This document shows positions 1 to 64,000 of a stretch of DNA of 64,000 nt, one piece after another. Position numbers and translations under genes: made by a program. Position 1 is the stretch's first letter, and every line of letters starts with the position of its first letter. The stretch is taken from positions 160,001 to 224,000 of the forward strand of contig CAVSIV010000004.1 in NCBI GenBank assembly GCA_963728205.1. The letters are read 5' to 3'. The notes under the pieces were generated by a model. That model was not told the origin of the DNA, did not search any database, and saw nothing but the letters and a program-made list of their open reading frames with translations. This DNA comes from an uncultured Chloroflexia bacterium. GTDB lineage: Bacteria > Chloroflexota > Dehalococcoidia > UBA2979.

Positions 1-111
1 GAGGTGCGCATTCGCGTCGACCTCGGCGTCGGCGGCGCGGCGACCGCGACCGCGTGGGGCTGCGACCTCACCGAGGAGTACGTGCGCATCAACGCGGACT
101 ACACGACGTGA
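1..111 (+). CDS. argJ: Ornithine acetyltransferase ArgJ, C-terminal end (5' truncated by window)
   Basis: Frame 1 reads ...[21 protein letters not shown], the typical ArgJ C-terminus; overlaps the argB start. Confidence 0.9.
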
Positions 112-899
112 GCGCGCAGGGCGCCGGCGCCGGCACGGTCGTGATCAAGATCGGCGGCTCCACGCTCGGCGCCGCCGACACGTCGCTGCAGGATCTCGTC
201 GCATACCACCGCGAGGGCGGCCGCCCGATCGTCGTCCACGGCGGCGGCGCGATGATCACCGACTGGCTCACCCGCATGGCAGTGGCCTCCGAGTTCGTGG
301 ACGGCCTGCGCTCGACGAGCGCCGAGGCGCTCGACGTCGTCGTCGGGGTGCTGCGGGGCGTCGTCAACGCGCGGCTGGTCGCCGAGATCGGCGCGCTGGG
401 CGGGCGCGCCGTCGGCGTGTGCGGCGTCGACGGCGGGGCGGTGCGCGCAGAACGCTACGACGCGCGGCTCGGCTTCGTCGGCCGCGTGACCGGTGTCGAC
501 GGCGCCTTCTTCACGGACCTGCTCGACGCCGGCGTGATCCCGGTGGTCGCGCCAATCGGCCTCGAGCCACCCGCGCAGCCGCTCAACATCAACGCCGACA
601 CGGTCGCCGGCGAGGTCGCGCGCGCGGTCGGCGCAGAGCGGCTGATCTTCCTCACGGACGTCGACGGGCTGCTCGACGGCGCGGGCGCGCTGGTGCCCGC
701 GCTCGACGCCGCGCGAGCGTCAGAATTGCGGGCCGAGGGCACGTTGAGCGGTGGTATGATTCCGAAACTCGACGCCTGCTTCCGAGCAGCGGAAGCGGGC
801 GCTATTTCTTATGTAGCGAATGGCACGCGCCCGGGAACCACGAGCCGCATCCTCGGGGGCGAGGCGCTCGGGACCCGGATCCAGGAACGCGACAGCTAA
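108..899 (+). CDS. argB: Acetylglutamate kinase
   Basis: [27 protein letters not shown] motifs; GTG start overlapping the argJ stop. Confidence 0.93.
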
Positions 900-907
900 G
901 GAGCCTC

Positions 908-3769
908 GTGGGGTTTTTTGACGACCGTGGCCGCGGCAACCTGGGCCCGCCGCCCGAGCCCTTCCGGGTAGCGGGGGGCGGCGAGGTCCGGCCGCCGCTC
1001 CCGCTGAAATGGCTGGGCATCGCCGCGGGGCTGCTCGTCGTCTTCATCGCCCTCAGCGTCGCGAAGTCGATCTACGTCGACGTCCTGTGGTTCCAATCGG
1101 TGAACTTCGCCGGCGTGTATCGCCGCGAGATCGTGGCGAAGATCGCGCTGTTCGTCGCCGGCTCCGCCATGGCCGCGATCGTGCTCGGGCTGAACATCTG
1201 GCTCGCGCGCCGCCTGGCACCGCGGGGCTACGAGGAGTCGTTCATCGAGGAGATCGACCCGGAGGGCATCCGGCGCATCGTCTCCGTGCTGCTGATCGCG
1301 GGGACGCTCTTCTTCGCGGTGATCTTCGGCTCGGTGCTGGGCGGCGCGTGGGACACGGCGCTCTCCTGGCTGAACGGCGTGCAGTTCGGCGTGGCCGATC
1401 CGCAGTTCCACCGCGACGCCGCCTTCTATCTGTTCGACCTGCCGGCGTACCAGTTCGCCGTGGGCTGGGTGCTCGCGCTCCTCGTCGTGTCGACGCTCGG
1501 CGCCGGCGCCGTCTACGCGCTGACGTTCTCCCTGCAGCGCTTCGAGCTCAACATCACCCGCGGCATGCGCGTGCACCTGTCGCTGCTGTTCGGGTTGATC
1601 TTCATCGTGATCGCCGTCAGCACGTGGCTCAGCATCTACAACCTCGTGGCGTCGGCCGGCGGCCTCGTCTACGGCGCGACGTATGCCGACATCCACGCGC
1701 GACTTCCCGTCCGCTACGTGCTCGTCGCGCTCGCGCTGTTCGCGGGCCTCGGCACGATCGTGAACGCCTTCCTCTCACGCGACTCGTATCGCATCCCGCT
1801 GTTCGCGCTCGGAATCTGGGCGTTCGTCGGCATCGTCGGCGGGCTGATGCTGCCGGCCGCCGTGCAGTCGGTGCAGGTGGCGCCGAACGAGCGGCAGAAG
1901 GAGCAGCCGTACATCGCGCGAAACATCAACGCGACCCGCTACGCATGGGGCCTCGACAAGATCGACGACACCCCGTACCCGGCGAACCCGCGCGTGACCG
2001 ACGCAGAGCTGGCGGCGAACCCACAGACCCTCGACAACGTGCGGCTGCTCGACCCGCGCCCACTGCTCGACACGTTCAATCAGATCCAGTCGATTCGCCC
2101 GTTCTACTCGTTCGTGGACGTCGACGTGGATCGCTACACCCTGCAAGGCAAGCTGACCGAGGTGATGATCTCGGGCCGCGAGCTCGACGCGAGCCGGGCG
2201 CAGTCGCCGAACTGGACACAGACGAGACTGCAGCTGACGCACGGCTTCGGCGCGGTGGTGTCGCCGGTGAGCAAGGTCGGCCAGGAGGGCCTCCCGGATC
2301 TGATGACGTCGGACATCCCGCCGAGGAGCGACCTGCTGCCGATCTCCCTCGACGGCTCGCGGATCTACTACGGCGAGCTCACGAACAACTACGTGATCGT
2401 CCACTCCGACGAGCCCGAGTTCGACTACCCGAGCGGCGAGGGCAATGCCTCCACGACGTACCAACCGGATCGCGGCATCCGGCTCTCATCGCCGCTGCAG
2501 CGCTTCGCGCTCGCCTGGCAGCTCGGGGACCCGAACATCCTGATCTCCAGCCGCCTCACGTCCGACTCGCGGCTCCTGATGCACCGGCGCGTCACCGACC
2601 GCATCGCGAAGGTCGCCCCGTTCCTGCAGCTCGATTCGAATCCGTACCTGATCATCGACGGTGGCCGGTTGAAGTGGATTGAGACCGCGTACACGACGGC
2701 CACGAACTTCCCGTATGCGCAGCCACTCGGCGGCATCAACTACATGCGCGACAGCGTGAAGGTCGTCGTTGACGCGATCACCGGCGACATGGACTTCTAC
2801 CTGATGGACGGGAACGACCCCGTGGCCGCGACCTGGTCGCGCATCTTCCCGGGGCTGTTCAAGCCCGAGTCGCAGATGCCGGAGTCGATCAAGGCGCACC
2901 TCGAGTACCCGCTCGACCTGTTCAATGCACAGGCGCAGCAGTACCTGCGGTATCACATCACCGATCCGAACGTGTTCTTCATCGGCGAGGACTTCTGGTC
3001 CGTCCCGCAGGAGCAGTTCGGTTCGCAGCAGCAGCCGGTGCAGCCGTACTACCAGATGATGCGTCTCCCGGGCGAGAACAAGACCGAGTTCGTGCTCGTC
3101 ATGCCGTTCACCCCGCGCAACAAGCAGAACACCGTCGCCTGGCTGGCCGCGCGTTCCGATGGCACCCAGTACGGGACGTTGAAGGCGTTCCGCTTCCCCA
3201 CCGGCGACCTCGTGTACGGGCCGGCGCAGATCGAGGCGCGCATCGACCAGAACCCCGGCATCTCGCAGCAGATGACGCTGTGGAACCAGTCGGGGTCGTC
3301 GGTGATCCGCGGCAACCTGCTGATGATCCCGATCGGCGGCTCGTTCATCTTCGTCGAGCCGATCTACCTGCAGGCGCAGAACTCGAAGCTGCCGGAACTG
3401 GCGCGCGTCGTGGTCGCCAACGGCAACGACATCGCGATGGAGCCGACGCTGCAGGCCGCGCTCGACGTGGTGGAGGGCAAGCGCACGTCGTCGCTGCCCG
3501 GCGCGACGCCGAGCAGCCAGGCGCCGTCCGGCGGATCGCCGGCCGCGACGCCGACGCCGACGCCGGCGACGAGCGCGACCGCCACGGCGACGGCGACCGC
3601 GATCCCGGGCGTGCCGGGGAGCCTGCAGGACTTGCTGAAGCAAGCGCAGGACGCGTACGACAGCACCCAGCGCGACCTCGAGCGTCTTCGGCAGCTGCTG
3701 AACCAGCTTCAGCAGCTGCAGGCACCGCCGTCGGCCACCGCGACGGCGACCGCGACGCCCAGCCAGTAA
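908..3769 (+). CDS. UPF0182 family membrane protein
   Basis: DVLWF, DPQFHRD, GATYADIHARLP, INYMRDSVK, RGNLLMIP motifs; AAGGAG RBS before GTG 908; Pro/Thr/Ala-rich tail. Confidence 0.9.
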   Translation: MGFFDDRGRGNLGPPPEPFRVAGGGEVRPPLPLKWLGIAAGLLVVFIALSVAKSIYVDVLWFQSVNFAGVYRREIVAKIALFVAGSAMAAIVLGLNIWLARRLAPRGYEESFIEEIDPEGIRRIVSVLLIAGTLFFAVIFGSVLGGAWDTALSWLNGVQFGVADPQFHRDAAFYLFDLPAYQFAVGWVLALLVVSTLGAGAVYALTFSLQRFELNITRGMRVHLSLLFGLIFIVIAVSTWLSIYNLVASAGGLVYGATYADIHARLPVRYVLVALALFAGLGTIVNAFLSRDSYRIPLFALGIWAFVGIVGGLMLPAAVQSVQVAPNERQKEQPYIARNINATRYAWGLDKIDDTPYPANPRVTDAELAANPQTLDNVRLLDPRPLLDTFNQIQSIRPFYSFVDVDVDRYTLQGKLTEVMISGRELDASRAQSPNWTQTRLQLTHGFGAVVSPVSKVGQEGLPDLMTSDIPPRSDLLPISLDGSRIYYGELTNNYVIVHSDEPEFDYPSGEGNASTTYQPDRGIRLSSPLQRFALAWQLGDPNILISSRLTSDSRLLMHRRVTDRIAKVAPFLQLDSNPYLIIDGGRLKWIETAYTTATNFPYAQPLGGINYMRDSVKVVVDAITGDMDFYLMDGNDPVAATWSRIFPGLFKPESQMPESIKAHLEYPLDLFNAQAQQYLRYHITDPNVFFIGEDFWSVPQEQFGSQQQPVQPYYQMMRLPGENKTEFVLVMPFTPRNKQNTVAWLAARSDGTQYGTLKAFRFPTGDLVYGPAQIEARIDQNPGISQQMTLWNQSGSSVIRGNLLMIPIGGSFIFVEPIYLQAQNSKLPELARVVVANGNDIAMEPTLQAALDVVEGKRTSSLPGATPSSQAPSGGSPAATPTPTPATSATATATATAIPGVPGSLQDLLKQAQDAYDSTQRDLERLRQLLNQLQQLQAPPSATATATATPSQ

Positions 3770-3813
3770 GCGCGACGCGTCCCCGACGCGCGCGAGTCCC
3801 GAGGAGCCCGTCC

Positions 3814-5043
3814 GTGACCGACGCCACCACCGACACCGCGAGCGCGCAGAGCCCGCGCGACATCCAGGCGCTCGAAGCCGGCCTCTACATGCAGACTGGC
3901 CGGCGCGTACCGCTGACGCTCGTGCGCGGCGAGGGCACGCGCGTCTTCGACGACCAGGGGCGCGCCTACCTCGACTTCGTCGCCGGCATCGCGACGAACT
4001 CGCTCGGCCACGCGCACCCCGGCCTCGCCGAGGTGATCGCGCGCCAGGCGCGCACGCTGATCCACGTCTCCAACATCTACTACAGCGAGCCGCAGATCGA
4101 GCTCGCCGAGTTGCTGATCGGGCACTCCGCGTTCGACCGCGTCTTCTTCTCGAACTCCGGCGCGGAGGCGAACGAGGCCGCGATCAAGATCGCGCGCAAG
4201 TGGGGCCGCATCCATCGCGACGGCGCCTTCGAGGTGATCGCGATGAACAACGGCTTCCACGGCCGCACCATGACGACGGTCTCCGCGACCGGCACCCCGC
4301 GCTACCGCGAGCCGTTCGCGCCGACGACGCCGGGCTTCGTGTTCGTCCCGTTCGATGACGTCCCCGCCGTGCGCGCCGCCACGACGGCGCGCACGGCGGC
4401 GGTGATGGTCGAACCGGTGCAGGGCGAGGGCGGCGTGAACGTCCCCTCGCCGGATTACCTGCGCGGCCTGCGCGCGTGGTGCGACGAGCAGGGGCTGCTC
4501 CTCATCTTCGACGAGATCCAGACCGGCTCCGGTCGCACCGGCTCGCTGTGGGCGTACGAGCAGGCGGGCGTGGAGCCCGACGTGATGACGCTCGCGAAGG
4601 GCATCGCCGGCGGCGTGCCGCTCGGCGCGACGCTGGCGAAGGAGCACGCCTCGGTCTTCGAGCCGGGCGACCACGGCTCAACGTTCGGCGGCAACCCGCT
4701 GGCGACCGCGGCCGGCGCGTACGTGATGCGGCAGCTCATCGAGGGCGACGTCCTGCCGAACGTGCGGGCGCGCGGCGAGCAGCTGGCGCGGCGGCTCGCG
4801 AGCCTCGAGGACCGCTCGCCGCTCGTTGCCGGTGAGCGCGGCGCGGGCCTGCTGCGCGCCCTCGAGCTGACGCAGGACCTCGCGGGCGAGGTCGTCGCGC
4901 GCTCGATGGCGCGCGGTCTGCTGCTCAACCCGGTGCGCCCCAACGTCGTGCGCTTCATGCCGCCGCTCACCGTGAGCGCCGCGGATGTCGACGACGCCGC
5001 CGACATCGTGGAGAGCGTGATCGACGAGCTCGGCGCGGGCTGA
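3814..5043 (+). CDS. argD: Acetylornithine aminotransferase (class III PLP)
   Basis: FSNSGAEANEAAIK, FHGRT, DEIQTG, TLAKGIAGG, HGSTFGGNP. Confidence 0.92.
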   Translation: MTDATTDTASAQSPRDIQALEAGLYMQTGRRVPLTLVRGEGTRVFDDQGRAYLDFVAGIATNSLGHAHPGLAEVIARQARTLIHVSNIYYSEPQIELAELLIGHSAFDRVFFSNSGAEANEAAIKIARKWGRIHRDGAFEVIAMNNGFHGRTMTTVSATGTPRYREPFAPTTPGFVFVPFDDVPAVRAATTARTAAVMVEPVQGEGGVNVPSPDYLRGLRAWCDEQGLLLIFDEIQTGSGRTGSLWAYEQAGVEPDVMTLAKGIAGGVPLGATLAKEHASVFEPGDHGSTFGGNPLATAAGAYVMRQLIEGDVLPNVRARGEQLARRLASLEDRSPLVAGERGAGLLRALELTQDLAGEVVARSMARGLLLNPVRPNVVRFMPPLTVSAADVDDAADIVESVIDELGAG

Positions 5044-5095
5044 GCGCCGGCGACCCGCCGCCCGGCGCGGCGCCGGGCGGCATGGCGGAGGTCGT

Positions 5096-7753
5096 GTGAG
5101 CCGACGGCTGTCGCTCCCGCTCGGCGCCCAGATCGCGGGTGCGATCCTGCTGACCCTGCTGGTCGCCGCCGTCGTGGTCGGCGTGCAGGTGCGAACGGTC
5201 GCGATGAGCAACACGCTCGCGACGTACGCCGGTCGCGTCCAGCGCGGCGCCATGCTCGTGCAGTTCCGCCTCGACTCGCTGCGCACGCTGTCGCAGTCCG
5301 GCGCGGTGGTGCTCGCGCAGGAGGATGCGTTTGCCGGCGCTTGGGCGTCGGGCAACGTGAAGGGCGCGCTCGCCGCCGCCGGCGCCGTGGGTGCGAGCGT
5401 CGCGTCGAGCCTGCAGGGGCAGGGCCAGACGGCGCTCGCGCTGTACGACCCCACGGGCGCGCTCGTGTACGACACCGCGCGCCCCGCGGGAGCCGCGGGC
5501 ACCGCGGGCGCCGCGGCGCCGGCCGAGGTCATCGCGGCGCTGCACGACAACGCCGCCTCCCCGGGCATGCGGATGGACCCGATCCTCGGCCTCTCGGCGT
5601 ACGGCGTGGCGATCGTGCGCTCCGGCAACCGCGTGATCGGCGCCGTCGAGCTCTCGAACGCCGTCGACGACGCATTCGCGGCCGACACGGCGCAGCTCAC
5701 CGGGACCCTCGTCGCGTTCTACGACGACGACCGCACGTTCGCGGTCAGCGCGGCCGGCATCGTTGTCGACGCCGCGGCCATCACCCCCGCGCGGGAAACG
5801 GCGCTGGAGGCGAAGCCGGACTACGTGCGGATCGGCAGCCAGGACTACCTGACGTCGCTGCTGCCCGTGCGCGGCCGCGACGGCCACGAGATCGCGTACG
5901 CCTACGTCGGCGTGCCGCGCAGCACCGTGGTCGGCGCGATCGCGGACACGCGCTCGCGAGTCATCGGGGGCGTCGCGATCGCGCTCGTGCTCGGGCTCGC
6001 CCTCGCCGCCGCCTCCACGGCGATCACGGTGCGGCCGCTGCGCCGCCTGGTGGAGGCGGCGGAGCAGATCCAGGCGAACGACCTCGAGACGCCGGTGGAG
6101 GCCAGCGGCCCGCGCGAGGCCCGGCTCCTCGCCGGGGCGCTCGAGTCGATGCGCCTGGCGATCCGCCAGAGCCGCGAGTCGCTGCTGATGACGAACCGTC
6201 GACTCGCCGAGCAGGTCGACGCGTCGACGGCCAACCTCACGGAGGTGACGCAGGAGCTCGCGGTGATGCACGCGGTGCTCGCGCAGCTCGGCGGCCACGC
6301 GTCCGGCGGGCTCGCGGCGGCGGCCGAGGAGCTCCTGCGCCTGCCGTGGGCCGACGGCGCGCTGATCGCGCTGGCGTCCAAGGAGGCCGAGCTCGTCTCG
6401 GCAGCCACCGCGGAGCTGGACCCGGCGACCGGCAACGACCTGCTCGCGATCATCCGCGCCGACCTGCCGCAGCAGCGCGCCGCCGAGGGGCTCGTCGTCC
6501 CCCGGACCGCCGAGATCTACCCCGCGCTGGCCGCGCGGGGCGTGGTCGGCTTCGCGGCGATGCCGATGCTCACGCCGGAGGGCATCGCCGGCGTGGTCGC
6601 GGTGACGTCGCGCCGCGAGCTCGCGCTGGACGCGCCACGGCGGCGACTGCTGGAGTCGATCACGCACGAGGTCGCGTCGGCGCTCGAGATCAGCGAGCTG
6701 GCGGACGAGGTCGAGGAGAACCGCCGCATCGCGGAGGCCGTGCTGCGCGAGATGTCGGACGGCGTCGTGCTGCTGGACTCGCGCGCCGTCTGTCGCGCGT
6801 GCAACCCGTCCGCGGCGCACCTGCTCGGGCGCCCCCGCGAGCAGATTGTGGGACGCGACGCCGCGGCGTTCCTCCCGCTCGGCCCGAACACGATCGCCGA
6901 CCTGCGCCGCCTCTCCGCCACGCAGTCCCGGTCGGCGCCGACGCTGGCCGAGCTCGACGGCCGACGCCTCGCAATCACGTTCGGCCCGTTCACCGACATC
7001 GACCCGGCGCGGTCCGGCACCATCGTGCTGCTGCGCGACCTCTCGGCCGAGGCGGAGGCGGAGCGCGTGAAACAGGACTTCGTCTCGATGGTGGGGCACG
7101 AGCTGCGCACGCCGCTCACGCTGATCCGCACGAGCGTCGACCTGCTGCGCGAGGAGGACGCGGGCGACCTGAACCCGACGCAGGAGCGCATCGTCGGCGT
7201 GCTGCAGGGCAACTCCGACCGGCTGATGTCGCTGATCAACGACCTGCTCGACATGTCGGCGCTCGACTCCGGGCGCATGCACATCGCGCCGGAGGCGGTC
7301 GACCTGCGCGGCGTCGTCGAAGAGTCGGTGGAGGACGTCCGCGCGACGGCGCAGGCGAAGCGCATCGCGCTCGAAGCAGACATCCCACCGGTCGCAGTGA
7401 CGGCGTGGGCGGACCGGTCGCGCGTCGGCCAGGTGCTATCGAACCTGCTCACGAACGCGGTGAAGTACACGCCGGACGGCGGCCGCGTCGCCGTGCGGCT
7501 GCGGGAGGAGCGCGACGCGGTGCGCGTGGAGGTGCGCGACTCCGGCATCGGCATCCCGCCGGAGGAGCAGCCGCAGCTCTTCGAGAAGTTCTTCCGCACG
7601 ACGGCGGGGCGGCGGACGACCGGCGGCACGGGTCTGGGGCTCGCGATCGCGCGGTCGATCGTGGAGCTGCACGGCGGCGAGATCCGGGTGGAGAGCGACG
7701 GCCGCACGGGGAGCACGTTCACGTTCACGCTGCCGCGGCGGGGCCCGGCGTGA
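5096..7753 (+). CDS. Membrane sensor histidine kinase (extracytoplasmic sensor, HAMP, GAF, PAS, HisKA, HATPase)
   Basis: Two TM helices; H-box GHELRTPLT; NLLTNAVKY; DSGIGI; GGTGLGLAI. Confidence 0.92.
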   Translation: MSRRLSLPLGAQIAGAILLTLLVAAVVVGVQVRTVAMSNTLATYAGRVQRGAMLVQFRLDSLRTLSQSGAVVLAQEDAFAGAWASGNVKGALAAAGAVGASVASSLQGQGQTALALYDPTGALVYDTARPAGAAGTAGAAAPAEVIAALHDNAASPGMRMDPILGLSAYGVAIVRSGNRVIGAVELSNAVDDAFAADTAQLTGTLVAFYDDDRTFAVSAAGIVVDAAAITPARETALEAKPDYVRIGSQDYLTSLLPVRGRDGHEIAYAYVGVPRSTVVGAIADTRSRVIGGVAIALVLGLALAAASTAITVRPLRRLVEAAEQIQANDLETPVEASGPREARLLAGALESMRLAIRQSRESLLMTNRRLAEQVDASTANLTEVTQELAVMHAVLAQLGGHASGGLAAAAEELLRLPWADGALIALASKEAELVSAATAELDPATGNDLLAIIRADLPQQRAAEGLVVPRTAEIYPALAARGVVGFAAMPMLTPEGIAGVVAVTSRRELALDAPRRRLLESITHEVASALEISELADEVEENRRIAEAVLREMSDGVVLLDSRAVCRACNPSAAHLLGRPREQIVGRDAAAFLPLGPNTIADLRRLSATQSRSAPTLAELDGRRLAITFGPFTDIDPARSGTIVLLRDLSAEAEAERVKQDFVSMVGHELRTPLTLIRTSVDLLREEDAGDLNPTQERIVGVLQGNSDRLMSLINDLLDMSALDSGRMHIAPEAVDLRGVVEESVEDVRATAQAKRIALEADIPPVAVTAWADRSRVGQVLSNLLTNAVKYTPDGGRVAVRLREERDAVRVEVRDSGIGIPPEEQPQLFEKFFRTTAGRRTTGGTGLGLAIARSIVELHGGEIRVESDGRTGSTFTFTLPRRGPA

Positions 7754-8199
7754 TGGTCGAGATCCGCGCGCTCGGGCCGGGTGACGACGCGGCGGTGGTC
7801 GCCGCGGCGAACGTGTTCGACGACGCACCGCTCCCCGACGCGACGGCCCGGTTCCTCTCGGAGCCGGGCCACCACCTGCTCGTGGCGTACGACGGCGGCG
7901 AGCCCGCCGGCTTCGTGAGCGGCGTCGAGCTCACGCACCCCGACAAGGGCACCGAGATGTTCCTCTACGAGCTGGGCGTCGACGAGCGCTTCCGCCGGCG
8001 CGGCATTGGGCGCGCGCTGGTGGCGGCGCTGCGCGACCTCGCGATCGCGCGCGGCTGCTACGGCATGTTCGTGCTGACCGACGAGGACAACGCGGCCGCG
8101 CGGGCCACGTACGGCGCCGCCGCCGCCGCGCGCCCCGAGCCGCAGTTGATGCTGAGCTGGGAGTTCCCCCTGCTCGCCGGTGACCGGGGCGCCCCATAA
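7753..8199 (+). CDS. GNAT family N-acetyltransferase
   Basis: LYELGVDERFRRRGIGRAL acetyl-CoA motif, N-x-x-A-x-x-x-Y; ATG overlaps the kinase TGA. Confidence 0.85.
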   Translation: MVEIRALGPGDDAAVVAAANVFDDAPLPDATARFLSEPGHHLLVAYDGGEPAGFVSGVELTHPDKGTEMFLYELGVDERFRRRGIGRALVAALRDLAIARGCYGMFVLTDEDNAAARATYGAAAAARPEPQLMLSWEFPLLAGDRGAP

Positions 8200-8237
8200 G
8201 ATCGCCGTTCACGCGTCCCTGGAATCGGAGTCTCTCC

Positions 8238-9473
8238 ATGGCCGACAAGATCGTGCTCGCCTACTCCGGCGGCCTCGACACCTCCGTCGCCTGCAAGTGG
8301 CTGCAGGAGGAGAAGGGCTACGAGGTCCACTGCCTGACGGTGGACCTCGGCAACCTGCCGGACGTCGACGGCGCGCGTCAACGCGGGCTCTCCGCGGGCG
8401 CGAAAGAGGTCGATGTCGTCGATGCGAAGGAAGACTTCCTTCGCTACTTCGTCTTCCCGGCACTCGGCGCGAACGTCGTCTACGAGGGGCGCTACCCGCT
8501 GGCGACCGCGCTCGGCCGGCCGCTGATCGCGAAGCTGCTCGTCGACAAGGCGCGCGCCGTCGGCGCGGTGGCCGTCGCGCACGGCTGCACCGGCAAGGGC
8601 AACGACCAGGTGCGGCTCGACGTCGGCGTCTCTACGCTCGCGCCCGACCTCACGATCGTGGGCACGCAGCGCGAGAACCAGATGTCGCGCGACGAGGCGC
8701 TGCGCTATGCGGCGAAGCACGACATCGCGGTGCGCCAGACGGCGGCGTCGCCCTACTCCACCGACGAGAACCTGTGGGGACGGTCGGTCGAGGCCGGCGT
8801 GCTCGAGGACCCGTGGAAGCAGCCGCCCGAGGACGTCTACGCCTGGACGCGGCCGCTCGACCAGACGCCGGCGCAGCCGGCCGTCGTCGAGATCCGCTTC
8901 GAGCAGGGCGTGCCGGTCGCGCTCGACGGCGAGCGGCTCGACCCGGTGGCGCTGGTCACGCGGCTGTCGACGCTCGGCGGCGAGCACGGGATCGGCCGCA
9001 TCGACATGGTCGAGAACCGCCTGGTCGGCATCAAGTCGCGCGAGATCTACGAGGCGCCCGCGGCCGTGATCCTGCTCGACGCGCACCGCGCGCTCGAGGA
9101 GCTGACGCTGTCGAAGCCGCAGATGCGCTGGAAGAGCCTGGTCGCGCAGGAGTACGCGGACCTCGTCTACAACGGGCTGTGGTTCACGTCGCATCACCGC
9201 GATCTGTCGGAGTACGTGGCGTCGACGCAGCGGCACGTGACGGGCGACGTGCGCGTGCGACTGTGGCACGGCACGGTGATGACGATGGGCCGGCGCGCGG
9301 AGCAGAGCCTCTACAGCGAGGAGCTCGCGACCTACAGCGACGCCGACCAGTTCGACCAGACGCACGCGCAGGGCTTCATCAAGCTGCACGGCCTGCAGGC
9401 GCAGGTGCAGGCGCACCGCCAGCTGCTGCAGGAGCACACGGACCTGATGCGGCTCGCATCTCCCGAGGAATAA
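8238..9473 (+). CDS. argG: Argininosuccinate synthase
   Basis: LAYSGGLDTS, HGCTGKGNDQVR, ENRLVGIKSREIYEAP. Confidence 0.97.
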   Translation: MADKIVLAYSGGLDTSVACKWLQEEKGYEVHCLTVDLGNLPDVDGARQRGLSAGAKEVDVVDAKEDFLRYFVFPALGANVVYEGRYPLATALGRPLIAKLLVDKARAVGAVAVAHGCTGKGNDQVRLDVGVSTLAPDLTIVGTQRENQMSRDEALRYAAKHDIAVRQTAASPYSTDENLWGRSVEAGVLEDPWKQPPEDVYAWTRPLDQTPAQPAVVEIRFEQGVPVALDGERLDPVALVTRLSTLGGEHGIGRIDMVENRLVGIKSREIYEAPAAVILLDAHRALEELTLSKPQMRWKSLVAQEYADLVYNGLWFTSHHRDLSEYVASTQRHVTGDVRVRLWHGTVMTMGRRAEQSLYSEELATYSDADQFDQTHAQGFIKLHGLQAQVQAHRQLLQEHTDLMRLASPEE

Positions 9474-9485
9474 CAGGGCAGTGTG

Positions 9486-9522
9486 GGCGACCAGTGTACA
9501 CGAATCGTGTACACTGGTCGCC
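9486..9522. promoter_or_regulatory. Perfect 18-bp inverted repeat (GGCGACCAGTGTACACGA-a-TCGTGTACACTGGTCGCC), likely TA autoregulatory operator
   Basis: Read directly; each arm contains the palindrome GTGTACAC; abuts the antitoxin ATG at 9523. Confidence 0.7.
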
Positions 9523-9948
9523 ATGAAGAACATCACGTTCAGCGCGGATGAGGACGTCATCGGAGCAGCACGCGCACGCGCGCAGGCGGCCGGGACCACC
9601 TTGAACGAAGCGTTCCGCCGCTGGCTGGGCGAGTACGCCGCCGCGCGAAAGACCGGAACCGGGACCCTTCCCGTGCACGAGTCCGGCGCAGCGTACGTAC
9701 CTGCTGCCGCCACCGGCCCCGCTGCAGCGGAGGATGGACTGCGAGCGGATCCCCGCCTGCTGCGGGCCGCGCGCGCGAAGGCCGCCGCGGAGGACAGCAC
9801 GCTCGATCGTCGCTTCGCCCAGTGGCTGGAGGAGTACACGGGCGAGCAAGACCCCGTGGAGGCGGCCATGCGGGCCGTGGACCGCATGCGGTCCTACGCC
9901 AGCACGGGCGGCCGGAAGTTCACGCGTGACGAGATGAATGAGCGCTGA
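9523..9948 (+). CDS. RHH-like antitoxin (VapB-type) with internally duplicated DNA-binding domain
   Basis: MKNITFSADEDVI..ARARA..GTTLNEAFRRWLGEY repeated as LRADPRLLRAARAKA..STLDRRFAQWLEEY; C-terminal RKFTRDEMNER; overlaps the PIN gene. Confidence 0.75.
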   Translation: MKNITFSADEDVIGAARARAQAAGTTLNEAFRRWLGEYAAARKTGTGTLPVHESGAAYVPAAATGPAAAEDGLRADPRLLRAARAKAAAEDSTLDRRFAQWLEEYTGEQDPVEAAMRAVDRMRSYASTGGRKFTRDEMNER

Positions 9949-10357
9949 CTTCCTCGACACAAACGTCTTCGTGTACCTGCTGGACACGGTCGACGAGCGG
10001 AAGCACCGGCGGGCGCGGGCGGCCGTGAGCGACGCGCTTCGGGGCGACGCGTGCATCAGTCACCAGGTCGTCCAGGAGACGCTCAACGTGATCACACGAA
10101 AGCTCACGCCCCCGGTGACGCCCCAGGACGCGCGGGACTTCTTCACCACGACGCTGGAGCCCCTGTGGACCGTCATGCCCTCGTCGGACCTGTACGCGCG
10201 CGCGCTCGACGTCAGCGGGCGCTACCGCTTCTCGTTCTACGACTCCCTGATCGTCGCGGCCGCGCTTGGAGCGGGTTGCACGCGCCTCCTCAGCGAGGAC
10301 CTGCAGCACGGACAGGTGATCGACGGCCTGCGCATCGAGAACCCGTTCGCCACCTAG
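9938..10357 (+). CDS. vapC: PIN-domain toxin (VapC family)
   Basis: FLDTNVFVY, QVVQE, FSFYDSLIVAAAL, LLSEDLQHG. Confidence 0.9.
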   Translation: MSADFLDTNVFVYLLDTVDERKHRRARAAVSDALRGDACISHQVVQETLNVITRKLTPPVTPQDARDFFTTTLEPLWTVMPSSDLYARALDVSGRYRFSFYDSLIVAAALGAGCTRLLSEDLQHGQVIDGLRIENPFAT

Positions 10358-10440
10358 CGATCGCCGGAGCGCGGACCGCTCGCCCGCGGGCGATGGCGGC
10401 CGTCCTCACCGCCGGGTAGCCTCGTGCGCGGGAGGCACGC

Positions 10441-11847
10441 GTGACCGAGACCGCCGGCTCATCGAAGCTCTGGGGCGGCCGCTTCGCGGCCGACACCAAC
10501 GCGCTCGTCGAGGCCTTCAACGCCTCGATCGACTTCGACCGCCGGCTCTACCGCGAGGACATCGCGGGCTCGATCGCCCACGCGCGCATGCTCGCGGCGC
10601 AGAGCATCATCCCCGGCGACGACCGCGACGCCATCATCGCCGGCCTCGAGGCGATCCGCGACGAGATCGACGCCGGCACGTTCGCGTTCCGACAGGACCG
10701 CGAAGACATCCACCTCAACATCGAAGCGGCGCTCACCGACCGCATCGGCGACGCGGGACGGCGCCTGCACACCGCGCGCTCGCGCAACGACCAGGTCGCG
10801 ACCGACACGCGCCTCTTCACGCGCGCCGCCTGCGACGAGGCGCTCGCGGCGCTGCACGCGCTGCGCGGCGCGCTGATCGACCTCTCCGACCGCGAGGCCG
10901 CGACGGTGATGCCCGGATACACCCACCTGCAGCGCGCGCAGCCGGTGCTCCTCGCACACCACCTGCTCGCCTACGAGGCGATGTTCGCGCGCGACGCCGA
11001 GCGCGTCGCGCAGGCGCGCGCCCGCGCGAACGTGTTGCCGCTCGGCGCGGGGGCGCTCGCCGGCGTGACCTACCCCATCGACCGCGAGGCGGTCGCGCGC
11101 GAGCTCGGTTTCGACGCCGTCGCCTCGAACTCGCTCGACGCCGTGTCCGACCGCGACTTCGTCGTCGACTTCCACGCGGCGGCGGCGCTCGCCATGGTCC
11201 ACCTCTCGCGGCTCGCCGAGGAGCTGATCCTCTGGTCGACCGCGGAGTTCGGCTTCGTCACGCTCGCCGACGCCTTCTCCACCGGGTCGAGCATCATGCC
11301 GCAGAAGAAGAACCCCGACGTCGCGGAGCTGGCGCGCGGGAAGAGCGCGCGGGCGATCGGCAACCTCGTGCAGGCGCTGACGATGCTCAAGGGCCAGCCG
11401 CTCGCCTACAACAAGGACAACCAGGAGGACAAGGAGTCGCTGTTCGACAGCGTCGACACGCTGCTCGTGTCGGTGCGCGTCGTCGCCGCGATGCTGCCCA
11501 CCCTCACCTTTCACCGGGAGCGCATGCGCGCCGCCGCCGGCGCGAACTTCGCGCTCGCGACCGATGTCGCCGACTATCTGGCGAAGCGCGGCGTGCCGTT
11601 CCGCGAGGCGCACGAAGCGGTCGGCGCGCTCGTCGCGCGCTGCGAGCGCGACGGCCGCACGACGTTCGACGGGCTGGCGCTCGACGACTACCGCGCGGCG
11701 CACCGCGCGTTCGAGCGCGACGTGCTCGCGCTGGACCTCGACGCCGCGCTCGCCGCGCGCGAGGTGCCCGGCGGGACCGGCCCGCGCGCCGTCGCGGACC
11801 AGCGTGCGGCCGCTCGCGCGCGCCTCGCCGCCGAGAGCCGGCCATGA
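10441..11847 (+). CDS. argH: Argininosuccinate lyase
   Basis: LWGGRF, RSRNDQ, MPGYTHLQ, GSSIMPQKKNPD. Confidence 0.97.
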   Translation: MTETAGSSKLWGGRFAADTNALVEAFNASIDFDRRLYREDIAGSIAHARMLAAQSIIPGDDRDAIIAGLEAIRDEIDAGTFAFRQDREDIHLNIEAALTDRIGDAGRRLHTARSRNDQVATDTRLFTRAACDEALAALHALRGALIDLSDREAATVMPGYTHLQRAQPVLLAHHLLAYEAMFARDAERVAQARARANVLPLGAGALAGVTYPIDREAVARELGFDAVASNSLDAVSDRDFVVDFHAAAALAMVHLSRLAEELILWSTAEFGFVTLADAFSTGSSIMPQKKNPDVAELARGKSARAIGNLVQALTMLKGQPLAYNKDNQEDKESLFDSVDTLLVSVRVVAAMLPTLTFHRERMRAAAGANFALATDVADYLAKRGVPFREAHEAVGALVARCERDGRTTFDGLALDDYRAAHRAFERDVLALDLDAALAAREVPGGTGPRAVADQRAAARARLAAESRP

Positions 11848-12527
11848 GCCCGGACCCGGGCGTGCGCATCGCCCCGTCGATCCTGACCGCCGACTTCGGC
11901 CGGCTCGCGGCACAGGCGCGCGCGGCCGAGGACGGCGGGGCCGACCTGCTGCACCTCGACGTAATGGACGGCCACTTCGTCCCGCGCATCACCTTCGGGG
12001 ACCCCGTGATCGCCGCGGTGCGGGAGGCCACGCGCCTGCCGCTCGAGGTGCACATGATGGTCGCCAACCCCGGCGACCACTTCGCCGCCTTCGCGCAGGC
12101 CGGCGCGGGCCGGCTGCTCTTCCACTACGAGGCCGCCGGCGACCTTGCCGCCGTGCGCACGCTGCTCGCGCGGGCACGGGAGCTCGGCGTCGAGACCGGC
12201 GTCGCGATCAGCCCGGAGACGCCGTCGTCGGCGCTCTACCCGCTGCTCGCCGAGATCGACGAGATCATCGTGATGCTGATCCGCCCCGGCTGGGGCGGCC
12301 AGGAGATGCGCCCCGAGCTGCTGGCGAAGGTGCGCGACCTGGACGGCCGGGCGCGTGCGGCGGGCCTCGACGTGCCGATCGAGGTCGACGGCGGCGTCAA
12401 GGCGCACAATGCGCTCGAGTGCGTGCACGCCGGCGCGTCGATCCTCGTGGCGGGCTCGGCCGTCTACAACGACCGCCAGAGCCCGGAAGACGCGCTCGCC
12501 GATCTGCGGCGCACGCTCGGGCGCTAA
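11844..12527 (+). CDS. rpe: Ribulose-phosphate 3-epimerase
   Basis: IAPSILTADF, HLDVMDGHFVP, EVDGGV, VAGSAVY. Confidence 0.95.
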   Translation: MSPDPGVRIAPSILTADFGRLAAQARAAEDGGADLLHLDVMDGHFVPRITFGDPVIAAVREATRLPLEVHMMVANPGDHFAAFAQAGAGRLLFHYEAAGDLAAVRTLLARARELGVETGVAISPETPSSALYPLLAEIDEIIVMLIRPGWGGQEMRPELLAKVRDLDGRARAAGLDVPIEVDGGVKAHNALECVHAGASILVAGSAVYNDRQSPEDALADLRRTLGR

Positions 12528-12532
12528 GTCTG

Positions 12533-12690
12533 GGCGCGCGGCAGGCTTCAGGCCTGCCGTGGATCGTGAGTACCTCCGCGGGACGTGAGGCGGCCACCTC
12601 CGGGGCGGTCGCCCGCCACTGCACACGGCAGGCCTGAAGCCTGCCGCGCGCCGGGGACCGGCAGGCCTGAAGGCCCGCGCCGCGCGCCGG
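12533..12690. repeat. REP family 1 element: 29-bp perfect inverted arms (12533-12561 / 12624-12652) plus a partial third arm
   Basis: GGCGCGCGGCAGGCTTCAGGCCTGCCGTG and its reverse complement; identical right arm at 21293-21321 and 40067-40095. Confidence 0.85.
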
Positions 12691-12749
12691 ACATGAAGAG
12701 GCCCCGCGAACGCGGGGCCGGAGACCGAACCGCTCGCGGCCCGTCGTTG

Positions 12750-12983
12750 CTAGTAGCTCAGCCCCTTCGCCTCGACGTGCTTGCTCTCCGTGCGGAGGCA
12801 GCGCGTGCAGACGTTGATGCGGCGCCAGCGGCCGTCGACGAACATCCGCTTCTTGTGCACGTTCGGCGCGAACGGGCGGTTCGTCTTCGGGGCCTTGCGG
12901 CGCCACGCACCGGAGTGCTTGTGCTGGATCGCCCGCCCGAAGACGGTGTGCTTGTCGCAGAGGTCGCACTTGCCGGCTGCCAT
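12750..12983 (-). CDS. rpmB: 50S ribosomal protein L28 (Zn-binding type)
   Basis: MAAGKCDLCDK...TNRPFAPNVHK...INVCTRCLR; context upstream of the DAK2 gene. Confidence 0.92.
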   Translation of the reverse strand: MAAGKCDLCDKHTVFGRAIQHKHSGAWRRKAPKTNRPFAPNVHKKRMFVDGRWRRINVCTRCLRTESKHVEAKGLSY

Positions 12984-13131
12984 GATCTCGCTCCGCAGGG
13001 GTCCCGCGCGCAGAGTGCGCAGCACCGGGTTCTGGTATATGTCTGATGACGGCCGATGAGACTGCATCGGCCGGTACAGGCTAGCAGCACGCGCTCCGCA
13101 ACGTCTATCCGGCCCGGGCCCGCCGCGACCG

Positions 13132-14778
13132 ATGGGAGATCGCGCGATCGCTTCCACCACCATCGACGGTCGCGACCTGCGCTCCGCGTTCGACGTCGCC
13201 GAGCGCTGGCTGGCGCTGAACCGCGATGCCGTCAACGCGATCAACGTCTACCCCGTGCCCGACGGCGACACCGGCACCAACATGCTCCTCACCTGGCGCG
13301 CCGCGCTGGCCGCGCCCGTCGACACGCCGGACGACGTCGGCGCCGTGCTGCGGGCCGTGGCGCACGGCGCGCTGCTCGGGGCGCGCGGCAACAGCGGCGT
13401 GATCCTCTCGCAGATGCTGCGCGGCCTCGCCGAGGCCGTCGGCGGCGCGCGGCGGATCGGGCTGCGCGACCTCGCGGCGGCGCTGACCGCCGGCGCGCGC
13501 GCCGCGTACGACGCGGTGCCGAGCCCCATCGAGGGCACGATGCTGACGGTGATGCGCGAGAGCGCGGCGGCCGCTGAGGCGGCCGCGGCCGAGCGCGCGG
13601 AGGTCGATCACATGACGGCCGCGCTCGTGGCGGGGGCGCGGCGCAGCGTCGAGCGCACGCCGGACCTGCTGCCGCGCCTGCGCGACGCCGGCGTGGTGGA
13701 CGCGGGCGGGCTCGGCGTCGCCCTGCTGTTCGAGGGCGTGCACCACGGCCTCGCCGGCACGCCGCTCCCCGAGCCGCTGACGCCGAACGCGGCCGCGGTC
13801 GAGCTGGAGGCGGTCGCGCACGAGGGCCACGGCTACTGCACCGAATACGTCGTCATCGCCGACGGCATCGACCGCGCGGCGTTCGAGCGCGAGCTGCTGG
13901 CGCTCGGCGGCGAGTCGGTGCTCGTCGTGGGCGACGCGACGGCCGTGCACGTGCACGTGCACGTCGCCGACCCCGGCCCGGCGCTGAGCGCCGGCGCGCG
14001 CCTCGGGGCGCTCGACGCGATCAAGGTCGACAACATGCAGGCGCAGCACGAGGCCTGGAGCGACGGCATCGTCGCCGCGTCCGGCGGGCGCGAGCCGGCC
14101 GACGGCGAGCTCCGGTCGGCGGCGCCGGCCGTTGGGCTCGTCGCGGTCGCGGCCGGCCCCGGGATCGCGTCCGCGTTTCGCGACCTCGGCGCGACGCGCG
14201 TGATCGACGCCGCCGCACGCAAGCCGAGCGCCGGCGAGCTGCTCGCGGCGGCGCGGGCGGCGGGCCGCGAGCGCGTCTACCTGCTGCCCAACGACCGAGA
14301 CGTGCTCATGGCGGCCGAGCAGGCGGCCCGCGCGTCCGACGGCCTCGTCACGGTGATTCCCGCCCGCTCAGCGGCGGCCGGCCTGGCGGCCGCCGTCGCG
14401 TTCCTGCCGGACGCGCCCGCAGCCGAGCTGGCCGCGCAGATGCTCGCTGCAGTCGACGCCGTCCGCAGCGTCGAGGTCACGAGCGCGGTGCGCGACGCGA
14501 CCGTCGACGGCGTCGCGGTGCGCGCGGGCGACGGCATCGCGCTCGTCGACGGCTTCCTCGTCATGCGCGGCGACACGCTGGAGGAGGCGCTGGCGGGCGG
14601 CCTCGCCCGCGCGGTCGGCGACGGCGCGTCGCTCGTCACCGTCTACCTCGGCGCCGGCGCGCCGCCGGGGGCCGGTGAGCGGGTGCGCGCGCTGATCGCC
14701 AGCCGTCACCCCACGCTGGAGATCGAGGTGGTGGCCGGCGGCCAGCCGCACTACCCCTACCTCCTGTCGGTCGAGTAG
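13132..14778 (+). CDS. DAK2-domain fatty acid kinase subunit A (YloV/FakA-like)
   Basis: INVYPVPDGDTGTNM, GARGNSGVILSQ, GYCTE, GGQPHYPYLLSVE. Confidence 0.92.
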   Translation: MGDRAIASTTIDGRDLRSAFDVAERWLALNRDAVNAINVYPVPDGDTGTNMLLTWRAALAAPVDTPDDVGAVLRAVAHGALLGARGNSGVILSQMLRGLAEAVGGARRIGLRDLAAALTAGARAAYDAVPSPIEGTMLTVMRESAAAAEAAAAERAEVDHMTAALVAGARRSVERTPDLLPRLRDAGVVDAGGLGVALLFEGVHHGLAGTPLPEPLTPNAAAVELEAVAHEGHGYCTEYVVIADGIDRAAFERELLALGGESVLVVGDATAVHVHVHVADPGPALSAGARLGALDAIKVDNMQAQHEAWSDGIVAASGGREPADGELRSAAPAVGLVAVAAGPGIASAFRDLGATRVIDAAARKPSAGELLAAARAAGRERVYLLPNDRDVLMAAEQAARASDGLVTVIPARSAAAGLAAAVAFLPDAPAAELAAQMLAAVDAVRSVEVTSAVRDATVDGVAVRAGDGIALVDGFLVMRGDTLEEALAGGLARAVGDGASLVTVYLGAGAPPGAGERVRALIASRHPTLEIEVVAGGQPHYPYLLSVE

Positions 14779-14799
14779 GCCCTTCGCTACACTCGCGCC

Positions 14800-15684
14800 G
14801 TGACCGTCCGCGTCGTCACCGACTCCACCGCCGATCTCCCGCCAGACGTCGTCGCACGCTACGGGATTGGCGTCGTGCCGCTCAGCATCCTGTTCGGCGA
14901 CGAGTCGCTGCGCGACGGCGTCGACATCACGTCCGACCAGTTCTTCAAGCGCCTGGCGCGCGCGGTCGAGCTGCCGACCACGTCGCAGCCGACGCCCGCG
15001 CTCTTCCACGAGACGTATGAGCGCCTGAAGGCCGAGGGCGCGACCGAGATCGTCTCGCTGCACCTCTCGAGCAAGCTCAGCGGCACCTTCCACTCCGCGG
15101 TGCAGGGCGCCGAGGGCATCGCGGACGTGCGCTTTCGTCACGTCGATTCGCTGTCGGCGTCGCTGGGCCTCGGGCTGGGCGTACTGGCGGCGGCGGAGCT
15201 CGCGCAGGACGGCAAGTCGCTCGAAGAGGTGCGCGCGGCGGCCGTCGACGTCTTCGCGCGTACGCGCGTGTACTTCCTGCTCGACACGCTCGAGTTCCTG
15301 CGCCGCGGCGGGCGCCTGGGGCGCGGTGCGGAGATCATCGGCAACCTGTTGCAGGTGAAGCCGATCCTCGCGATCGAGGGCGGCGAGGTGGTGCCCGTCG
15401 CGCGCGTGCGCACCCGCACGAAGGCGATCGAGGAGATGCTGCGGCGCGTGGCGCTGCTGCGGCCGATCACGCATATCGGCGCGATCCATGCGACCACGCC
15501 CGATGACCTCGACTACCTGACGACGCGCCTCGACGGCATCGTGCCCGACGCGAAGGTGCTGACCGCGCGCGTGACACCGGTGATCGGCGTGCACGGCGGG
15601 CCCGGGCTGCTCGGCGTCGCGGCCGTGATCGCGTCGCCCGAGGCCGCGACCGACGGAGCCTCCCCCACACCGAACACGTCGTGA
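14800..15684 (+). CDS. DegV family fatty acid-binding protein (FakB-like)
   Basis: VVTDSTADLP, PTTSQP, SSKLSGT, VIGVHGGPG. Confidence 0.93.
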   Translation: MTVRVVTDSTADLPPDVVARYGIGVVPLSILFGDESLRDGVDITSDQFFKRLARAVELPTTSQPTPALFHETYERLKAEGATEIVSLHLSSKLSGTFHSAVQGAEGIADVRFRHVDSLSASLGLGLGVLAAAELAQDGKSLEEVRAAAVDVFARTRVYFLLDTLEFLRRGGRLGRGAEIIGNLLQVKPILAIEGGEVVPVARVRTRTKAIEEMLRRVALLRPITHIGAIHATTPDDLDYLTTRLDGIVPDAKVLTARVTPVIGVHGGPGLLGVAAVIASPEAATDGASPTPNTS

Positions 15685-18299
15685 CGGCCGACCTCGAGCG
15701 GCTGCGCGCGGTCCTGCAGCGCGAGCTCGACGCGGGCGCGTCGGACGTGCTCGTGCAGGGCGGGCTCGACGAGCTGCTGCGCACGCAGGCACGCGACGAG
15801 CCGCCGGGGTCGGCGCTGCTGCGGATGGTGGCGGCGCTGCCGGCGCAGGGCTATCGGTCGCTCGAGCCCGAGGAGCGCGTGACCTGGCTGCGCCGCGCAC
15901 TGGCGACGGTGCGGCGCGAGCAGGCGCTCGCGGCGGAGGCCGCGCCGCGGCGCGCCGCCCCCGGCCGCGCGCCGTCCTCGCGCGCGGCGGCGGCCGGCCG
16001 GCAGGCGCCGGCCGGGGCCGCGGGCCGCGCCGGCGGCGCCGGTCGCACCCCCGCGCGCCGCTCGCCGCGGCGCCCGCCGCGCCGCGTGGCGGAGGAGTCG
16101 CCGGACGCCGACGGCGCCGCGGACGGCGCGCCCGCGCGCCCCGGGTCCGCGGGCGCGCACATCCCACCCGGCGAGGGCGCGCTCGACCTCGAGCTCGCAC
16201 GCGCTGGCACGCGGCTCGGCGGGCCCAACCTCGATCGGCTGGAGCGGCTCGGGCTGCGCACCGTGCGCGACGCGCTCCACTTCTACCCGTACCGCCACCA
16301 CGACTTCAGCCACACGGTGCCGATCTCCGCGCTGCGCATCGGCGCCGAGCAGACCGTCCGCGGCGTGGTCGAGCGCTCACGCGAGGTGCGGATGGGCCGC
16401 GGCGGCCGCATGCGCGCGGCGGAGGTCACGATCCGCGACGCCGCCGGGTCCACCATCGGGGCCACGTGGTTCAACCAGCCGTTCGTCGCGCGCTCGTTGC
16501 GCGAAGGCGAGGAGATCGCGCTCGCCGGCCGCGTCACGATGTACCGCAACCACGCGGCGTTCACGAACCCCGAGTACGAGAAGCTGAGCGACGACCCACA
16601 CCACACCGGACGCATCGTCCCCGTCTACCACCTCACCGCCGGGCTGGCGCAGCGCACGATCCGCGGCGTGATCGCGCAGCTACTGGAGCGCTTCGGCGAT
16701 CGCATCGAAGACCCGCTGCCGCCGGACGTCCGCGAGCGCAACAGCCTGATGCCGCTGGCCGATGCGGTGCGGCAGGATCACTACCCCGACAGCCAGGCAC
16801 AGCTGACGCACGCGCGCCGCCGCCTCGCGTTCGACGAGCTGCTCGCGATCCAGATCGGCGTGATCGCCCGCAAGCGGGAGTGGCAGGCGCAGGGCAACGC
16901 GCCGATGATCGGCGACCACGCGGCCGCGGACGCCTTCCTCGCATCGCTCCCCTTCCGGCTCACCGGCGCGCAGCAGCGCGCGCTGCACGAGCTGCGCACG
17001 GACGTCGCCCGCCCCGTGCCGATGTCGCGGCTGATGGAGGGCGACGTCGGCTCCGGCAAGACGGTGGTGGCGGTGGCGGCGATGCTGTCGTTCGTCGCGG
17101 CCGGCTACCAGGCGGTGATGATGGCGCCGACCGAGGTGCTCGCCGAGCAGCACTTCCGCACGATCTGCCGGCTGCTCTCGGGCGAGCCGGAGCCGCCCCT
17201 CAACGGGCTGATCTCGCTGCCGTCGCTGCCGCTACCGATCCGCGTCGTGCAGCTCACCGGCTCGACGCGCGCGAAGGAGCGGCGCGACGCCCTCGACGCG
17301 ATTCGCCACGGCGGGGCGCACATCATCGTGGGCACGCACGCGCTCATCCAGGAGTCCGTGGAGTTCGCCAACCTCGGCATGGCCGTGGTCGACGAGCAGC
17401 ACCGCTTCGGCGTGATGCAGCGCAGCGAGCTGCGACGCAAGGGAGCCGACGGCGTCTCGCCGCACCTGCTGGTGATGACCGCGACGCCGATCCCGCGGTC
17501 CCTCGCGCTCACGCTGTACGGCGACCTCGACCTCTCGGTGATCGACGAGATGCCGCCGGGCCGCACGCCCATCGAGACGCGCTTCCTCACGCCGATCGAG
17601 CGCGGCACGGCGTTCGCGAAGGTGCGCGAGGAGATCGCGGCCGGCCGGCAGGCGTTCGTGATCTGTCCGCTCGTCGAGGGCTCCGACGCCGTGCAGTCGC
17701 GCGCCGCGACCGAAGAGGTGGAGCGGCTGCGCACGCAGGAGTTCCCCGAGCTCGCCGACCGCATCGCGCTACTGCACGGGCGGATGTCGTCGAGCGACAA
17801 GGACGCCGTGATGCGCGCGTTCGCGGTGAACGAGGCGGCGATCCTGGTGTCGACCGCGGTGGTCGAGGTCGGCATCGACGTCCCGAACGCGACGGTGATG
17901 GTGATCGAGGGCGCCGACCGCTTCGGCCTCGCGCAGCTGCACCAGTTCCGCGGGCGCGTCGGCCGCGGGGCACACGCGTCGTTCTGCTACCTGCTGGCGG
18001 ACGACCCGACGCCGGAGGCGGAGGAGCGGCTCTCGGTGCTGGAGCGGACCGCCGATGGCTTCGCGGTGGCGCAGGCGGACCTCGAGCTGCGTGGACCGGG
18101 CGAGACGTTCGGGACGCAGCAGAGCGGCCGCACGAACCTGCACATCGCGAGCCTGCTGGATGTGCGCCTGATCGAGACGACGCGCCACGAGGCGGAGCTG
18201 CTGCTGGACGACGACTCCCAGCTCGCAAAGCCCGAGCACCGCGCGCTCCGCTACGCGATCGCGCGTCGTGCGAGCGAGGTGGTCGCGGAGATGCACTGA
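15681..18299 (+). CDS. recG: ATP-dependent DNA helicase RecG with N-terminal extension
   Basis: EGDVGSGKT, DEQHRFGV, MTATPIPR, QLHQFRGRVGRG. Confidence 0.95.
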   Translation: MTADLERLRAVLQRELDAGASDVLVQGGLDELLRTQARDEPPGSALLRMVAALPAQGYRSLEPEERVTWLRRALATVRREQALAAEAAPRRAAPGRAPSSRAAAAGRQAPAGAAGRAGGAGRTPARRSPRRPPRRVAEESPDADGAADGAPARPGSAGAHIPPGEGALDLELARAGTRLGGPNLDRLERLGLRTVRDALHFYPYRHHDFSHTVPISALRIGAEQTVRGVVERSREVRMGRGGRMRAAEVTIRDAAGSTIGATWFNQPFVARSLREGEEIALAGRVTMYRNHAAFTNPEYEKLSDDPHHTGRIVPVYHLTAGLAQRTIRGVIAQLLERFGDRIEDPLPPDVRERNSLMPLADAVRQDHYPDSQAQLTHARRRLAFDELLAIQIGVIARKREWQAQGNAPMIGDHAAADAFLASLPFRLTGAQQRALHELRTDVARPVPMSRLMEGDVGSGKTVVAVAAMLSFVAAGYQAVMMAPTEVLAEQHFRTICRLLSGEPEPPLNGLISLPSLPLPIRVVQLTGSTRAKERRDALDAIRHGGAHIIVGTHALIQESVEFANLGMAVVDEQHRFGVMQRSELRRKGADGVSPHLLVMTATPIPRSLALTLYGDLDLSVIDEMPPGRTPIETRFLTPIERGTAFAKVREEIAAGRQAFVICPLVEGSDAVQSRAATEEVERLRTQEFPELADRIALLHGRMSSSDKDAVMRAFAVNEAAILVSTAVVEVGIDVPNATVMVIEGADRFGLAQLHQFRGRVGRGAHASFCYLLADDPTPEAEERLSVLERTADGFAVAQADLELRGPGETFGTQQSGRTNLHIASLLDVRLIETTRHEAELLLDDDSQLAKPEHRALRYAIARRASEVVAEMH

Positions 18300-18312
18300 G
18301 CCGCGGGCCGGA

Positions 18313-18350
18313 GGCCGGCCACCCGGGACTGGCTCCCGGGGTGGCCGGCC
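18313..18350. terminator. GC-rich hairpin between convergent recG and fasciclin genes
   Basis: GGCCGGCCACCCGGGA...TCCCGGGGTGGCCGGCC stem; no clear U-tract. Confidence 0.5.
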
Positions 18351-18365
18351 GTGACGAGGGCGAGA

Positions 18366-19040
18366 CTACCGGCGGCGGGCCGTGACCAGTCGCGCGCCGC
18401 CTGCAAGCGCGAGCGCCCCCAGCGCGAGGAGCGCGATCATCACCGGCGCGACGGCGGACGAGCCGCCCAGCCCGGCGTTCCCGGCCGCCGCGGGCGCCGG
18501 GGTCGACGCCTGCGCCGGCGGGATCAGGACGGCGTCGATGACGTGGATGACGCCGTTGCTGGCCGCCACGTCGGCCGTCGTCACCTTCGCGGACCCGTTG
18601 AGCGTCACGCCGCCCGGGCCCGTCGCGATGGCGATCTTCGCGCCACCCACCGTGGTCGCCTCGGACAGCGTGGCCACGTCGGACGAGGCCACGCGGCCGG
18701 GCACGACGTGATACAGGAGCACGGCCTTCAGCGCCGCCGGATCCGCGAGCAGGGCATCGAGCGTGCCGGCCGGCAGCGCGGCAAATGCCGCGTCGGTCGG
18801 CGCGAAGACCGTGAACGGCCCGGGGCCCTTCAGCGTGTCCACGAGCCCCGCGGCCTGGAGCGCCTTCGCCAGCGTGGTGAAGTTGCCGGCCCCGACGGCC
18901 GTGTCGACGATGTCGAGCGTCGCCGCCTGGGGAGCGGCCGCGGGCTGGCCCGCTTCGGGTGCATCGATGGCGGCCATCGCCGTCGTTGCGATGGCCGCCG
19001 CGGCGAGGGCGCCGAGCAGCGTTCCGAGCATTCGCTTCAT
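18366..19040 (-). CDS. Secreted fasciclin (FAS1) domain protein with C-terminal TM anchor
   Basis: Signal peptide; [30 protein letters not shown]; C-terminal [13 protein letters not shown]. Confidence 0.92.
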
Positions 19041-19142
19041 GATGGGAGCCGTCCTCTGTCTGTCATTGCGACCGCCGCAGGCGGTCCCCCTGGGTGGCGT
19101 TACCGACGAGTCCCTGGCCAGGGTCGACGCGGAACAGATCCC

Positions 19143-19171
19143 ATGTGACCAATATTTGACTCACTTGTCAA
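19143..19171 (-). promoter_or_regulatory. Sigma70-like promoter for the fasciclin gene (TTGACA-17-TCACAT) overlapping palindrome TTGAC-N6-GTCAA
   Basis: AT-rich patch; minus-strand TTGACA at 19171-19166, 17-nt spacer. Confidence 0.5.
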
Positions 19172-19339
19172 TGGATTATGACGCACTATTGCCACATATC
19201 TGACCGGTACGGTCGGGAACGGTCCGGTCGCCGGGCTCCGCCATGCCGTGCCTGACCCCAACCCACCTCGGCGTTAGACTGTCCGCCTGAACCACCCGCG
19301 GTCCGTGCCGGCGGACCGCTCGCTTCTGGCGGAGGGCGC

Positions 19340-21004
19340 GTGATCCGCGACGACATCCGATCCCTGGTCGAGCAGGCGCTGGAGGCGGCGCAGGCGGCCG
19401 GCGACGTGCCGCCCTTCGCCGCACCCGAGGTGACGGTCGAGCACCCGCAGCGCGCTGAGCACGGCGACTTCTCGGCGAACCTGCCGCTGCGCATCCAGGG
19501 GCTCGCGCGCATGAAGGCCGTCGAAGTGGCGGAGGCGCTGCGTACGCACGTGCCGGCACACGAGGCCGTGGTCGACGTGCGGGTCGCGCCCCCGGGCTTC
19601 CTCAACTTCTACCTCGCCCCGGGCTGGGTCGCTGCGCAGGCGTCGGCCATCGCCGCTGCGGGTGACGCCTACGCGTCGAGCGACCTCGGTGCCGGCAAGC
19701 GCGTCCAGATCGAGTACGTCTCGGCCAACCCGACGGGGCCGATCCACGTCGGCAACGGCCGCGGCGCGGCGATCGGCTCGACGCTTGCCAACGTGATGCG
19801 CGCCGCGGGCTACGACGTCGAGCAGGAGTACTACGTCAACGACGCCGGCACGCAGGTCGCCATCTTCGGCCGCACGCTCTACGCGCGGTACCAGCAGCTG
19901 TTCGGCCGCGAGGCCACCATCCCGGGGAACGGCTACCCCGGCGCGTACATGATCGAGGTCGCGCAGGGCATCAAGGACCGCGCCGGCGACCGCTTCCTCC
20001 GGCCGGAGGGCGAGGAGCCGGACGCGGAGCTCGGCCGCCTCGGCATCGAGGTCATGGTCGAGATGATCCGGAACGACCTTGCGCTGATGGGCGTGCGCTA
20101 CGACGTCTGGTACTCGGAGCGCTCGCTGCAGGCCGAGGGCGGCGCGTACAACCGCGTGCTCGAGCTGCTGCGCGAGAAGGACTACATCGTCGAGCGCGAG
20201 GGCGCGACGTGGTTCGCGTCGTCGGAGCTGGGCGAGTCGAAGGACAACGTGCTGATCCGCTCGGACGGCATGCCGACGTACTTCGCGAGCGACATCGCGT
20301 ACCACTACGACAAGTTCGTCACCCGCGGCTTCGACCGCGTGATCGACATCTGGGGCGCGGACCACCAGGGTCACGTGTCGCGCGTGAAGGCGGCCGTGCA
20401 GGCGGTGGGCGGCGACCCCGCGAACCTCGACGTGCTGCTCTACCAGCTCGTGGCGCTGCGGCGCGGCGCCGAGGCGGTGCCGCTGTCGAAGCGCGCCGGC
20501 GAGATCGTGACGCTCCGCGAGATCGTCGAGGAGGTCGGCGCGGACGCCACGCGCTTCTTCTTCCTGCTGCCGTCGGCGAACCAGACGATGGACTTCGACC
20601 TCGAGCTGGCGAAAAAGCAGTCGGACGAGAACCCGGTCTTCTACGTGCAGTACGCGCACGCGCGCATCGCCGGCATCCTGGCGAAGGCGCGCGACGAGAG
20701 CTTCTCCGCCGACGGCGCGGACGTCGCCCTGCTGACGCACGACGCGGAGCAGACGCTGATCCGCAAGCTGCTGCTGCTGCCGGAGGTGCTGGAGACGGTC
20801 GTCGCGGAGCTGGCGCCGCACCACCTGCCGCACTACGCGCAGGAGCTGGCCGGCGCGTTCCACGTCTTCTACACGCAGTGCCGCGTGATCGACGCCACGA
20901 ACGAGCCGCTGACGCGCGCGCGCCTGCTGCTGCTCGAAGCCGCGCGCGTCGTGCTCGCGCGCACGCTGGGGCTGATGGGCGTGTCCGCGCCGGATCAGAT
21001 GTAG
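19340..21004 (+). CDS. argS: Arginine--tRNA ligase
   Basis: EYVSANPTGPIHVGNGR, WGADHQG, LSKRAG, YVQYAHARI. Confidence 0.96.
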   Translation: MIRDDIRSLVEQALEAAQAAGDVPPFAAPEVTVEHPQRAEHGDFSANLPLRIQGLARMKAVEVAEALRTHVPAHEAVVDVRVAPPGFLNFYLAPGWVAAQASAIAAAGDAYASSDLGAGKRVQIEYVSANPTGPIHVGNGRGAAIGSTLANVMRAAGYDVEQEYYVNDAGTQVAIFGRTLYARYQQLFGREATIPGNGYPGAYMIEVAQGIKDRAGDRFLRPEGEEPDAELGRLGIEVMVEMIRNDLALMGVRYDVWYSERSLQAEGGAYNRVLELLREKDYIVEREGATWFASSELGESKDNVLIRSDGMPTYFASDIAYHYDKFVTRGFDRVIDIWGADHQGHVSRVKAAVQAVGGDPANLDVLLYQLVALRRGAEAVPLSKRAGEIVTLREIVEEVGADATRFFFLLPSANQTMDFDLELAKKQSDENPVFYVQYAHARIAGILAKARDESFSADGADVALLTHDAEQTLIRKLLLLPEVLETVVAELAPHHLPHYAQELAGAFHVFYTQCRVIDATNEPLTRARLLLLEAARVVLARTLGLMGVSAPDQM

Positions 21005-21026
21005 GCATCCGCCCCGAGCACGCAGG

Positions 21027-21321
21027 TGCGCGGCAGGCCCCGGGGCCTCGTCGCAACGTCAAAGCGGCGGCAGATATGCCGCCGACACGGCGCGGACGCA
21101 GTCCGCGGCCGACGCCGCGCGCGGACGCAGTCCGCGGCTGACGCCGCGCTTCTGTCGGCGGCATATCTGCCGCCGCTTTGGGTGACGTTCATGCGCGCAC
21201 GGCGCCCCACCGGGGCGGTCGGCTGCCGTGGATCGTGAGCACTCCGTAGACCAGGAGGCGGCCACCCTCGCACGCGAGCGGTGACGACTGCACACGGCAG
21301 GCCTGAAGCCTGCCGCGCGCC
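21027..21321. repeat. Composite REP cluster: family-2 REPIN (28-bp IR 21060-21087 / 21153-21180 enclosing two 29-bp direct repeats) within a family-1 element
   Basis: Direct reading of IRs and DRs; 21223-21321 aligns with 12553-12652. Confidence 0.8.
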
Positions 21322-21323
21322 GA

Positions 21324-23009
21324 TCAGCTCGCCGGGCCGCCGGTCGTCACCATCCGGTCGATCACGCTCGCGCCGAGCCGGATGAGCCCCGCATCCACGG
21401 CCGCACGCTTCGGGTTCGCGTCTGTCAGCGGCTGCGTGCCCAGCGCGTTGTCGAGGAACGCGCCGACGCGTGTAGCGCCGTCGGCGCCCGGCACGGTCCC
21501 GCGCTGCACGCGCACGGGCGCGTCGACGTCGCTGAGCAGCGCGACGCGCGCGTCCTTCAGCGCGCCGTCGACCGTGACCGGCATCAGCCAGTACAGCGTC
21601 GACGACGGCGTGCCCTCGAACGTCTCGTGGATCAGCACGCCGTCGACGCCGTGGCCGAGCGGCACGACCTCGCGCCCCTCGAGCGTGCGCCCGTGGAAGT
21701 CGATGCACTGCTCGATGCTGTAGCGGTCCAGCGTCGCCTTGTCGTCCGCGACGATCGTCTGGACGGTCGCGAACGGGTTGTCGGGGTGCTGGAGGTCGGC
21801 GTACTCCCAGACGTCGCCGCGCGACGAGCGGCCGAAGAGGTCGGTCCACGAGACGGTCGTGACGTGGGTGAGCGTCCAGCCGTCGACCGCCGGGAGGATC
21901 TTGTCGGTGGCGGCGATGTCGACCGCCGGCGCCCCGTCTCCGATGCCGATGAACGCGTATTGCTGCACCTGCACGACGAGCACCGCCGCGGCCACGGCCC
22001 CGACCACGGTGAGCGCCTGCAGCGTCGCGAGCGGCCGCCCTCCGCCGCCGGTCGGCTCCCAGACGGCGTGCTCGCCGCGGCGACGCAGGTCGAGCCCCAG
22101 TCCGAACGCGGGGAGCAGAGCGAGCATGCCCACGAAGAGCAACGCCAGCAGCACGAGACCGATCACGGGGTGTACGACGTCGACGGCGAGGTGCCGCGAC
22201 GTGCGCGCGGCGAGCGTGAGCAGGACCGTGACGCGCAGCAGGTTGGAAGCGAACGCGAGCACGAGCCCGAGCGCATACCACCGCAGCCGCCGGCCCCACG
22301 GCCCGCGCATCAGCAGGAGCAACGCCGCCCCGACCAGCGCGAAGCCCATGACCGCCGCCGTGCCCGCGCACAGCTGGCCGATCACCAGCGTGAAGTTCTG
22401 GCCGGCGGCGAGGTGCGTCGTCGTCAACACGTCGGGCGACGCCGGGTCGAACGCGTAGGGCAGCGCGAGGAACCCGACCATGCGGTCGGCGAACCACGAG
22501 GTCACGGCGAGGAACGGCGCGGCGATGCGCGACTGCGCCCACACGACGACGTACGGCCAGCCGAGGAAGAGCGCGGCGACGGCCGGCCACACGCGCAGCA
22601 CCTGCTGGTAGCCGAGGAAGACCACCCCGGCGCCGGTCGCGAACAGCGCCAGCGCCAGCAGGTCGACGCGGTTCAGCCAGAAGTACCAGGACAGCCGCGC
22701 CGGCGTGACGGCGAGCACGAAGAACGCGCCGAGCAGCAGCGGCGTCGCAAAGAAGGCGTCGAGCAGCACGTCGCGCTTGCCGGGCCGCCCATCGACGTGG
22801 CCGTGCACCCAGAACAGGTATGCGGCGAACGGCAGCATGAACGGGACGAAGCCGAGCGCGTTGTCGGCGAGGAGGAAGTCGCGCTCCGCGAGCAGCGACG
22901 GCGCGAACGGAGCGAACCCGACGACGATCAGCGCGAGCAGGCGCCAGCGGCCGAACAGCGCGCCCAGCGGTCGCGCCGGCACGGACGAGACGGCGGCCGA
23001 GGGCTGCAC
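21324..23009 (-). CDS. Exosortase/archaeosortase-family transpeptidase fused to an EpsI-like C-terminal domain
   Basis: About 8-9 TM helices; Cys (IGQLCAG), Arg (SNLLRV), His (VVHPVIG) triad; C-terminal YSIEQCIDFHG resembling the EpsI HxPExC..G motif and STLYW. Confidence 0.82.
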   Translation of the reverse strand: MQPSAAVSSVPARPLGALFGRWRLLALIVVGFAPFAPSLLAERDFLLADNALGFVPFMLPFAAYLFWVHGHVDGRPGKRDVLLDAFFATPLLLGAFFVLAVTPARLSWYFWLNRVDLLALALFATGAGVVFLGYQQVLRVWPAVAALFLGWPYVVVWAQSRIAAPFLAVTSWFADRMVGFLALPYAFDPASPDVLTTTHLAAGQNFTLVIGQLCAGTAAVMGFALVGAALLLLMRGPWGRRLRWYALGLVLAFASNLLRVTVLLTLAARTSRHLAVDVVHPVIGLVLLALLFVGMLALLPAFGLGLDLRRRGEHAVWEPTGGGGRPLATLQALTVVGAVAAAVLVVQVQQYAFIGIGDGAPAVDIAATDKILPAVDGWTLTHVTTVSWTDLFGRSSRGDVWEYADLQHPDNPFATVQTIVADDKATLDRYSIEQCIDFHGRTLEGREVVPLGHGVDGVLIHETFEGTPSSTLYWLMPVTVDGALKDARVALLSDVDAPVRVQRGTVPGADGATRVGAFLDNALGTQPLTDANPKRAAVDAGLIRLGASVIDRMVTTGGPAS

Positions 23010-23021
23010 GGGCGGCCCTCG

Positions 23022-23273
23022 CTAGCCGGCGTCGGAGTCGGAGGGGCGGCGGTGGCGGCGGTGGTCGATCAGCACGTACCCCGCGACCGCAAGCAGGCCC
23101 ACCACCGGGATCGCCGCGGCGAGCGGCACCTCGGGGATCTCGCAGGCGCGCTTGTGCTTGCCCTTGCACGCGTTGTTGTTGTCCGGGCCCTCCTGTGCGA
23201 AGGCGGGACCAGCCACGGCGAGGATCACCATGGCCGCGAGCACGGTCGCGAGGACAATGCGGCGGATACGCAT
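23022..23273 (-). CDS. Small secreted precursor with PEP/PEF-CTERM-like sorting signal (IPEVP-TM-RRHRR)
   Basis: Signal peptide ending AFA|Q, ~19-aa core with C-x7-C, IPEVP, hydrophobic helix, basic cluster; 12 bp upstream of the exosortase. Confidence 0.8.
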   Translation of the reverse strand: MRIRRIVLATVLAAMVILAVAGPAFAQEGPDNNNACKGKHKRACEIPEVPLAAAIPVVGLLAVAGYVLIDHRRHRRPSDSDAG

Positions 23274-23452
23274 GAGGCCGGCCTCCTCTCGTGCGTCGTC
23301 GCTGCCGGGCCGCGACGAGGCGCGGTTGGCGGTCGGGACCGACCCGAATGTATCATCGGGCCCACTCGCCGCCGACCGCGGACGTGTGCCGTCCCGGTTG
23401 ATAATCGGTAAAAAATCGAGCCGCCACAGCCATCGGATCGAAGAGGCCCGCG

Positions 23453-24454
23453 ATGACCTCCGAGCGCAAGCGCATCCTCACGGGCGTCCGCCCGACCGGC
23501 GCCCTCCATCTCGGTCACTACGTCGGCGCGCTCGAGAACTGGATCCGCCTTCAGCGCGAGTACGAGTGCTTCTTCCTGATCGCGGACTTCCAGGTCTCGG
23601 ACCACGCCGACGAGTTCGACCTCGTGCGCAGCGCGGTGTTCGAGGTCGCGAAGGACTGGCTCGCGGTCGGGCTCGACCCGGAGCACAGCCACTACTGCAT
23701 CGAGAGCATGATCCCGGAGCACGCCGAACTGACGACGTGGCTGTCGTGGTGGATCCCGCTCGCGCGCCTGCAGCGCAACCCGACGCTGAAGGCGGAGATG
23801 GGCGAGGACAGCGGCTCGACGCCGGTCGCGTTCTTCAACTACCCGGTGATGCAGGCCGCGAACATCCTGATGCCGAAGGCGCACCTCGTGCCGGTGGGCG
23901 AGGACCAGCTGCCGCACATCGAGATGACGCGCGAGATCGCGCGGCGCTTCAACCGCCTCTTCGACACCGAGGTCTTCCCCGTGCCGGAGCCGCTGGTCGG
24001 CCGCGTGCCGCGGCTCGTCGGCGTCGACGGCAACGCGAAGATGAGCAAGTCGCTGGGCAACGCGATCTACCTGAAGGACGACGCGGAGACGGTCGTGCAG
24101 AAGGTGAAGGGGATGTTCACCGACCCCACCCGGCTGCGGGCCACGGACCCCGGCCACGTCGAGGGCAACCCGGTGTTCATGTACCACGACGCCTTCAACC
24201 CGGACGTCGACGAGGTGAACGATCTCAAGGAGCGCTACCGCGCCGGGCGCGTCGGCGACGTCGAGGTGAAGGCGAAGCTGCATGCGGCGCTCAACGCGTT
24301 CCTCGACCCGATCCGCGAGCGGCGCGCGTACTTCGACACGCACCCCGCGGAGGTGCACGACGCGCTGGCCGCCGGCACCGCGCGCGCCAAGCGTGTCGCG
24401 GAGGCGACGATGCGCGACGTGCGTGCCGCGATGCAGGTGAACTACCTGGAATAG
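23453..24454 (+). CDS. trpS: Tryptophan--tRNA ligase
   Basis: RPTGALHLGH, VPVGEDQ, KMSKS. Confidence 0.96.
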   Translation: MTSERKRILTGVRPTGALHLGHYVGALENWIRLQREYECFFLIADFQVSDHADEFDLVRSAVFEVAKDWLAVGLDPEHSHYCIESMIPEHAELTTWLSWWIPLARLQRNPTLKAEMGEDSGSTPVAFFNYPVMQAANILMPKAHLVPVGEDQLPHIEMTREIARRFNRLFDTEVFPVPEPLVGRVPRLVGVDGNAKMSKSLGNAIYLKDDAETVVQKVKGMFTDPTRLRATDPGHVEGNPVFMYHDAFNPDVDEVNDLKERYRAGRVGDVEVKAKLHAALNAFLDPIRERRAYFDTHPAEVHDALAAGTARAKRVAEATMRDVRAAMQVNYLE

Positions 24455-24480
24455 GCGGACGGGCCCCCGGTCTTCCCGTG

Positions 24481-24643
24481 AAGCGGCGGCGTGGCGCCGA
24501 CGCGCCACCCACAGCGGCGGCAGAGAGGCCGCCGACCATAGCGGCGGCCGGCAGCCGCCGACCATAGCGGCGGCAGAGAGGCCGCCGACCATAGCGGCGG
24601 CCGGCAGCCGCCGACGATATCGGCGGCGTGTCTGCCGCCGCTT
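24481..24643. repeat. Tandem REP family 2 array (AGCGGCGGC-Nx-GCCGCCGAC units; A-B-A-B, 53-bp period, plus an inverted terminal copy)
   Basis: Units start at 24513, 24540, 24566, 24593; inverted copy 24620-24643. Confidence 0.85.
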
Positions 24644-24657
24644 GACAGGGGCCACAC

Positions 24658-24690
24658 ACGAAGAGGCCGCCCCGGGGGCGGCCTCTTCGT
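24658..24690. terminator. Likely bidirectional terminator between trpS and citrate synthase
   Basis: 15-bp stem ACGAAGAGGCCGCCC/GGGCGGCCTCTTCGT. Confidence 0.7.
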
Positions 24691-24708
24691 CTACATGCGG
24701 CGGGAGTG

Positions 24709-25860
24709 CTACCGCTTGTCGAGCGGCACGAAGTCGCGGTGCGGCTGGCCGACGTAGACCTGGGTCGGCCGGAAGATGCGGTTCCCGGACTCCCACTGCT
24801 CCTTCATGTTCACCATCCAGCCGAGCGTCCGGGACGCGGCGAAGATCGGCGTGAAGAAGTCCGTGGGGATGCCCAGGGCGGCGAAGATGCAGCCCGAGAA
24901 GAGGTCGACGTTCGGGTAGAGGCCCCGGTCGCCGAGCCGTGCCGTGGCGACCTGCTCGACCGTGAGGGCGATCTGGTAGAGGTCGGCGACCTCGCTGCCC
25001 GGCTCGATCACCTCGTCGGCGAGGCGCTGGATCACCTTCGAGCGCGGGTCCTTGACGTGGTACACGCGGTGCCCGAACCCCGGGATCTTGAACTTGTCGT
25101 CCATCAGCTTCTGGATCTCTTCCTCGGCGCGCTTGGGATCGCCGATCTGCTGGAAGAGACGCAGGGATGCCTCATTGGCGCCGCCGTGAGCGGGGCCGGA
25201 CAGCGCGCCGATGGCGGCAGCGGTGACGGCCTCGGGCTCGGCCTTCGTCGAGGTGACGACGCGCGCGGTGAACGTCGACGCGTTGCCGGCAGAGTGGTCG
25301 GCCTGGAGGATGAGCAGCGCGTTCATCACGCGCTCGTGGAGCTCGGACGGCTCCTTGCCGGTGATCATGCGCAGCATCATGCGCGCGTGGGACTCGCCGA
25401 CGTACGGGCCCTCGTAGGCGCGGCCGTCCGCCGCCTGGGCAATGATGCCGGCCAGGTGGCCGACCTTCGCGACCATCGCGAGGCCGCGCTCGCCGACCGT
25501 GTTCACCTTGCGCTCGAAGTCGTTGTTCGTCGGGCCGAGCGCAGCGGTCGCCGACTGGAGCGCGAACATCGGGTGGGTGATGCGCCCGACGTGCTGCGCG
25601 ACGGACAGCTGCTCCGGCGTGAGGACCCGATTGTCGTGAAGCTGCTGCTTCACCTCGTCGAGGCGCGCCCGGCTCGGGAGCTCGCCGTCGTAGAGGAGGG
25701 CCACCACCTCCTCGAAGGTGACCTCCGGCTGCGTCAGGTCCTCGATCGAGTACCCACGGTACGTGAGGCGGCCTGCCTGCCCATCGACCTTTGAGATAGC
25801 GGATTCGGCAATCGCTACCCCCTCGAGTCCCGGGCTAAAGGACGGCGTGTCCAGCGTCAT
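24709..25860 (-). CDS. gltA: Citrate synthase (or 2-methylcitrate synthase)
   Basis: PGLEGV, LTYRGY, DHSAGNASTF, GPAHGGANE, GFGHRVY, YPNVD. Confidence 0.88.
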   Translation of the reverse strand: MTLDTPSFSPGLEGVAIAESAISKVDGQAGRLTYRGYSIEDLTQPEVTFEEVVALLYDGELPSRARLDEVKQQLHDNRVLTPEQLSVAQHVGRITHPMFALQSATAALGPTNNDFERKVNTVGERGLAMVAKVGHLAGIIAQAADGRAYEGPYVGESHARMMLRMITGKEPSELHERVMNALLILQADHSAGNASTFTARVVTSTKAEPEAVTAAAIGALSGPAHGGANEASLRLFQQIGDPKRAEEEIQKLMDDKFKIPGFGHRVYHVKDPRSKVIQRLADEVIEPGSEVADLYQIALTVEQVATARLGDRGLYPNVDLFSGCIFAALGIPTDFFTPIFAASRTLGWMVNMKEQWESGNRIFRPTQVYVGQPHRDFVPLDKR

Positions 25861-26096
25861 GTGCTCCCCCAAACTCCTGCTCGAGGCATCCGGCAGCCGC
25901 CGCCCCCCGGGCTCCCTGGGTATGTCCCTGCTCGTATCGTGCGTCAGCGCCATGACACCCATCGCGGTGACTCGCGGGTGGGGCGAACGCAGCCGCAGTA
26001 TATCCGAACCGCTCGGGCACCACGAAATCCGTGATAACGAGCGGATCCGTCCGGCGCCGCGGCCCCCCGGGGACGCCGCACGCGGGCTGGACGTCC

Positions 26097-26831
26097 TCAG
26101 CGCGCGGCGAACGCGTCGCCGGCGTGGGTGGCGATGAACTCCCGCAGGAGGTCGTGGACGCGCTCGGCGGACTCCGTGAGCCCGTGGCCCGCGCCCTCGA
26201 TCAGCACGAGCCGTTTGGGCTCGCTCGCTCGCTCATAGATGTCCTGCGACGCCGCGTGGTCGAGCACCTCGTCGTGATCACCGTGGATCAGCAGCAAGGG
26301 CTTGCCGAGGTCGCCGACCTCCTGCGTGCCGAAGCGCTGCGACGACATCCCGACGACGCCGGTCGCGATCGGCGCCAGCTCCCCGGCCTTCACGGCCACC
26401 GCGCCGCCGAACGAGTGCCCGACGAGCACCACCTGCTCCGCGCCGATCCCCTTGAGGAACGAGCACGCGGCGAGCGCGTCGAGCACGCACTCCTCGAACT
26501 CGCCCGGCTCGCGGTACTGCACGCGGATCGACGTCACGCCGTCCGCGACGAGCTCGCGTGCGAGCTGCTCGTAGACGCCGTTCGCCGGCCCCTTCACGCC
26601 GCCGCCCGCGCCGCCGAGGAAGATGGCAGCGCCCGTCTTCCCCTCGCACGGGTGCAGGTGCACGGTGAGCGAGCCGCGGCTGGTGTCGAGCTCGACCTCG
26701 AGCTCGCCGGGCGTCTCCCCGGCGCGCGCGCGCACCCCCTTGATGGACAGCGTGAGCTCCTCGAGCGGCGTACCGCCCAGGGAGCCCTCGCCGGAACCAT
26801 TCTCGGGTGCGCGATCCGGGAGGAAGTTCAT
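26097..26831 (-). CDS. Alpha/beta hydrolase
   Basis: GHSFGG nucleophile elbow, LIHGDHDEV, GAGH. Confidence 0.88.
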   Translation of the reverse strand: MNFLPDRAPENGSGEGSLGGTPLEELTLSIKGVRARAGETPGELEVELDTSRGSLTVHLHPCEGKTGAAIFLGGAGGGVKGPANGVYEQLARELVADGVTSIRVQYREPGEFEECVLDALAACSFLKGIGAEQVVLVGHSFGGAVAVKAGELAPIATGVVGMSSQRFGTQEVGDLGKPLLLIHGDHDEVLDHAASQDIYERASEPKRLVLIEGAGHGLTESAERVHDLLREFIATHAGDAFAAR

Positions 26832-26886
26832 CCGGGGCAGCGTAGCAGAGGCGTGCGAGGCTCGCGCCGGGGCCGCACGCGGCGCC

Positions 26887-28365
<1,479 letters not shown>

Positions 28366-28377
28366 TGCGGCGGCGGC

Positions 28378-28668
28378 TCACGTGTCCAGCACCGCGCGCA
28401 CGCGCAGGAAGTCGCCCTCGCGGCGCGGCGCGTTCGCGAGGATCTCGTCGCGGGGCATGGAGGGCTGCGGCGCGTCGTCGCGCTCGACGTTCGCCTGGTC
28501 GAGGCTCTGGGCGGTGGGCGGAACCCCCTCGGTGTCGACGTCGTTGAGGACGGCGAAGTGGCCGAGGATGGCCGACAGCTCGTCGCGCAGGCGCTCGACT
28601 TCGTCGTCGGCCAGCGCCACGCGGGCGAGGCGGGCGATATAACGGACCTCGTCGGCGGTGAGGGCCAT
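28378..28668 (-). CDS. gatC: Amidotransferase subunit C
   Basis: EVRYIARLARV...ILANAP...FLRVRAVL, upstream of gatA. Confidence 0.93.
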   Translation of the reverse strand: MALTADEVRYIARLARVALADDEVERLRDELSAILGHFAVLNDVDTEGVPPTAQSLDQANVERDDAPQPSMPRDEILANAPRREGDFLRVRAVLDT

Positions 28669-28884
28669 CCAGCGCTCCCGGAGTGCAGCGGATCGACTCG
28701 GCGCGACCGTGAAGCCCGTGATATGGGGGTCGCGCCTGCGGGGTCTGCGGCTACTATAGGTGCGGACCCCCTACCACTCCACCGCACACCGGGAGGCGCC
28801 AGGCGCGCCGCGCGTGGAGCCATAGACTGTCGCCGAGGCGCGACGCCATCGCAGTCCCTGGGCGGGGCGGAAGGTGGTTCCCCA

Positions 28885-29709
28885 GTGGAGCAGCCCACGC
28901 GCGGGGCGGCGGACGCCCCGCAGGTTCGCGGGCCGCACGCCCCGGACGCCGCGCGGCTCGGGAACCCGAGCTTCGTCTGGCGCTTCGGCCAGGACCGGCG
29001 GCTCGACCTCATCGAACGCTACGTGCCGCTCACCGGGCGCCGGGTGCTCGACCTCGGCTGCGGCCTCGGCGAGTATGCGCGTGCGCTGGAGCGGCGCGGC
29101 GGACGCGTGATCGGCTCCGACATCGCGGGATCGCGCCTCGTGGAAGCGCGCCGGCGTGGCCTCGACCCCGCGCGCACCGGCGGCGCGCCCAGCCGCGCGG
29201 AGTACCTCACGGCCGGCGGCGAGTCGCTGCCGTTCCGCGACGGATCGCTCGACGTGATCGTGCTGAACGAGGTGATCGAGCACGTCGCCGACGACCGCGA
29301 GACGCTGCGCGAGGTGAGCCGCGTGCTCGCACCCGGCGGCACCTGCGTGATCTACGCCCCGAACCGCCTTTACCCGTTCGAAACCCACGGCATCTACCTA
29401 GGGAAGCGTTATGTGTTCGGGAACATCCCCCTCGTGAATTGGCTGCCGACGTTCCTGCGCCGCCGCCTCGTCCCCCACGCGCGCGCCTACCGCCACGGCG
29501 ACTGGCGCCGGCTGATCGCCGGCACCGCGCTGCGCGTGGTCGACCAGGGCTACGTCTACCCCGGGTTCGACAACGTCGCCGCGCGCTGGCCCGCCGTGGC
29601 GCGCGGGCTGCGCGCGTTCTGCTACTGGGCGGAGAGCAACCCGCTGCGCCGCTTCGGGCTCTCGCACCTCGTGATCCTGCGGCGTGAGGAGAGCGGGGCG
29701 CCGGCATGA
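28885..29709 (+). CDS. Class I SAM-dependent methyltransferase
   Basis: VLDLGCGLG, LPFRDGSLD, EVIEHV, RVLAPGG. Confidence 0.88.
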   Translation: MEQPTRGAADAPQVRGPHAPDAARLGNPSFVWRFGQDRRLDLIERYVPLTGRRVLDLGCGLGEYARALERRGGRVIGSDIAGSRLVEARRRGLDPARTGGAPSRAEYLTAGGESLPFRDGSLDVIVLNEVIEHVADDRETLREVSRVLAPGGTCVIYAPNRLYPFETHGIYLGKRYVFGNIPLVNWLPTFLRRRLVPHARAYRHGDWRRLIAGTALRVVDQGYVYPGFDNVAARWPAVARGLRAFCYWAESNPLRRFGLSHLVILRREESGAPA

Positions 29710-32700
29710 CCGCCGACGAGCGCGCCGCCGCCCGCCGCCGCGCACGCATGCGCGCGATCAGCCGCGCCGCCCGCGACGGCGGCGGTGTCTCGAATGGGGG
29801 CCCCGGCCGTCGGCTGCTCAGGGCGATCCTCGTCACGCTGGGCGCGCTGATCATCGTCGGGGCCGGCATCGCCGGCGCCGGTGGCGTCTACGTGATGAAC
29901 CGGTACAACCAGATCGCCGGCGGCGTCGTGCCGCCGGAGCAGCTGATCTCGAAGTTCTCGCGCGGCGGCGCGCAGATCTACGACCGCAACGGCAAGCTGC
30001 TCTATGAGGTCGTCGACGAGCTCGGCGGGCTGCGCCGCCCGGTCGCGCTCGCGGACATCTCGCCGTGGATGCCGAAGGCGACGGTCGCCACGGAGGACGC
30101 GTCGTTCTACACGAACAACGGCCTGAATACGCGCGGCCTCGCTCGCGCCGGCATCGAGAACCTCACCCCGTTCGGCACGGGCCTCTTCGGTGGCTCCGGC
30201 GGCTCGTCGATCACGCAGCAGCTGGCGAAGAACGTCTACATCCCGCGCGACGAGCGGGCCCAGCGCTCCATCGACCGCAAGGTCAAGGAGATGGTGATCG
30301 CGCTGGAGCTGACCAAGCGCTACAGCAAGGACCAGATCCTCGAGTGGTACCTGAACTCGATCCCGTACGGCTCGATCTACACGGGCGTCGAGGCCGCATC
30401 GCAGGGCTACTTCGGCAAGGATGCGAAGGACCTCACGCTCGCCGAGGCGGCGCTGCTGGCCGGCATCCCGCAGTCGCCGGCGGCATACGCGCCGCACGCG
30501 GGTGACGCCACGCTCGACCCGAGCAGCGCGACGAAGCGTCGCCAGCTCGAGGTGCTCCACCTGATGGTGGCGCACGGCCAGATCACGCAGGCGCAGGCCG
30601 ACCAGGCCGCGCAGCAGCCGATCGCGTTCAAGACGAACCGCTTCGACATCGAGGCGCCGCACTTCGTCCTCAACCGCGTCATTCCCGAGCTGAAGGACCG
30701 CTTCGGCGAGGACGCCGTCCTGCACGACGGCCTCCAGGTGACGACGAGCCTCAACCTCGACCTGCAGCACCAGGCCGAGGACATCCTCGCGAAGAACGTC
30801 GCCCAGTACGGCGACCCGGCGAACTCGCACAACGGCGCGACGATCGTGCTCGACCCGCTGACCGGCGAGATCCTCACGTACGTCGGCAGCGCCGACTACT
30901 TCAACGACTCGATCCAGGGGCGGGTCGACAACATCACGGCGCAGAACTCGCCGGGCTCGACGCTGAAGCCGTGGACCTACATGACCGCGTTCACGAAGGG
31001 CTGGGGCACCGGCACCGCGATCCTCGACACGCCGTTGTCGCTGATCGACTACGCCACGGGCCAGGCGTACACCCCGCGCGACCCGATCGCCGCCGTGCTC
31101 GGTCCGATCCCCGCGCACGAGGCCCTCGGCAACTCGCTGAACATCCCGGCGGTGAAGACGATCGTGTTCGCCGGCGTGAAGAACGTCGAGCAGATGCTGC
31201 GGCAGGTCGGCTACACGACGCTGCACAACCCGAACGGCTACGGCCCCTCGCTGACGGTCGGCGGCGTCGACATCACGCTCGAGGACCAGGCGATCGCGTA
31301 CAGCGTGCTCGCTACGGACGGGGTGATGCGCGGCCAGGACGTGGTCGTCGACCCGACCGTCGCAGGCGAGCGCAGCCTCGAGCCCGTCTCGCTGCTGAAG
31401 GTCACGGACTCGACCGGCAAGGTGCTCTACAACTTCGAGAAGCCGGTCGAGCGGCGGGTGTTGCCGGCGGAGTTCCCCTACCTGATCACGTCCGTGCTCT
31501 CCAACGGCCAGAACCAGTGCATCACCTACGGCGTGTGCAACGCGCTCGCGCTGGCCGACGGGCGCCCGTCGGGGGCGAAGACCGGGACGAGCGAGCCGTA
31601 CATCGACTCGCCGGGCCTCGTCGGCGACACCTGGACGATGGGCTACACGCCGAACCTCGTGGCCGGCGTGTGGGCCGGCAACTCCGACAACTCGCCGATC
31701 ACGGCGCTGTCGTCGACGACCGTCGCGCTGCACACCTGGAAAGAGGTGATGATGGCGGCGGTGCAGGACCTGAAGCTGCCGCCGACGCCGTTCGCGCGGC
31801 CGCCGGGCGTGGTGGAGAAGGAGGTCTGCTGGCCGTCGGGCAAGCTGCCGACCGACCTCTGCCCGCAGCTGAACCGCTACACGAGCCTCTACGCCGCGAG
31901 CGCGCTGCCGAGCGGCGGGCCGGACAAGGCGCCCGACCTCTACGACTCATGGTGGCAGAACGTGAAGATCGACACGCGCACCGGGCTGCTCGCCGCGCCG
32001 GCGACGCCGGCCAACTTCGTGAAGGAGGAGGTGCGGCTGGTCTTCCCGCCCGACGAGGTGAAGGGCTGGACCGGGCTCGACGACTGGGCCGACAAGCACA
32101 ACGTGCGCCAGCTGCTCGCGCCGTCCGAGGAGTCGAGCGCGGCGAGCGCGCTGGTTTCGATCGCGTCGCCGCTGCCGTCCGCGAACGTGCGGGGGCGCGT
32201 GATCGTGCTCGGCCACGCGGACTCGCCCAAGTTCGAGGGCTTTGAGCTCGACTGGGGTCGCGGTGCGGCGCCGGGCTCGTGGGTGCGCATCGCGCAGTCG
32301 CCGCGCCCGGTCGTGTCCGGGACGCTGGGGATCTGGGACACGTCGAACCTGCCGAACGGCGTGTACACGCTGCGCGCGATGCTGACCGACGGCGATCGCG
32401 GCCAGACCTACTACCAGGTCTCGGTCACCGTGAACAACGGGAACGCCGCCCCGACGACCGACCAGGCGCCGGCGGCCGTGATCACGAGCCCGTCGAACAA
32501 CTCCGTGGTGTCGGGCACCGTCTCGGTGACGGGCGTCGCCACGGCCGGGAACCTCGCCAGCGCGACCGTCGAGGTCGGCCCGGGGCTCAACCCGACGCAG
32601 TGGTTCTCCGCGGGGAGCGTGAATCAGCCGGTCCTGAACGGCCAGATCGCCACCTGGGACACCACGGCCGTCGCCGATGGCACGTATACCGTGCGGCTCA

Positions 32701-32786
32701 CGGTCACCGACGCGAAGCTCGGCAGCGCCGTGACGACGATCACGGTCGCGGTGAAGAACCCGGCGACGCCGGCGCCGGGCGGTTAG
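29706..32786 (+). CDS. Class A penicillin-binding protein (transglycosylase + transpeptidase) with C-terminal Ig-like repeats
   Basis: ATEDASF, GGSSITQQLAKN, RKVKE, KDQILEWYLN; SxxK (STLK), SLN, KTG; two WDT...GxYT Ig-like units. Confidence 0.93.
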   Translation: MTADERAAARRRARMRAISRAARDGGGVSNGGPGRRLLRAILVTLGALIIVGAGIAGAGGVYVMNRYNQIAGGVVPPEQLISKFSRGGAQIYDRNGKLLYEVVDELGGLRRPVALADISPWMPKATVATEDASFYTNNGLNTRGLARAGIENLTPFGTGLFGGSGGSSITQQLAKNVYIPRDERAQRSIDRKVKEMVIALELTKRYSKDQILEWYLNSIPYGSIYTGVEAASQGYFGKDAKDLTLAEAALLAGIPQSPAAYAPHAGDATLDPSSATKRRQLEVLHLMVAHGQITQAQADQAAQQPIAFKTNRFDIEAPHFVLNRVIPELKDRFGEDAVLHDGLQVTTSLNLDLQHQAEDILAKNVAQYGDPANSHNGATIVLDPLTGEILTYVGSADYFNDSIQGRVDNITAQNSPGSTLKPWTYMTAFTKGWGTGTAILDTPLSLIDYATGQAYTPRDPIAAVLGPIPAHEALGNSLNIPAVKTIVFAGVKNVEQMLRQVGYTTLHNPNGYGPSLTVGGVDITLEDQAIAYSVLATDGVMRGQDVVVDPTVAGERSLEPVSLLKVTDSTGKVLYNFEKPVERRVLPAEFPYLITSVLSNGQNQCITYGVCNALALADGRPSGAKTGTSEPYIDSPGLVGDTWTMGYTPNLVAGVWAGNSDNSPITALSSTTVALHTWKEVMMAAVQDLKLPPTPFARPPGVVEKEVCWPSGKLPTDLCPQLNRYTSLYAASALPSGGPDKAPDLYDSWWQNVKIDTRTGLLAAPATPANFVKEEVRLVFPPDEVKGWTGLDDWADKHNVRQLLAPSEESSAASALVSIASPLPSANVRGRVIVLGHADSPKFEGFELDWGRGAAPGSWVRIAQSPRPVVSGTLGIWDTSNLPNGVYTLRAMLTDGDRGQTYYQVSVTVNNGNAAPTTDQAPAAVITSPSNNSVVSGTVSVTGVATAGNLASATVEVGPGLNPTQWFSAGSVNQPVLNGQIATWDTTAVADGTYTVRLTVTDAKLGSAVTTITVAVKNPATPAPGG

Positions 32787-32813
32787 CGGTTGCCGGGCGG
32801 GGGGACGGCGACG

Positions 32814-32990
32814 CCGCGGGCGAATGGCCCGCGTGAGCGGGCTGGTCGGAACCGGTCCGACTGCGCGCTGGCCACGAGCGGGCGGCCGAGCGTCGTTCCC
32901 TCCGCGGCCCGTTCGGGTGCGTGAGCGCAACCGTGGCCGGGAAGCGCGCCGGGGCGGCCTGCGCGGCTGCTCAGCCCGCTCACGCGGGGC
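32814..32990. repeat. REP family 3 (CCCGCGTGAGCGGGCTG arms, inverted pair)
   Basis: 32828-32844 vs 32970-32990; 21-bp exact reverse-complement match to 57164-57184. Confidence 0.65.
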
Positions 32991-33057
32991 GTGCGCGCGG
33001 CATTGCGCGGCGGGGCGCAGGTTGGCGCGCGGGCGTCGAGGCCGAGCTGTGCCCACG

Positions 33058-34107
33058 ATGACGCCGCGTGAGCCGAGCGACGCCGACACCGAACCCCGAC
33101 GGGTTCCTCGCTTCGATCCCCCGCTCGACTTCGAGCCCGCGCCCGTCGTCACCGACGAGGGCACCTTCGGGCACCTGCCGGAGCCGGTGCCCGACATCGA
33201 ACTGGACGAGCCCGGATACCTGCGCGCGACGCTCGCGCGCGTTGCCGCGTGGCTGCTCGTCGTGGCCGCGGCCGCGTGCCTGCTTCGTGCTCGGCGGGTG
33301 GCAGGCCACGGGGCGCGACGTCGCGATCCCCGCGCTGGAGCGCGGGGTGGCCGCGCTCACGCAGATCGACGAGCTGCTCGCGATGCACCACGGCGACATC
33401 GTCGCCGCCGGCGCGAGCCGCGCCGCGCAGCCGGCGGCGCAGGTGGAGGTGCCGGGCTTCCCCGTGCCGAGCGTGAAGCTGAGCGCGCTCGAGGCGCGCG
33501 ACGACTCGGCCGCGCGCCAGCGCGACCTGCTGCTGGGCGCGCCGCCGACGCGATCTACGCGCAACGGGACGGGCGCGCTGCGGACGACGCAGGGCGAGCT
33601 GCTGCGACCCGGCATCTTCTCGACGGCCGGCGCCACGCGCCGCCTGTTCGGCGCGCTGAGCTCCGCCAACCACGACCGCTTCGGCGCACTGCTCTGGCCG
33701 CTCGCGATCGCGTGCGGCGTGCTGGCCGCGGCCGTCGTGGCGCTGGGGCGCGGGCTCGGGACGGTTCGTCGCGCTCGGCGCCGCGCTGGTCGGCGCCGCG
33801 GCGCTCACGCTCGTGGTCACGCTGCTCGTGCGCGGGCTCGTGGCAGTCGTGGGCACCGACGGCAGCACGCTCGCCGGCGAGATCTCCGCGATCACGCGCG
33901 CGCTGGTGTGGACGCCGGTGCGCGACGCCGCGTGGTTCGCGCTCGCCGGGGTCGGCGATCGCGCTGCCGGCGATGCTCGCGGGGCTCGCTTTCGCCGCGG
34001 CGGCGGCGCCACCGCGCCCGACGAGCCGCGGGGCGGCGCCGGCAGCGCGACGTGGCCGCCGCGCTGAGCGCGCGCGGCGCGCACCTCGTCTCGCGTTGAC
34101 GGGATAG
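33058..34107 (+). pseudogene. Multi-pass membrane protein with several apparent frameshifts
   Basis: Coherent hydrophobic segments distributed over three frames (ORFs 32824, 33068, 33813); 3' end uncertain. Confidence 0.55.
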
Positions 34108-34212
34108 TAGAGAAGCAGCACCGAAACCCGACTCGCGAGACGACCGCGGGCGCCGGCGGCGTCCACTGGCCTTTGGTCGCGGCCGCGTACCTGGGGTAGC
34201 TTCAGCGGTGGG

Positions 34213-35001
34213 ATGGGAGTCTGCGCCACAGCATGCTACGAGACGGCAGAGACGTTGGTGATCCGGGCGCGGCCGCTCCCGATGTGGCGCTCGACCGCCA
34301 TCAGCAAGCAGCTCGCCGCCTCGATGGGCGGCGTGAGCGGGCTCGACGCCATCAGCAAGCAGTTCGCCGCGTCGATGGGCGGCGTGGTCGGGCGCGACGC
34401 CATCAGCAAGCAGTTCGCCGCGTCGGTGGGCAGCTTGACCGGGCTCGACGCCATCAACAGGCAGTTCGCCCCGGACTTCCAGACTCTGGACGCCGGCGCG
34501 TCGTTCCGCGCGCTCCTCGCCCAGAACGCCGCCGCCTACGCGGTGCGCTCCTCGTCAGTAGTCGGTCTCATCCGCGACAGCTCGACGGACGAGCACTTGA
34601 TGCGAGTCGTCCGCGGGGTCTCCTCTACCGCGGAAGCGGATCGCCGCCTCGCAGCTGCGATCCGCGCGGCCGCGCTGGGGGAGCCTCCCCCGGCGATTCC
34701 AGACGAACTGGCCGAAGCCGCCCGCGTGACAGTGTCATCGGGGCGCGTGCGTCGCGATCTGGAAGAGATTCGGGACGCACTCGATCCGGCCACGGACCCA
34801 CGCGCATCGCGAGAAGCCCTTGTACTTTCCCGTGGTGTGCAGAGGCAGCACCTCAAGCTTCTGGCAGCTCGCCTTCTCCAGGAGTTGTCCCGCGGGCTAT
34901 CCGTGCTCCCTGATTGCGATGCGCGCATGGAGACCGCTGTTTGGCTGACTTTGGTCGGCACGCTGGTCACCTGCTACTTGACGTTTCTCGCAACCCGGTA
35001 A
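34213..35001 (+). CDS. Hypothetical protein with 17-aa tandem repeats and C-terminal TM (element cargo)
   Basis: 51-bp repeats at 34297/34348/34399/34450 (AISKQFAASMGG..GLD); start uncertain. Confidence 0.6.
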   Translation: MGVCATACYETAETLVIRARPLPMWRSTAISKQLAASMGGVSGLDAISKQFAASMGGVVGRDAISKQFAASVGSLTGLDAINRQFAPDFQTLDAGASFRALLAQNAAAYAVRSSSVVGLIRDSSTDEHLMRVVRGVSSTAEADRRLAAAIRAAALGEPPPAIPDELAEAARVTVSSGRVRRDLEEIRDALDPATDPRASREALVLSRGVQRQHLKLLAARLLQELSRGLSVLPDCDARMETAVWLTLVGTLVTCYLTFLATR

Positions 35002-35102
35002 GCGGGTGCTCGCCGTTCGCCCATGGTCTGTGGGTTTATGGTGCGAATGACGACGGCCACCTGCCCGACCGGCGGGGCGAAGGGGGTCGCTGGAGCCAAA
35101 CC

Positions 35103-36593
35103 ATGAGCATCACCGCCTGGGCAATCGTTCTCGTGGCGCTCGCCTTCATCTTCCCGCGGCTCCACTGCTGGGGCCTCGCGAACTTGTGTCGGCGTAGGCG
35201 TAAGCGCTTTCCTGCCTTTGCTTTCCTGTTTGTCTGCATATTGGTCGCTGCCTGTTCGGCTGCTTCGAGCCATTCCCGAACGCCAATTCCATCCTCGAGC
35301 ATTTCAGCGACAAGTACGCCCAGAATGGGTCCGCAGGCTCAGGCGCCCACACCAGCGACCGATGAGCACGCGGTGCTGCCGGAATTTGGAGTCTTCGAAT
35401 TGCGGCTCGACCGCGACCAGAGCGAGAGCGTCTCATTCCCTCTCGTCACTATCCCAAGCACCGGATGTGCGCTCGGGGGAGTGCGGTTCGACTGGAGCGT
35501 CCGCCAGCCGTATGCCGAAGGGACCGGACCGAGCGTCGAATTCTTCGACGAGTATCAGGGTGCCCACCTCTCGCTCGGCGCCGGAAGTAGCGGCGAAAGT
35601 GAGGCTGGGTTCTGCGATCCCGTCAGCGTGTCCAATCGGAGCGACACGTCGATCCTCGTCGAGGTTCGCTACGTTGCGGTGATGCCGGGCCCCGCGGAGC
35701 CGGTGGGTGCGCCGTCGGCGGCTCAAAGTCCGACCGGAACCGCTCCGCCCTCCGCTTGTACGGTGTTTGAGCGGGGTACCGCGGTCTCGGTTACGTTCAT
35801 GGCATCCGACGCCCTCCAGGCCTGTCAATCCTGGATTCAGGCGCGGGGGCAACAGGGAGAGTTCTGGTCGACGGATGGCGAGCCCACCGAGCAGCAATCG
35901 ATGGTGTGCATCTTCCGTTACGAGTCGGGCGCGCACGTACAGGTCGACGACGGCGGCGGGCAGTTCAACGGGCGCACGATCTGCGCTGGATTCGCCGGAA
36001 CTCCCGGATGGGTCGAGGACCTTCCGGCAGAGCAAGCATCCGCGACGGCGGCCGCGAACCAGCGTCGAATCGACGCTGCGCTTCGGACGTTGACTTCGGA
36101 CCTGTCAGACCTCCAGGCCGAATCGCGGGATCTCAGCGATGTATCCATTGCCGCTGACCTGACGACGATGCGCGATGCTATCAAGGGCGTATACCAAGAT
36201 CTCCAAACAACGCTGACCGCCGATACAACGCTGGTATGTGGAGACGCGGGTGTCGTGGAGGGCGATGTTGGCGCGCTGGAAGGGGACCAAGGCGTGCTGG
36301 AGTCGGACGTGTCCGCGTTGAACACGCGCATCGAGTCAGTTCAGCACTTGCTCTCCATCGTCCCTGCCGACATGCGGGAGTTGACGAGCGCGGAAGCCTC
36401 GCTCCCCTCCTACCAGCCGGCAGGCGTCCCGGAGGACGCGCCCATTCAGCAAGCGGTTCAAGATGGCATACACGCCGTCAGTGGCGCGGAAAGCGCGATC
36501 ACGAACGTGCGGGCGCAAGCAGCAGCGTTAGTTCAGCAGGCACAGGCGTACTCTTCGCAGGCCGATGCGGCGTGCAAGCAAGCGACACCGTAG
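35103..36593 (+). CDS. Putative lipoprotein/secreted multidomain protein (element cargo)
   Basis: Basic patch plus hydrophobic stretch ending VAAC; Pro/Ser linkers; Cys-paired domains; C-terminal helical coiled-coil. Confidence 0.7.
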   Translation: MSITAWAIVLVALAFIFPRLHCWGLANLCRRRRKRFPAFAFLFVCILVAACSAASSHSRTPIPSSSISATSTPRMGPQAQAPTPATDEHAVLPEFGVFELRLDRDQSESVSFPLVTIPSTGCALGGVRFDWSVRQPYAEGTGPSVEFFDEYQGAHLSLGAGSSGESEAGFCDPVSVSNRSDTSILVEVRYVAVMPGPAEPVGAPSAAQSPTGTAPPSACTVFERGTAVSVTFMASDALQACQSWIQARGQQGEFWSTDGEPTEQQSMVCIFRYESGAHVQVDDGGGQFNGRTICAGFAGTPGWVEDLPAEQASATAAANQRRIDAALRTLTSDLSDLQAESRDLSDVSIAADLTTMRDAIKGVYQDLQTTLTADTTLVCGDAGVVEGDVGALEGDQGVLESDVSALNTRIESVQHLLSIVPADMRELTSAEASLPSYQPAGVPEDAPIQQAVQDGIHAVSGAESAITNVRAQAAALVQQAQAYSSQADAACKQATP

Positions 36594-36620
36594 GCAACCG
36601 ATTGCAGATGAGAACTAGCG

Positions 36621-36881
36621 CTACTCGACCGGGGCTTGAGCGGGGCGAAGCGGTCCACGATTGAGCGTCGAGTAGTGTGTGGGGGGAAGCTCAACACCCG
36701 CCGCGTCCACCCCGGAAGCCGGTCCCATGCTCACGTCCTGCTCCGACCCGTCCAGGAAGCGGAGCGTCACGCAGATCGAATCGAACGTGATCACCCGATC
36801 GCCGACAAGCAGGTAGCCGTCCCACGAGCCATTCGTAACCGTGGTGCCCGCGGACCGTACTTCAACGCGCTGCTTCGTCAC
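36621..36881 (-). CDS. Small hypothetical protein (element cargo)
   Basis: AAGGAG RBS before GTG; 86 aa of plausible composition. Confidence 0.6.
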   Translation of the reverse strand: MTKQRVEVRSAGTTVTNGSWDGYLLVGDRVITFDSICVTLRFLDGSEQDVSMGPASGVDAAGVELPPTHYSTLNRGPLRPAQAPVE

Positions 36882-36963
36882 GTTGGACTCCTTCTACCCC
36901 ATGGCCTTGTGTAGATTCGGGTGGCGCCCGGGAACAGTCAAGGGACCGGGGCGCGCTGGGCTT

Positions 36964-37287
36964 TTACCGGCACCCGACCGAGAGGACCGCGCCGACCCTC
37001 GTCGCGTCGAAGCACTCCACGGTCACGAGCGTCTCGTGCTCCGCCCCGGCGATGATGATGGTGACGTACGTGCCTTGCTTCTTCCCGGCACCGCTGTCGG
37101 TGACGGTTACGGCGGAGCCACGCCCGGTGCGATCCGGCACCACCCATGGGCCCGTGCCGTACTTGGTCTTGGCGACCACGGTGTAGTCCGCGAGTGCCGT
37201 CGGCACCGGCGTTGGCGTCGGGTGCGAGCCGCACGCGCTGAGGATGAGCGCGAGAGCAACAGCGAGTGCGAGCGGTGCGGATTGCAT
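36964..37287 (-). CDS. Small lipoprotein (element cargo)
   Basis: MQSAPLALAVALALILSAC lipobox, PTPTP linker, C-terminal Cys pair. Confidence 0.7.
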   Translation of the reverse strand: MQSAPLALAVALALILSACGSHPTPTPVPTALADYTVVAKTKYGTGPWVVPDRTGRGSAVTVTDSGAGKKQGTYVTIIIAGAEHETLVTVECFDATRVGAVLSVGCR

Positions 37288-37461
37288 ATTGGACCAGCGT
37301 ATCCGAAGACAGGCCGCCCCCACGACCCCCGTCAGGCCGCCAGCCGCCAGCGGGCGGCGTGCCTGCGTTGCAGCGAAGAGGAGCGCGACGCCGAACTCGT
37401 CAGCCCTCACGGTAGCGATTCGGGTTTCGGTGCTGCTTCTCTACTATCCCCCCGTCTCGCG

Positions 37462-37490
37462 TTGACGCTGTGAGATGCCCGGCTTAGCGT
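37462..37490 (+). promoter_or_regulatory. Sigma70-like promoter (TTGACG-17-TAGCGT) upstream of mcl
   Basis: Read directly; the -35 overlaps the right TSD. Confidence 0.5.
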
Positions 37491-37592
37491 CCGGCGCGTA
37501 CCATCGCTCGACCCGGCGACGCCGCTCGCGCGGCCGCGCCGTCATCCCGGCGAGGGCGCCGCACGGCGCTCGCCAGCGACCCGGAGCACCCG

Positions 37593-38671
37593 ATGCAGCG
37601 CAGCCCGCGGGAGTTCTTCAAGCCCCTCGCGCTCGGCGCGCCCGAGCCCCTGCGCGATATCCCGTTCACGCCCAGCCGCATGATCCACTTCCTCAACGCG
37701 GCCAACCCGAAGCATGGTCGCGAAGGTCCCCGAGATGCTGCAAGCAGGTCGACGTCCTGCTCGGCAACCTCGAGGACGCCGTCCCCGCCGACCAGAAGGT
37801 CGCCGCGCGCGAGGGCTTCATCGAGGTCGTCGCAGGCAACGACTTCGGCCAGACGTCGGCTGCTGGACGCGCGTGAACAGCCTCGACTCGCCGTGGTTCC
37901 TCGACGACGTCATGCGCTTCGTCGAGACCATCGGCGACCGGCTCGACGTGATCGTCGATCCCGAAGGTGCTCGGCCCCGAGGACATCCACTACGTCGACC
38001 GCCTGCTCGCGCAGCTCGAGGCGCGGCGCCAGCGTCACAGCGTCCGATCCTGCTGCACGCGCATCCTCGAGACCGGCGGCGGCGTGGCGCGCGTCGAGGA
38101 GATCGCGCTCGCCAGCCCGCGCATGCAGGGGATGTCCTTCGGCCCGGCCGACCTCGCCGCCTCGCGGCGCATGAAGACGACGCGCGTCGGCGGCGGTCAC
38201 CCGTCGTACGTGGTGCGCACGGACCCCGACCCCGAGCACCCGGACGCGCCGCGCCAGACGGCGCAGCAGGACCCGTGGCACTACTCGATCGCGCGCATGG
38301 TCGACGCCTGCGTGAACGCCGACATCCTCCCGTACTACGGCCCGTTCGGCGACATCTCGGACCCGGTCGGGTGCGAGGACCAGTTCCGCGCCGCGTTCCT
38401 GCTCGGGTGCGTGGGCGCGTGGTCGCTGCACCCGAGCCAGATCGAGATCGCGCGCCGCGTGTTCAGCCCGGACCCCGACGAGGTGAAGTTCGCGAAGAAG
38501 ATCATCGACTCCATGCCGGAGGGCGGCGGGGTCGCGATGATCGACGGCAAGATGCAGGACGACGCGACGTACAAGCAGGCCATGGTGATGTGGAGCCTCG
38601 CCGAGCGCATCGCCGAGCGGGACCCGGACATGGCCGCGCAGTACGGCATCAGCACGGGAGCCCGCGCCTAG
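37593..38671 (+). CDS. mcl: Malyl-CoA/beta-methylmalyl-CoA/citramalyl-CoA lyase (Chloroflexus-type), several apparent frameshifts
   Basis: [69 protein letters not shown] match recalled Chloroflexus Mcl. Confidence 0.85.
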
Positions 38672-38798
38672 CCGCGCGGGCGGGTCGGGCCGTTCGTGCC
38701 GCCTGGCGGGGCGGCACGAGCGGCGCACCCGATCGACGACCGGCAAGCCAGCAGTCTCCGCGCCCGCCCGGGCGCGGCGATGATCCGCGAGGGTGCGC

Positions 38799-39998
38799 AT
38801 GCGGTTCTACGAGTACGAGGCGAAGCAGGTCCTGGCGAAGCACCGCGTCCCGCTCCCGAAGAGCCGGTTCGCGCGGACGCAGGCGGAGGCGATCGAAGCG
38901 GCGACCACCCTCGGCGGGCCGGTCGTGCTGAAGTCGCAGGTGCTCTCGGGCGGCCGCATGAAGGCCGGCGGCGTGAAGTTCGCCGACACCCCGGCCGCGG
39001 CAGGCGAGGCGGCCGAGGCGATCCTCGGGCTCACCATCAACGGGCTCGAGCCGGTGGGGGTGCTCGTCGAGGAGCGCCGCACGGTCGAGCAGGAGTACTA
39101 CGCGGCGGTGACGTGGGACGGCCGCGCCAAGCGCCCGCTGATCATCTTCAGCGACATGGGCGGCATCGACATCGAGGAGGTCGCGGAGCAGCACCCCGAG
39201 CACCTCTCGCGCACGCACTTCTCGTCGCTGCGGCCGTTCTCCGACTACATCGCGAAGACGGCGGTGGCGTCGGTCGGGCTGACCGGCAACGAGCTGACGC
39301 GGCTGACCGGCATCGTCGCGGCGCTGGCGCGGGTGTTCCTCGCATTCGACCTCACGCTCGCGGAGATCAACCCGATCGGGCGGCTCGACGACGGGTCGTT
39401 CGTGGCGCTCGACTCGCACATGGACATGGAGGCCGAGGCGCGGCGCACGCATGCGGCGCTGCTCAAGGAGCTCGGCATCCCCGACGACGACAACCGCCAG
39501 GCGCGCCCGCCGACGGCGTTCGAGATCGCGGCGGCGCAGGTCGACGCGGCGGACCCGCGCGGCGTGGCCGGCAACCTCACGCAGTTCGACGGCAACCTGG
39601 GGCTGATCATCGGCGCCGGCGGCGGCTCGCTGACGCTGTTCGACGCCGTGCGCGCGGCCGGCGGGCGCCCGGCGAACTACTGCGAGATCGGCGGCAACCC
39701 GTCGGTGTCGAAAGCCGCGGCGCTGACGAAGCTGATCTGCGAGCAGCCCGGCGTCGAGAAGATCGCCGTGATGATGAACGTCGTCTCGAACACGCGCGTC
39801 GACATCGTGGCGCGCGGCGTGATCAAGGGCTGCATCGAGGCGGGCTTCGACCCGAAGGACAAGATCGCGATCTTCCGCATCCCCGGCTCGTGGGAGGAAG
39901 AGGGCTTCGCGATCCTGCAGAAGTACGGCGTGGACTACGTCGACCGCACGGTGTCGATGCACGAGGCGGCGAAGCGCGCCGTCGCGAAGATGGGCTAG
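38799..39998 (+). CDS. ADP-forming succinate/malate--CoA ligase beta subunit-like (divergent)
   Basis: FYEYEAK, KSQVLSGGRMKAGGV, GGIDIEEVA, EINP; divergent GAGGGSL / NYCEIGGN. Confidence 0.85.
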   Translation: MRFYEYEAKQVLAKHRVPLPKSRFARTQAEAIEAATTLGGPVVLKSQVLSGGRMKAGGVKFADTPAAAGEAAEAILGLTINGLEPVGVLVEERRTVEQEYYAAVTWDGRAKRPLIIFSDMGGIDIEEVAEQHPEHLSRTHFSSLRPFSDYIAKTAVASVGLTGNELTRLTGIVAALARVFLAFDLTLAEINPIGRLDDGSFVALDSHMDMEAEARRTHAALLKELGIPDDDNRQARPPTAFEIAAAQVDAADPRGVAGNLTQFDGNLGLIIGAGGGSLTLFDAVRAAGGRPANYCEIGGNPSVSKAAALTKLICEQPGVEKIAVMMNVVSNTRVDIVARGVIKGCIEAGFDPKDKIAIFRIPGSWEEEGFAILQKYGVDYVDRTVSMHEAAKRAVAKMG

Positions 39999-40013
39999 CG
40001 CCGCCAAGAGGCC

Positions 40014-40122
40014 GGCGCGGGGCGGGCCTGCGGGCCCGCCGTGACGCGCGAGAGGAAACCACTGCACACGGCAGGCCTGAAGCCTGCCGCGCGCCCGTCA
40101 AGCGGCGGCAGCATGCCGCCGA
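40014..40122. repeat. REP family 1 element followed by a family 2 unit
   Basis: Degenerate left arm 40014-40043, exact right arm 40067-40095, AAGCGGCGGCAGCATGCCGCCGA 40100-40122. Confidence 0.75.
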
Positions 40123-40172
40123 TGCGAACGCGGCCGGGAGGCCGCCCGGACACGAGCGGAACAGGCGAAGCG

Positions 40173-41073
40173 ATGTCGATCCTGATTGACGAGAACACCA
40201 CCTTCATCATCCAGGGCATCACCGGCCGCGAGGCCGTGACGATGGCCCGCGAGGTCCTCGACTACGGCTCGAAGCTGGTCGGCGGCGTGACGCCCGGCCG
40301 CAAGGGGCGCGAGGTGCACGGCGTGCCGGTCGAGGACACCGTGCGCGCGTTCACCGACCGCGAGCGCGTCGACGCGGCCGTCGTCTCGGTGCCGCCGGCG
40401 TTCGCCGCCGACGCGGTGTTCGAGGCGATCGACGCCGGCATCAAGCTGATCGTCGTCGTCACCGAGCGCATCCCGCGCAAGGAGGTGGCGCAGTTCGTCG
40501 AGTACGCGCAGCAGCGCGGCACGCGCATCATCGGTCCGAACTGCCTGGGCGTGATCTCGCCGGGCAAGTCGAAGGTCGGCGGCGTGGGCGGCGCGAACAC
40601 GGAGCGCGCGTTCCGGCCCGGGAAGATCGGCGTGATGTCGCGCTCCGGCGGCATGACCGTCGAGATCGCGAACGCGCTGTCGGAGTCGGGGCTCGGCATC
40701 TCGACGGCCGTCTCGATCGGCGGCGACGCGATCATCGGGTCGACGTACGCGGAGCTGATGCCGCTGTTCGACGCCGACCCGCAGACGGCGGGCATCGCGA
40801 TCTACAGCGAGCCGGGCGGGCGCGCGGAGTACGAGCTGGCCGACTACATGGCGAGCAGTGGGTCGAAGCTGCCGGTGGTCGCGTTCATGGCCGGCCGCTT
40901 CATGGACGAGATGCCCGGCATGCGCTTCGGCCACGCCGGGACGATCGTGGAGGGCAAGGCCGACACGACGGCCGAAAAGATTCGCGAACCTCGAACGCGC
41001 CGGCATCAGCGTGGCGGAGCGCATCGAGGACATCCCGCGCCTGCTCAAGGAGCGCCTCGGGGAGGGCAAGTGA
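40173..41073 (+). CDS. CoA ligase alpha subunit (SucD-like), frameshift near 40980
   Basis: IQGITG, GGVTPG, IIGPNCLG, SRSGG, IGGDAIIG, RFGHAG phospho-His; C-terminus continues in another frame to TGA 41073. Confidence 0.85.
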
Positions 41074-41294
41074 TGCCGGCCATGTTCATCCGCGTCGACC
41101 TCGACCCGGCGATCGAGCAGAACCCGGAGCTGTGCAAGAAGCTCGTCGAGGTGTGCCCGGTCGACATCTTTGCGCTCGACGACCAGGGGCGCGTGGTGAC
41201 GGTCGAGGACAACCTCGACGAGTGCACGCTGTGCGACCTCTGCATCCAGGCGGCGCCGCCGGGCGAGGTGGCCGTCGTCAAGATGTATCGCTAG
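41073..41294 (+). CDS. Small ferredoxin
   Basis: CKKLVEVCP and CTLCDLC motifs; ATG overlaps the upstream TGA. Confidence 0.8.
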   Translation: MPAMFIRVDLDPAIEQNPELCKKLVEVCPVDIFALDDQGRVVTVEDNLDECTLCDLCIQAAPPGEVAVVKMYR

Positions 41295-41510
41295 GCGCCC
41301 GGCGGCGCTGTTATTTGCCGCGCTCTGATCCTCCTCCGGCCGCGTCGGGCTGACGCCGCGGCGCGTCCTCCGGCGGCGCGCGGTCGGCGCGCGCACGCTC
41401 AGCGGCGGCGCGCGGCGGGCCGGGAGCCCGCGGTGTGCCAGGAGGGCGGGCCTTGCGGCCCGCCCTCTCGTCGGCGGCACGGGGCCGCCGCGTACCACGG
41501 ACTGAGGGGG

Positions 41511-42477
41511 TTACGCGCCGGCGGCCGGGGCCGCCTCGCGCGGCTGCTGCTTCGGGGCCGGGTTCGGGATGCCGGCGGTGAGTTGCAGCGGGACCGCGAG
41601 CCGGAGCTCGTCGACGTTCCAGTGACGCGGCTGTGACACGCTGCGGATGACCTGCCGCACGCTGTAGCGCGAGGCCTGCCAGCCCGATGTCCCGATCACC
41701 TGGCCGCTGATCGCGCCGCCGGCCTCGGTGCACAGCCACGCCACGGTCGGCGCGTTGTTCTCCGGGTCGCGCGGCGTCGGGCCGCCCTCCGGCCATGCGG
41801 CCTGCGCGGCGCGGCCGTCGCGGCGGATGCCGGCGGCGGCGCGGATCTCGGCGGCGCTCTCGGGCACGGACTGCGTCATGCGCGTGTTGCCGCCGGGGTA
41901 GATCGCGTTGACGGCAATGCCGTGCGGTCCGAGCTCGCGGGCCAGCGACCGCGCGAAGCCGACCATGCCTTCCTTCGCGGCGGAGTAGTTCGCCTGGCCG
42001 GACGAGCCGAGGCCCGACCCGGAGGAGAACAGCAGGATGCGGCCGTAGCGCTGCCGCAGCATCGGCTCGATGGCGTTGCGCACGGTGTTGAACGCACCCT
42101 TGAGGTGGACCGCCAGGACGGCGTCCCACTCCTCCTCGGTCATGTTGAAGACCATGCGGTCGCGCAGGATGCCGGCCACGTGGCAGAGGATGTCGAGCCG
42201 GCCGAACTCGTCGACCGTCTTCGCCACCAGGTCCTTGCACGCGGCGAACTGCGACACATCGCCGTAGTGCGCCATCGCGCGACCGCCGTTCGCGCGGAAT
42301 CTCGCGCGCGACCTCGTCGGCGGGGCCCTGGTCATTGCCCGAGCCGTCGAGGTTCCCGCCGAAGTCGGCGATCACGACCGCCGCGCCCTCCTCGGCGAGC
42401 TGCAGTGCGACGCCGCGGCCGATGCCGCGCCCCGCACCCGTCACCACCGCGACGCGACCTTCCAGTCGGTTGCCCAT
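41511..42477 (-). CDS. SDR family oxidoreductase (frameshift near 42300)
   Basis: TGAGRGIG, AGILRD, NYSAAK. Confidence 0.85.
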
Positions 42478-42499
42478 CGTCGTCTCCTTCGTTCCCGCG

Positions 42500-43438
42500 C
42501 TAGACCAGCAGCGGGCTGGTGGCGTCGAGCGCCAGCGTGCGCGGCATCTGCTCGTCGAGCTCGTCGAGCGTGAATCGCCGGCCGAAGCTCAAGAGCTGCC
42601 GGTCGATGATCGGCTGCGAGTAGAGCAGCACGTCGCCGCCGCGCACGCCGAAGAGCTGGCCGTTGACTTCGCCGGCGTCCTCGCTGGCGAGGTAGATCGC
42701 CAGCGGCGCGACGCTCGCCGGGTCATCGGGGTGGTCGTCGCCCTCCCAGTGGAAGGTCGGCGGCGGCGGCGCGATGCGCGCCATCGCCTCCGCGGAGAGC
42801 ACGCCCGCCGGCGGGCGGAGCTCCTCGGACATGCCGCCCGACTGGCGGGTGCGGGCGAGCGGCGAGATCGCGTTGCAGGTCACCCCGTAGCGGCCGACGT
42901 CGCGCGCGACGGTCCGCGAGAGGCCGATCACGCCCTCGCCCGACGCCGCGTAGTTCGACGCGCCGACGGAGCCGAGGCCCGCGTCCGACGTGAGCATGAC
43001 GATGCGGCCGTAGCGCTGCTGGCGCATGGCGATCGTCGCGAACTTGATGGGCGCGAAGCACGACTTCACGTTGCCGCGGATGACCGTGTCCCAGTCGTCC
43101 TCCGTCATCTCCCAGATCGGCGTGTCGCGCCGAATGCCGGCCGCGCAGATCAGCGCGTCGACGCGCCCGTAATTGTCCAGGGCAGCCTTCACAGCCGCTT
43201 CGCCACCTGTCATGGTGCTGACGTCGTCATGCAGCGCGACGGCCTTGCCGCCGGCGGCCGTGATCTCCGCCGCCACCGCGTCGGCGACCGCGGGGTTCGT
43301 GCCGCTGCCGTCGACCTCGCAGCCGTTGTCGACGACAACGACCGACGCGCCCTCCGCGGCAGCCTTCAGCGCGATGGCGCGTCCGACACCGCGTCCGCCG
43401 CCGGTGACGACGACGGCCTGTCCGTCGAGTGCTCCCAT
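42500..43438 (-). CDS. SDR family protein lacking the catalytic Lys
   Basis: TGGGRGVG, AGIRRD, but NYAASG instead of YxxxK. Confidence 0.85.
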   Translation of the reverse strand: MGALDGQAVVVTGGGRGVGRAIALKAAAEGASVVVVDNGCEVDGSGTNPAVADAVAAEITAAGGKAVALHDDVSTMTGGEAAVKAALDNYGRVDALICAAGIRRDTPIWEMTEDDWDTVIRGNVKSCFAPIKFATIAMRQQRYGRIVMLTSDAGLGSVGASNYAASGEGVIGLSRTVARDVGRYGVTCNAISPLARTRQSGGMSEELRPPAGVLSAEAMARIAPPPPTFHWEGDDHPDDPASVAPLAIYLASEDAGEVNGQLFGVRGGDVLLYSQPIIDRQLLSFGRRFTLDELDEQMPRTLALDATSPLLV

Positions 43439-43526
43439 GCTCACCCCCTTAGCCGCATGTATGTGATAAGGCGCGGGCGATGGTAGCACCGGGAAGCGAG
43501 AGGGTTGGACCGAACCTGTACGGGAG

Positions 43527-44720
43527 TCAAAGCGAGGCGTACAGCGCGTCGATCAGCGCGATGTTGCGTGGGTCGCGCCAGGAGCGGCCCGCGCGATTGC
43601 AGACGTAGGAGAAGCCGATCCGTGCGTCCGGGTCGGCGAAGCCGAGGAGGGCGCCGTTGCCGTAATGCCCAAAGGTCCGCGGGTTGGGGCCGAGCGGGCG
43701 AACGCCGGGCATCGTCAGCTGAAACCCGAGCCCGAAGCGCGTCGGTCGGCCGAGCACGAGGTCATCGCCGTGCGCCTGTTCCTCAATCGCGCGGTCGATC
43801 GTGTCGGGCTGTAGCACGCGCACGCCATCGACCGCCCCGCCACACGCGAGCGCGCCGAAGATCCGCGCGATCGACCGCGCGTTGGAATGGGGGGCCGTGG
43901 AGGGGTACTCGGCCGCGCGCCACGTGCGTCCGTTCACGTCGCCGCGTCCGTCGGGCAGGGACGGGGGGTTGCGATAGGCGAGGACGCGCATGAGATCGAT
44001 GCCCTCGACCTCCGATGGGTCGCGGTTGAGCCAGGGGCGGCGCGAGGCGGCGTCGGGATCGGGCGGCGGGTTCACCCAGTCCGCCACCCGATGATCCTCC
44101 TCGGGACCGAAGCCCATGAAGAAGTTGATGCCGAGGGGCGCGGCGATGTCGTCGTGCACGACGTCGCGCAACCGTCGGCCGGTGGCGCGACGGACGACCT
44201 CGCCGGAGAGGAACCCGAAGGTGTTCACGTGGTAGCCGTGCGCCGTGCCGGGCTCCCACCACGGCCCCTGCGCGGCGAGCGCGGCAGTCATGGTGTCCCA
44301 GGAGAGCAGGTTCGCGCCCGGAGGCAGCGGCGCGCGCACCGCCGACAGGCCGGCCTGGTGAGTGAGGAGGTAGCGGAGCGGCAGCAACGCCTTACCCGCC
44401 TGCGCGAACTCGGGCCAGACGTCGGCGACCGGCGCGTCGAGGTCGACCATCCCGCGCTCGACCTGTCGCAGGGTGGCGATCGCGGTCACCGCCTTGCCGA
44501 CCGACCAGACGTTCACGATCGCGTCACGCGTCCACCGGCGCGTGCGCGCGGCATCGAGCCACCCGCCCCAGAGGTCGACGACCGGCGAGCCGTCGAGCGT
44601 AATCGCAACAGCGGCACCCAGGTCGTCGCGCTCCGCGAAGTTGCGCTCGAACTCGTGGCGCACGCGGTCGAACCGCGGATCGCAGTAGCCGGAGATCGCG
44701 GTCACGTCGGAGGCGGTCAT
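43527..44720 (-). CDS. Serine hydrolase, beta-lactamase class C/EstB-like
   Basis: VVDLWGG, SxxK (SVGK), LLTHQAGL, WWEPG..HGYH, FGHYG. Confidence 0.9.
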   Translation of the reverse strand: MTASDVTAISGYCDPRFDRVRHEFERNFAERDDLGAAVAITLDGSPVVDLWGGWLDAARTRRWTRDAIVNVWSVGKAVTAIATLRQVERGMVDLDAPVADVWPEFAQAGKALLPLRYLLTHQAGLSAVRAPLPPGANLLSWDTMTAALAAQGPWWEPGTAHGYHVNTFGFLSGEVVRRATGRRLRDVVHDDIAAPLGINFFMGFGPEEDHRVADWVNPPPDPDAASRRPWLNRDPSEVEGIDLMRVLAYRNPPSLPDGRGDVNGRTWRAAEYPSTAPHSNARSIARIFGALACGGAVDGVRVLQPDTIDRAIEEQAHGDDLVLGRPTRFGLGFQLTMPGVRPLGPNPRTFGHYGNGALLGFADPDARIGFSYVCNRAGRSWRDPRNIALIDALYASL

Positions 44721-44814
44721 GGCGCGGCATTGTACGCGTGGTTCGACTGCGCTCACCACGAACGGGCGGCGGGGGGTGAACGGTCGGGAGGAGCGTGGGC
44801 CGCGACTCCACGCG

Positions 44815-45069
44815 CTAGAGCAGGGGGCGGCCGTGCTCTCGGATCTCCGCGTCGCGCTCGAGACGGCGCAGCGCCTCGCCGGAGCAGCCGATCGCGCGGA
44901 GCTGGCGCTCGAATGCGTCGCGCTCGCGCATAGCCTGCAGCAGCTCGTTCCGCCCGAAGCGGCCGGACGTGTCGACGACGACCGCGTGGTAGCGCTTCCA
45001 CTCCCGGTACAGCTGCGCGCACTGCTCGGAGTGCTCGTGTCCATCGGCGAAGGTGGGGATGCCGGCCAT
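44815..45069 (-). CDS. Small hypothetical protein
   Basis: 84-aa helical ORF with HEH..C motif; divergent from the DUF2164-like gene. Confidence 0.55.
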   Translation of the reverse strand: MAGIPTFADGHEHSEQCAQLYREWKRYHAVVVDTSGRFGRNELLQAMRERDAFERQLRAIGCSGEALRRLERDAEIREHGRPLL

Positions 45070-45108
45070 GACCGCTAGAGTAAGCGAGGCCTTCGGAAAG
45101 GACACGCC

Positions 45109-45408
45109 GTGGACGCGATCGAGCTGACGAAAGAGGACCGCGAGTACGCCGCGCACCGCCTGCAGGCGTACTTCCGCGACGAACGCGACGAGGAGCTGGG
45201 CGACCTCGGCGCCACGCTGTTCTACGACTTCATCGCGAAGGAACTGGGGCCCCTGTTCTTCAATCGCGGGCTGTACACCGCCTCGCTGCTCGCGCGCCGG
45301 TCGGCGGACGCGCTCGAAGCGGATATCGACGCTGCGAAGCGCCTCCCGCCCGGCGGCCGGTACGCGCCGCCACGCGCCGGCGCGGACGACCGCGACGGCG
45401 CGGACTGA
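45109..45408 (+). CDS. DUF2164-like protein
   Basis: LQAYF..E.DEELGDLGA..FYDFI.KELGP.FFNRG pattern. Confidence 0.75.
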   Translation: MDAIELTKEDREYAAHRLQAYFRDERDEELGDLGATLFYDFIAKELGPLFFNRGLYTASLLARRSADALEADIDAAKRLPPGGRYAPPRAGADDRDGAD

Positions 45409-45502
45409 GTGGGCGCAGGCCGGAGGTTTCTGCCGCGTCGCTCGCGGCGGCGAGGAGAACGGCCGTGCGCGGCGGGACGGAGCCGCGCCGTCGACGGTCG
45501 CG

Positions 45503-46489
45503 TTACGCCCCGGACAGGAGCATGGCCCACACGAAGCTGCTGACTACGCCGCCGATCAGCATGTTGCGAGCGGTGGCAGCGTTGGTGCCGCGCACGGCCA
45601 GCCACGCAACGGCCCCGCCGATCAGCCCGGCGAAGACGGGAGCCGCCCACCACAACATGTTGACCTCGCGCTCCGACGCCGCCCGTAGCGGCACCGGCGG
45701 GGCGCCGAGCGCCGGCGCGGCGGCCCCGGGCGCCGGCTGAGCCGTCGGCGGCGTGCGCCATGCGGCGTCCGACGCGGCCTCGACGCTCGCGCCGGCCGCG
45801 GTCGCACGCCCGCGCGACGCAGACGACTCCGCCGCGACGAGACGCGCGTCGAAGTCCGCGAGCTCGCGGTCGACCCGCACAAGCACGTCATCCCGCTCTC
45901 GAAACCGCGCGACCAGTACGCGAAGGTCGGCCGGCGAATGCCCGTCCTCGAAACGCGCGTCCAGCTGGCGCAGCAGCTCGCCCTGTCGCTCGGCGGTGAG
46001 CGGCTGGCGCGAGTCGATCTCCGAGCGGAGGTCGAAGAGATACGACGCCGGCACCGGCGGCGGGTCCGGGAGCGGGTCCGGCAGCGCCGGCGCCGCGGGG
46101 ACGGCGACGAGCGCGCGGTTGAGGGAGGCGAACGCCGACTTGTCCGGCGCGGTGTAGTCCACGCGCTGCAGCTCCGCGAGGTCGGGCGGCATCAGGCTGT
46201 CCGACACGTTGCGCTCGACGAGCACCGGCAGCACGGGCTTCCCCAGCGCGTTCGCGTACTGGTACTCGGCCTGGCAGGCGCGCGACGACACGCAGGCGTC
46301 GCTGATCGCGACCACGAAGATGTCGCACTCGCGGATCTGCGTCAGGATCTGCTCCCACCAGCGCTGCCCACCGGAGAGCTCGCGGTCGACCCAGGCGTCG
46401 TGCCCGAGCGACTCGATATCCCGCTCGAGCTCGCCGACGGGCGCCGCGTCCTCGCGGCTGTAGCTGACGAACACTCGCTTCTGCGCCAT
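45503..46489 (-). CDS. TIR-domain protein with C-terminal TM hairpin
   Basis: VFVSYSRED, WVDRELSGGQRW, SRACQAEY, PVLPV. Confidence 0.85.
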   Translation of the reverse strand: MAQKRVFVSYSREDAAPVGELERDIESLGHDAWVDRELSGGQRWWEQILTQIRECDIFVVAISDACVSSRACQAEYQYANALGKPVLPVLVERNVSDSLMPPDLAELQRVDYTAPDKSAFASLNRALVAVPAAPALPDPLPDPPPVPASYLFDLRSEIDSRQPLTAERQGELLRQLDARFEDGHSPADLRVLVARFRERDDVLVRVDRELADFDARLVAAESSASRGRATAAGASVEAASDAAWRTPPTAQPAPGAAAPALGAPPVPLRAASEREVNMLWWAAPVFAGLIGGAVAWLAVRGTNAATARNMLIGGVVSSFVWAMLLSGA

Positions 46490-46662
46490 GCGGCGACCTC
46501 CATCGCAACGCCACCTCGCGCTGCGTCGGCATCCGTCGCGGCGCGCGGCGACCTACGGTCAGCCCGGCCCGGCGGCATCATATCTCGATTGTGAAGCGTT
46601 CCCCGAGGCGCCCATGCGCCCCGGCAGCGCCGGATGGCGACGCTGCGTCACCCCCGCAGCCG

Positions 46663-48321
46663 CTAGCGCGCGGCCGCCGCGAGCAGCGCGCGGCCGATGA
46701 CCTTCAGCTCGAGGATCGGCTTGACGCCCTCGAAGATCGGAAGCACCAGCGCGTCGACCACGTAACGCGCTGATCGGGTCCTCCTCGGAGTAGCCCCAAC
46801 CGCCGTGCAGCAGCTGCGCCTCGCGCGAGACGTCGCCGGCGACGTCGCACGCCAGCAGCTTCGCCATCGACGGCTCGACGCGCGCGGGTGTCGAAGGCGC
46901 GCGCCGATGCGTAGGTGATCTGGCGCGCCGCCGCGATGCGCGTCGCCATCAGGCCGACCTTGTACTGCGTGAGCTGGTACTCGGCGAGCGGCATCCCGAA
47001 CTGCGCCCGCTGCACGACGTACTGGCACGCCTTCTCCAGCGCCGCCTGCGCGACGCCGCACGCGCGCCCCGCCGGTCTGCAGGCGCCCCGCCGCGAACCC
47101 GCCCATCTGCAGGTAGAAGCCGCGGTTGATGCCGTCGTCGCCGCCGACGAGCCGGGTGTGAGGCACCCACAGGTTGTCGATCGCGAGCGTGAACGAGTGC
47201 ATGCCGCGATACCCCGGCGTGGGGTTCGCCGTGCCCTCGATCACCCCGCCCTCGGGCTGCTCGAAGCGCCACTGGTGACCGTCGTACGCCGGCTTCTCGA
47301 TCATGAACAGCGAGAGCCCGCGGCTGCCCGACTGCGGGTCGGGGTCGGTGCGCGCGAGCAGCGCGAGCAGCGTCGCGCGGCCGGAGAACGTGCTCCACGC
47401 CTTCGCCCCGTTGATGCGCCAGCCGCGCTCGCCGTCGTGCTCCGCCGGCTCGGCGCGCGTCTGCAGCGAGGCGACGTCCGAGCCCGTGTCGGGCTCGGTG
47501 ACGGCGACCGCGACGAGCACCTCGCCCGACGCGATCTTCGGCAGCCACTCCGCATGCTGCTCCTCGGTGCCGCCGGCGAGCAGCGCCTTCGTCAGGATCT
47601 CGGGGCGCGTCGCCAGGGAGCCGGCACCGGCCAGCGAGGCCGCCGAGAGCTCCTCGGTCATGATGATCATCGGGAGGTCGCCCATCCCGGTGCCGCCGTA
47701 CTGCTCGGGGATCGACGAGCCGAAGAAGCCCTGCGCGGAGAACTTCGCGAGCAGATCGTCGGGGATGAGCAGGTCGCCGCGATGGATCTCCTGGGCGCGC
47801 GGCGCGACCTCGTTCTTCGCGAAGTCGCGCGCCATCTCTCGGGTGAGGCGCGCGACCTCGTCCTCGAGCTCGACATGGTTCGCGCCGCCGGCGCCGATGC
47901 CGGCGCGGCCAATCTGGCGGATGCGCGCCTCGCTCATGCCGGCGCGCACGGCCTCGCGGGTGGCGGGGGCGTGCAGCGGCTCGACATCGGCCTCGCTCAG
48001 CCCGAAGTCGTCCCACGCCGCCTCGACCTGCGAGCGCAGCGCGTGCGCCACCTCCGCCGCATAGACGAGGGCCATCGACTCCTGCAGGGCGTCGGACACC
48101 CCGCCCGCGGCGAGCCGCTCCGCGAAGGCAACCTGCTCATGGGCGGCGCGCACCTGCGTCGCGAGATAGGCGAGGCGCTCGGTGTGCACCTGGAAGTCGT
48201 CGATGCGCGCGCCGCCCTCGGTCGCGCGCGCGCCATGGCTGAGTGCGGCGTCGACCACCGCCTGGGACAGATCGACCAGCCGCCGCGCGGTGGCGCTGAC
48301 GTCGAGATCCGCAGTGGTCAT
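46663..48321 (-). CDS. Acyl-CoA dehydrogenase, methylsuccinyl-CoA dehydrogenase (Mcd)-like; frameshifts at ~46760-47080
   Basis: N-terminal extension; IPEQYGGTG, GSLATRPEI, TEPDTGSD, GYRGM, IFEG. Confidence 0.75.
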   Translation of the reverse strand: MTTADLDVSATARRLVDLSQAVVDAALSHGARATEGGARIDDFQVHTERLAYLATQVRAAHEQVAFAERLAAGGVSDALQESMALVYAAEVAHALRSQVEAAWDDFGLSEADVEPLHAPATREAVRAGMSEARIRQIGRAGIGAGGANHVELEDEVARLTREMARDFAKNEVAPRAQEIHRGDLLIPDDLLAKFSAQGFFGSSIPEQYGGTGMGDLPMIIMTEELSAASLAGAGSLATRPEILTKALLAGGTEEQHAEWLPKIASGEVLVAVAVTEPDTGSDVASLQTRAEPAEHDGERGWRINGAKAWSTFSGRATLLALLARTDPDPQSGSRGLSLFMIEKPAYDGHQWRFEQPEGGVIEGTANPTPGYRGMHSFTLAIDNLWVPHTRLVGGDDGINRGFYLQMGGFAAGRLQTGGARVRRRAGGAGEGVPVRRAAGAVRDAARRVPAHAVQGRPDGDAHRGGAPDHLRIGARLRHPRASSRRWRSCWRATSPATSRARRSCCTAVGATPRRTRSARYVVDALVLPIFEGVKPILELKVIGRALLAAAAR

Positions 48322-48557
48322 GGGGTGCTCCTCGCAAGACAGGACGGGTGACTCAGGGTATCGAGCGGCGGACGTTGGCGCGACGCGTCGGGGGCGGGAG
48401 GCAGTCGGCGCGCGGCGCGCTTTAGGCGCGCCGTGAGGGCACCGAACGAGTACGGCGCCACGGGGCGGGGCGGGGCGCGAGCAGCGGGCGGTACGCCCGC
48501 TGTGCGCCGGGGTACAGCAGGCGCAGCGGGTGCAGCGGTGGCATGCCCGCCGCGCGT

Positions 48558-49631
48558 CTACTTCCTGCGCGGAATCAGCACCGTGTAGTCGAGGTCGAGC
48601 ACCACGTTCGGGTCGTAGCGCTCGCGGCCGTTGTCGTCCGTCACCTTGAACGCCTGCTCCGCGGTATTCGGGTCGCTGTTCTTCACCGCGACCAGGCGCA
48701 GCCGCAGCGCGCCGGAGTCCACGCGTCCGAGGTCGATGCGCTCGAGCACGTCGGTCCACGCGAAGAGCGTGTCGCCGGCGAACGTCGGGTTCGCGTGCGT
48801 GCCGGCGTTGAAGGCGAGGATGCGCAGCACGTTCTCGAGCCCGTTGAACGCGAGCGCGTGCGCGACCGAGATCACGTGCCCGCCGTAGACGACGCGCCGG
48901 CCGAACCGCGAGTCCTTCAGCGCGTGCGCGTTGAAGTGCGCGCGCGCCGTGTTCTGGTAGAGGCGCGCCGCCATCTGGTGCTCGGCCTCCTCGATGGCCA
49001 TGCCCTCCACGTGGTGGATGCGCTCGCCCGGCTCGTAGTCCTCCCACCACCAGCGCCCGCCGGTGACCTCGGGGTGGAAGCGCGCGAGGTCGATGCCGAC
49101 GGGCACCTTGAGATGCTCGGTCGCGACGTGGTCCGGCGTGTTCGGCACCTCGTTCGCGCCGGTCTTCGTCGACGGGTCGCGCTTGTTCATCAGCACCCAG
49201 CGCACGTAGGAGAGCACCTCCTCGTCGCGCTGGTTCGTGCCGACGGTGCGCACCCACGTGACGCCGGTGTCGCCGCCGCTCGACTCGCGCCAGCCGACGA
49301 CCGTGCTCTTCGACGTGATCGTGTCGCCCGGGAGCACCGCCGCGCCAAAGCGGACGTCGGCGTAGCCGAGGTTCGCGATGGCGTTGAGCGAAATGTCCGG
49401 GACGGTGTTGCCGAAGACGGTGTGGAAGACGAGCAGGTCGTTGATCAGCTCGCGGTGGAATCCGAGGTCGCGCGCGAACTCGGCGTTGCAGAAGAGGGGA
49501 TAGCGACTGGCGGTGAGCGCGAGGTACATCGCCGCGTCGCCGTCGGTCAGCGTGCGCGGCGTGCCGTGGAGGATCTCGCGGCCGGGGGTGAGGTCCTCGA
49601 AATAGTTGCCGGTCGTCGACTTGGTCGGCAT
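48558..49631 (-). CDS. mch: Mesaconyl-C1-CoA hydratase (double MaoC/hot-dog)
   Basis: GNYFED, TPRTLTDGD, LLVFHTVFGNTVPDISLNAIANLGY, VYGGHVIS, LDLDY. Confidence 0.88.
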   Translation of the reverse strand: MPTKSTTGNYFEDLTPGREILHGTPRTLTDGDAAMYLALTASRYPLFCNAEFARDLGFHRELINDLLVFHTVFGNTVPDISLNAIANLGYADVRFGAAVLPGDTITSKSTVVGWRESSGGDTGVTWVRTVGTNQRDEEVLSYVRWVLMNKRDPSTKTGANEVPNTPDHVATEHLKVPVGIDLARFHPEVTGGRWWWEDYEPGERIHHVEGMAIEEAEHQMAARLYQNTARAHFNAHALKDSRFGRRVVYGGHVISVAHALAFNGLENVLRILAFNAGTHANPTFAGDTLFAWTDVLERIDLGRVDSGALRLRLVAVKNSDPNTAEQAFKVTDDNGRERYDPNVVLDLDYTVLIPRRK

Positions 49632-49809
49632 GCGGTCCTCCGTGCGGGCTGGTGCGCCGGGGCGTGCGGGCGGGTCGGCCGATGGGCGCGATTGTAGGCA
49701 GGGGGCGCGATACGGGCAGGGCGCGGGTGACGCCGCCGCGCCCCAGCCGGCGCCACGGCGTCACCCGCGGGAGGGCGATAGACTGGCCGACGCAGAGCGA
49801 GGAGGACCC

Positions 49810-50041
49810 GTGGGTACGAAGCAAATCGAGGCGCTCGTCCAAATCCTGCAGGCGGAGCTGGAGAAGGGCCGCGACAACCACGTGCAGGGCACCTGGCACA
49901 TCCACTACGAGCAGGACTGGAAGGGCCAGCCCGCGAATCTCGTTCAACAAGTGCGAGAGCGAGGTCTACTGCGAGGAGCGTCCCACGGTGTTCGCGCTCG
50001 ACGGCTCGGTGCTCGACCCCGGAGGGCCGCTGTTCGGGTAG
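49810..50041 (+). CDS. Small hypothetical protein (one apparent frameshift near 49935)
   Basis: GAGGAGG RBS before GTG; joined frames give ...GTWHIHYE...SFNKCESEVYCEERP. Confidence 0.55.
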
Positions 50042-50295
50042 CTGGTTCCGAGGCAAGCAGGACAAGCAGGCGACGTCAGGCCGCTGTCTCCGGCCGGCCG
50101 CGCTGACGGGCGGCAAGGACGCGCCCGGGCGGCACCTCACCGGGCGCCCTCGCCCCGCGGTCTGCGGAGAAACGCTGCGGTGTGCGGCGTCGGAAACAGC
50201 GGGCCGACGTCCGCAGCCCGCCCCTGGGGCATAGCCGCCCCGGCCCGCGGGCGCGTATCTTCCGCGCCTGACAACTGCACCGGGAAGGACGCCTC

Positions 50296-50712
50296 GTGAC
50301 CGCTCCGATTCGCTTCAAGCACTACACCGTCGCCGTCCACGACCTCGACGAGTCCGTGGCCAACTACCAGTCGCGCTTCGGCATGCAGCCGATCGGCGAG
50401 CGCGCGTTCAACGGCATCGGCAAGTTCGACTTCCAGCCGATGGGCTACGACGGCACCGTCATGCTCCACCTGATCCAGCCGCAGACCGACGAGAGCCCGA
50501 TCGCGAAGCTGATGAGCGAGCGCGTAAACCCGTTCAACCCGCATGGCGAGGGCATCTACCTGCTCGCGTACGACTGCGACGACGTCGAGGCCTTCTGCAA
50601 GCAGATCGAGGCGGGCGGCGGCCGCGTGAACCGCGCGCCGAACACGACGAACGCGTGGGTCCACCCGACGGCGTCGAACTTCGTGTTAATGGAGCTCTTC
50701 CAGGCGAAGTAG
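50296..50712 (+). CDS. VOC/glyoxalase family protein (methylmalonyl-CoA epimerase-like fold)
   Basis: HYTVAVHDLD, LIQP, GEGIYLLAY, WVHP...VLMEL. Confidence 0.8.
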   Translation: MTAPIRFKHYTVAVHDLDESVANYQSRFGMQPIGERAFNGIGKFDFQPMGYDGTVMLHLIQPQTDESPIAKLMSERVNPFNPHGEGIYLLAYDCDDVEAFCKQIEAGGGRVNRAPNTTNAWVHPTASNFVLMELFQAK

Positions 50713-50750
50713 CCACCGCGCGCGTCCCGCGCGCGAGAGCGAGCGCGTCG

Positions 50751-51092
50751 ATGGTGATCACGGTGTTCCGCTCGCGGTTGCGGCCGGAGGCGGTCGCGGA
50801 GTACGCGCCGCACGCGGAGGCAATCGAGCGGCTGGCCCGCGCGACGCCGGGCTTCCGCTCCATCAAGACGTTCACCGCGGACGACGGGGAGCGCGTGTCA
50901 ATCGTGGAGTTCGAGTCGCTGGAGGCGGTTGACGCGTGGCGCCGCCACCCGGAGCACGTCGAGGCGCAGCGCGTCGGTCGCGAGCGGTACTACCTGGAAT
51001 ACGAGATCCACACGGCGGAACCGGTGCGCTCGCACCGGTTCCAGGCCGCCGATGGCGCACCGCGGGCGCCCCACGGCGAGCGGCGAGCGTAG
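50751..51092 (+). CDS. Antibiotic biosynthesis monooxygenase (ABM) family protein
   Basis: VFRSRL, PGFRSIK, EFESLEAVDAWRRHPEH..AQ..GR..YY. Confidence 0.85.
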   Translation: MVITVFRSRLRPEAVAEYAPHAEAIERLARATPGFRSIKTFTADDGERVSIVEFESLEAVDAWRRHPEHVEAQRVGRERYYLEYEIHTAEPVRSHRFQAADGAPRAPHGERRA

Positions 51093-51199
51093 CGCCCGCT
51101 GCCGGCATCCCCGGCCATGCACCGCCACGGCAGGTGGAGAGAGGGCTCCGCACCGACGCACGCGACCGCGACCGCGACCGCGACCGCGACCGGCGGGCG

Positions 51200-52600
51200 C
51201 TACGCCCGGTGCTCGCCTGCAAGCGCGTCGGACGCCTTGCGCGCGGCGACCAGCACCGGGTCCCACACGCCGGAGAACGGCGGCGCGTAGGAGAGGTCGA
51301 CGTTGACCATCGCCTCCACCGTCATCTCGTTCCACAGCGCCATCGCCACCGCGTCGATGCGCTTGCCGGCACCGTCGCCGCCGACGATCTGCGCGCCGAG
51401 CAGGCGGTGGGTGCGGCGGTCGGCGACGACCTTCATCGTCATCGGCTCGGCGTCGGGCCAGTAGCCGGCCGTCGTCGTCGAGTCGAAGGTCGGCGCCACG
51501 ACGTCGAAGCCGGCGTCGCGGGCGGCGGCCTCGGTGAGGCCGGTGCGGGCAACCTCCGTGCCGCACACCTTCGTGATCGCGGTGCCGAGCACCCCGGGGA
51601 ACGCCTCATCGCCGCCGCCGATGTTGATGCCAGCGATGCGCCCTTGCTTGTTCGCGATCGTTCCGAGGTGGAAGTTCACCGGCCGGCCGGAGACGCGATG
51701 CGTGGCCTCGACGCAGTCGCCCGCCGCCCATACGCCGGGCACGCGGGTGCGCATGCGATCGTCGACCCGGACGGCGCCGCTCTCGCCGAGCGGGATGCCG
51801 GCCGCGCGCGCGAGGTCGACGACGGGCTGGCTCCCGAGTCCCAGCACGACGACGTCGGCCGGCAGCACGTGGCCCTCATCTCCGTCGCCGGCCGGCTCGT
51901 CGCAGCAGCGCACGCCGGCGACGCGACCGTTGCGCCCTTCGATGCGACGCACCTCCTGGCCCGTGTGCACCGTGATGCCGAGCTCGCGCATCGCCGTGAT
52001 GACGCGGTCGCCCACGTCGGGGTCGAGCTGCGGGATCAGCACGGACGGCCCCGCCGTGACGACCGTGACCGCGAGCCCCTCGTTGAGGAAGGCCTCGGCC
52101 ATCTCCAGGCCGATGTAGCCGCCGCCGACCACGACGGCGCGCTCCGGCCGCGTCTCCACGATGCGCCGCACCGCGAGCGCGTCGTCGAGCGTGTGCATCT
52201 GATGCACGCCGCCGAGGTCGGCTCCGGCGATGTCGGGGCGGTTCGGCGTCGAGCCGGTCGCGTAGAGGAGGATGTCGTACTCGGCCTCGAAGGAGCGCCC
52301 GGCATCGATGTCGCGGACGGTGACGCGCCGCTGCGTAGTGTCGACGGCGGTGACCTCGTGGCGCAGGTGCGCGGCGATGCCCCGGCGGGCGAACTCGGCC
52401 GGCGTGCGGGCGAGCAGGTCGTCGATGCGCGGAACGTATCCGCCGACGAAGTACGGTTCGCCGCACGCGGCGTACGAGACGTACGACGAGCGCTCGTAGA
52501 CCTCGATCTCCAGGTCGCCCGGCGCGCGCATGCGTCGCGCCTGGCTCGCGGCGGACATCCCCGCGGCGTCGCCGCCGATCACCACGAGTCGCTCGGGCAT
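51200..52600 (-). CDS. CoA-disulfide reductase / NADH oxidase-like flavoprotein
   Basis: GGDAAGMSAA, SYAACG, GGGYIGLE, YAPPFS. Confidence 0.9.
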   Translation of the reverse strand: MPERLVVIGGDAAGMSAASQARRMRAPGDLEIEVYERSSYVSYAACGEPYFVGGYVPRIDDLLARTPAEFARRGIAAHLRHEVTAVDTTQRRVTVRDIDAGRSFEAEYDILLYATGSTPNRPDIAGADLGGVHQMHTLDDALAVRRIVETRPERAVVVGGGYIGLEMAEAFLNEGLAVTVVTAGPSVLIPQLDPDVGDRVITAMRELGITVHTGQEVRRIEGRNGRVAGVRCCDEPAGDGDEGHVLPADVVVLGLGSQPVVDLARAAGIPLGESGAVRVDDRMRTRVPGVWAAGDCVEATHRVSGRPVNFHLGTIANKQGRIAGINIGGGDEAFPGVLGTAITKVCGTEVARTGLTEAAARDAGFDVVAPTFDSTTTAGYWPDAEPMTMKVVADRRTHRLLGAQIVGGDGAGKRIDAVAMALWNEMTVEAMVNVDLSYAPPFSGVWDPVLVAARKASDALAGEHRA

Positions 52601-52631
52601 CGGTCGCTCCTTGCTCGCCGCGGGGGCGAAT

Positions 52632-53504
52632 CTAGACGCGCAGCATCCGTGCCTGCTCGCCGGCGTGGTAGGAGGAGCGCACCAGCGGCCCCGACTCCAC
52701 GTGGCGGAACCCGAGCCGCCGGCCGACCTCGGCGAGGTGGGCGAACTCGTCCGGGTGGACGAAGCGCGCGACGGGCAGGTGCTTCGGGCTCGGCCGCAGG
52801 TACTGGCCGATCGTGAGGAGGTCGACGTCCTGCTCCCGCAGGTCGGCCATCACCTGCTCGACCTCGGCGATGGACTCGCCGAGCCCGACCATGACGCCGG
52901 TCTTCGTCGTCATCCCCGGGTCGATCTCCTTTACGCGGCGCAGCAGCTCGAGCGTCCGCTCGTAGCGGCCCTTCGGGCGCGCGACGCGGTAGAGGCGAGG
53001 GACGGTCTCCGTGTTGTGGTTGAGGACGGCGGGGCCGGCCTCGACCACGGTGCGCAGTGCGTCCCAGTTCCCCACGAAGTCGGGGATGAGGACCTCGACC
53101 CCGCAATCCTGCCGGAGGTGGTGGATGGCGCGGATGCAGGCGGCGAAGATGCTTGCGCCGCCGTCGGGGACGTCGTCGCGGTTGACGGAGGTGATCACGG
53201 CGTAGTCGAGGCCGAGCGCGTCGACGGTGCGGGCGAGGCGCACCGGCTCGAGCAGGTCGAGGGCGCCGGGGCGGCCGGAGGTCACGGCGCAGAAGCCGCA
53301 GGCGCGGGTGCAGGTATCGCCGAGGATCATGAAGGTCGCGGTGCCGGCGTTGAAGCACTCGCCGATGTTCGGGCAGCGCGCCTCCTCGCAGACCGTGTGC
53401 AGCTCCTGCTCGCGGAGGAGGTTCTTGATCTGGCCGTAGCGTTCGCCGCCCGGGAAGCGGACGCGGAACCAGTCCGGCTTGCGCGCGCCGGGCTCGACGG
53501 TCAT
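52632..53504 (-). CDS. lipA: Lipoyl synthase
   Basis: CEEARCPNIGEC, CTRACGFC, RSSYHA. Confidence 0.97.
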   Translation of the reverse strand: MTVEPGARKPDWFRVRFPGGERYGQIKNLLREQELHTVCEEARCPNIGECFNAGTATFMILGDTCTRACGFCAVTSGRPGALDLLEPVRLARTVDALGLDYAVITSVNRDDVPDGGASIFAACIRAIHHLRQDCGVEVLIPDFVGNWDALRTVVEAGPAVLNHNTETVPRLYRVARPKGRYERTLELLRRVKEIDPGMTTKTGVMVGLGESIAEVEQVMADLREQDVDLLTIGQYLRPSPKHLPVARFVHPDEFAHLAEVGRRLGFRHVESGPLVRSSYHAGEQARMLRV

Positions 53505-54238
53505 GCCGTCACCTCCTGCTCCGTGAGCGGCGAGGGGTCGACGACCGCGAGGCTCGCGTCGAAGACGCGGGCGAAGGCCGTGCGGAACGCGTCGACGACG
53601 GCGTCAAAGGGCGGCGCCGCGCCGAGGACATGCGCCATCGACGTCACGCCGGCGTCGGCGATGCCGCACGGAACGATGGCGTCGAACCAGGCGAGATCGG
53701 TGTCGACGTTGAGTGCGAGGCCGTGCCGGCTGACGCCGCGCGCGATGCGCACGCCGATGGCCGCGATCTTGCTCGGTGCGGCGCTCACGCCGGTGCCGGC
53801 GGCGACCCAGACCCCGGGGCGACCCGGGACGCGCCCACCGGCGACGCCAAACGCCGCGAGCGTCGCGATCACGCACGCCTCGAGCGCGCGGACGTACTCG
53901 ACCGCGTGCAGGCCGCGGCGATGGAGGTCGAGGATAGGGTACGCGACGAGCTGACCGGGGCCGTGGAAGGTGATGTCGCCACCGCGGTCGGTCTCGACCA
54001 GGCGGGCGCCGCGCGCGGTGAGCGCATCGCCGGGGGCGAGCAGGTTCGTCCAGCCGCCGCGCGCGCCCATCGTATAGACGGGCGTGTGCTGAAGCAGCGC
54101 CAGCGACTCCAGCGCGTCGCTGTCCTCGCGCTGCGCCCGCACGGCATCGGCCGCGGCATGCTGCCACCGGAGCGCACGGTCGTAGTCGACGCCGTCGGCG
54201 CGGAGCACTGAGACCCGCGACGGTTCGCGATTCGCCAT
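53501..54238 (-). CDS. lipB: Octanoyltransferase
   Basis: HTPVYTMG, RGGDITFHGPGQ, KIAAIG, IVPCGI. Confidence 0.95.
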   Translation of the reverse strand: MANREPSRVSVLRADGVDYDRALRWQHAAADAVRAQREDSDALESLALLQHTPVYTMGARGGWTNLLAPGDALTARGARLVETDRGGDITFHGPGQLVAYPILDLHRRGLHAVEYVRALEACVIATLAAFGVAGGRVPGRPGVWVAAGTGVSAAPSKIAAIGVRIARGVSRHGLALNVDTDLAWFDAIVPCGIADAGVTSMAHVLGAAPPFDAVVDAFRTAFARVFDASLAVVDPSPLTEQEVTA

Positions 54239-54402
54239 CGTCGGATCAGTCTATTCCGGCGCCGCCGCGCCGGCCCGGGCCGAAGGTCGGGGTGCGCCCG
54301 GAGTTCGTCCACTCCCTCCGGGTCGATCGGTGATCTAGGCTGGATCGTGGCGCCCGGCAGGCGCGCCCACCGCGACCGCGGCGCAGCAGGACCGGAGCCA
54401 GC

Positions 54403-57133
54403 ATGAGCACGGACGCGCGAACGCGAGCGGATGCGCACGGCCCGACGCCAGACGGCGCCGGCGCGCAGGACTGGATCGAGACGCAGGACTGGGTCGACTC
54501 GCTCCGCGACGTCGTCCGCGCCGCCGGGCCGGAGCGCGCCAGCCGCCTGCTGCAGTCGCTCCAGATCGAGGCGCAGCGCTACGGCGTGCCGCTCCCGGTC
54601 ACGTCCACCACGCCTTATGTCAACACGATCCCACCCGAGCACGAGGTCCCCTACCCGGGCGACCGCCAGCTCGAGCGGCGCATCAAGAGCATCATCCGCT
54701 GGAACGCGATGGCGATGGTCGTCGAGGCCAACCAGAAGTCGCACGGCATCGGCGGGCACATCTCGACCTACGCGTCGTCGGCCACGCTGCTCGAGGTCGG
54801 CTTCAACCACTTCTTCCGCGGCCCAAACCACCCCGACGGTCCCGACCTCATCTACTTCCAGGGCCACGGCTCACCGGGGATCTACGCGCGGGCGTACCTC
54901 GAGGGCCGGCTGACGCCCAAGGCAGCTCCACAACTTCCGCCGCGAGTTCGCCGCCGACGGCGGGCTCTCCTCCTACCCGCACCCGTGGCTGTTCCCCGAC
55001 TTCTGGCAGTTCCCGACCGTCTCGATGGGGCTCGGCCCACTGATGTCGATCTACCAGGCGCGGTTCATGCGCTACCTCGAGCACCGCGGCCTCAAGCCCC
55101 ACACCGATCAGCGCGTGTGGACGTTCCTCGGCGACGGGGAGACCGACGAACCCGAGACCCTCGGCGCGATCTCGCTCGCCGCGCGCGAGCACCTCGACAA
55201 CCTGGTGTGGGTCGTGAACTGCAACCTCCAGCGACTCGACGGCCCGGTGCGCGGCAACGGGAAGATCGTGCAGGAGCTCGAGGCCGTATTCCGCGGCGTC
55301 GGCTGGAACGTGATCAAGGTGCTCTGGGGCCAGGAGTGGGACGAGCTGCTCGCCCGCGACGACGACGGCCTGCTCGTGCGTCGCATGGGCGAGGTCGTGG
55401 ATGGCGAGTACCAGAAGTACAGCGTCGCCGGCGGCGCCTACATCCGCGAGCACTTCTGGGGCGTCGACCCGCGCCTGCAGCGGATGGTGTCGCACCTCAC
55501 GGACGACCAGCTCTGGCGCATGCGCCTCGGCGGCCATGACCCGGTGAAGGTCTACCAGGCGTACCGCGGCGCGATGGAACACCGCGGCGGCCCCACGGTG
55601 ATCCTCGCGCGCACCATCAAGGGCTACGGCCTGGGCGAGGCCGGCGAGGGCAAGAACATCACCCACCAGCAGAAGACGCTCAACGAGAACGAGCTGCTGC
55701 AGTTCCGCGACCGCTTCGACATCCCGCTGTCGGACGAGGAGGTCGTGGGCGCGCCGCTCTACCGTCCCGCGCCGAACAGCCCCGAGGCGGCCTATCTGCA
55801 GGAGCGCCGGCGCGCGCTCGGCGGCTACGTCCCGCAGCGCGTGCAGCGGCCGAGCCCGCTGCGCGCCCCCGCGCCCGACATCTTCGCGGAGTTCGCCGAG
55901 GGCAGCGCCGGCCGCGAGGCGTCGACCACGATGGTGCTCGTGCGCATGATCGCATCGCTGCTGCGCGACCCGGCGCTCGGCAAGTGCATCGTCCCGATCA
56001 TCCCCGACGAGGCCCGCACCTTCGGCATGGAGGCGCTCTTCCGCAGCGCCGGCATCTACGCCGCCGGCGGCCAGCTCTACGAGCCCGTCGACGCGGGCAG
56101 CCTGCTCTACTACAAGGAGTCGACCGAGGGGCAGATCCTCGAGGAGGGCATCACCGAGGCGGGCGGCACGTCCTCGTTCATCGCCGCCGGCACGGCGCTC
56201 GCCAACTACGGCGTCGCGACGATCCCGTTCTTCATCTTCTACTCGATGTTCGGGATGCAGCGCGTGGGCGACCTCGTGTGGGCGGCCGGCGATTCGCGCA
56301 CGCGCGGGTTCTTCGTCGGCGGCACCTCGGGCCGCACGACCCTGAACGGCGAGGGCCTGCAGCACCAGGACGGCCACAGCCACCTCTTCGCCTCGGCGGT
56401 CCCGAACCTCGTGTCCTACGAGCCGGCCTACGCCTACGAGATCGCCGAGATCATCCGGCACGGCATCGAGCGCATGCATGACCACGACGAGGACGTCTTC
56501 TTCTATCTCACCGTGCACAACGAGAACTACGCGCACCCGGCGATGCCGGGCGACGACGACGCCGCGCGCGACGCGGTGCGCGCCGGCATCATCCGCGGCA
56601 TGTACCGCTTCCGCGCCGCCGAGGGCGGCGAGAGCGGCCCGCGCGCGCAGCTGCTCGCCAGCGGCGTGCTCGTGAACGAGGCGCTGCGCGCGCAGCAGCT
56701 GCTCGCCGACGACTTCGGCGTCGCCGCCGACGTCTGGTCGGTGACGAGCTGGACGGAGCTGCGACGCGATGCGCTCGAGGCCGAGCGCTGGAACCGGCTC
56801 CACCCCGGCGAGGAGCCGCACGTGCCGTACGCCGCGCAGTGCCTCGATGGCCGGCCGGGCGTGGTGGTGGGCGTGTCCGACTACGTGAAGTCGCTGCCGG
56901 ACGGCATCGCGAAGTGGGTGGAGGCGCCGTTCGTCGCGCTGGGCACCGACGGCTTCGGCCGCAGCGCCACGCGCGAGGAGCTGCGGCGGTTCTTCGAGGT
57001 CGACGCCGAGCACATCGCGGTCGCGACGCTGTCGGCGCTGGCCGGCGACGAGCAGGTGGCGGCGAGCGTGGTACGCACGGCGATCGAGCGGTACGGCATC
57101 GACCCGGAGGCGCCGAACCCGGCGACGCACTAG
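54403..57133 (+). CDS. aceE: Pyruvate dehydrogenase E1 (homodimeric AceE), one frameshift near 54920
   Basis: GGHISTYAS, YFQGH, SSYPHPW, GDGETDEPE, NCNLQRLDGPVRGNGK, DGFGRS. Confidence 0.95.
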
Positions 57134-57151
57134 CCCGGGGGCCGCAGCGGT

Positions 57152-57222
57152 CCGCGGCGAACGGCCCCGCGTGAGCGGGCTGAGGGGCGACACGGACCAA
57201 GCAGCCCGCACGGGTCACGCGG
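57152..57222. repeat. REP family 3 copy
   Basis: GCCCCGCGTGAGCGGGCTGAG 57164-57184 shared with 32814-32990. Confidence 0.55.
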
Positions 57223-57274
57223 AGCGAGGGCGACGGTCGAGCGGCGACAAGAACGCAACGGAACGCGAGGCGCT

Positions 57275-58717
57275 ATGGCGACCGAGTTCAAGCTCCCCGA
57301 CCTGGGCGAGGGCGTCGAAGACGCGGACGTCCTCCGCGTGCTCGTCTCCGAGGGCCAGGACGTCACGCTCGAGCAGTCGGTGATCGAGATCGAGACCGAG
57401 AAGGCCACGGTCGAGGTGCCGTCGAGCGTCGCCGGCAAGGTGACGCGCGTGCTCGTGCACGAGGGCGACACGATCAAGCCCGGGCAGCTGATCCTGCTCG
57501 TCGACGCCGTCGGCGCGGCGCCGCCGCCGGCGGCTCCCGGCGGCGCCCCACCCGCCGCCGAGCCGGCCGCCGCCGCCGCAACGCCTCCGCCCGCGGCCCC
57601 GCCCACCGCCACGGCCGCCGCGCCCTCGCCACCGCCGCCCGCCGAGCCCGCGGCCACGCCGGCCCCGCCGCCCGCCGAAGGCGCGCCTTCCGCCCAGCCC
57701 ACGGCCCCGCCACCCGCCGCCGAGGCGGCGGCCGCGCGGCCGGCGACCCAGCCGGCCCCGCCACCGCCGCCGCCGCCGCCGGGCGACCGCCCCGTCTTCG
57801 CCGCGCCCTCCCTGCGCAAGTTCGCCCGGGAGATCGGCGTCGACCTCGCCGACGTCATCGGCACGGGCCCCGGCGGCCGCATCTCCGAGGACGACGTGAA
57901 GCGCCAGTCGCGCGCGCTGCGCGCCGCGCCGGCGGCCCCGGCCCCCGACTCCCAGGCGCGCCCCGCAGCCGGCGCCGTCGTCCCGCCGCCCCCGCTCCCC
58001 GACTTCTCCCAGTGGGGCGAGATCGAGCGCGAGCCGCTCACGCGCCTGCGCCGCACCGTCGCGCGCAACATGGCGACGTCGTGGTCGCACATTCCCCACG
58101 TCACGCTGCAGCACTGGGCCGACATCACGGCCATCGAGGAGATGCGCCAGCAGTACAAGGAGCGCGCCCGCCAGGCCGGCGGCAACCTCACAATCAGCGT
58201 GGTGATGCTGAAGATCGCCGCCGCCGCGCTGCGCGCGCACCCGAAGTTCAACGCCAGCCTCGACCTCGATGCCAACGAGCTGATCCTGAAGCGCTACTAC
58301 CACATCGGCGTCGCCGTCGACACCGACCGCGGGCTCGTCGTCCCCGTCATCCGCGACGTCGATCAGAAGAACATCATCGAGCTGTCCGTCGAGCTCGCCG
58401 CGATCTCGGAGCGCGCACGCAAGAACGAGCTCGGCCTCGAGGAGATGCGCGGCGCCAGCTTCACCGTGACGAACCTCGGCAGCCTCGGCACCGGGTTCTT
58501 CTCGCCGATCATCAACCACCCCGAGGTCGCCGTGCTCGGCCTCGGCCGCGCCGAGCGCCGCCAGGTGTGGCAGGACGGGGCGTGGGTGCCGCGGCTGCTG
58601 ATGCCCCTGTCGGTCGTCTTCGACCACCGCGTGATCGACGGCGCGGACGGCGCGCGCTTCGCGAGCTGGCTCGTGGACGCCGTCGACAACCCGCTCTTGC
58701 TCGCGCTGGAAGGCTAG
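57275..58717 (+). CDS. aceF: Dihydrolipoamide acetyltransferase E2
   Basis: Lipoyl ETEKA, Pro/Ala linker, GTGPGGRI, DHRVIDG. Confidence 0.95.
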   Translation: MATEFKLPDLGEGVEDADVLRVLVSEGQDVTLEQSVIEIETEKATVEVPSSVAGKVTRVLVHEGDTIKPGQLILLVDAVGAAPPPAAPGGAPPAAEPAAAAATPPPAAPPTATAAAPSPPPPAEPAATPAPPPAEGAPSAQPTAPPPAAEAAAARPATQPAPPPPPPPPGDRPVFAAPSLRKFAREIGVDLADVIGTGPGGRISEDDVKRQSRALRAAPAAPAPDSQARPAAGAVVPPPPLPDFSQWGEIEREPLTRLRRTVARNMATSWSHIPHVTLQHWADITAIEEMRQQYKERARQAGGNLTISVVMLKIAAAALRAHPKFNASLDLDANELILKRYYHIGVAVDTDRGLVVPVIRDVDQKNIIELSVELAAISERARKNELGLEEMRGASFTVTNLGSLGTGFFSPIINHPEVAVLGLGRAERRQVWQDGAWVPRLLMPLSVVFDHRVIDGADGARFASWLVDAVDNPLLLALEG

Positions 58718-58721
58718 GCCG

Positions 58722-60134
58722 ATGACGACCGATCGCCCCCATCTGGCCGTCCTCGGCGGCGGGCCCGGCGGCTACCCCGCCGCCTTCCTCGCCGCCGAGC
58801 TCGGCATGGACGTCACGCTGATCGACGACGGCGAGAACCCCGGCGGCGTCTGCCTCTACCGCGGCTGCATCCCCTCGAAGGCGCTGCTGCACGCGGCGCG
58901 GCTGATGCACGAGGCGCAGGAGGCGAACGAGTTCGGCCTGCAGTTCGCGCCACCCACGGTCGACCTCGACGCGCTGCGCGCGTGGAAGGAGCGCGTCGTC
59001 GGCAAGCTGACGGGCGGGCTCGGGACGCTCGCGCGGTCGCGCAAGGTACGGCACGTGCGCGGCCGCGGCCACTTCCTCGACCCGCACCGCATCCGCGTCG
59101 CGTCCGACGGCGAGCTCACGGAGGTCGAGTTCGACCACGCGATCATCGCGACCGGGTCGCTGCCCGCGATCCCCGGGCCGCTGCGCGTCGACTCGCCGCG
59201 CGTGTGGGACTCCACTGCCGCGCTCGCGCTGCCGGAGGTGCCGCGTCGCCTGCTGGTGGTGGGCGGCGGCTACATCGGCCTCGAGCTCGGGACCGTCTAC
59301 GCGGCGCTCGGCTCGGAGGTCACGGTGGTCGAGATGACCGCCGGGCTGCTGCCGGGCGCCGACCGCGATCTCGTCCAGGTGCTGCAGAAGCGCGTCGCGA
59401 CACAGGTGCGCGAGATCCTGCTGAACACGCGGGTGGCGAAGCTCGAGGACACGGGCTCCGAGATCCGCGCCGAGCTCGCGGGGGCCGACATCGAGGAGAC
59501 CCGCTCCTACGACGCTGTCCTGATCGCGGTGGGCCGGCGCCCGAACTCCGACGGCATCGGCCTCGAGCAGACGGCGGTGCAGCTCGACGACCGGGGTTTC
59601 GTCCGCGTCGACCACCAGCGGCGCACGGCCGAGCCGTCGCTCTTCGCCATCGGCGACGTCGCCGGCGAGCCGATGCTCGCGCACAAGGCGACGCACGAGG
59701 CGCGCGTGGCCGTCGAGGCGATCGCCGGCGAGCCGTCGTCCTGGGACCCGGCCGCGATCCCGGCCGTCGTCTTCACCGACCCCGAGCTCGCGTGGACGGG
59801 CCTCACCGAGCAGGAAGCGGGCGCGCGCGGGATCGACGTCGAGATCGCGAAGTTCCCGTGGGCGGCGTCGGGCCGCGCCACGACGCTGGGCCGCAACGAC
59901 GGACTGACGAAGCTGCTGATCGAGCCGGGGACGCAGCGCGTGCTCGGCGCCGGCATCGTCGGCGTGAACGCCGGCGAGCTGATCGCCGAGGCGACGCTCG
60001 CGGTGGAGCTGGGCGCGCGGGTCGACGACCTGCGCCTCACGATCCACGCGCACCCCACGCTCTCGGAGACGGTGATGGAGGCCGCGGAGAGCCTGTTCGG
60101 CACGAGCCCGCACTACATGTCGCGGCGGAGGTAG
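58722..60134 (+). CDS. lpdA: Dihydrolipoamide dehydrogenase E3
   Basis: GGGPGGY, GGVCLYRGCIPSK, HAHPTLSE. Confidence 0.96.
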   Translation: MTTDRPHLAVLGGGPGGYPAAFLAAELGMDVTLIDDGENPGGVCLYRGCIPSKALLHAARLMHEAQEANEFGLQFAPPTVDLDALRAWKERVVGKLTGGLGTLARSRKVRHVRGRGHFLDPHRIRVASDGELTEVEFDHAIIATGSLPAIPGPLRVDSPRVWDSTAALALPEVPRRLLVVGGGYIGLELGTVYAALGSEVTVVEMTAGLLPGADRDLVQVLQKRVATQVREILLNTRVAKLEDTGSEIRAELAGADIEETRSYDAVLIAVGRRPNSDGIGLEQTAVQLDDRGFVRVDHQRRTAEPSLFAIGDVAGEPMLAHKATHEARVAVEAIAGEPSSWDPAAIPAVVFTDPELAWTGLTEQEAGARGIDVEIAKFPWAASGRATTLGRNDGLTKLLIEPGTQRVLGAGIVGVNAGELIAEATLAVELGARVDDLRLTIHAHPTLSETVMEAAESLFGTSPHYMSRRR

Positions 60135-60167
60135 GCCCCGGCCGGGCCGGCCCCGTCGTTCCGGCGC

Positions 60168-60219
60168 AAGCGGCGGCAGATGCGCCGCCGACCCAAGCGG
60201 CGGCAGACATGCCGCCGAC
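60168..60219. repeat. Two tandem REP family 2 units
   Basis: AAGCGGCGGCAGATGCGCCGCCGAC and AAGCGGCGGCAGACATGCCGCCGAC. Confidence 0.75.
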
Positions 60220-60268
60220 GCGAGCGGCCGGCCCAGCCGGCCGGCATGGGCGGCGACATCCGGTCGAC

Positions 60269-60517
60269 CTAGACGGACCTGCGCGGCGGCCGCATCCGCG
60301 CCGCCGCCAGCGCCGCCCACAGCACGCACTGCAACACCGTCGACAGCGCCGCGAACGTCAGGCCGAGCGTGAAGAGCGCCACGCCGATCGCCGCCAGGAT
60401 CACCACAAGCGGCAGGCTCGTCGTGACGGGCGGCTTCTCGGGGGCGCGCAGCATCGGGAGCAGCGAGACGGCGACGAAGACGCCGCCGAACGACATCACC
60501 GCATCCTGCCACGACAT
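60269..60517 (-). CDS. Small 3-TM membrane protein
   Basis: Hydrophobic 82-aa ORF, GGAG RBS. Confidence 0.65.
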   Translation of the reverse strand: MSWQDAVMSFGGVFVAVSLLPMLRAPEKPPVTTSLPLVVILAAIGVALFTLGLTFAALSTVLQCVLWAALAAARMRPPRRSV

Positions 60518-60663
60518 CGAGGGGTCTCCTGCGGCACGCCCGGCCGGAGACCCCGTCCGTGGTCATCGTTGCGCGCACCCCGATCATCGGACGTCGCGGA
60601 CGCAGCGTCGATGGCCGAAGCACTGGATCGCCGTGCGACCCTGAAACGGAGAGGAGACACGCC

Positions 60664-61548
60664 ATGGCGTTGCTACGCGAGCAGTGGGAAGTCATCGGCC
60701 GCAAGCCGGCCGCGGAGCTCGGCGCCACCCGCCGGCAGCTGCACTGCGCGCTCCAGGTCCTCGCCCGCGTCCCGGAGACGTTCGTGCCGGCGCGCGAGGA
60801 CTCCAGCCACGCGGCGTTCGACTGGGACGGCGGCCAGCGCGCGTTCGTCAGCCAGACGATTCCGGCGCCCGACCCGTACCGCGTCGCGCTGCGCGTGCCG
60901 GACGCGATGGCGCTCACCATCGGCGCCGCCGGCGAGCCGCTGGGTCACTTCGCGCTGCACGGTCGCTCGATCGCCGCCCTCGCCTCCTGGATCAGCGGCG
61001 AGACGGGACGGCTCGGCCCCGGCCCTCTGTCGCTCGACGCCGCGACCGGCGCCGGCTCCGACTGGCCGCCGCCCGCGTGCGCGGGCCGCGACGCCTTCGA
61101 CTTCAGCGACTACGACGCCCTGCAGGAGCTGCCGCACTACTACATGGACGCGTTCCGGCTGCTCGAGGACCTGCGCGGGCGCTGGGTCGACCGCGCGTCG
61201 CCGTCCCCCGTGCGCGTCTGGCCGCACGGGTTCGACATCGACGCCGTCCTCGCACTCGGCGAGCGCGACGGCGAGCAGCACACCGTCGGCGTGGGCATGT
61301 CGCCGGGCGACGCCGACGTCGACCAGCCGTACTTCTACGTGAACGCGTGGCCCGCGGGCGATCGCTCGCGGCTGCCACCGATGGAGGAGAGCCGCGGCCG
61401 GTGGTCGACCGACGGCTGGTTCGGCGCGGCGCTCCCCGCGCGCGACGTCGTCGACGACGGCGACCCGGACGCGCAGGCGCTGACCGTCACGCAGTTCTAC
61501 GACTTCGCCGTGGACGTCCTGTACCGGATGGAGACGGCGACCGGCTGA
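60664..61548 (+). CDS. Conserved hypothetical protein (DUF5996-like)
   Basis: GGAGAGGAG RBS; QLHCALQ, VRVWPHGFD, GMSPGD...QPYFYVNAWP. Confidence 0.7.
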   Translation: MALLREQWEVIGRKPAAELGATRRQLHCALQVLARVPETFVPAREDSSHAAFDWDGGQRAFVSQTIPAPDPYRVALRVPDAMALTIGAAGEPLGHFALHGRSIAALASWISGETGRLGPGPLSLDAATGAGSDWPPPACAGRDAFDFSDYDALQELPHYYMDAFRLLEDLRGRWVDRASPSPVRVWPHGFDIDAVLALGERDGEQHTVGVGMSPGDADVDQPYFYVNAWPAGDRSRLPPMEESRGRWSTDGWFGAALPARDVVDDGDPDAQALTVTQFYDFAVDVLYRMETATG

Positions 61549-61608
61549 CGACGCGGGTGCCGACGTCGTGCCCGAAGCGAGCGCGAGGGATATGATGACG
61601 CTCCTCGA

Positions 61609-61684
61609 GCGGGAGTAGCTCAGCTGGCAGAGCATCTGCTTCCCAAGCAGAGGGTCGCCGGTTCGAATCCGGTCTCCCGCTCCA
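61609..61684 (+). tRNA. tRNA-Gly (CCC)
   Basis: GCGGGAG acceptor stem, anticodon loop TTCCCAA, GTTCGAATC, encoded CCA. Confidence 0.97.
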
Positions 61685-62145
61685 GATCTCTCATTCCTCT
61701 GTGCCGCGATTGGCGCTGTCAGGTTTCAGAACCTGGCATTCCTGCCGATCGAAGTGCGTAGAGCCACGAGTTCCTCGCCGGCCACGTGGCGCCACAACCG
61801 ACCCACTGCCTCGTCGCCGACCCTATGCCTGCCCCAAAAGGCGGGGTGGCGCGGCGGCGAGCCCGAATCTGAGCCGATGCCCCGACGCGGTCCATTTGAC
61901 CCACTGATTTCGAGGCAGTGGGGCGCCCCGGTCGGCCGCTTCATCCCGGCGCGACGCCAACGCCGGATGCGCCGCCTGTCCTGACGAAGGCGGTACCGAC
62001 TCAGCGTGCCGTCCGCCGCCGCGATGACGGCGACCGCGAATCGCGCGCAGCGCACCGCCCCGAACGTGGCGGTCGACGCCGCCTGGCGCGATACCGATCG
62101 TCAAGATCCCTTGACGGTTCCCGCTGGTCATCCGATCATCACTCC

Positions 62146-62457
62146 ATGGCCACCACTCAGCCCCAACAGCCGCCCACGCTCGAGGCGCTCCGCGCCCTTC
62201 ACGCTCGCGAGCGAGACCTGGCGCAGACGAAGCACGACCTGATCGCACGGGCGCGCCAGGAACGCCACTCGTGGTCCGAGATCGGGGCTGCGCTTGGCAT
62301 CAGCAAGCAGGCTGCCTGGCAGGCCTACAACGAGGCCATTACCGAGATCCTCGATCAGGCGGCTGCGCGCTCCGGTCTCGGCGAGGACGAGGCGATGCAA
62401 CTCGCTCGTGAAGAGCTCGCGGCGCTACGACGCGAACGACGCAAGCGTCGCTCGTAG
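62146..62457 (+). CDS. HTH-containing putative antitoxin
   Basis: SWSEIGAALGISKQAAWQ HTH; directly abuts the PIN gene. Confidence 0.7.
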   Translation: MATTQPQQPPTLEALRALHARERDLAQTKHDLIARARQERHSWSEIGAALGISKQAAWQAYNEAITEILDQAAARSGLGEDEAMQLAREELAALRRERRKRRS

Positions 62458-62870
62458 GTGCGACTCCTGCTCGACACCAACGTCCTCGTGTCGGCCGTCG
62501 TCGCCGCCGGTGTCTCGCGGCGTCTGTTCGAACTGTGGCGGCGCGATCGCCGATTCGAGCTCGTCGTTTGCCCGACGTTGCTCGCAGAGCTCGAGGCCGT
62601 CCTGACGCGGGATCGATTCGCTCGCTTCATCACCCCTGCGGAGGTCTCGGAGCTCGTTGGGTTCCTCCGGACGGAGGCCGACTTCGTCGACGACCCCGCG
62701 GACGTCCCGGCGTCAACCCGGGATCCGGACGATGACTACCTCGTCGCCGTCGCACAGCGCGAGCGTGTCTATGCGCTGGTCTCAGGCGATAGCGACCTGC
62801 AGACTCGAAGATGTCCCCATCGAGGTCCTGTCGCCTGCCGAGATCTACGCGCGCCTCGAGTCCGGCACCG
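62458..62870 (+). CDS. PIN-domain toxin, 3' end frameshifted or disrupted
   Basis: LLLDTNVLVSA, RDPDDDYLVA, LVSGDSDL; typical VLSPAE tail lies in another frame. Confidence 0.75.
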
Positions 62871-62879
62871 ACCCCAGTT

Positions 62880-63180
62880 CGTCGTCGGAGAGGTGTGCTG
62901 GGTCCCGGACGCGTCCGTCATCGAGATCAGGTCCAACCCGTACACGCAGCTGTACGCCCCGTCCCGGATCGCCACCGGCAGCGCCGACGCCGCGTGGTAC
63001 GCCACCACTGAGGTCAGCCGGCCCAGGCTCTCGTACGCGTAGGTGGTCGTCCCCGCGCCCGTCGCCACCAGGTGCGTGCGGTTGCGCACCGCATCCAGTG
63101 TGTACGTGCAGCTCGAGAACGTCCCGTGTTCGCGCTCGTCACCGACAGCAACCGGTTGGCGTTGTCGTAGGTGTCGCGGG
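62880..63180 (-). pseudogene. RHS/YD-repeat protein remnant
   Basis: TYDNANRLLSV, YTLDAVRNRT, TTTYAYESLGRLTSV, YGLDLIS. Confidence 0.7.
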
Positions 63181-63182
63181 CC

Positions 63183-64000
63183 TGACGACGCTCATCTGAA
63201 GTTCCCCAGACCTGCTCACTGAAATTCCCCACCTCCCAGGCGGTGTGGTCCCTGCAGGGGCTGCTCTCGATGCTGACGCTGCGGCGGCGGCAGCGAGGAG
63301 CCGAGGACCGTGCTGCGATGGGAGGAAGACGTGGAAGCACACGCGCTGCGCCGACGGGGTTGGACGATCGCGGCGATCGCTCGACACCTCGGGCGCGACC
63401 GCAAGACCGTGCGGGCCTACCTGCGCGGAGACCGCGAGCCGGGGAAGCGGCAGCGCGCGGGGACGGACGAGTTCGAGCCGTTCGTCGCGTACGTCGGTGA
63501 GCGCCTGCGCGAGGACCCGCACCTGTGGGCGAGCGTGCTCTACGACGAGGTCGTCGCGCTCGGCTATCCGCGCTCGTACCCGTCGTTCACGCGCTCGCTG
63601 CGCGATCGCAGACTGCGCCCGCCGTGCCTCGCCTGCGCCGGCGTGAAGGGTCGAGTGACGGTCGAGATCGCCCACCCGCCCGGGGACGAGATGCAGTGGG
63701 ACTGGCTCGATCTCGGCGAGGCGCCGTGGGGCGGCAAGGCGATCCTGCTGGTCGCGGCGCTCTCGGCATCGGGCCGGGTGCGCGCGGTCTTCGCCGATGG
63801 GCAGGACCAGGCGCACGTCGTCGAGGGCATCGACGCCGTGCTGCGCCGCTTCGGCGGAACCGCGCGGCGCTGGCGCTTCGATCGCATGACCGGCGTCGTC
63901 GACACGCGCACCGGCAAGGTGCTCGCGAGCTTCGCCGCGGTCGCGAAGTACTACGGTGTCGGCATCGACGTCTGCCCGCCGCGAGCCGGCAACCGCAAGG
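63183..64000 (+). mobile_element. IS21-family insertion sequence, left end
   Basis: Starts TG; repeated CTGAA(G/A)TTCCCCA subterminal motifs; istA follows. Confidence 0.85.
63310..64000 (+). CDS. istA: IS21 transposase IstA (runs off window)
   Basis: EEDVEAHALRRRGWTIAAIARHLGRDRKTVRAYL HTH; PGDEMQWDW; RFDRM. Confidence 0.88.
   Translation, partial: MLRWEEDVEAHALRRRGWTIAAIARHLGRDRKTVRAYLRGDREPGKRQRAGTDEFEPFVAYVGERLREDPHLWASVLYDEVVALGYPRSYPSFTRSLRDRRLRPPCLACAGVKGRVTVEIAHPPGDEMQWDWLDLGEAPWGGKAILLVAALSASGRVRAVFADGQDQAHVVEGIDAVLRRFGGTARRWRFDRMTGVVDTRTGKVLASFAAVAKYYGVGIDVCPPRAGNRK

Follow-up and report, generated by a model that had tools for sequence, protein, structure and literature searches.

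A 3.35-kb insertion lies within a 64,000-nt stretch of contig CAVSIV010000004.1 (GCA_963728205.1) of an uncultured Chloroflexia bacterium from soil (this stretch is the window, to which all coordinates refer), and it consists of inverted ends flanked by a 14-bp repeat and an interior with four ORFs (Table 1). The two arms of 36 nt have a single mismatch (97% complementary) and are perfect over their outermost 31 nt, and the direct repeat, CGTCTCGCGTTGAC, is perfect over 14 bp. The 31-mer of the end occurs exactly twice in the window and was absent from 100 dinucleotide shuffles; in the 4.13-Mb genome neither the element nor its ends have a further copy, and the end motif has only two occurrences, both at the element ends. 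The arms and the repeat, including its extension to 16 nt with one mismatch if the extra C are counted, had been noted in the original prediction and are reproduced here, as is the GC-poorer interior (0.61–0.70 versus 0.70–0.80 in the flanks). The interior is foreign in composition, with a third-codon-position GC of 0.72–0.86 in the four ORFs versus 0.97–0.99 in two neighbouring host genes. The surplus C at the right junction may stem from a homopolymer error, may have been added without a template, or may belong to a 16-bp duplication with one mismatch.

Table 1. Features of the insertion and of its right flank (window coordinates)
Feature	Position	Strand	Remarks
Target-site duplication, left copy	34087..34100	+	CGTCTCGCGTTGAC; final five bases TTGAC touch the element end
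Left terminal inverted repeat	34101..34136	+	Begins GGGATAGTAGAGAAGCAGCACCGAAACCCGA; aligns with ends of Cas1+PolB elements
ORF1	34213..35001	+	262 aa; no known family
ORF2	35103..36593	+	496 aa from ATG at 35103; two unnamed domains
ORF3	36621..36881	-	86 aa; no known family
ORF4	36964..37287	-	107 aa from ATG at 37287; 148 aa if start at 37410
Right terminal inverted repeat	37415..37450	-	36 nt, complementary to left arm
Two surplus C	37451..37452	+	Between right end and right repeat copy, within a six-C run
Target-site duplication, right copy	37453..37466	+	CGTCTCGCGTTGAC; TTGAC at 37462-37466
-10-like hexamer TAGCGT	37485..37490	+	18 nt past TTGAC; conserved in five relatives

None of the four ORFs matches a Pfam family at E ≤ 0.01, in keeping with the original view that they carry no recombinase or Cas1 motif. 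ORF1 has three tandem 17-aa repeats (51-nt period, 34296–34473) and a hydrophobic segment at its C-terminus, and its sole other match in a collection of 5.8 billion proteins is in an identical element on a 3,387-bp contig. ORF2, for which TTG at 35184 and ATG at 35325 are alternative in-frame starts, has an N-terminus with RRRRKR, a hydrophobic stretch and a lipobox-like VAAC, followed by a coiled-coil-like C-terminal part; 188 distant relatives were found at E ≤ 1e-3 (top identity 44%), and its modules occur in other proteins as fusions with DnaJ/DUF2628, a zinc ribbon or signal peptidase S26. The GC of ORF3 by codon position is 0.68/0.51/0.77 and its exact sequence is present on two contigs of the searched collection. 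ORF4 is a putative lipoprotein because its N-terminal signal carries an LSAC lipobox; no ortholog was found in 98 other genomes of the order, five of which gave weak partial matches. The four cargo genes look like genes for envelope proteins, the surface-protein cargo of the original prediction, judged by eye from lipobox and hydrophobic segments only.

Several frame breaks in the two flanking genes and a bin contamination of 5.6% would fit foreign DNA misjoined into the contig, an explanation to which we attach hardly any weight, since a misjoin does not produce perfect inverted ends between two copies of a host-promoter 14-mer, and since another assembly has the identical element and a soil run has two identical 151-nt pieces.

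The same genus provides a relevant element. One congener (G003) encodes a lone 534-aa Cas1 (Pfam match 5.5e-42) on a contig that has neither a CRISPR array nor cas2, and the ends of the surrounding element were located at C159:2070 and C259:970. These ends agree at 43 of 50 positions, begin GGGATAGGAGAC (GGGATAGGAGA) and adjoin TTGAC, and the element is flanked by the perfect 14-bp repeat GCGTACGGCTTGAC; the sequence TTGACGGGATAGNAGA is present in only two of 99 genomes of the order, G000 and G003. The Cas1 proteins of G003 and of another genome, G129, have a CxxC...CxxC motif and then a conserved C-terminal block. PolB was not found in the G003 assembly by a search that had no positive control, and this counts against the casposon reading. 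A further genome, G686, has a possible solo end, and an autonomous relative is present in a sister species.

The G003 Cas1 has 244 metagenomic relatives, and 80 loci were kept. A PolB homolog is encoded in 44 of these 80; among the 40 loci that reach 10 kb or more the number is 36. PolB motifs are visible in the alignment, and a CRISPR-like array was seen in one of 83 loci. The Cas1 profile matches the Methanosarcina mazei casposase (6OPM) at 1.8e-25 and A. fulgidus Cas1 (4N06) at 1.9e-29. Eighteen validated clade ends yield the consensus GGGATAGGAGATAGGcCCCccCGAAAc. A duplication length of 14 bp was found wherever an element is complete or in tandem: three complete copies, each between perfect repeats of that length, are L039 77-14613, the L029/L031 contig and L053, and in L023, L029 and L039 a 14-bp spacer sits between tandem copies. 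The originally proposed search for Cas1 and PolB in elements sharing these ends has thus found both, together with 14-bp duplications at TTGAC. The junctions of the clade relatives are without surplus bases, and the two extra C of the window element are a misfit that counts against the casposon reading.

The window end matches the clade at 10 of the 11 terminal bases; over 31 positions it has 22 identities with each of the best three ends compared, a value that 20,000 random 31-mers from its own genome, reaching at most 19, do not attain. At end positions 16–31, which were unused in finding the ends, the mean identity is 6.9/16 versus 4.45 for random sequence (P=0.005); the likeness was partly found with a window-seeded motif, and its unseeded half is moderately significant (P=0.005 and 0.03). 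In the alignment with Cas1+PolB element ends, the CGAAAC block of the left end is in register. Searches of other genomes and of metagenome contigs gave no exact match to the halves of the window end, hence no cognate autonomous partner was identified; the repeat search proposed at the outset returned related ends on Cas1+PolB elements and no exact copies elsewhere. The link between the window element and the clade is one of family resemblance between their ends.

The inverted ends, the cargo genes and the lack of a transposase would also suit a mobile insertion cassette moved by a DDE transposase with a long staggered cut, of the IS1202 group or an uncharacterised family, in which the likeness to casposon ends is coincidental. 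This is quite improbable: Cas1 and PolB accompany the end family, the 14-bp length and the TTGAC target alike, and the insertion sequences of the same genome, which we take from their ORF translations to be IS110-like and IS21-like, have unrelated ends. A DDE transposase between such ends, the finding that the original prediction had set against itself, occurs in no locus examined, and the elements with the end motif encode Cas1 and PolB. The Tn3 family has GGGG ends and makes 5-bp duplications; a Tn3-family derivative was ruled out by the 14-bp duplication, the GGGA start and 5-base flanks that differ (TTGAC versus CCCGT). DDE families with long duplications do exist, as in the IS1202 group (16–28 bp), but its TGT...ACA ends, as given in passages of PMC10132070, contrast with the GGG...CCC ends and 14-bp duplication found here, and that group was ruled out.

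The order of repeat, arm, cargo, arm and repeat is, in addition, formally compatible with attL and attR of a tyrosine or serine recombinase island, with the 14–16-bp repeat as att core and the inverted ends as binding arms. Such an island is extremely unlikely, because no recombinase is present in or beside the element (Pfam and ORF list), the related elements encode Cas1 with no such recombinase among the ORFs scanned, and the known core sites of these recombinases are shorter than 36-nt near-perfect arms. Moreover, the repeat behaves as a target duplication and not as a fixed att core, since its sequence varies by site while its length stays at 14 bp.

The original prediction had proposed looking for an empty site in relatives, and one is present in the same-genus genome G001, with one homologous target copy that is identical to CGTCTCGCGTTGAC at 12 of 14 positions. 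The TTGAC of the right repeat copy is the predicted -35 box of the downstream gene's promoter, and the insertion appears to have hit a host promoter yet left that promoter intact. Of 10 insertion sites, the window included, 8 have a duplication with TTGAC as one terminus, and TAnnnT lies 18 nt after TTGAC at all four sites with host flank, versus 33 of 2013 TTGAC sites genome-wide; the target is therefore read as a promoter -35 box from these four checkable sites. SOS-box-like sequences were seen in two of the four checkable targets, and one target is the lexA promoter. It is conceivable, and we suggest it only tentatively, that a casposase clade of soil bacteria reads sigma-70 promoters (TTGAC-N18-TAnnnT) as a 'leader', integrates exactly at the -35 box and also mobilises cargo-only mini-casposons in nature.

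Characterised casposon ends were described in the original prediction as starting GGG(G)ATA. Casposons are defined by Cas1, PolB, terminal inverted repeats and a target-site duplication with a median of 15 bp, as set out in passages of PMC4046053; the window element has the repeats (36 nt, one mismatch) and the duplication (perfect 14 bp) of this definition and encodes neither Cas1 nor PolB, and thus falls outside it as an autonomous casposon. Casposon ends are described as casposon-specific in parts of PMC4779613, and casposases, according to passages of PMC6977970 and PMC5137440, make 14–15-bp duplications and integrate any DNA bearing the ends. The window element is probably a non-autonomous derivative of the bacterial casposon clade with GGGATAG ends, and the original idea of such an element moved by a Cas1-type casposase gains support from the ends, the duplication length and the TTGAC target common to Cas1+PolB elements. 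The whole genome of the host has no Cas_Cas1 Pfam match and no tblastn match to two clade Cas1 queries, and PolB was found neither by tblastn with two clade PolB queries nor by a profile search run without positive control, absences that count against the casposon reading and are limited by a genome completeness of 89%.

The ends, the duplication and the target fit equally well with decay in place, in which a full-length casposon with its own Cas1 and PolB inserted here and its core genes were later deleted or replaced, so that the remnant never moved as a small element. The known occurrence of a single copy at one site agrees with such decay and counts against movement as a mini-element, and degenerate casposons and solo ends are reported for Methanosarcina and Methanococcoides in passages of PMC4779613. 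Nonetheless, we regard decay in place as unlikely, if a serious alternative: tblastn detected no trace of Cas1 or PolB inside the element, another assembly has the element by itself, as a 3,387-bp contig, and the deletion would need to be very recent, given that the two ends agree throughout 31 nt and that the duplication has no mismatch. The four ORFs are intact, tightly packed and without homologs in 82 casposon loci, which argues against decay, although the missing homologs also count against the casposon reading itself.

If the element is indeed a non-autonomous derivative, it would retain only what integration needs, namely a pair of inverted GGGATAG-type ends with a 3' C on each, the Cas1 integrase and family B polymerase having been replaced or lost in favour of four small cargo genes. 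The casposase would be provided by an autonomous relative and would join the 3' ends of the element to both target strands at points 14 bp from each other, where a sigma-70-type promoter has its TTGAC -35 box, and gap repair would then yield the 14-bp duplication. We infer that a casposase performed this joining, presumably acting in trans on the small element.

The machinery of CRISPR adaptation has been proposed to descend from casposons; those known are few and mostly archaeal, and little is known of their life cycle. The open-access literature (supplementary tables excluded) was found to describe no natural non-autonomous casposon and no targeting of promoters or of lexA by casposons. The window element would be a natural case in which casposon ends alone suffice to bring unrelated genes into a chromosome, whereas in the literature consulted such carriage is described for laboratory mini-casposons only. 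The analysis would also establish a sizeable clade of bacterial soil casposons, comprising 244 metagenomic Cas1 relatives, whose ends and 14-bp target are defined, and a simple, testable target rule, the promoter -35 box, in which the promoter is left intact. Were the -35 box to serve as leader and mini-casposons to be mobilised in nature, the way in which Cas1 integrates short DNA under guidance of a leader would have a natural counterpart, one placed between casposons that replicate themselves and a Cas1 that acts on foreign DNA. The SOS-box-like and lexA promoter targets would connect the DNA-damage response with insertion or expression.

Mobile insertion cassettes and MITEs of insertion sequences likewise lack a transposase, share their ends with an autonomous family and rely on that family's enzyme, a DDE transposase that makes short duplications, whereas the enzyme family implied for the window element is Cas1. 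Among casposons, the biochemically studied archaeal elements of family 2 (Methanosarcina mazei, Aciduliprofundum boonei), as portrayed in parts of their literature, are alike in their inverted ends of about 31–37 bp with a 3'-terminal C at the transferred end, their 14–15-bp duplications, one end of which carries a short conserved motif, their recognition of an adjacent 'leader' and their tandem arrays. These archaeal elements encode Cas1 and PolB and target the ends of tRNA genes, while the window element encodes neither protein and differs in its bacterial host and in its target, the putative promoter -35 box (TTGAC). The bacterial family 3 (for example AceAut-C1; Krupovic et al., 2014, PMC4046053, in part) is alike in bacterial hosts and intergenic insertion, and the C-terminal zinc-binding and HTH domains of the AceAut-C1 Cas1 have the same layout in the G003 and G129 Cas1, as compared with the published description only. 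Solo ends of M. mazei, in passages of PMC4779613, are also casposon-derived remnants without Cas1, each being a single end, whereas the window element has both ends, a duplication and cargo. Another parallel, in cargo between ends, is the artificial mini-casposon (Beguin et al., 2016, passages of PMC5137440), in which a kanamycin-resistance gene between A. boonei ends is integrated by a casposase in trans with a 14–15-bp duplication; these are laboratory constructs, and the window element is a natural one of 3.35 kb with four ORFs.

The perfect 31-nt inverted ends and the 14-bp direct repeat described in the original prediction are both present. The window element is 3,350 bp long and has at its edges 36-nt inverted repeats that differ at one position, of which the first 31 nt are perfect. 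The direct repeat CGTCTCGCGTTGAC stands outside them, and the right junction has two extra C that belong to a run of six C. The end 31-mer occurs twice in the window and in none of 100 shuffles. The interior is lower in GC, as had been claimed (0.61-0.70 vs 0.70-0.80 outside), and third-position GC is 0.72-0.86 in its four ORFs vs 0.97-0.99 in two nearby host genes. That these ORFs hold no recognizable recombinase or Cas1 motif also stood, as none of the four matched a Pfam family. No Cas1 was found in the host genome (G000; 4.13 Mb, six contigs, 72.5% GC), of which the window is C4:160001-224000 and where the element and its ends are single-copy. One soil sequencing run (0.05 of sampled words) contained two 151-nt pieces identical to the interior of the element, neither of them a junction.

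The window element is an insertion. With a query of 7.5 kb around the site, its interior had no match in 40 relatives while the flanks were matched in many, and in the same-genus genome G001 the left and right flanks adjoin, with a single target copy, CGTCGAGCGTTGAC (12/14 identical), after which come the promoter-like sequence and gene seen in the window; this is the empty site that had been sought in relatives. The target region in five relatives consists of GTTGAC, about 17-18 nt and TAGCGT, upstream of an HpcH/citrate-lyase-like gene, so that the -35 box of this gene's promoter forms the end of the duplicated 14-mer; the right-hand copy of the duplication keeps the host promoter intact. 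The HpcH/citrate-lyase-like gene has about six frame breaks in 370 bp and, past them, shares about 90% identity with its G001 ortholog, the upstream membrane-protein gene has at least two, and a single frameshift separates the ORF1 versions of two assemblies. The breaks in the flanking genes probably reflect indel errors in the consensus close to a variable insertion, and not decay of the genes; given this error pattern, the two extra C of the right junction are uncertain.

Coordinates of the window element, its surroundings and related loci
Feature	Location	Remark
Window element	window 34101-37450	
Direct repeat, left copy	window 34087-34100	
Direct repeat, right copy	window 37453-37466	
Upstream membrane-protein gene	window 32824-34100	
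Tandem 51-nt units, ORF1 start	window 34296-34473	three units
HpcH/citrate-lyase-like gene	window 37593-38671	frame breaks about 37700 to 38070
G003 element, first junction	L019, G003:C159, 2070	
G003 element, second end	L112, G003:C259, 970	
Empty site of G003 element	G000 C6:1429238	lexA promoter
Complete casposon	L039 77-14613	perfect 14-bp repeats
Complete casposon	L029/L031 contig, 7049 to 21645	perfect 14-bp repeats
Complete casposon	L053 3407-14795	perfect 14-bp repeats
Head-to-tail tandem pair	L023 3680/3695	one shared 14-bp target copy
Head-to-tail tandem pair	L029 7034/7049	one shared 14-bp target copy
Head-to-tail tandem pair	L039 14613/14628	one shared 14-bp target copy
Mom-family protein and kinase	L022, 7221-7943	G129 contig
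Lone end-like sequence	L108, G686:C1:1471693	
End-motif match, dropped	L051 -8396	
End-motif match, dropped	L093 -12021	
End-motif match, dropped	L093 -9007	
IS21-like, copy 1	window 63182-64000 (C4:223182-225470, reaches into window's end)	ORF translations
IS21-like, copy 2	C1:847260-849549	ORF translations
IS110-like, copy 1	C4:135243-136713	ORF translations
IS110-like, copy 2	C6:590802-592273	ORF translations

The search for other copies of the ends had a divided outcome, in that the exact end was found nowhere else and related ends were found on Cas1-bearing elements. Exact halves of the end had no match in the genome contigs or the metagenome contigs scanned, the 31-mer with up to three mismatches was absent from 400 other genomes of the class and from three congeners, and plasmids gave only chance-level matches to the end and none to the element. 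A family-wide scan found Cas1 in eight of 60 other genomes, with those of G429 and of the sister species (G003) scoring far under the other full-length matches. The G003 Cas1 (534 aa) is alone on a 5.1-kb contig that has no cas2 or repeat array, and its third-position GC is 0.77 vs 0.90 in the neighboring host gene. At the first junction, 323 bp beyond the end of the Cas1 gene, GGCTTGAC is followed directly by GGGATAGGAGACAGG, and TTGAC and GGGATAG(G/T)AGA are common to this junction and the left junction of the window element. The second end was traced via the empty site in the window's own genome, which is the lexA promoter, to a G003 contig where GTCTCCTATCCC and GCGTACGGCTTGAC run into that promoter, and the two ends agree at 43/50 positions. 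With both ends found, G003 therefore contains a Cas1-bearing element with a perfect 14-bp duplication ending in TTGAC, and its position coincides exactly with the -35 box in the promoter of lexA; the identification of LexA comes from the G000 ortholog. An SOS-box-like sequence, GAACAGAACATATG, follows the -10 box at this site, and a flank of the L039 element, from a metagenomic Cas1 locus, contains the palindrome GAACACATGTTC. By eye the G003 end region had a tRNA-like look, which was set aside when ARAGORN and Rfam both gave no match. The neighboring ORFs in G003 have no homologs in other Cas1 loci, tblastx of the window element against the loci gave noise only, and relatives of the G003-type Cas1 were found neither in plasmids (at 1e-10) nor among viral contigs.

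A genome of the same class (G129) encodes a full-length Cas1 homolog, 39% identical to that of G003, next to a 1,232-aa protein that weakly matches DNA_pol_B_2, on a 14.2-kb contig with no casposon ends; a Mom-family protein (Pfam 2.4e-44) and a serine/threonine kinase adjoin this Cas1. An alignment of the two Cas1 proteins was used as the query for a metagenome scan that returned 244 Cas1 relatives, of which 80 loci were kept. Homologs of the 1,232-aa protein occur in 44/80 loci and in 36/40 of those of at least 10 kb, in agreement with the expectation that elements sharing the end type carry Cas1 and a family B polymerase (PolB). An alignment of three such large proteins shows 46-52% identity and the consensus blocks DTET, NLPFDL, SMYPT, KVLANSxSYG and CDTDS, which we take to be exonuclease and polymerase motifs of family B polymerases. 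The Pfam DNA_pol_B_2 match is sub-threshold in two of these three, and the PolB profile had no match among solved structures; the Cas1 profile matched A. fulgidus Cas1 (4N06, 1.9e-29) and the M. mazei casposase (6OPM, 1.8e-25). We assign this Cas1 type to casposons. Among 83 Cas1-family loci, L084 alone has a CRISPR-like array, in the form of a spaced repeat close to the casposase homolog. Two contigs of the clade contain two Cas1 genes each.

A 15-nt end motif (12 specified bases, at most one mismatch) had 20 matches in 14 of the 82 loci scanned (785 kb), and three were dropped, having neither a partner nor TTGAC; across the 4.13-Mb G000 genome it matches only the two ends of the window element. 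The 18 validated ends, including the second end in G003, have the consensus GGGATAGGAGATAGGcCCCccCGAAAc. The window end agrees with the best three clade ends at 22/31 positions, and 20,000 random 31-mers from its own genome reach at most 19. As the first 15 bases had served to find the ends, bases 16-31 were tested alone, giving a mean identity between the window and clade ends of 6.9/16 vs 4.45 for random sequence (P=0.005) and a best match of 10/16 (P=0.03). The sequence TTGACGGGATAGNAGA occurs in two of 99 genomes of the order (G000 and G003), with none in the reversed control, and a 27-nt IUPAC version of the end occurs in two of 401 genomes sampled from the phylum, namely G000 and, as a lone copy, the distant genome G686. 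No inverted partner, Cas1 or PolB accompanies the G686 sequence, GGGATAGGAGATAGGCTATGCCGAAAC, in the surrounding 35 kb retrieved, and it may be a solo end. Judged from these alignments, the clade ends form one family that includes the ends of the window element.

Three complete elements of the clade have perfect 14-bp repeats (Table), the spacer between tandem casposon copies is exactly 14 bp at three loci (L023, L029 and L039), and a single insertion has its two ends on L024 and L025, with a 14-mer common to both. With the window and G003 counted, TTGAC is at one end of the 14-mer at 8/10 distinct sites (absent at L053 and L064), and TAnnnT lies exactly 18 nt past it at all four sites with host DNA (window, G003, L025 and L039), vs 33/2013 TTGAC sites (1.6%) genome-wide. 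From this spacing, the clade appears to insert at the -35 box of sigma-70-type promoters. The window element shares its ends, duplication length and target with the casposon clade.

The cargo suggests envelope proteins, from features judged by eye. ORF1 (262 aa) has three 17-aa repeats, encoded by 51-nt units that are 88-93% identical and specify DAISKQFAASxGG, and a hydrophobic tail, ORF2 starts with RRRRKR, a hydrophobic stretch and VAAC, and ORF4 has an LSAC lipobox. ORF2 has 188 distant relatives (best 44% identity). Twenty of the 152 relatives listed were scanned, and there the ORF2 modules are fused with DnaJ/DUF2628, a zinc ribbon or signal peptidase S26; two 50-aa members of the ORF2 cluster proved to be unrelated sequences. 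There was no match for ORF3 (86 aa), and no ORF4 ortholog in 98 genomes of the order.

The window ends resemble those of Tn3-family elements in starting with GGG and having CGAAA near position 22, and a Tn3 identity was set aside since the duplication is 14 bp, whereas that of Tn3 is 5 bp. An IS1202-group identity was rejected because the ends of that group are TGT...ACA (PMC10132070). The repeated elements of G000, IS110-like and IS21-like, have ends unrelated to those of the window element. With neither Cas1 nor PolB, the window element falls outside the definition of an autonomous casposon and is a casposon derivative that lacks both. A full casposon that inserted at the window site and later lost its core fits; no Cas1 or PolB remnant is present in the element or anywhere in the G000 genome. 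The favored history is that a small element, of which one copy at one site is known, would have been integrated by a casposase made elsewhere, by an unassembled, lost or transient partner. It is favored because the ends and duplication are pristine, because the four reading frames are unbroken and resemble nothing in 82 casposon loci, and because another assembly has the element by itself on a contig of 3,387 bp.

In the casposon literature, casposases generate 14-15-bp duplications and integrate in vitro any DNA with the ends (PMC6977970, PMC5137440). Also described there are intergenic insertion of bacterial casposons, a transferred end with a 3'-terminal C and, at the target, a short motif conserved at one end of the duplication and recognition of the "leader" next to it. 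In open-access text, no description was found of natural non-autonomous casposons, nor of promoter or lexA targeting by casposons. The duplication length and TTGAC target of the clade resemble features reported for known casposons in these sources, and the C-terminal CxxC...CxxC and conserved tail of its Cas1 resemble the layout described for the family 3 casposon AceAut-C1 (PMC4046053).
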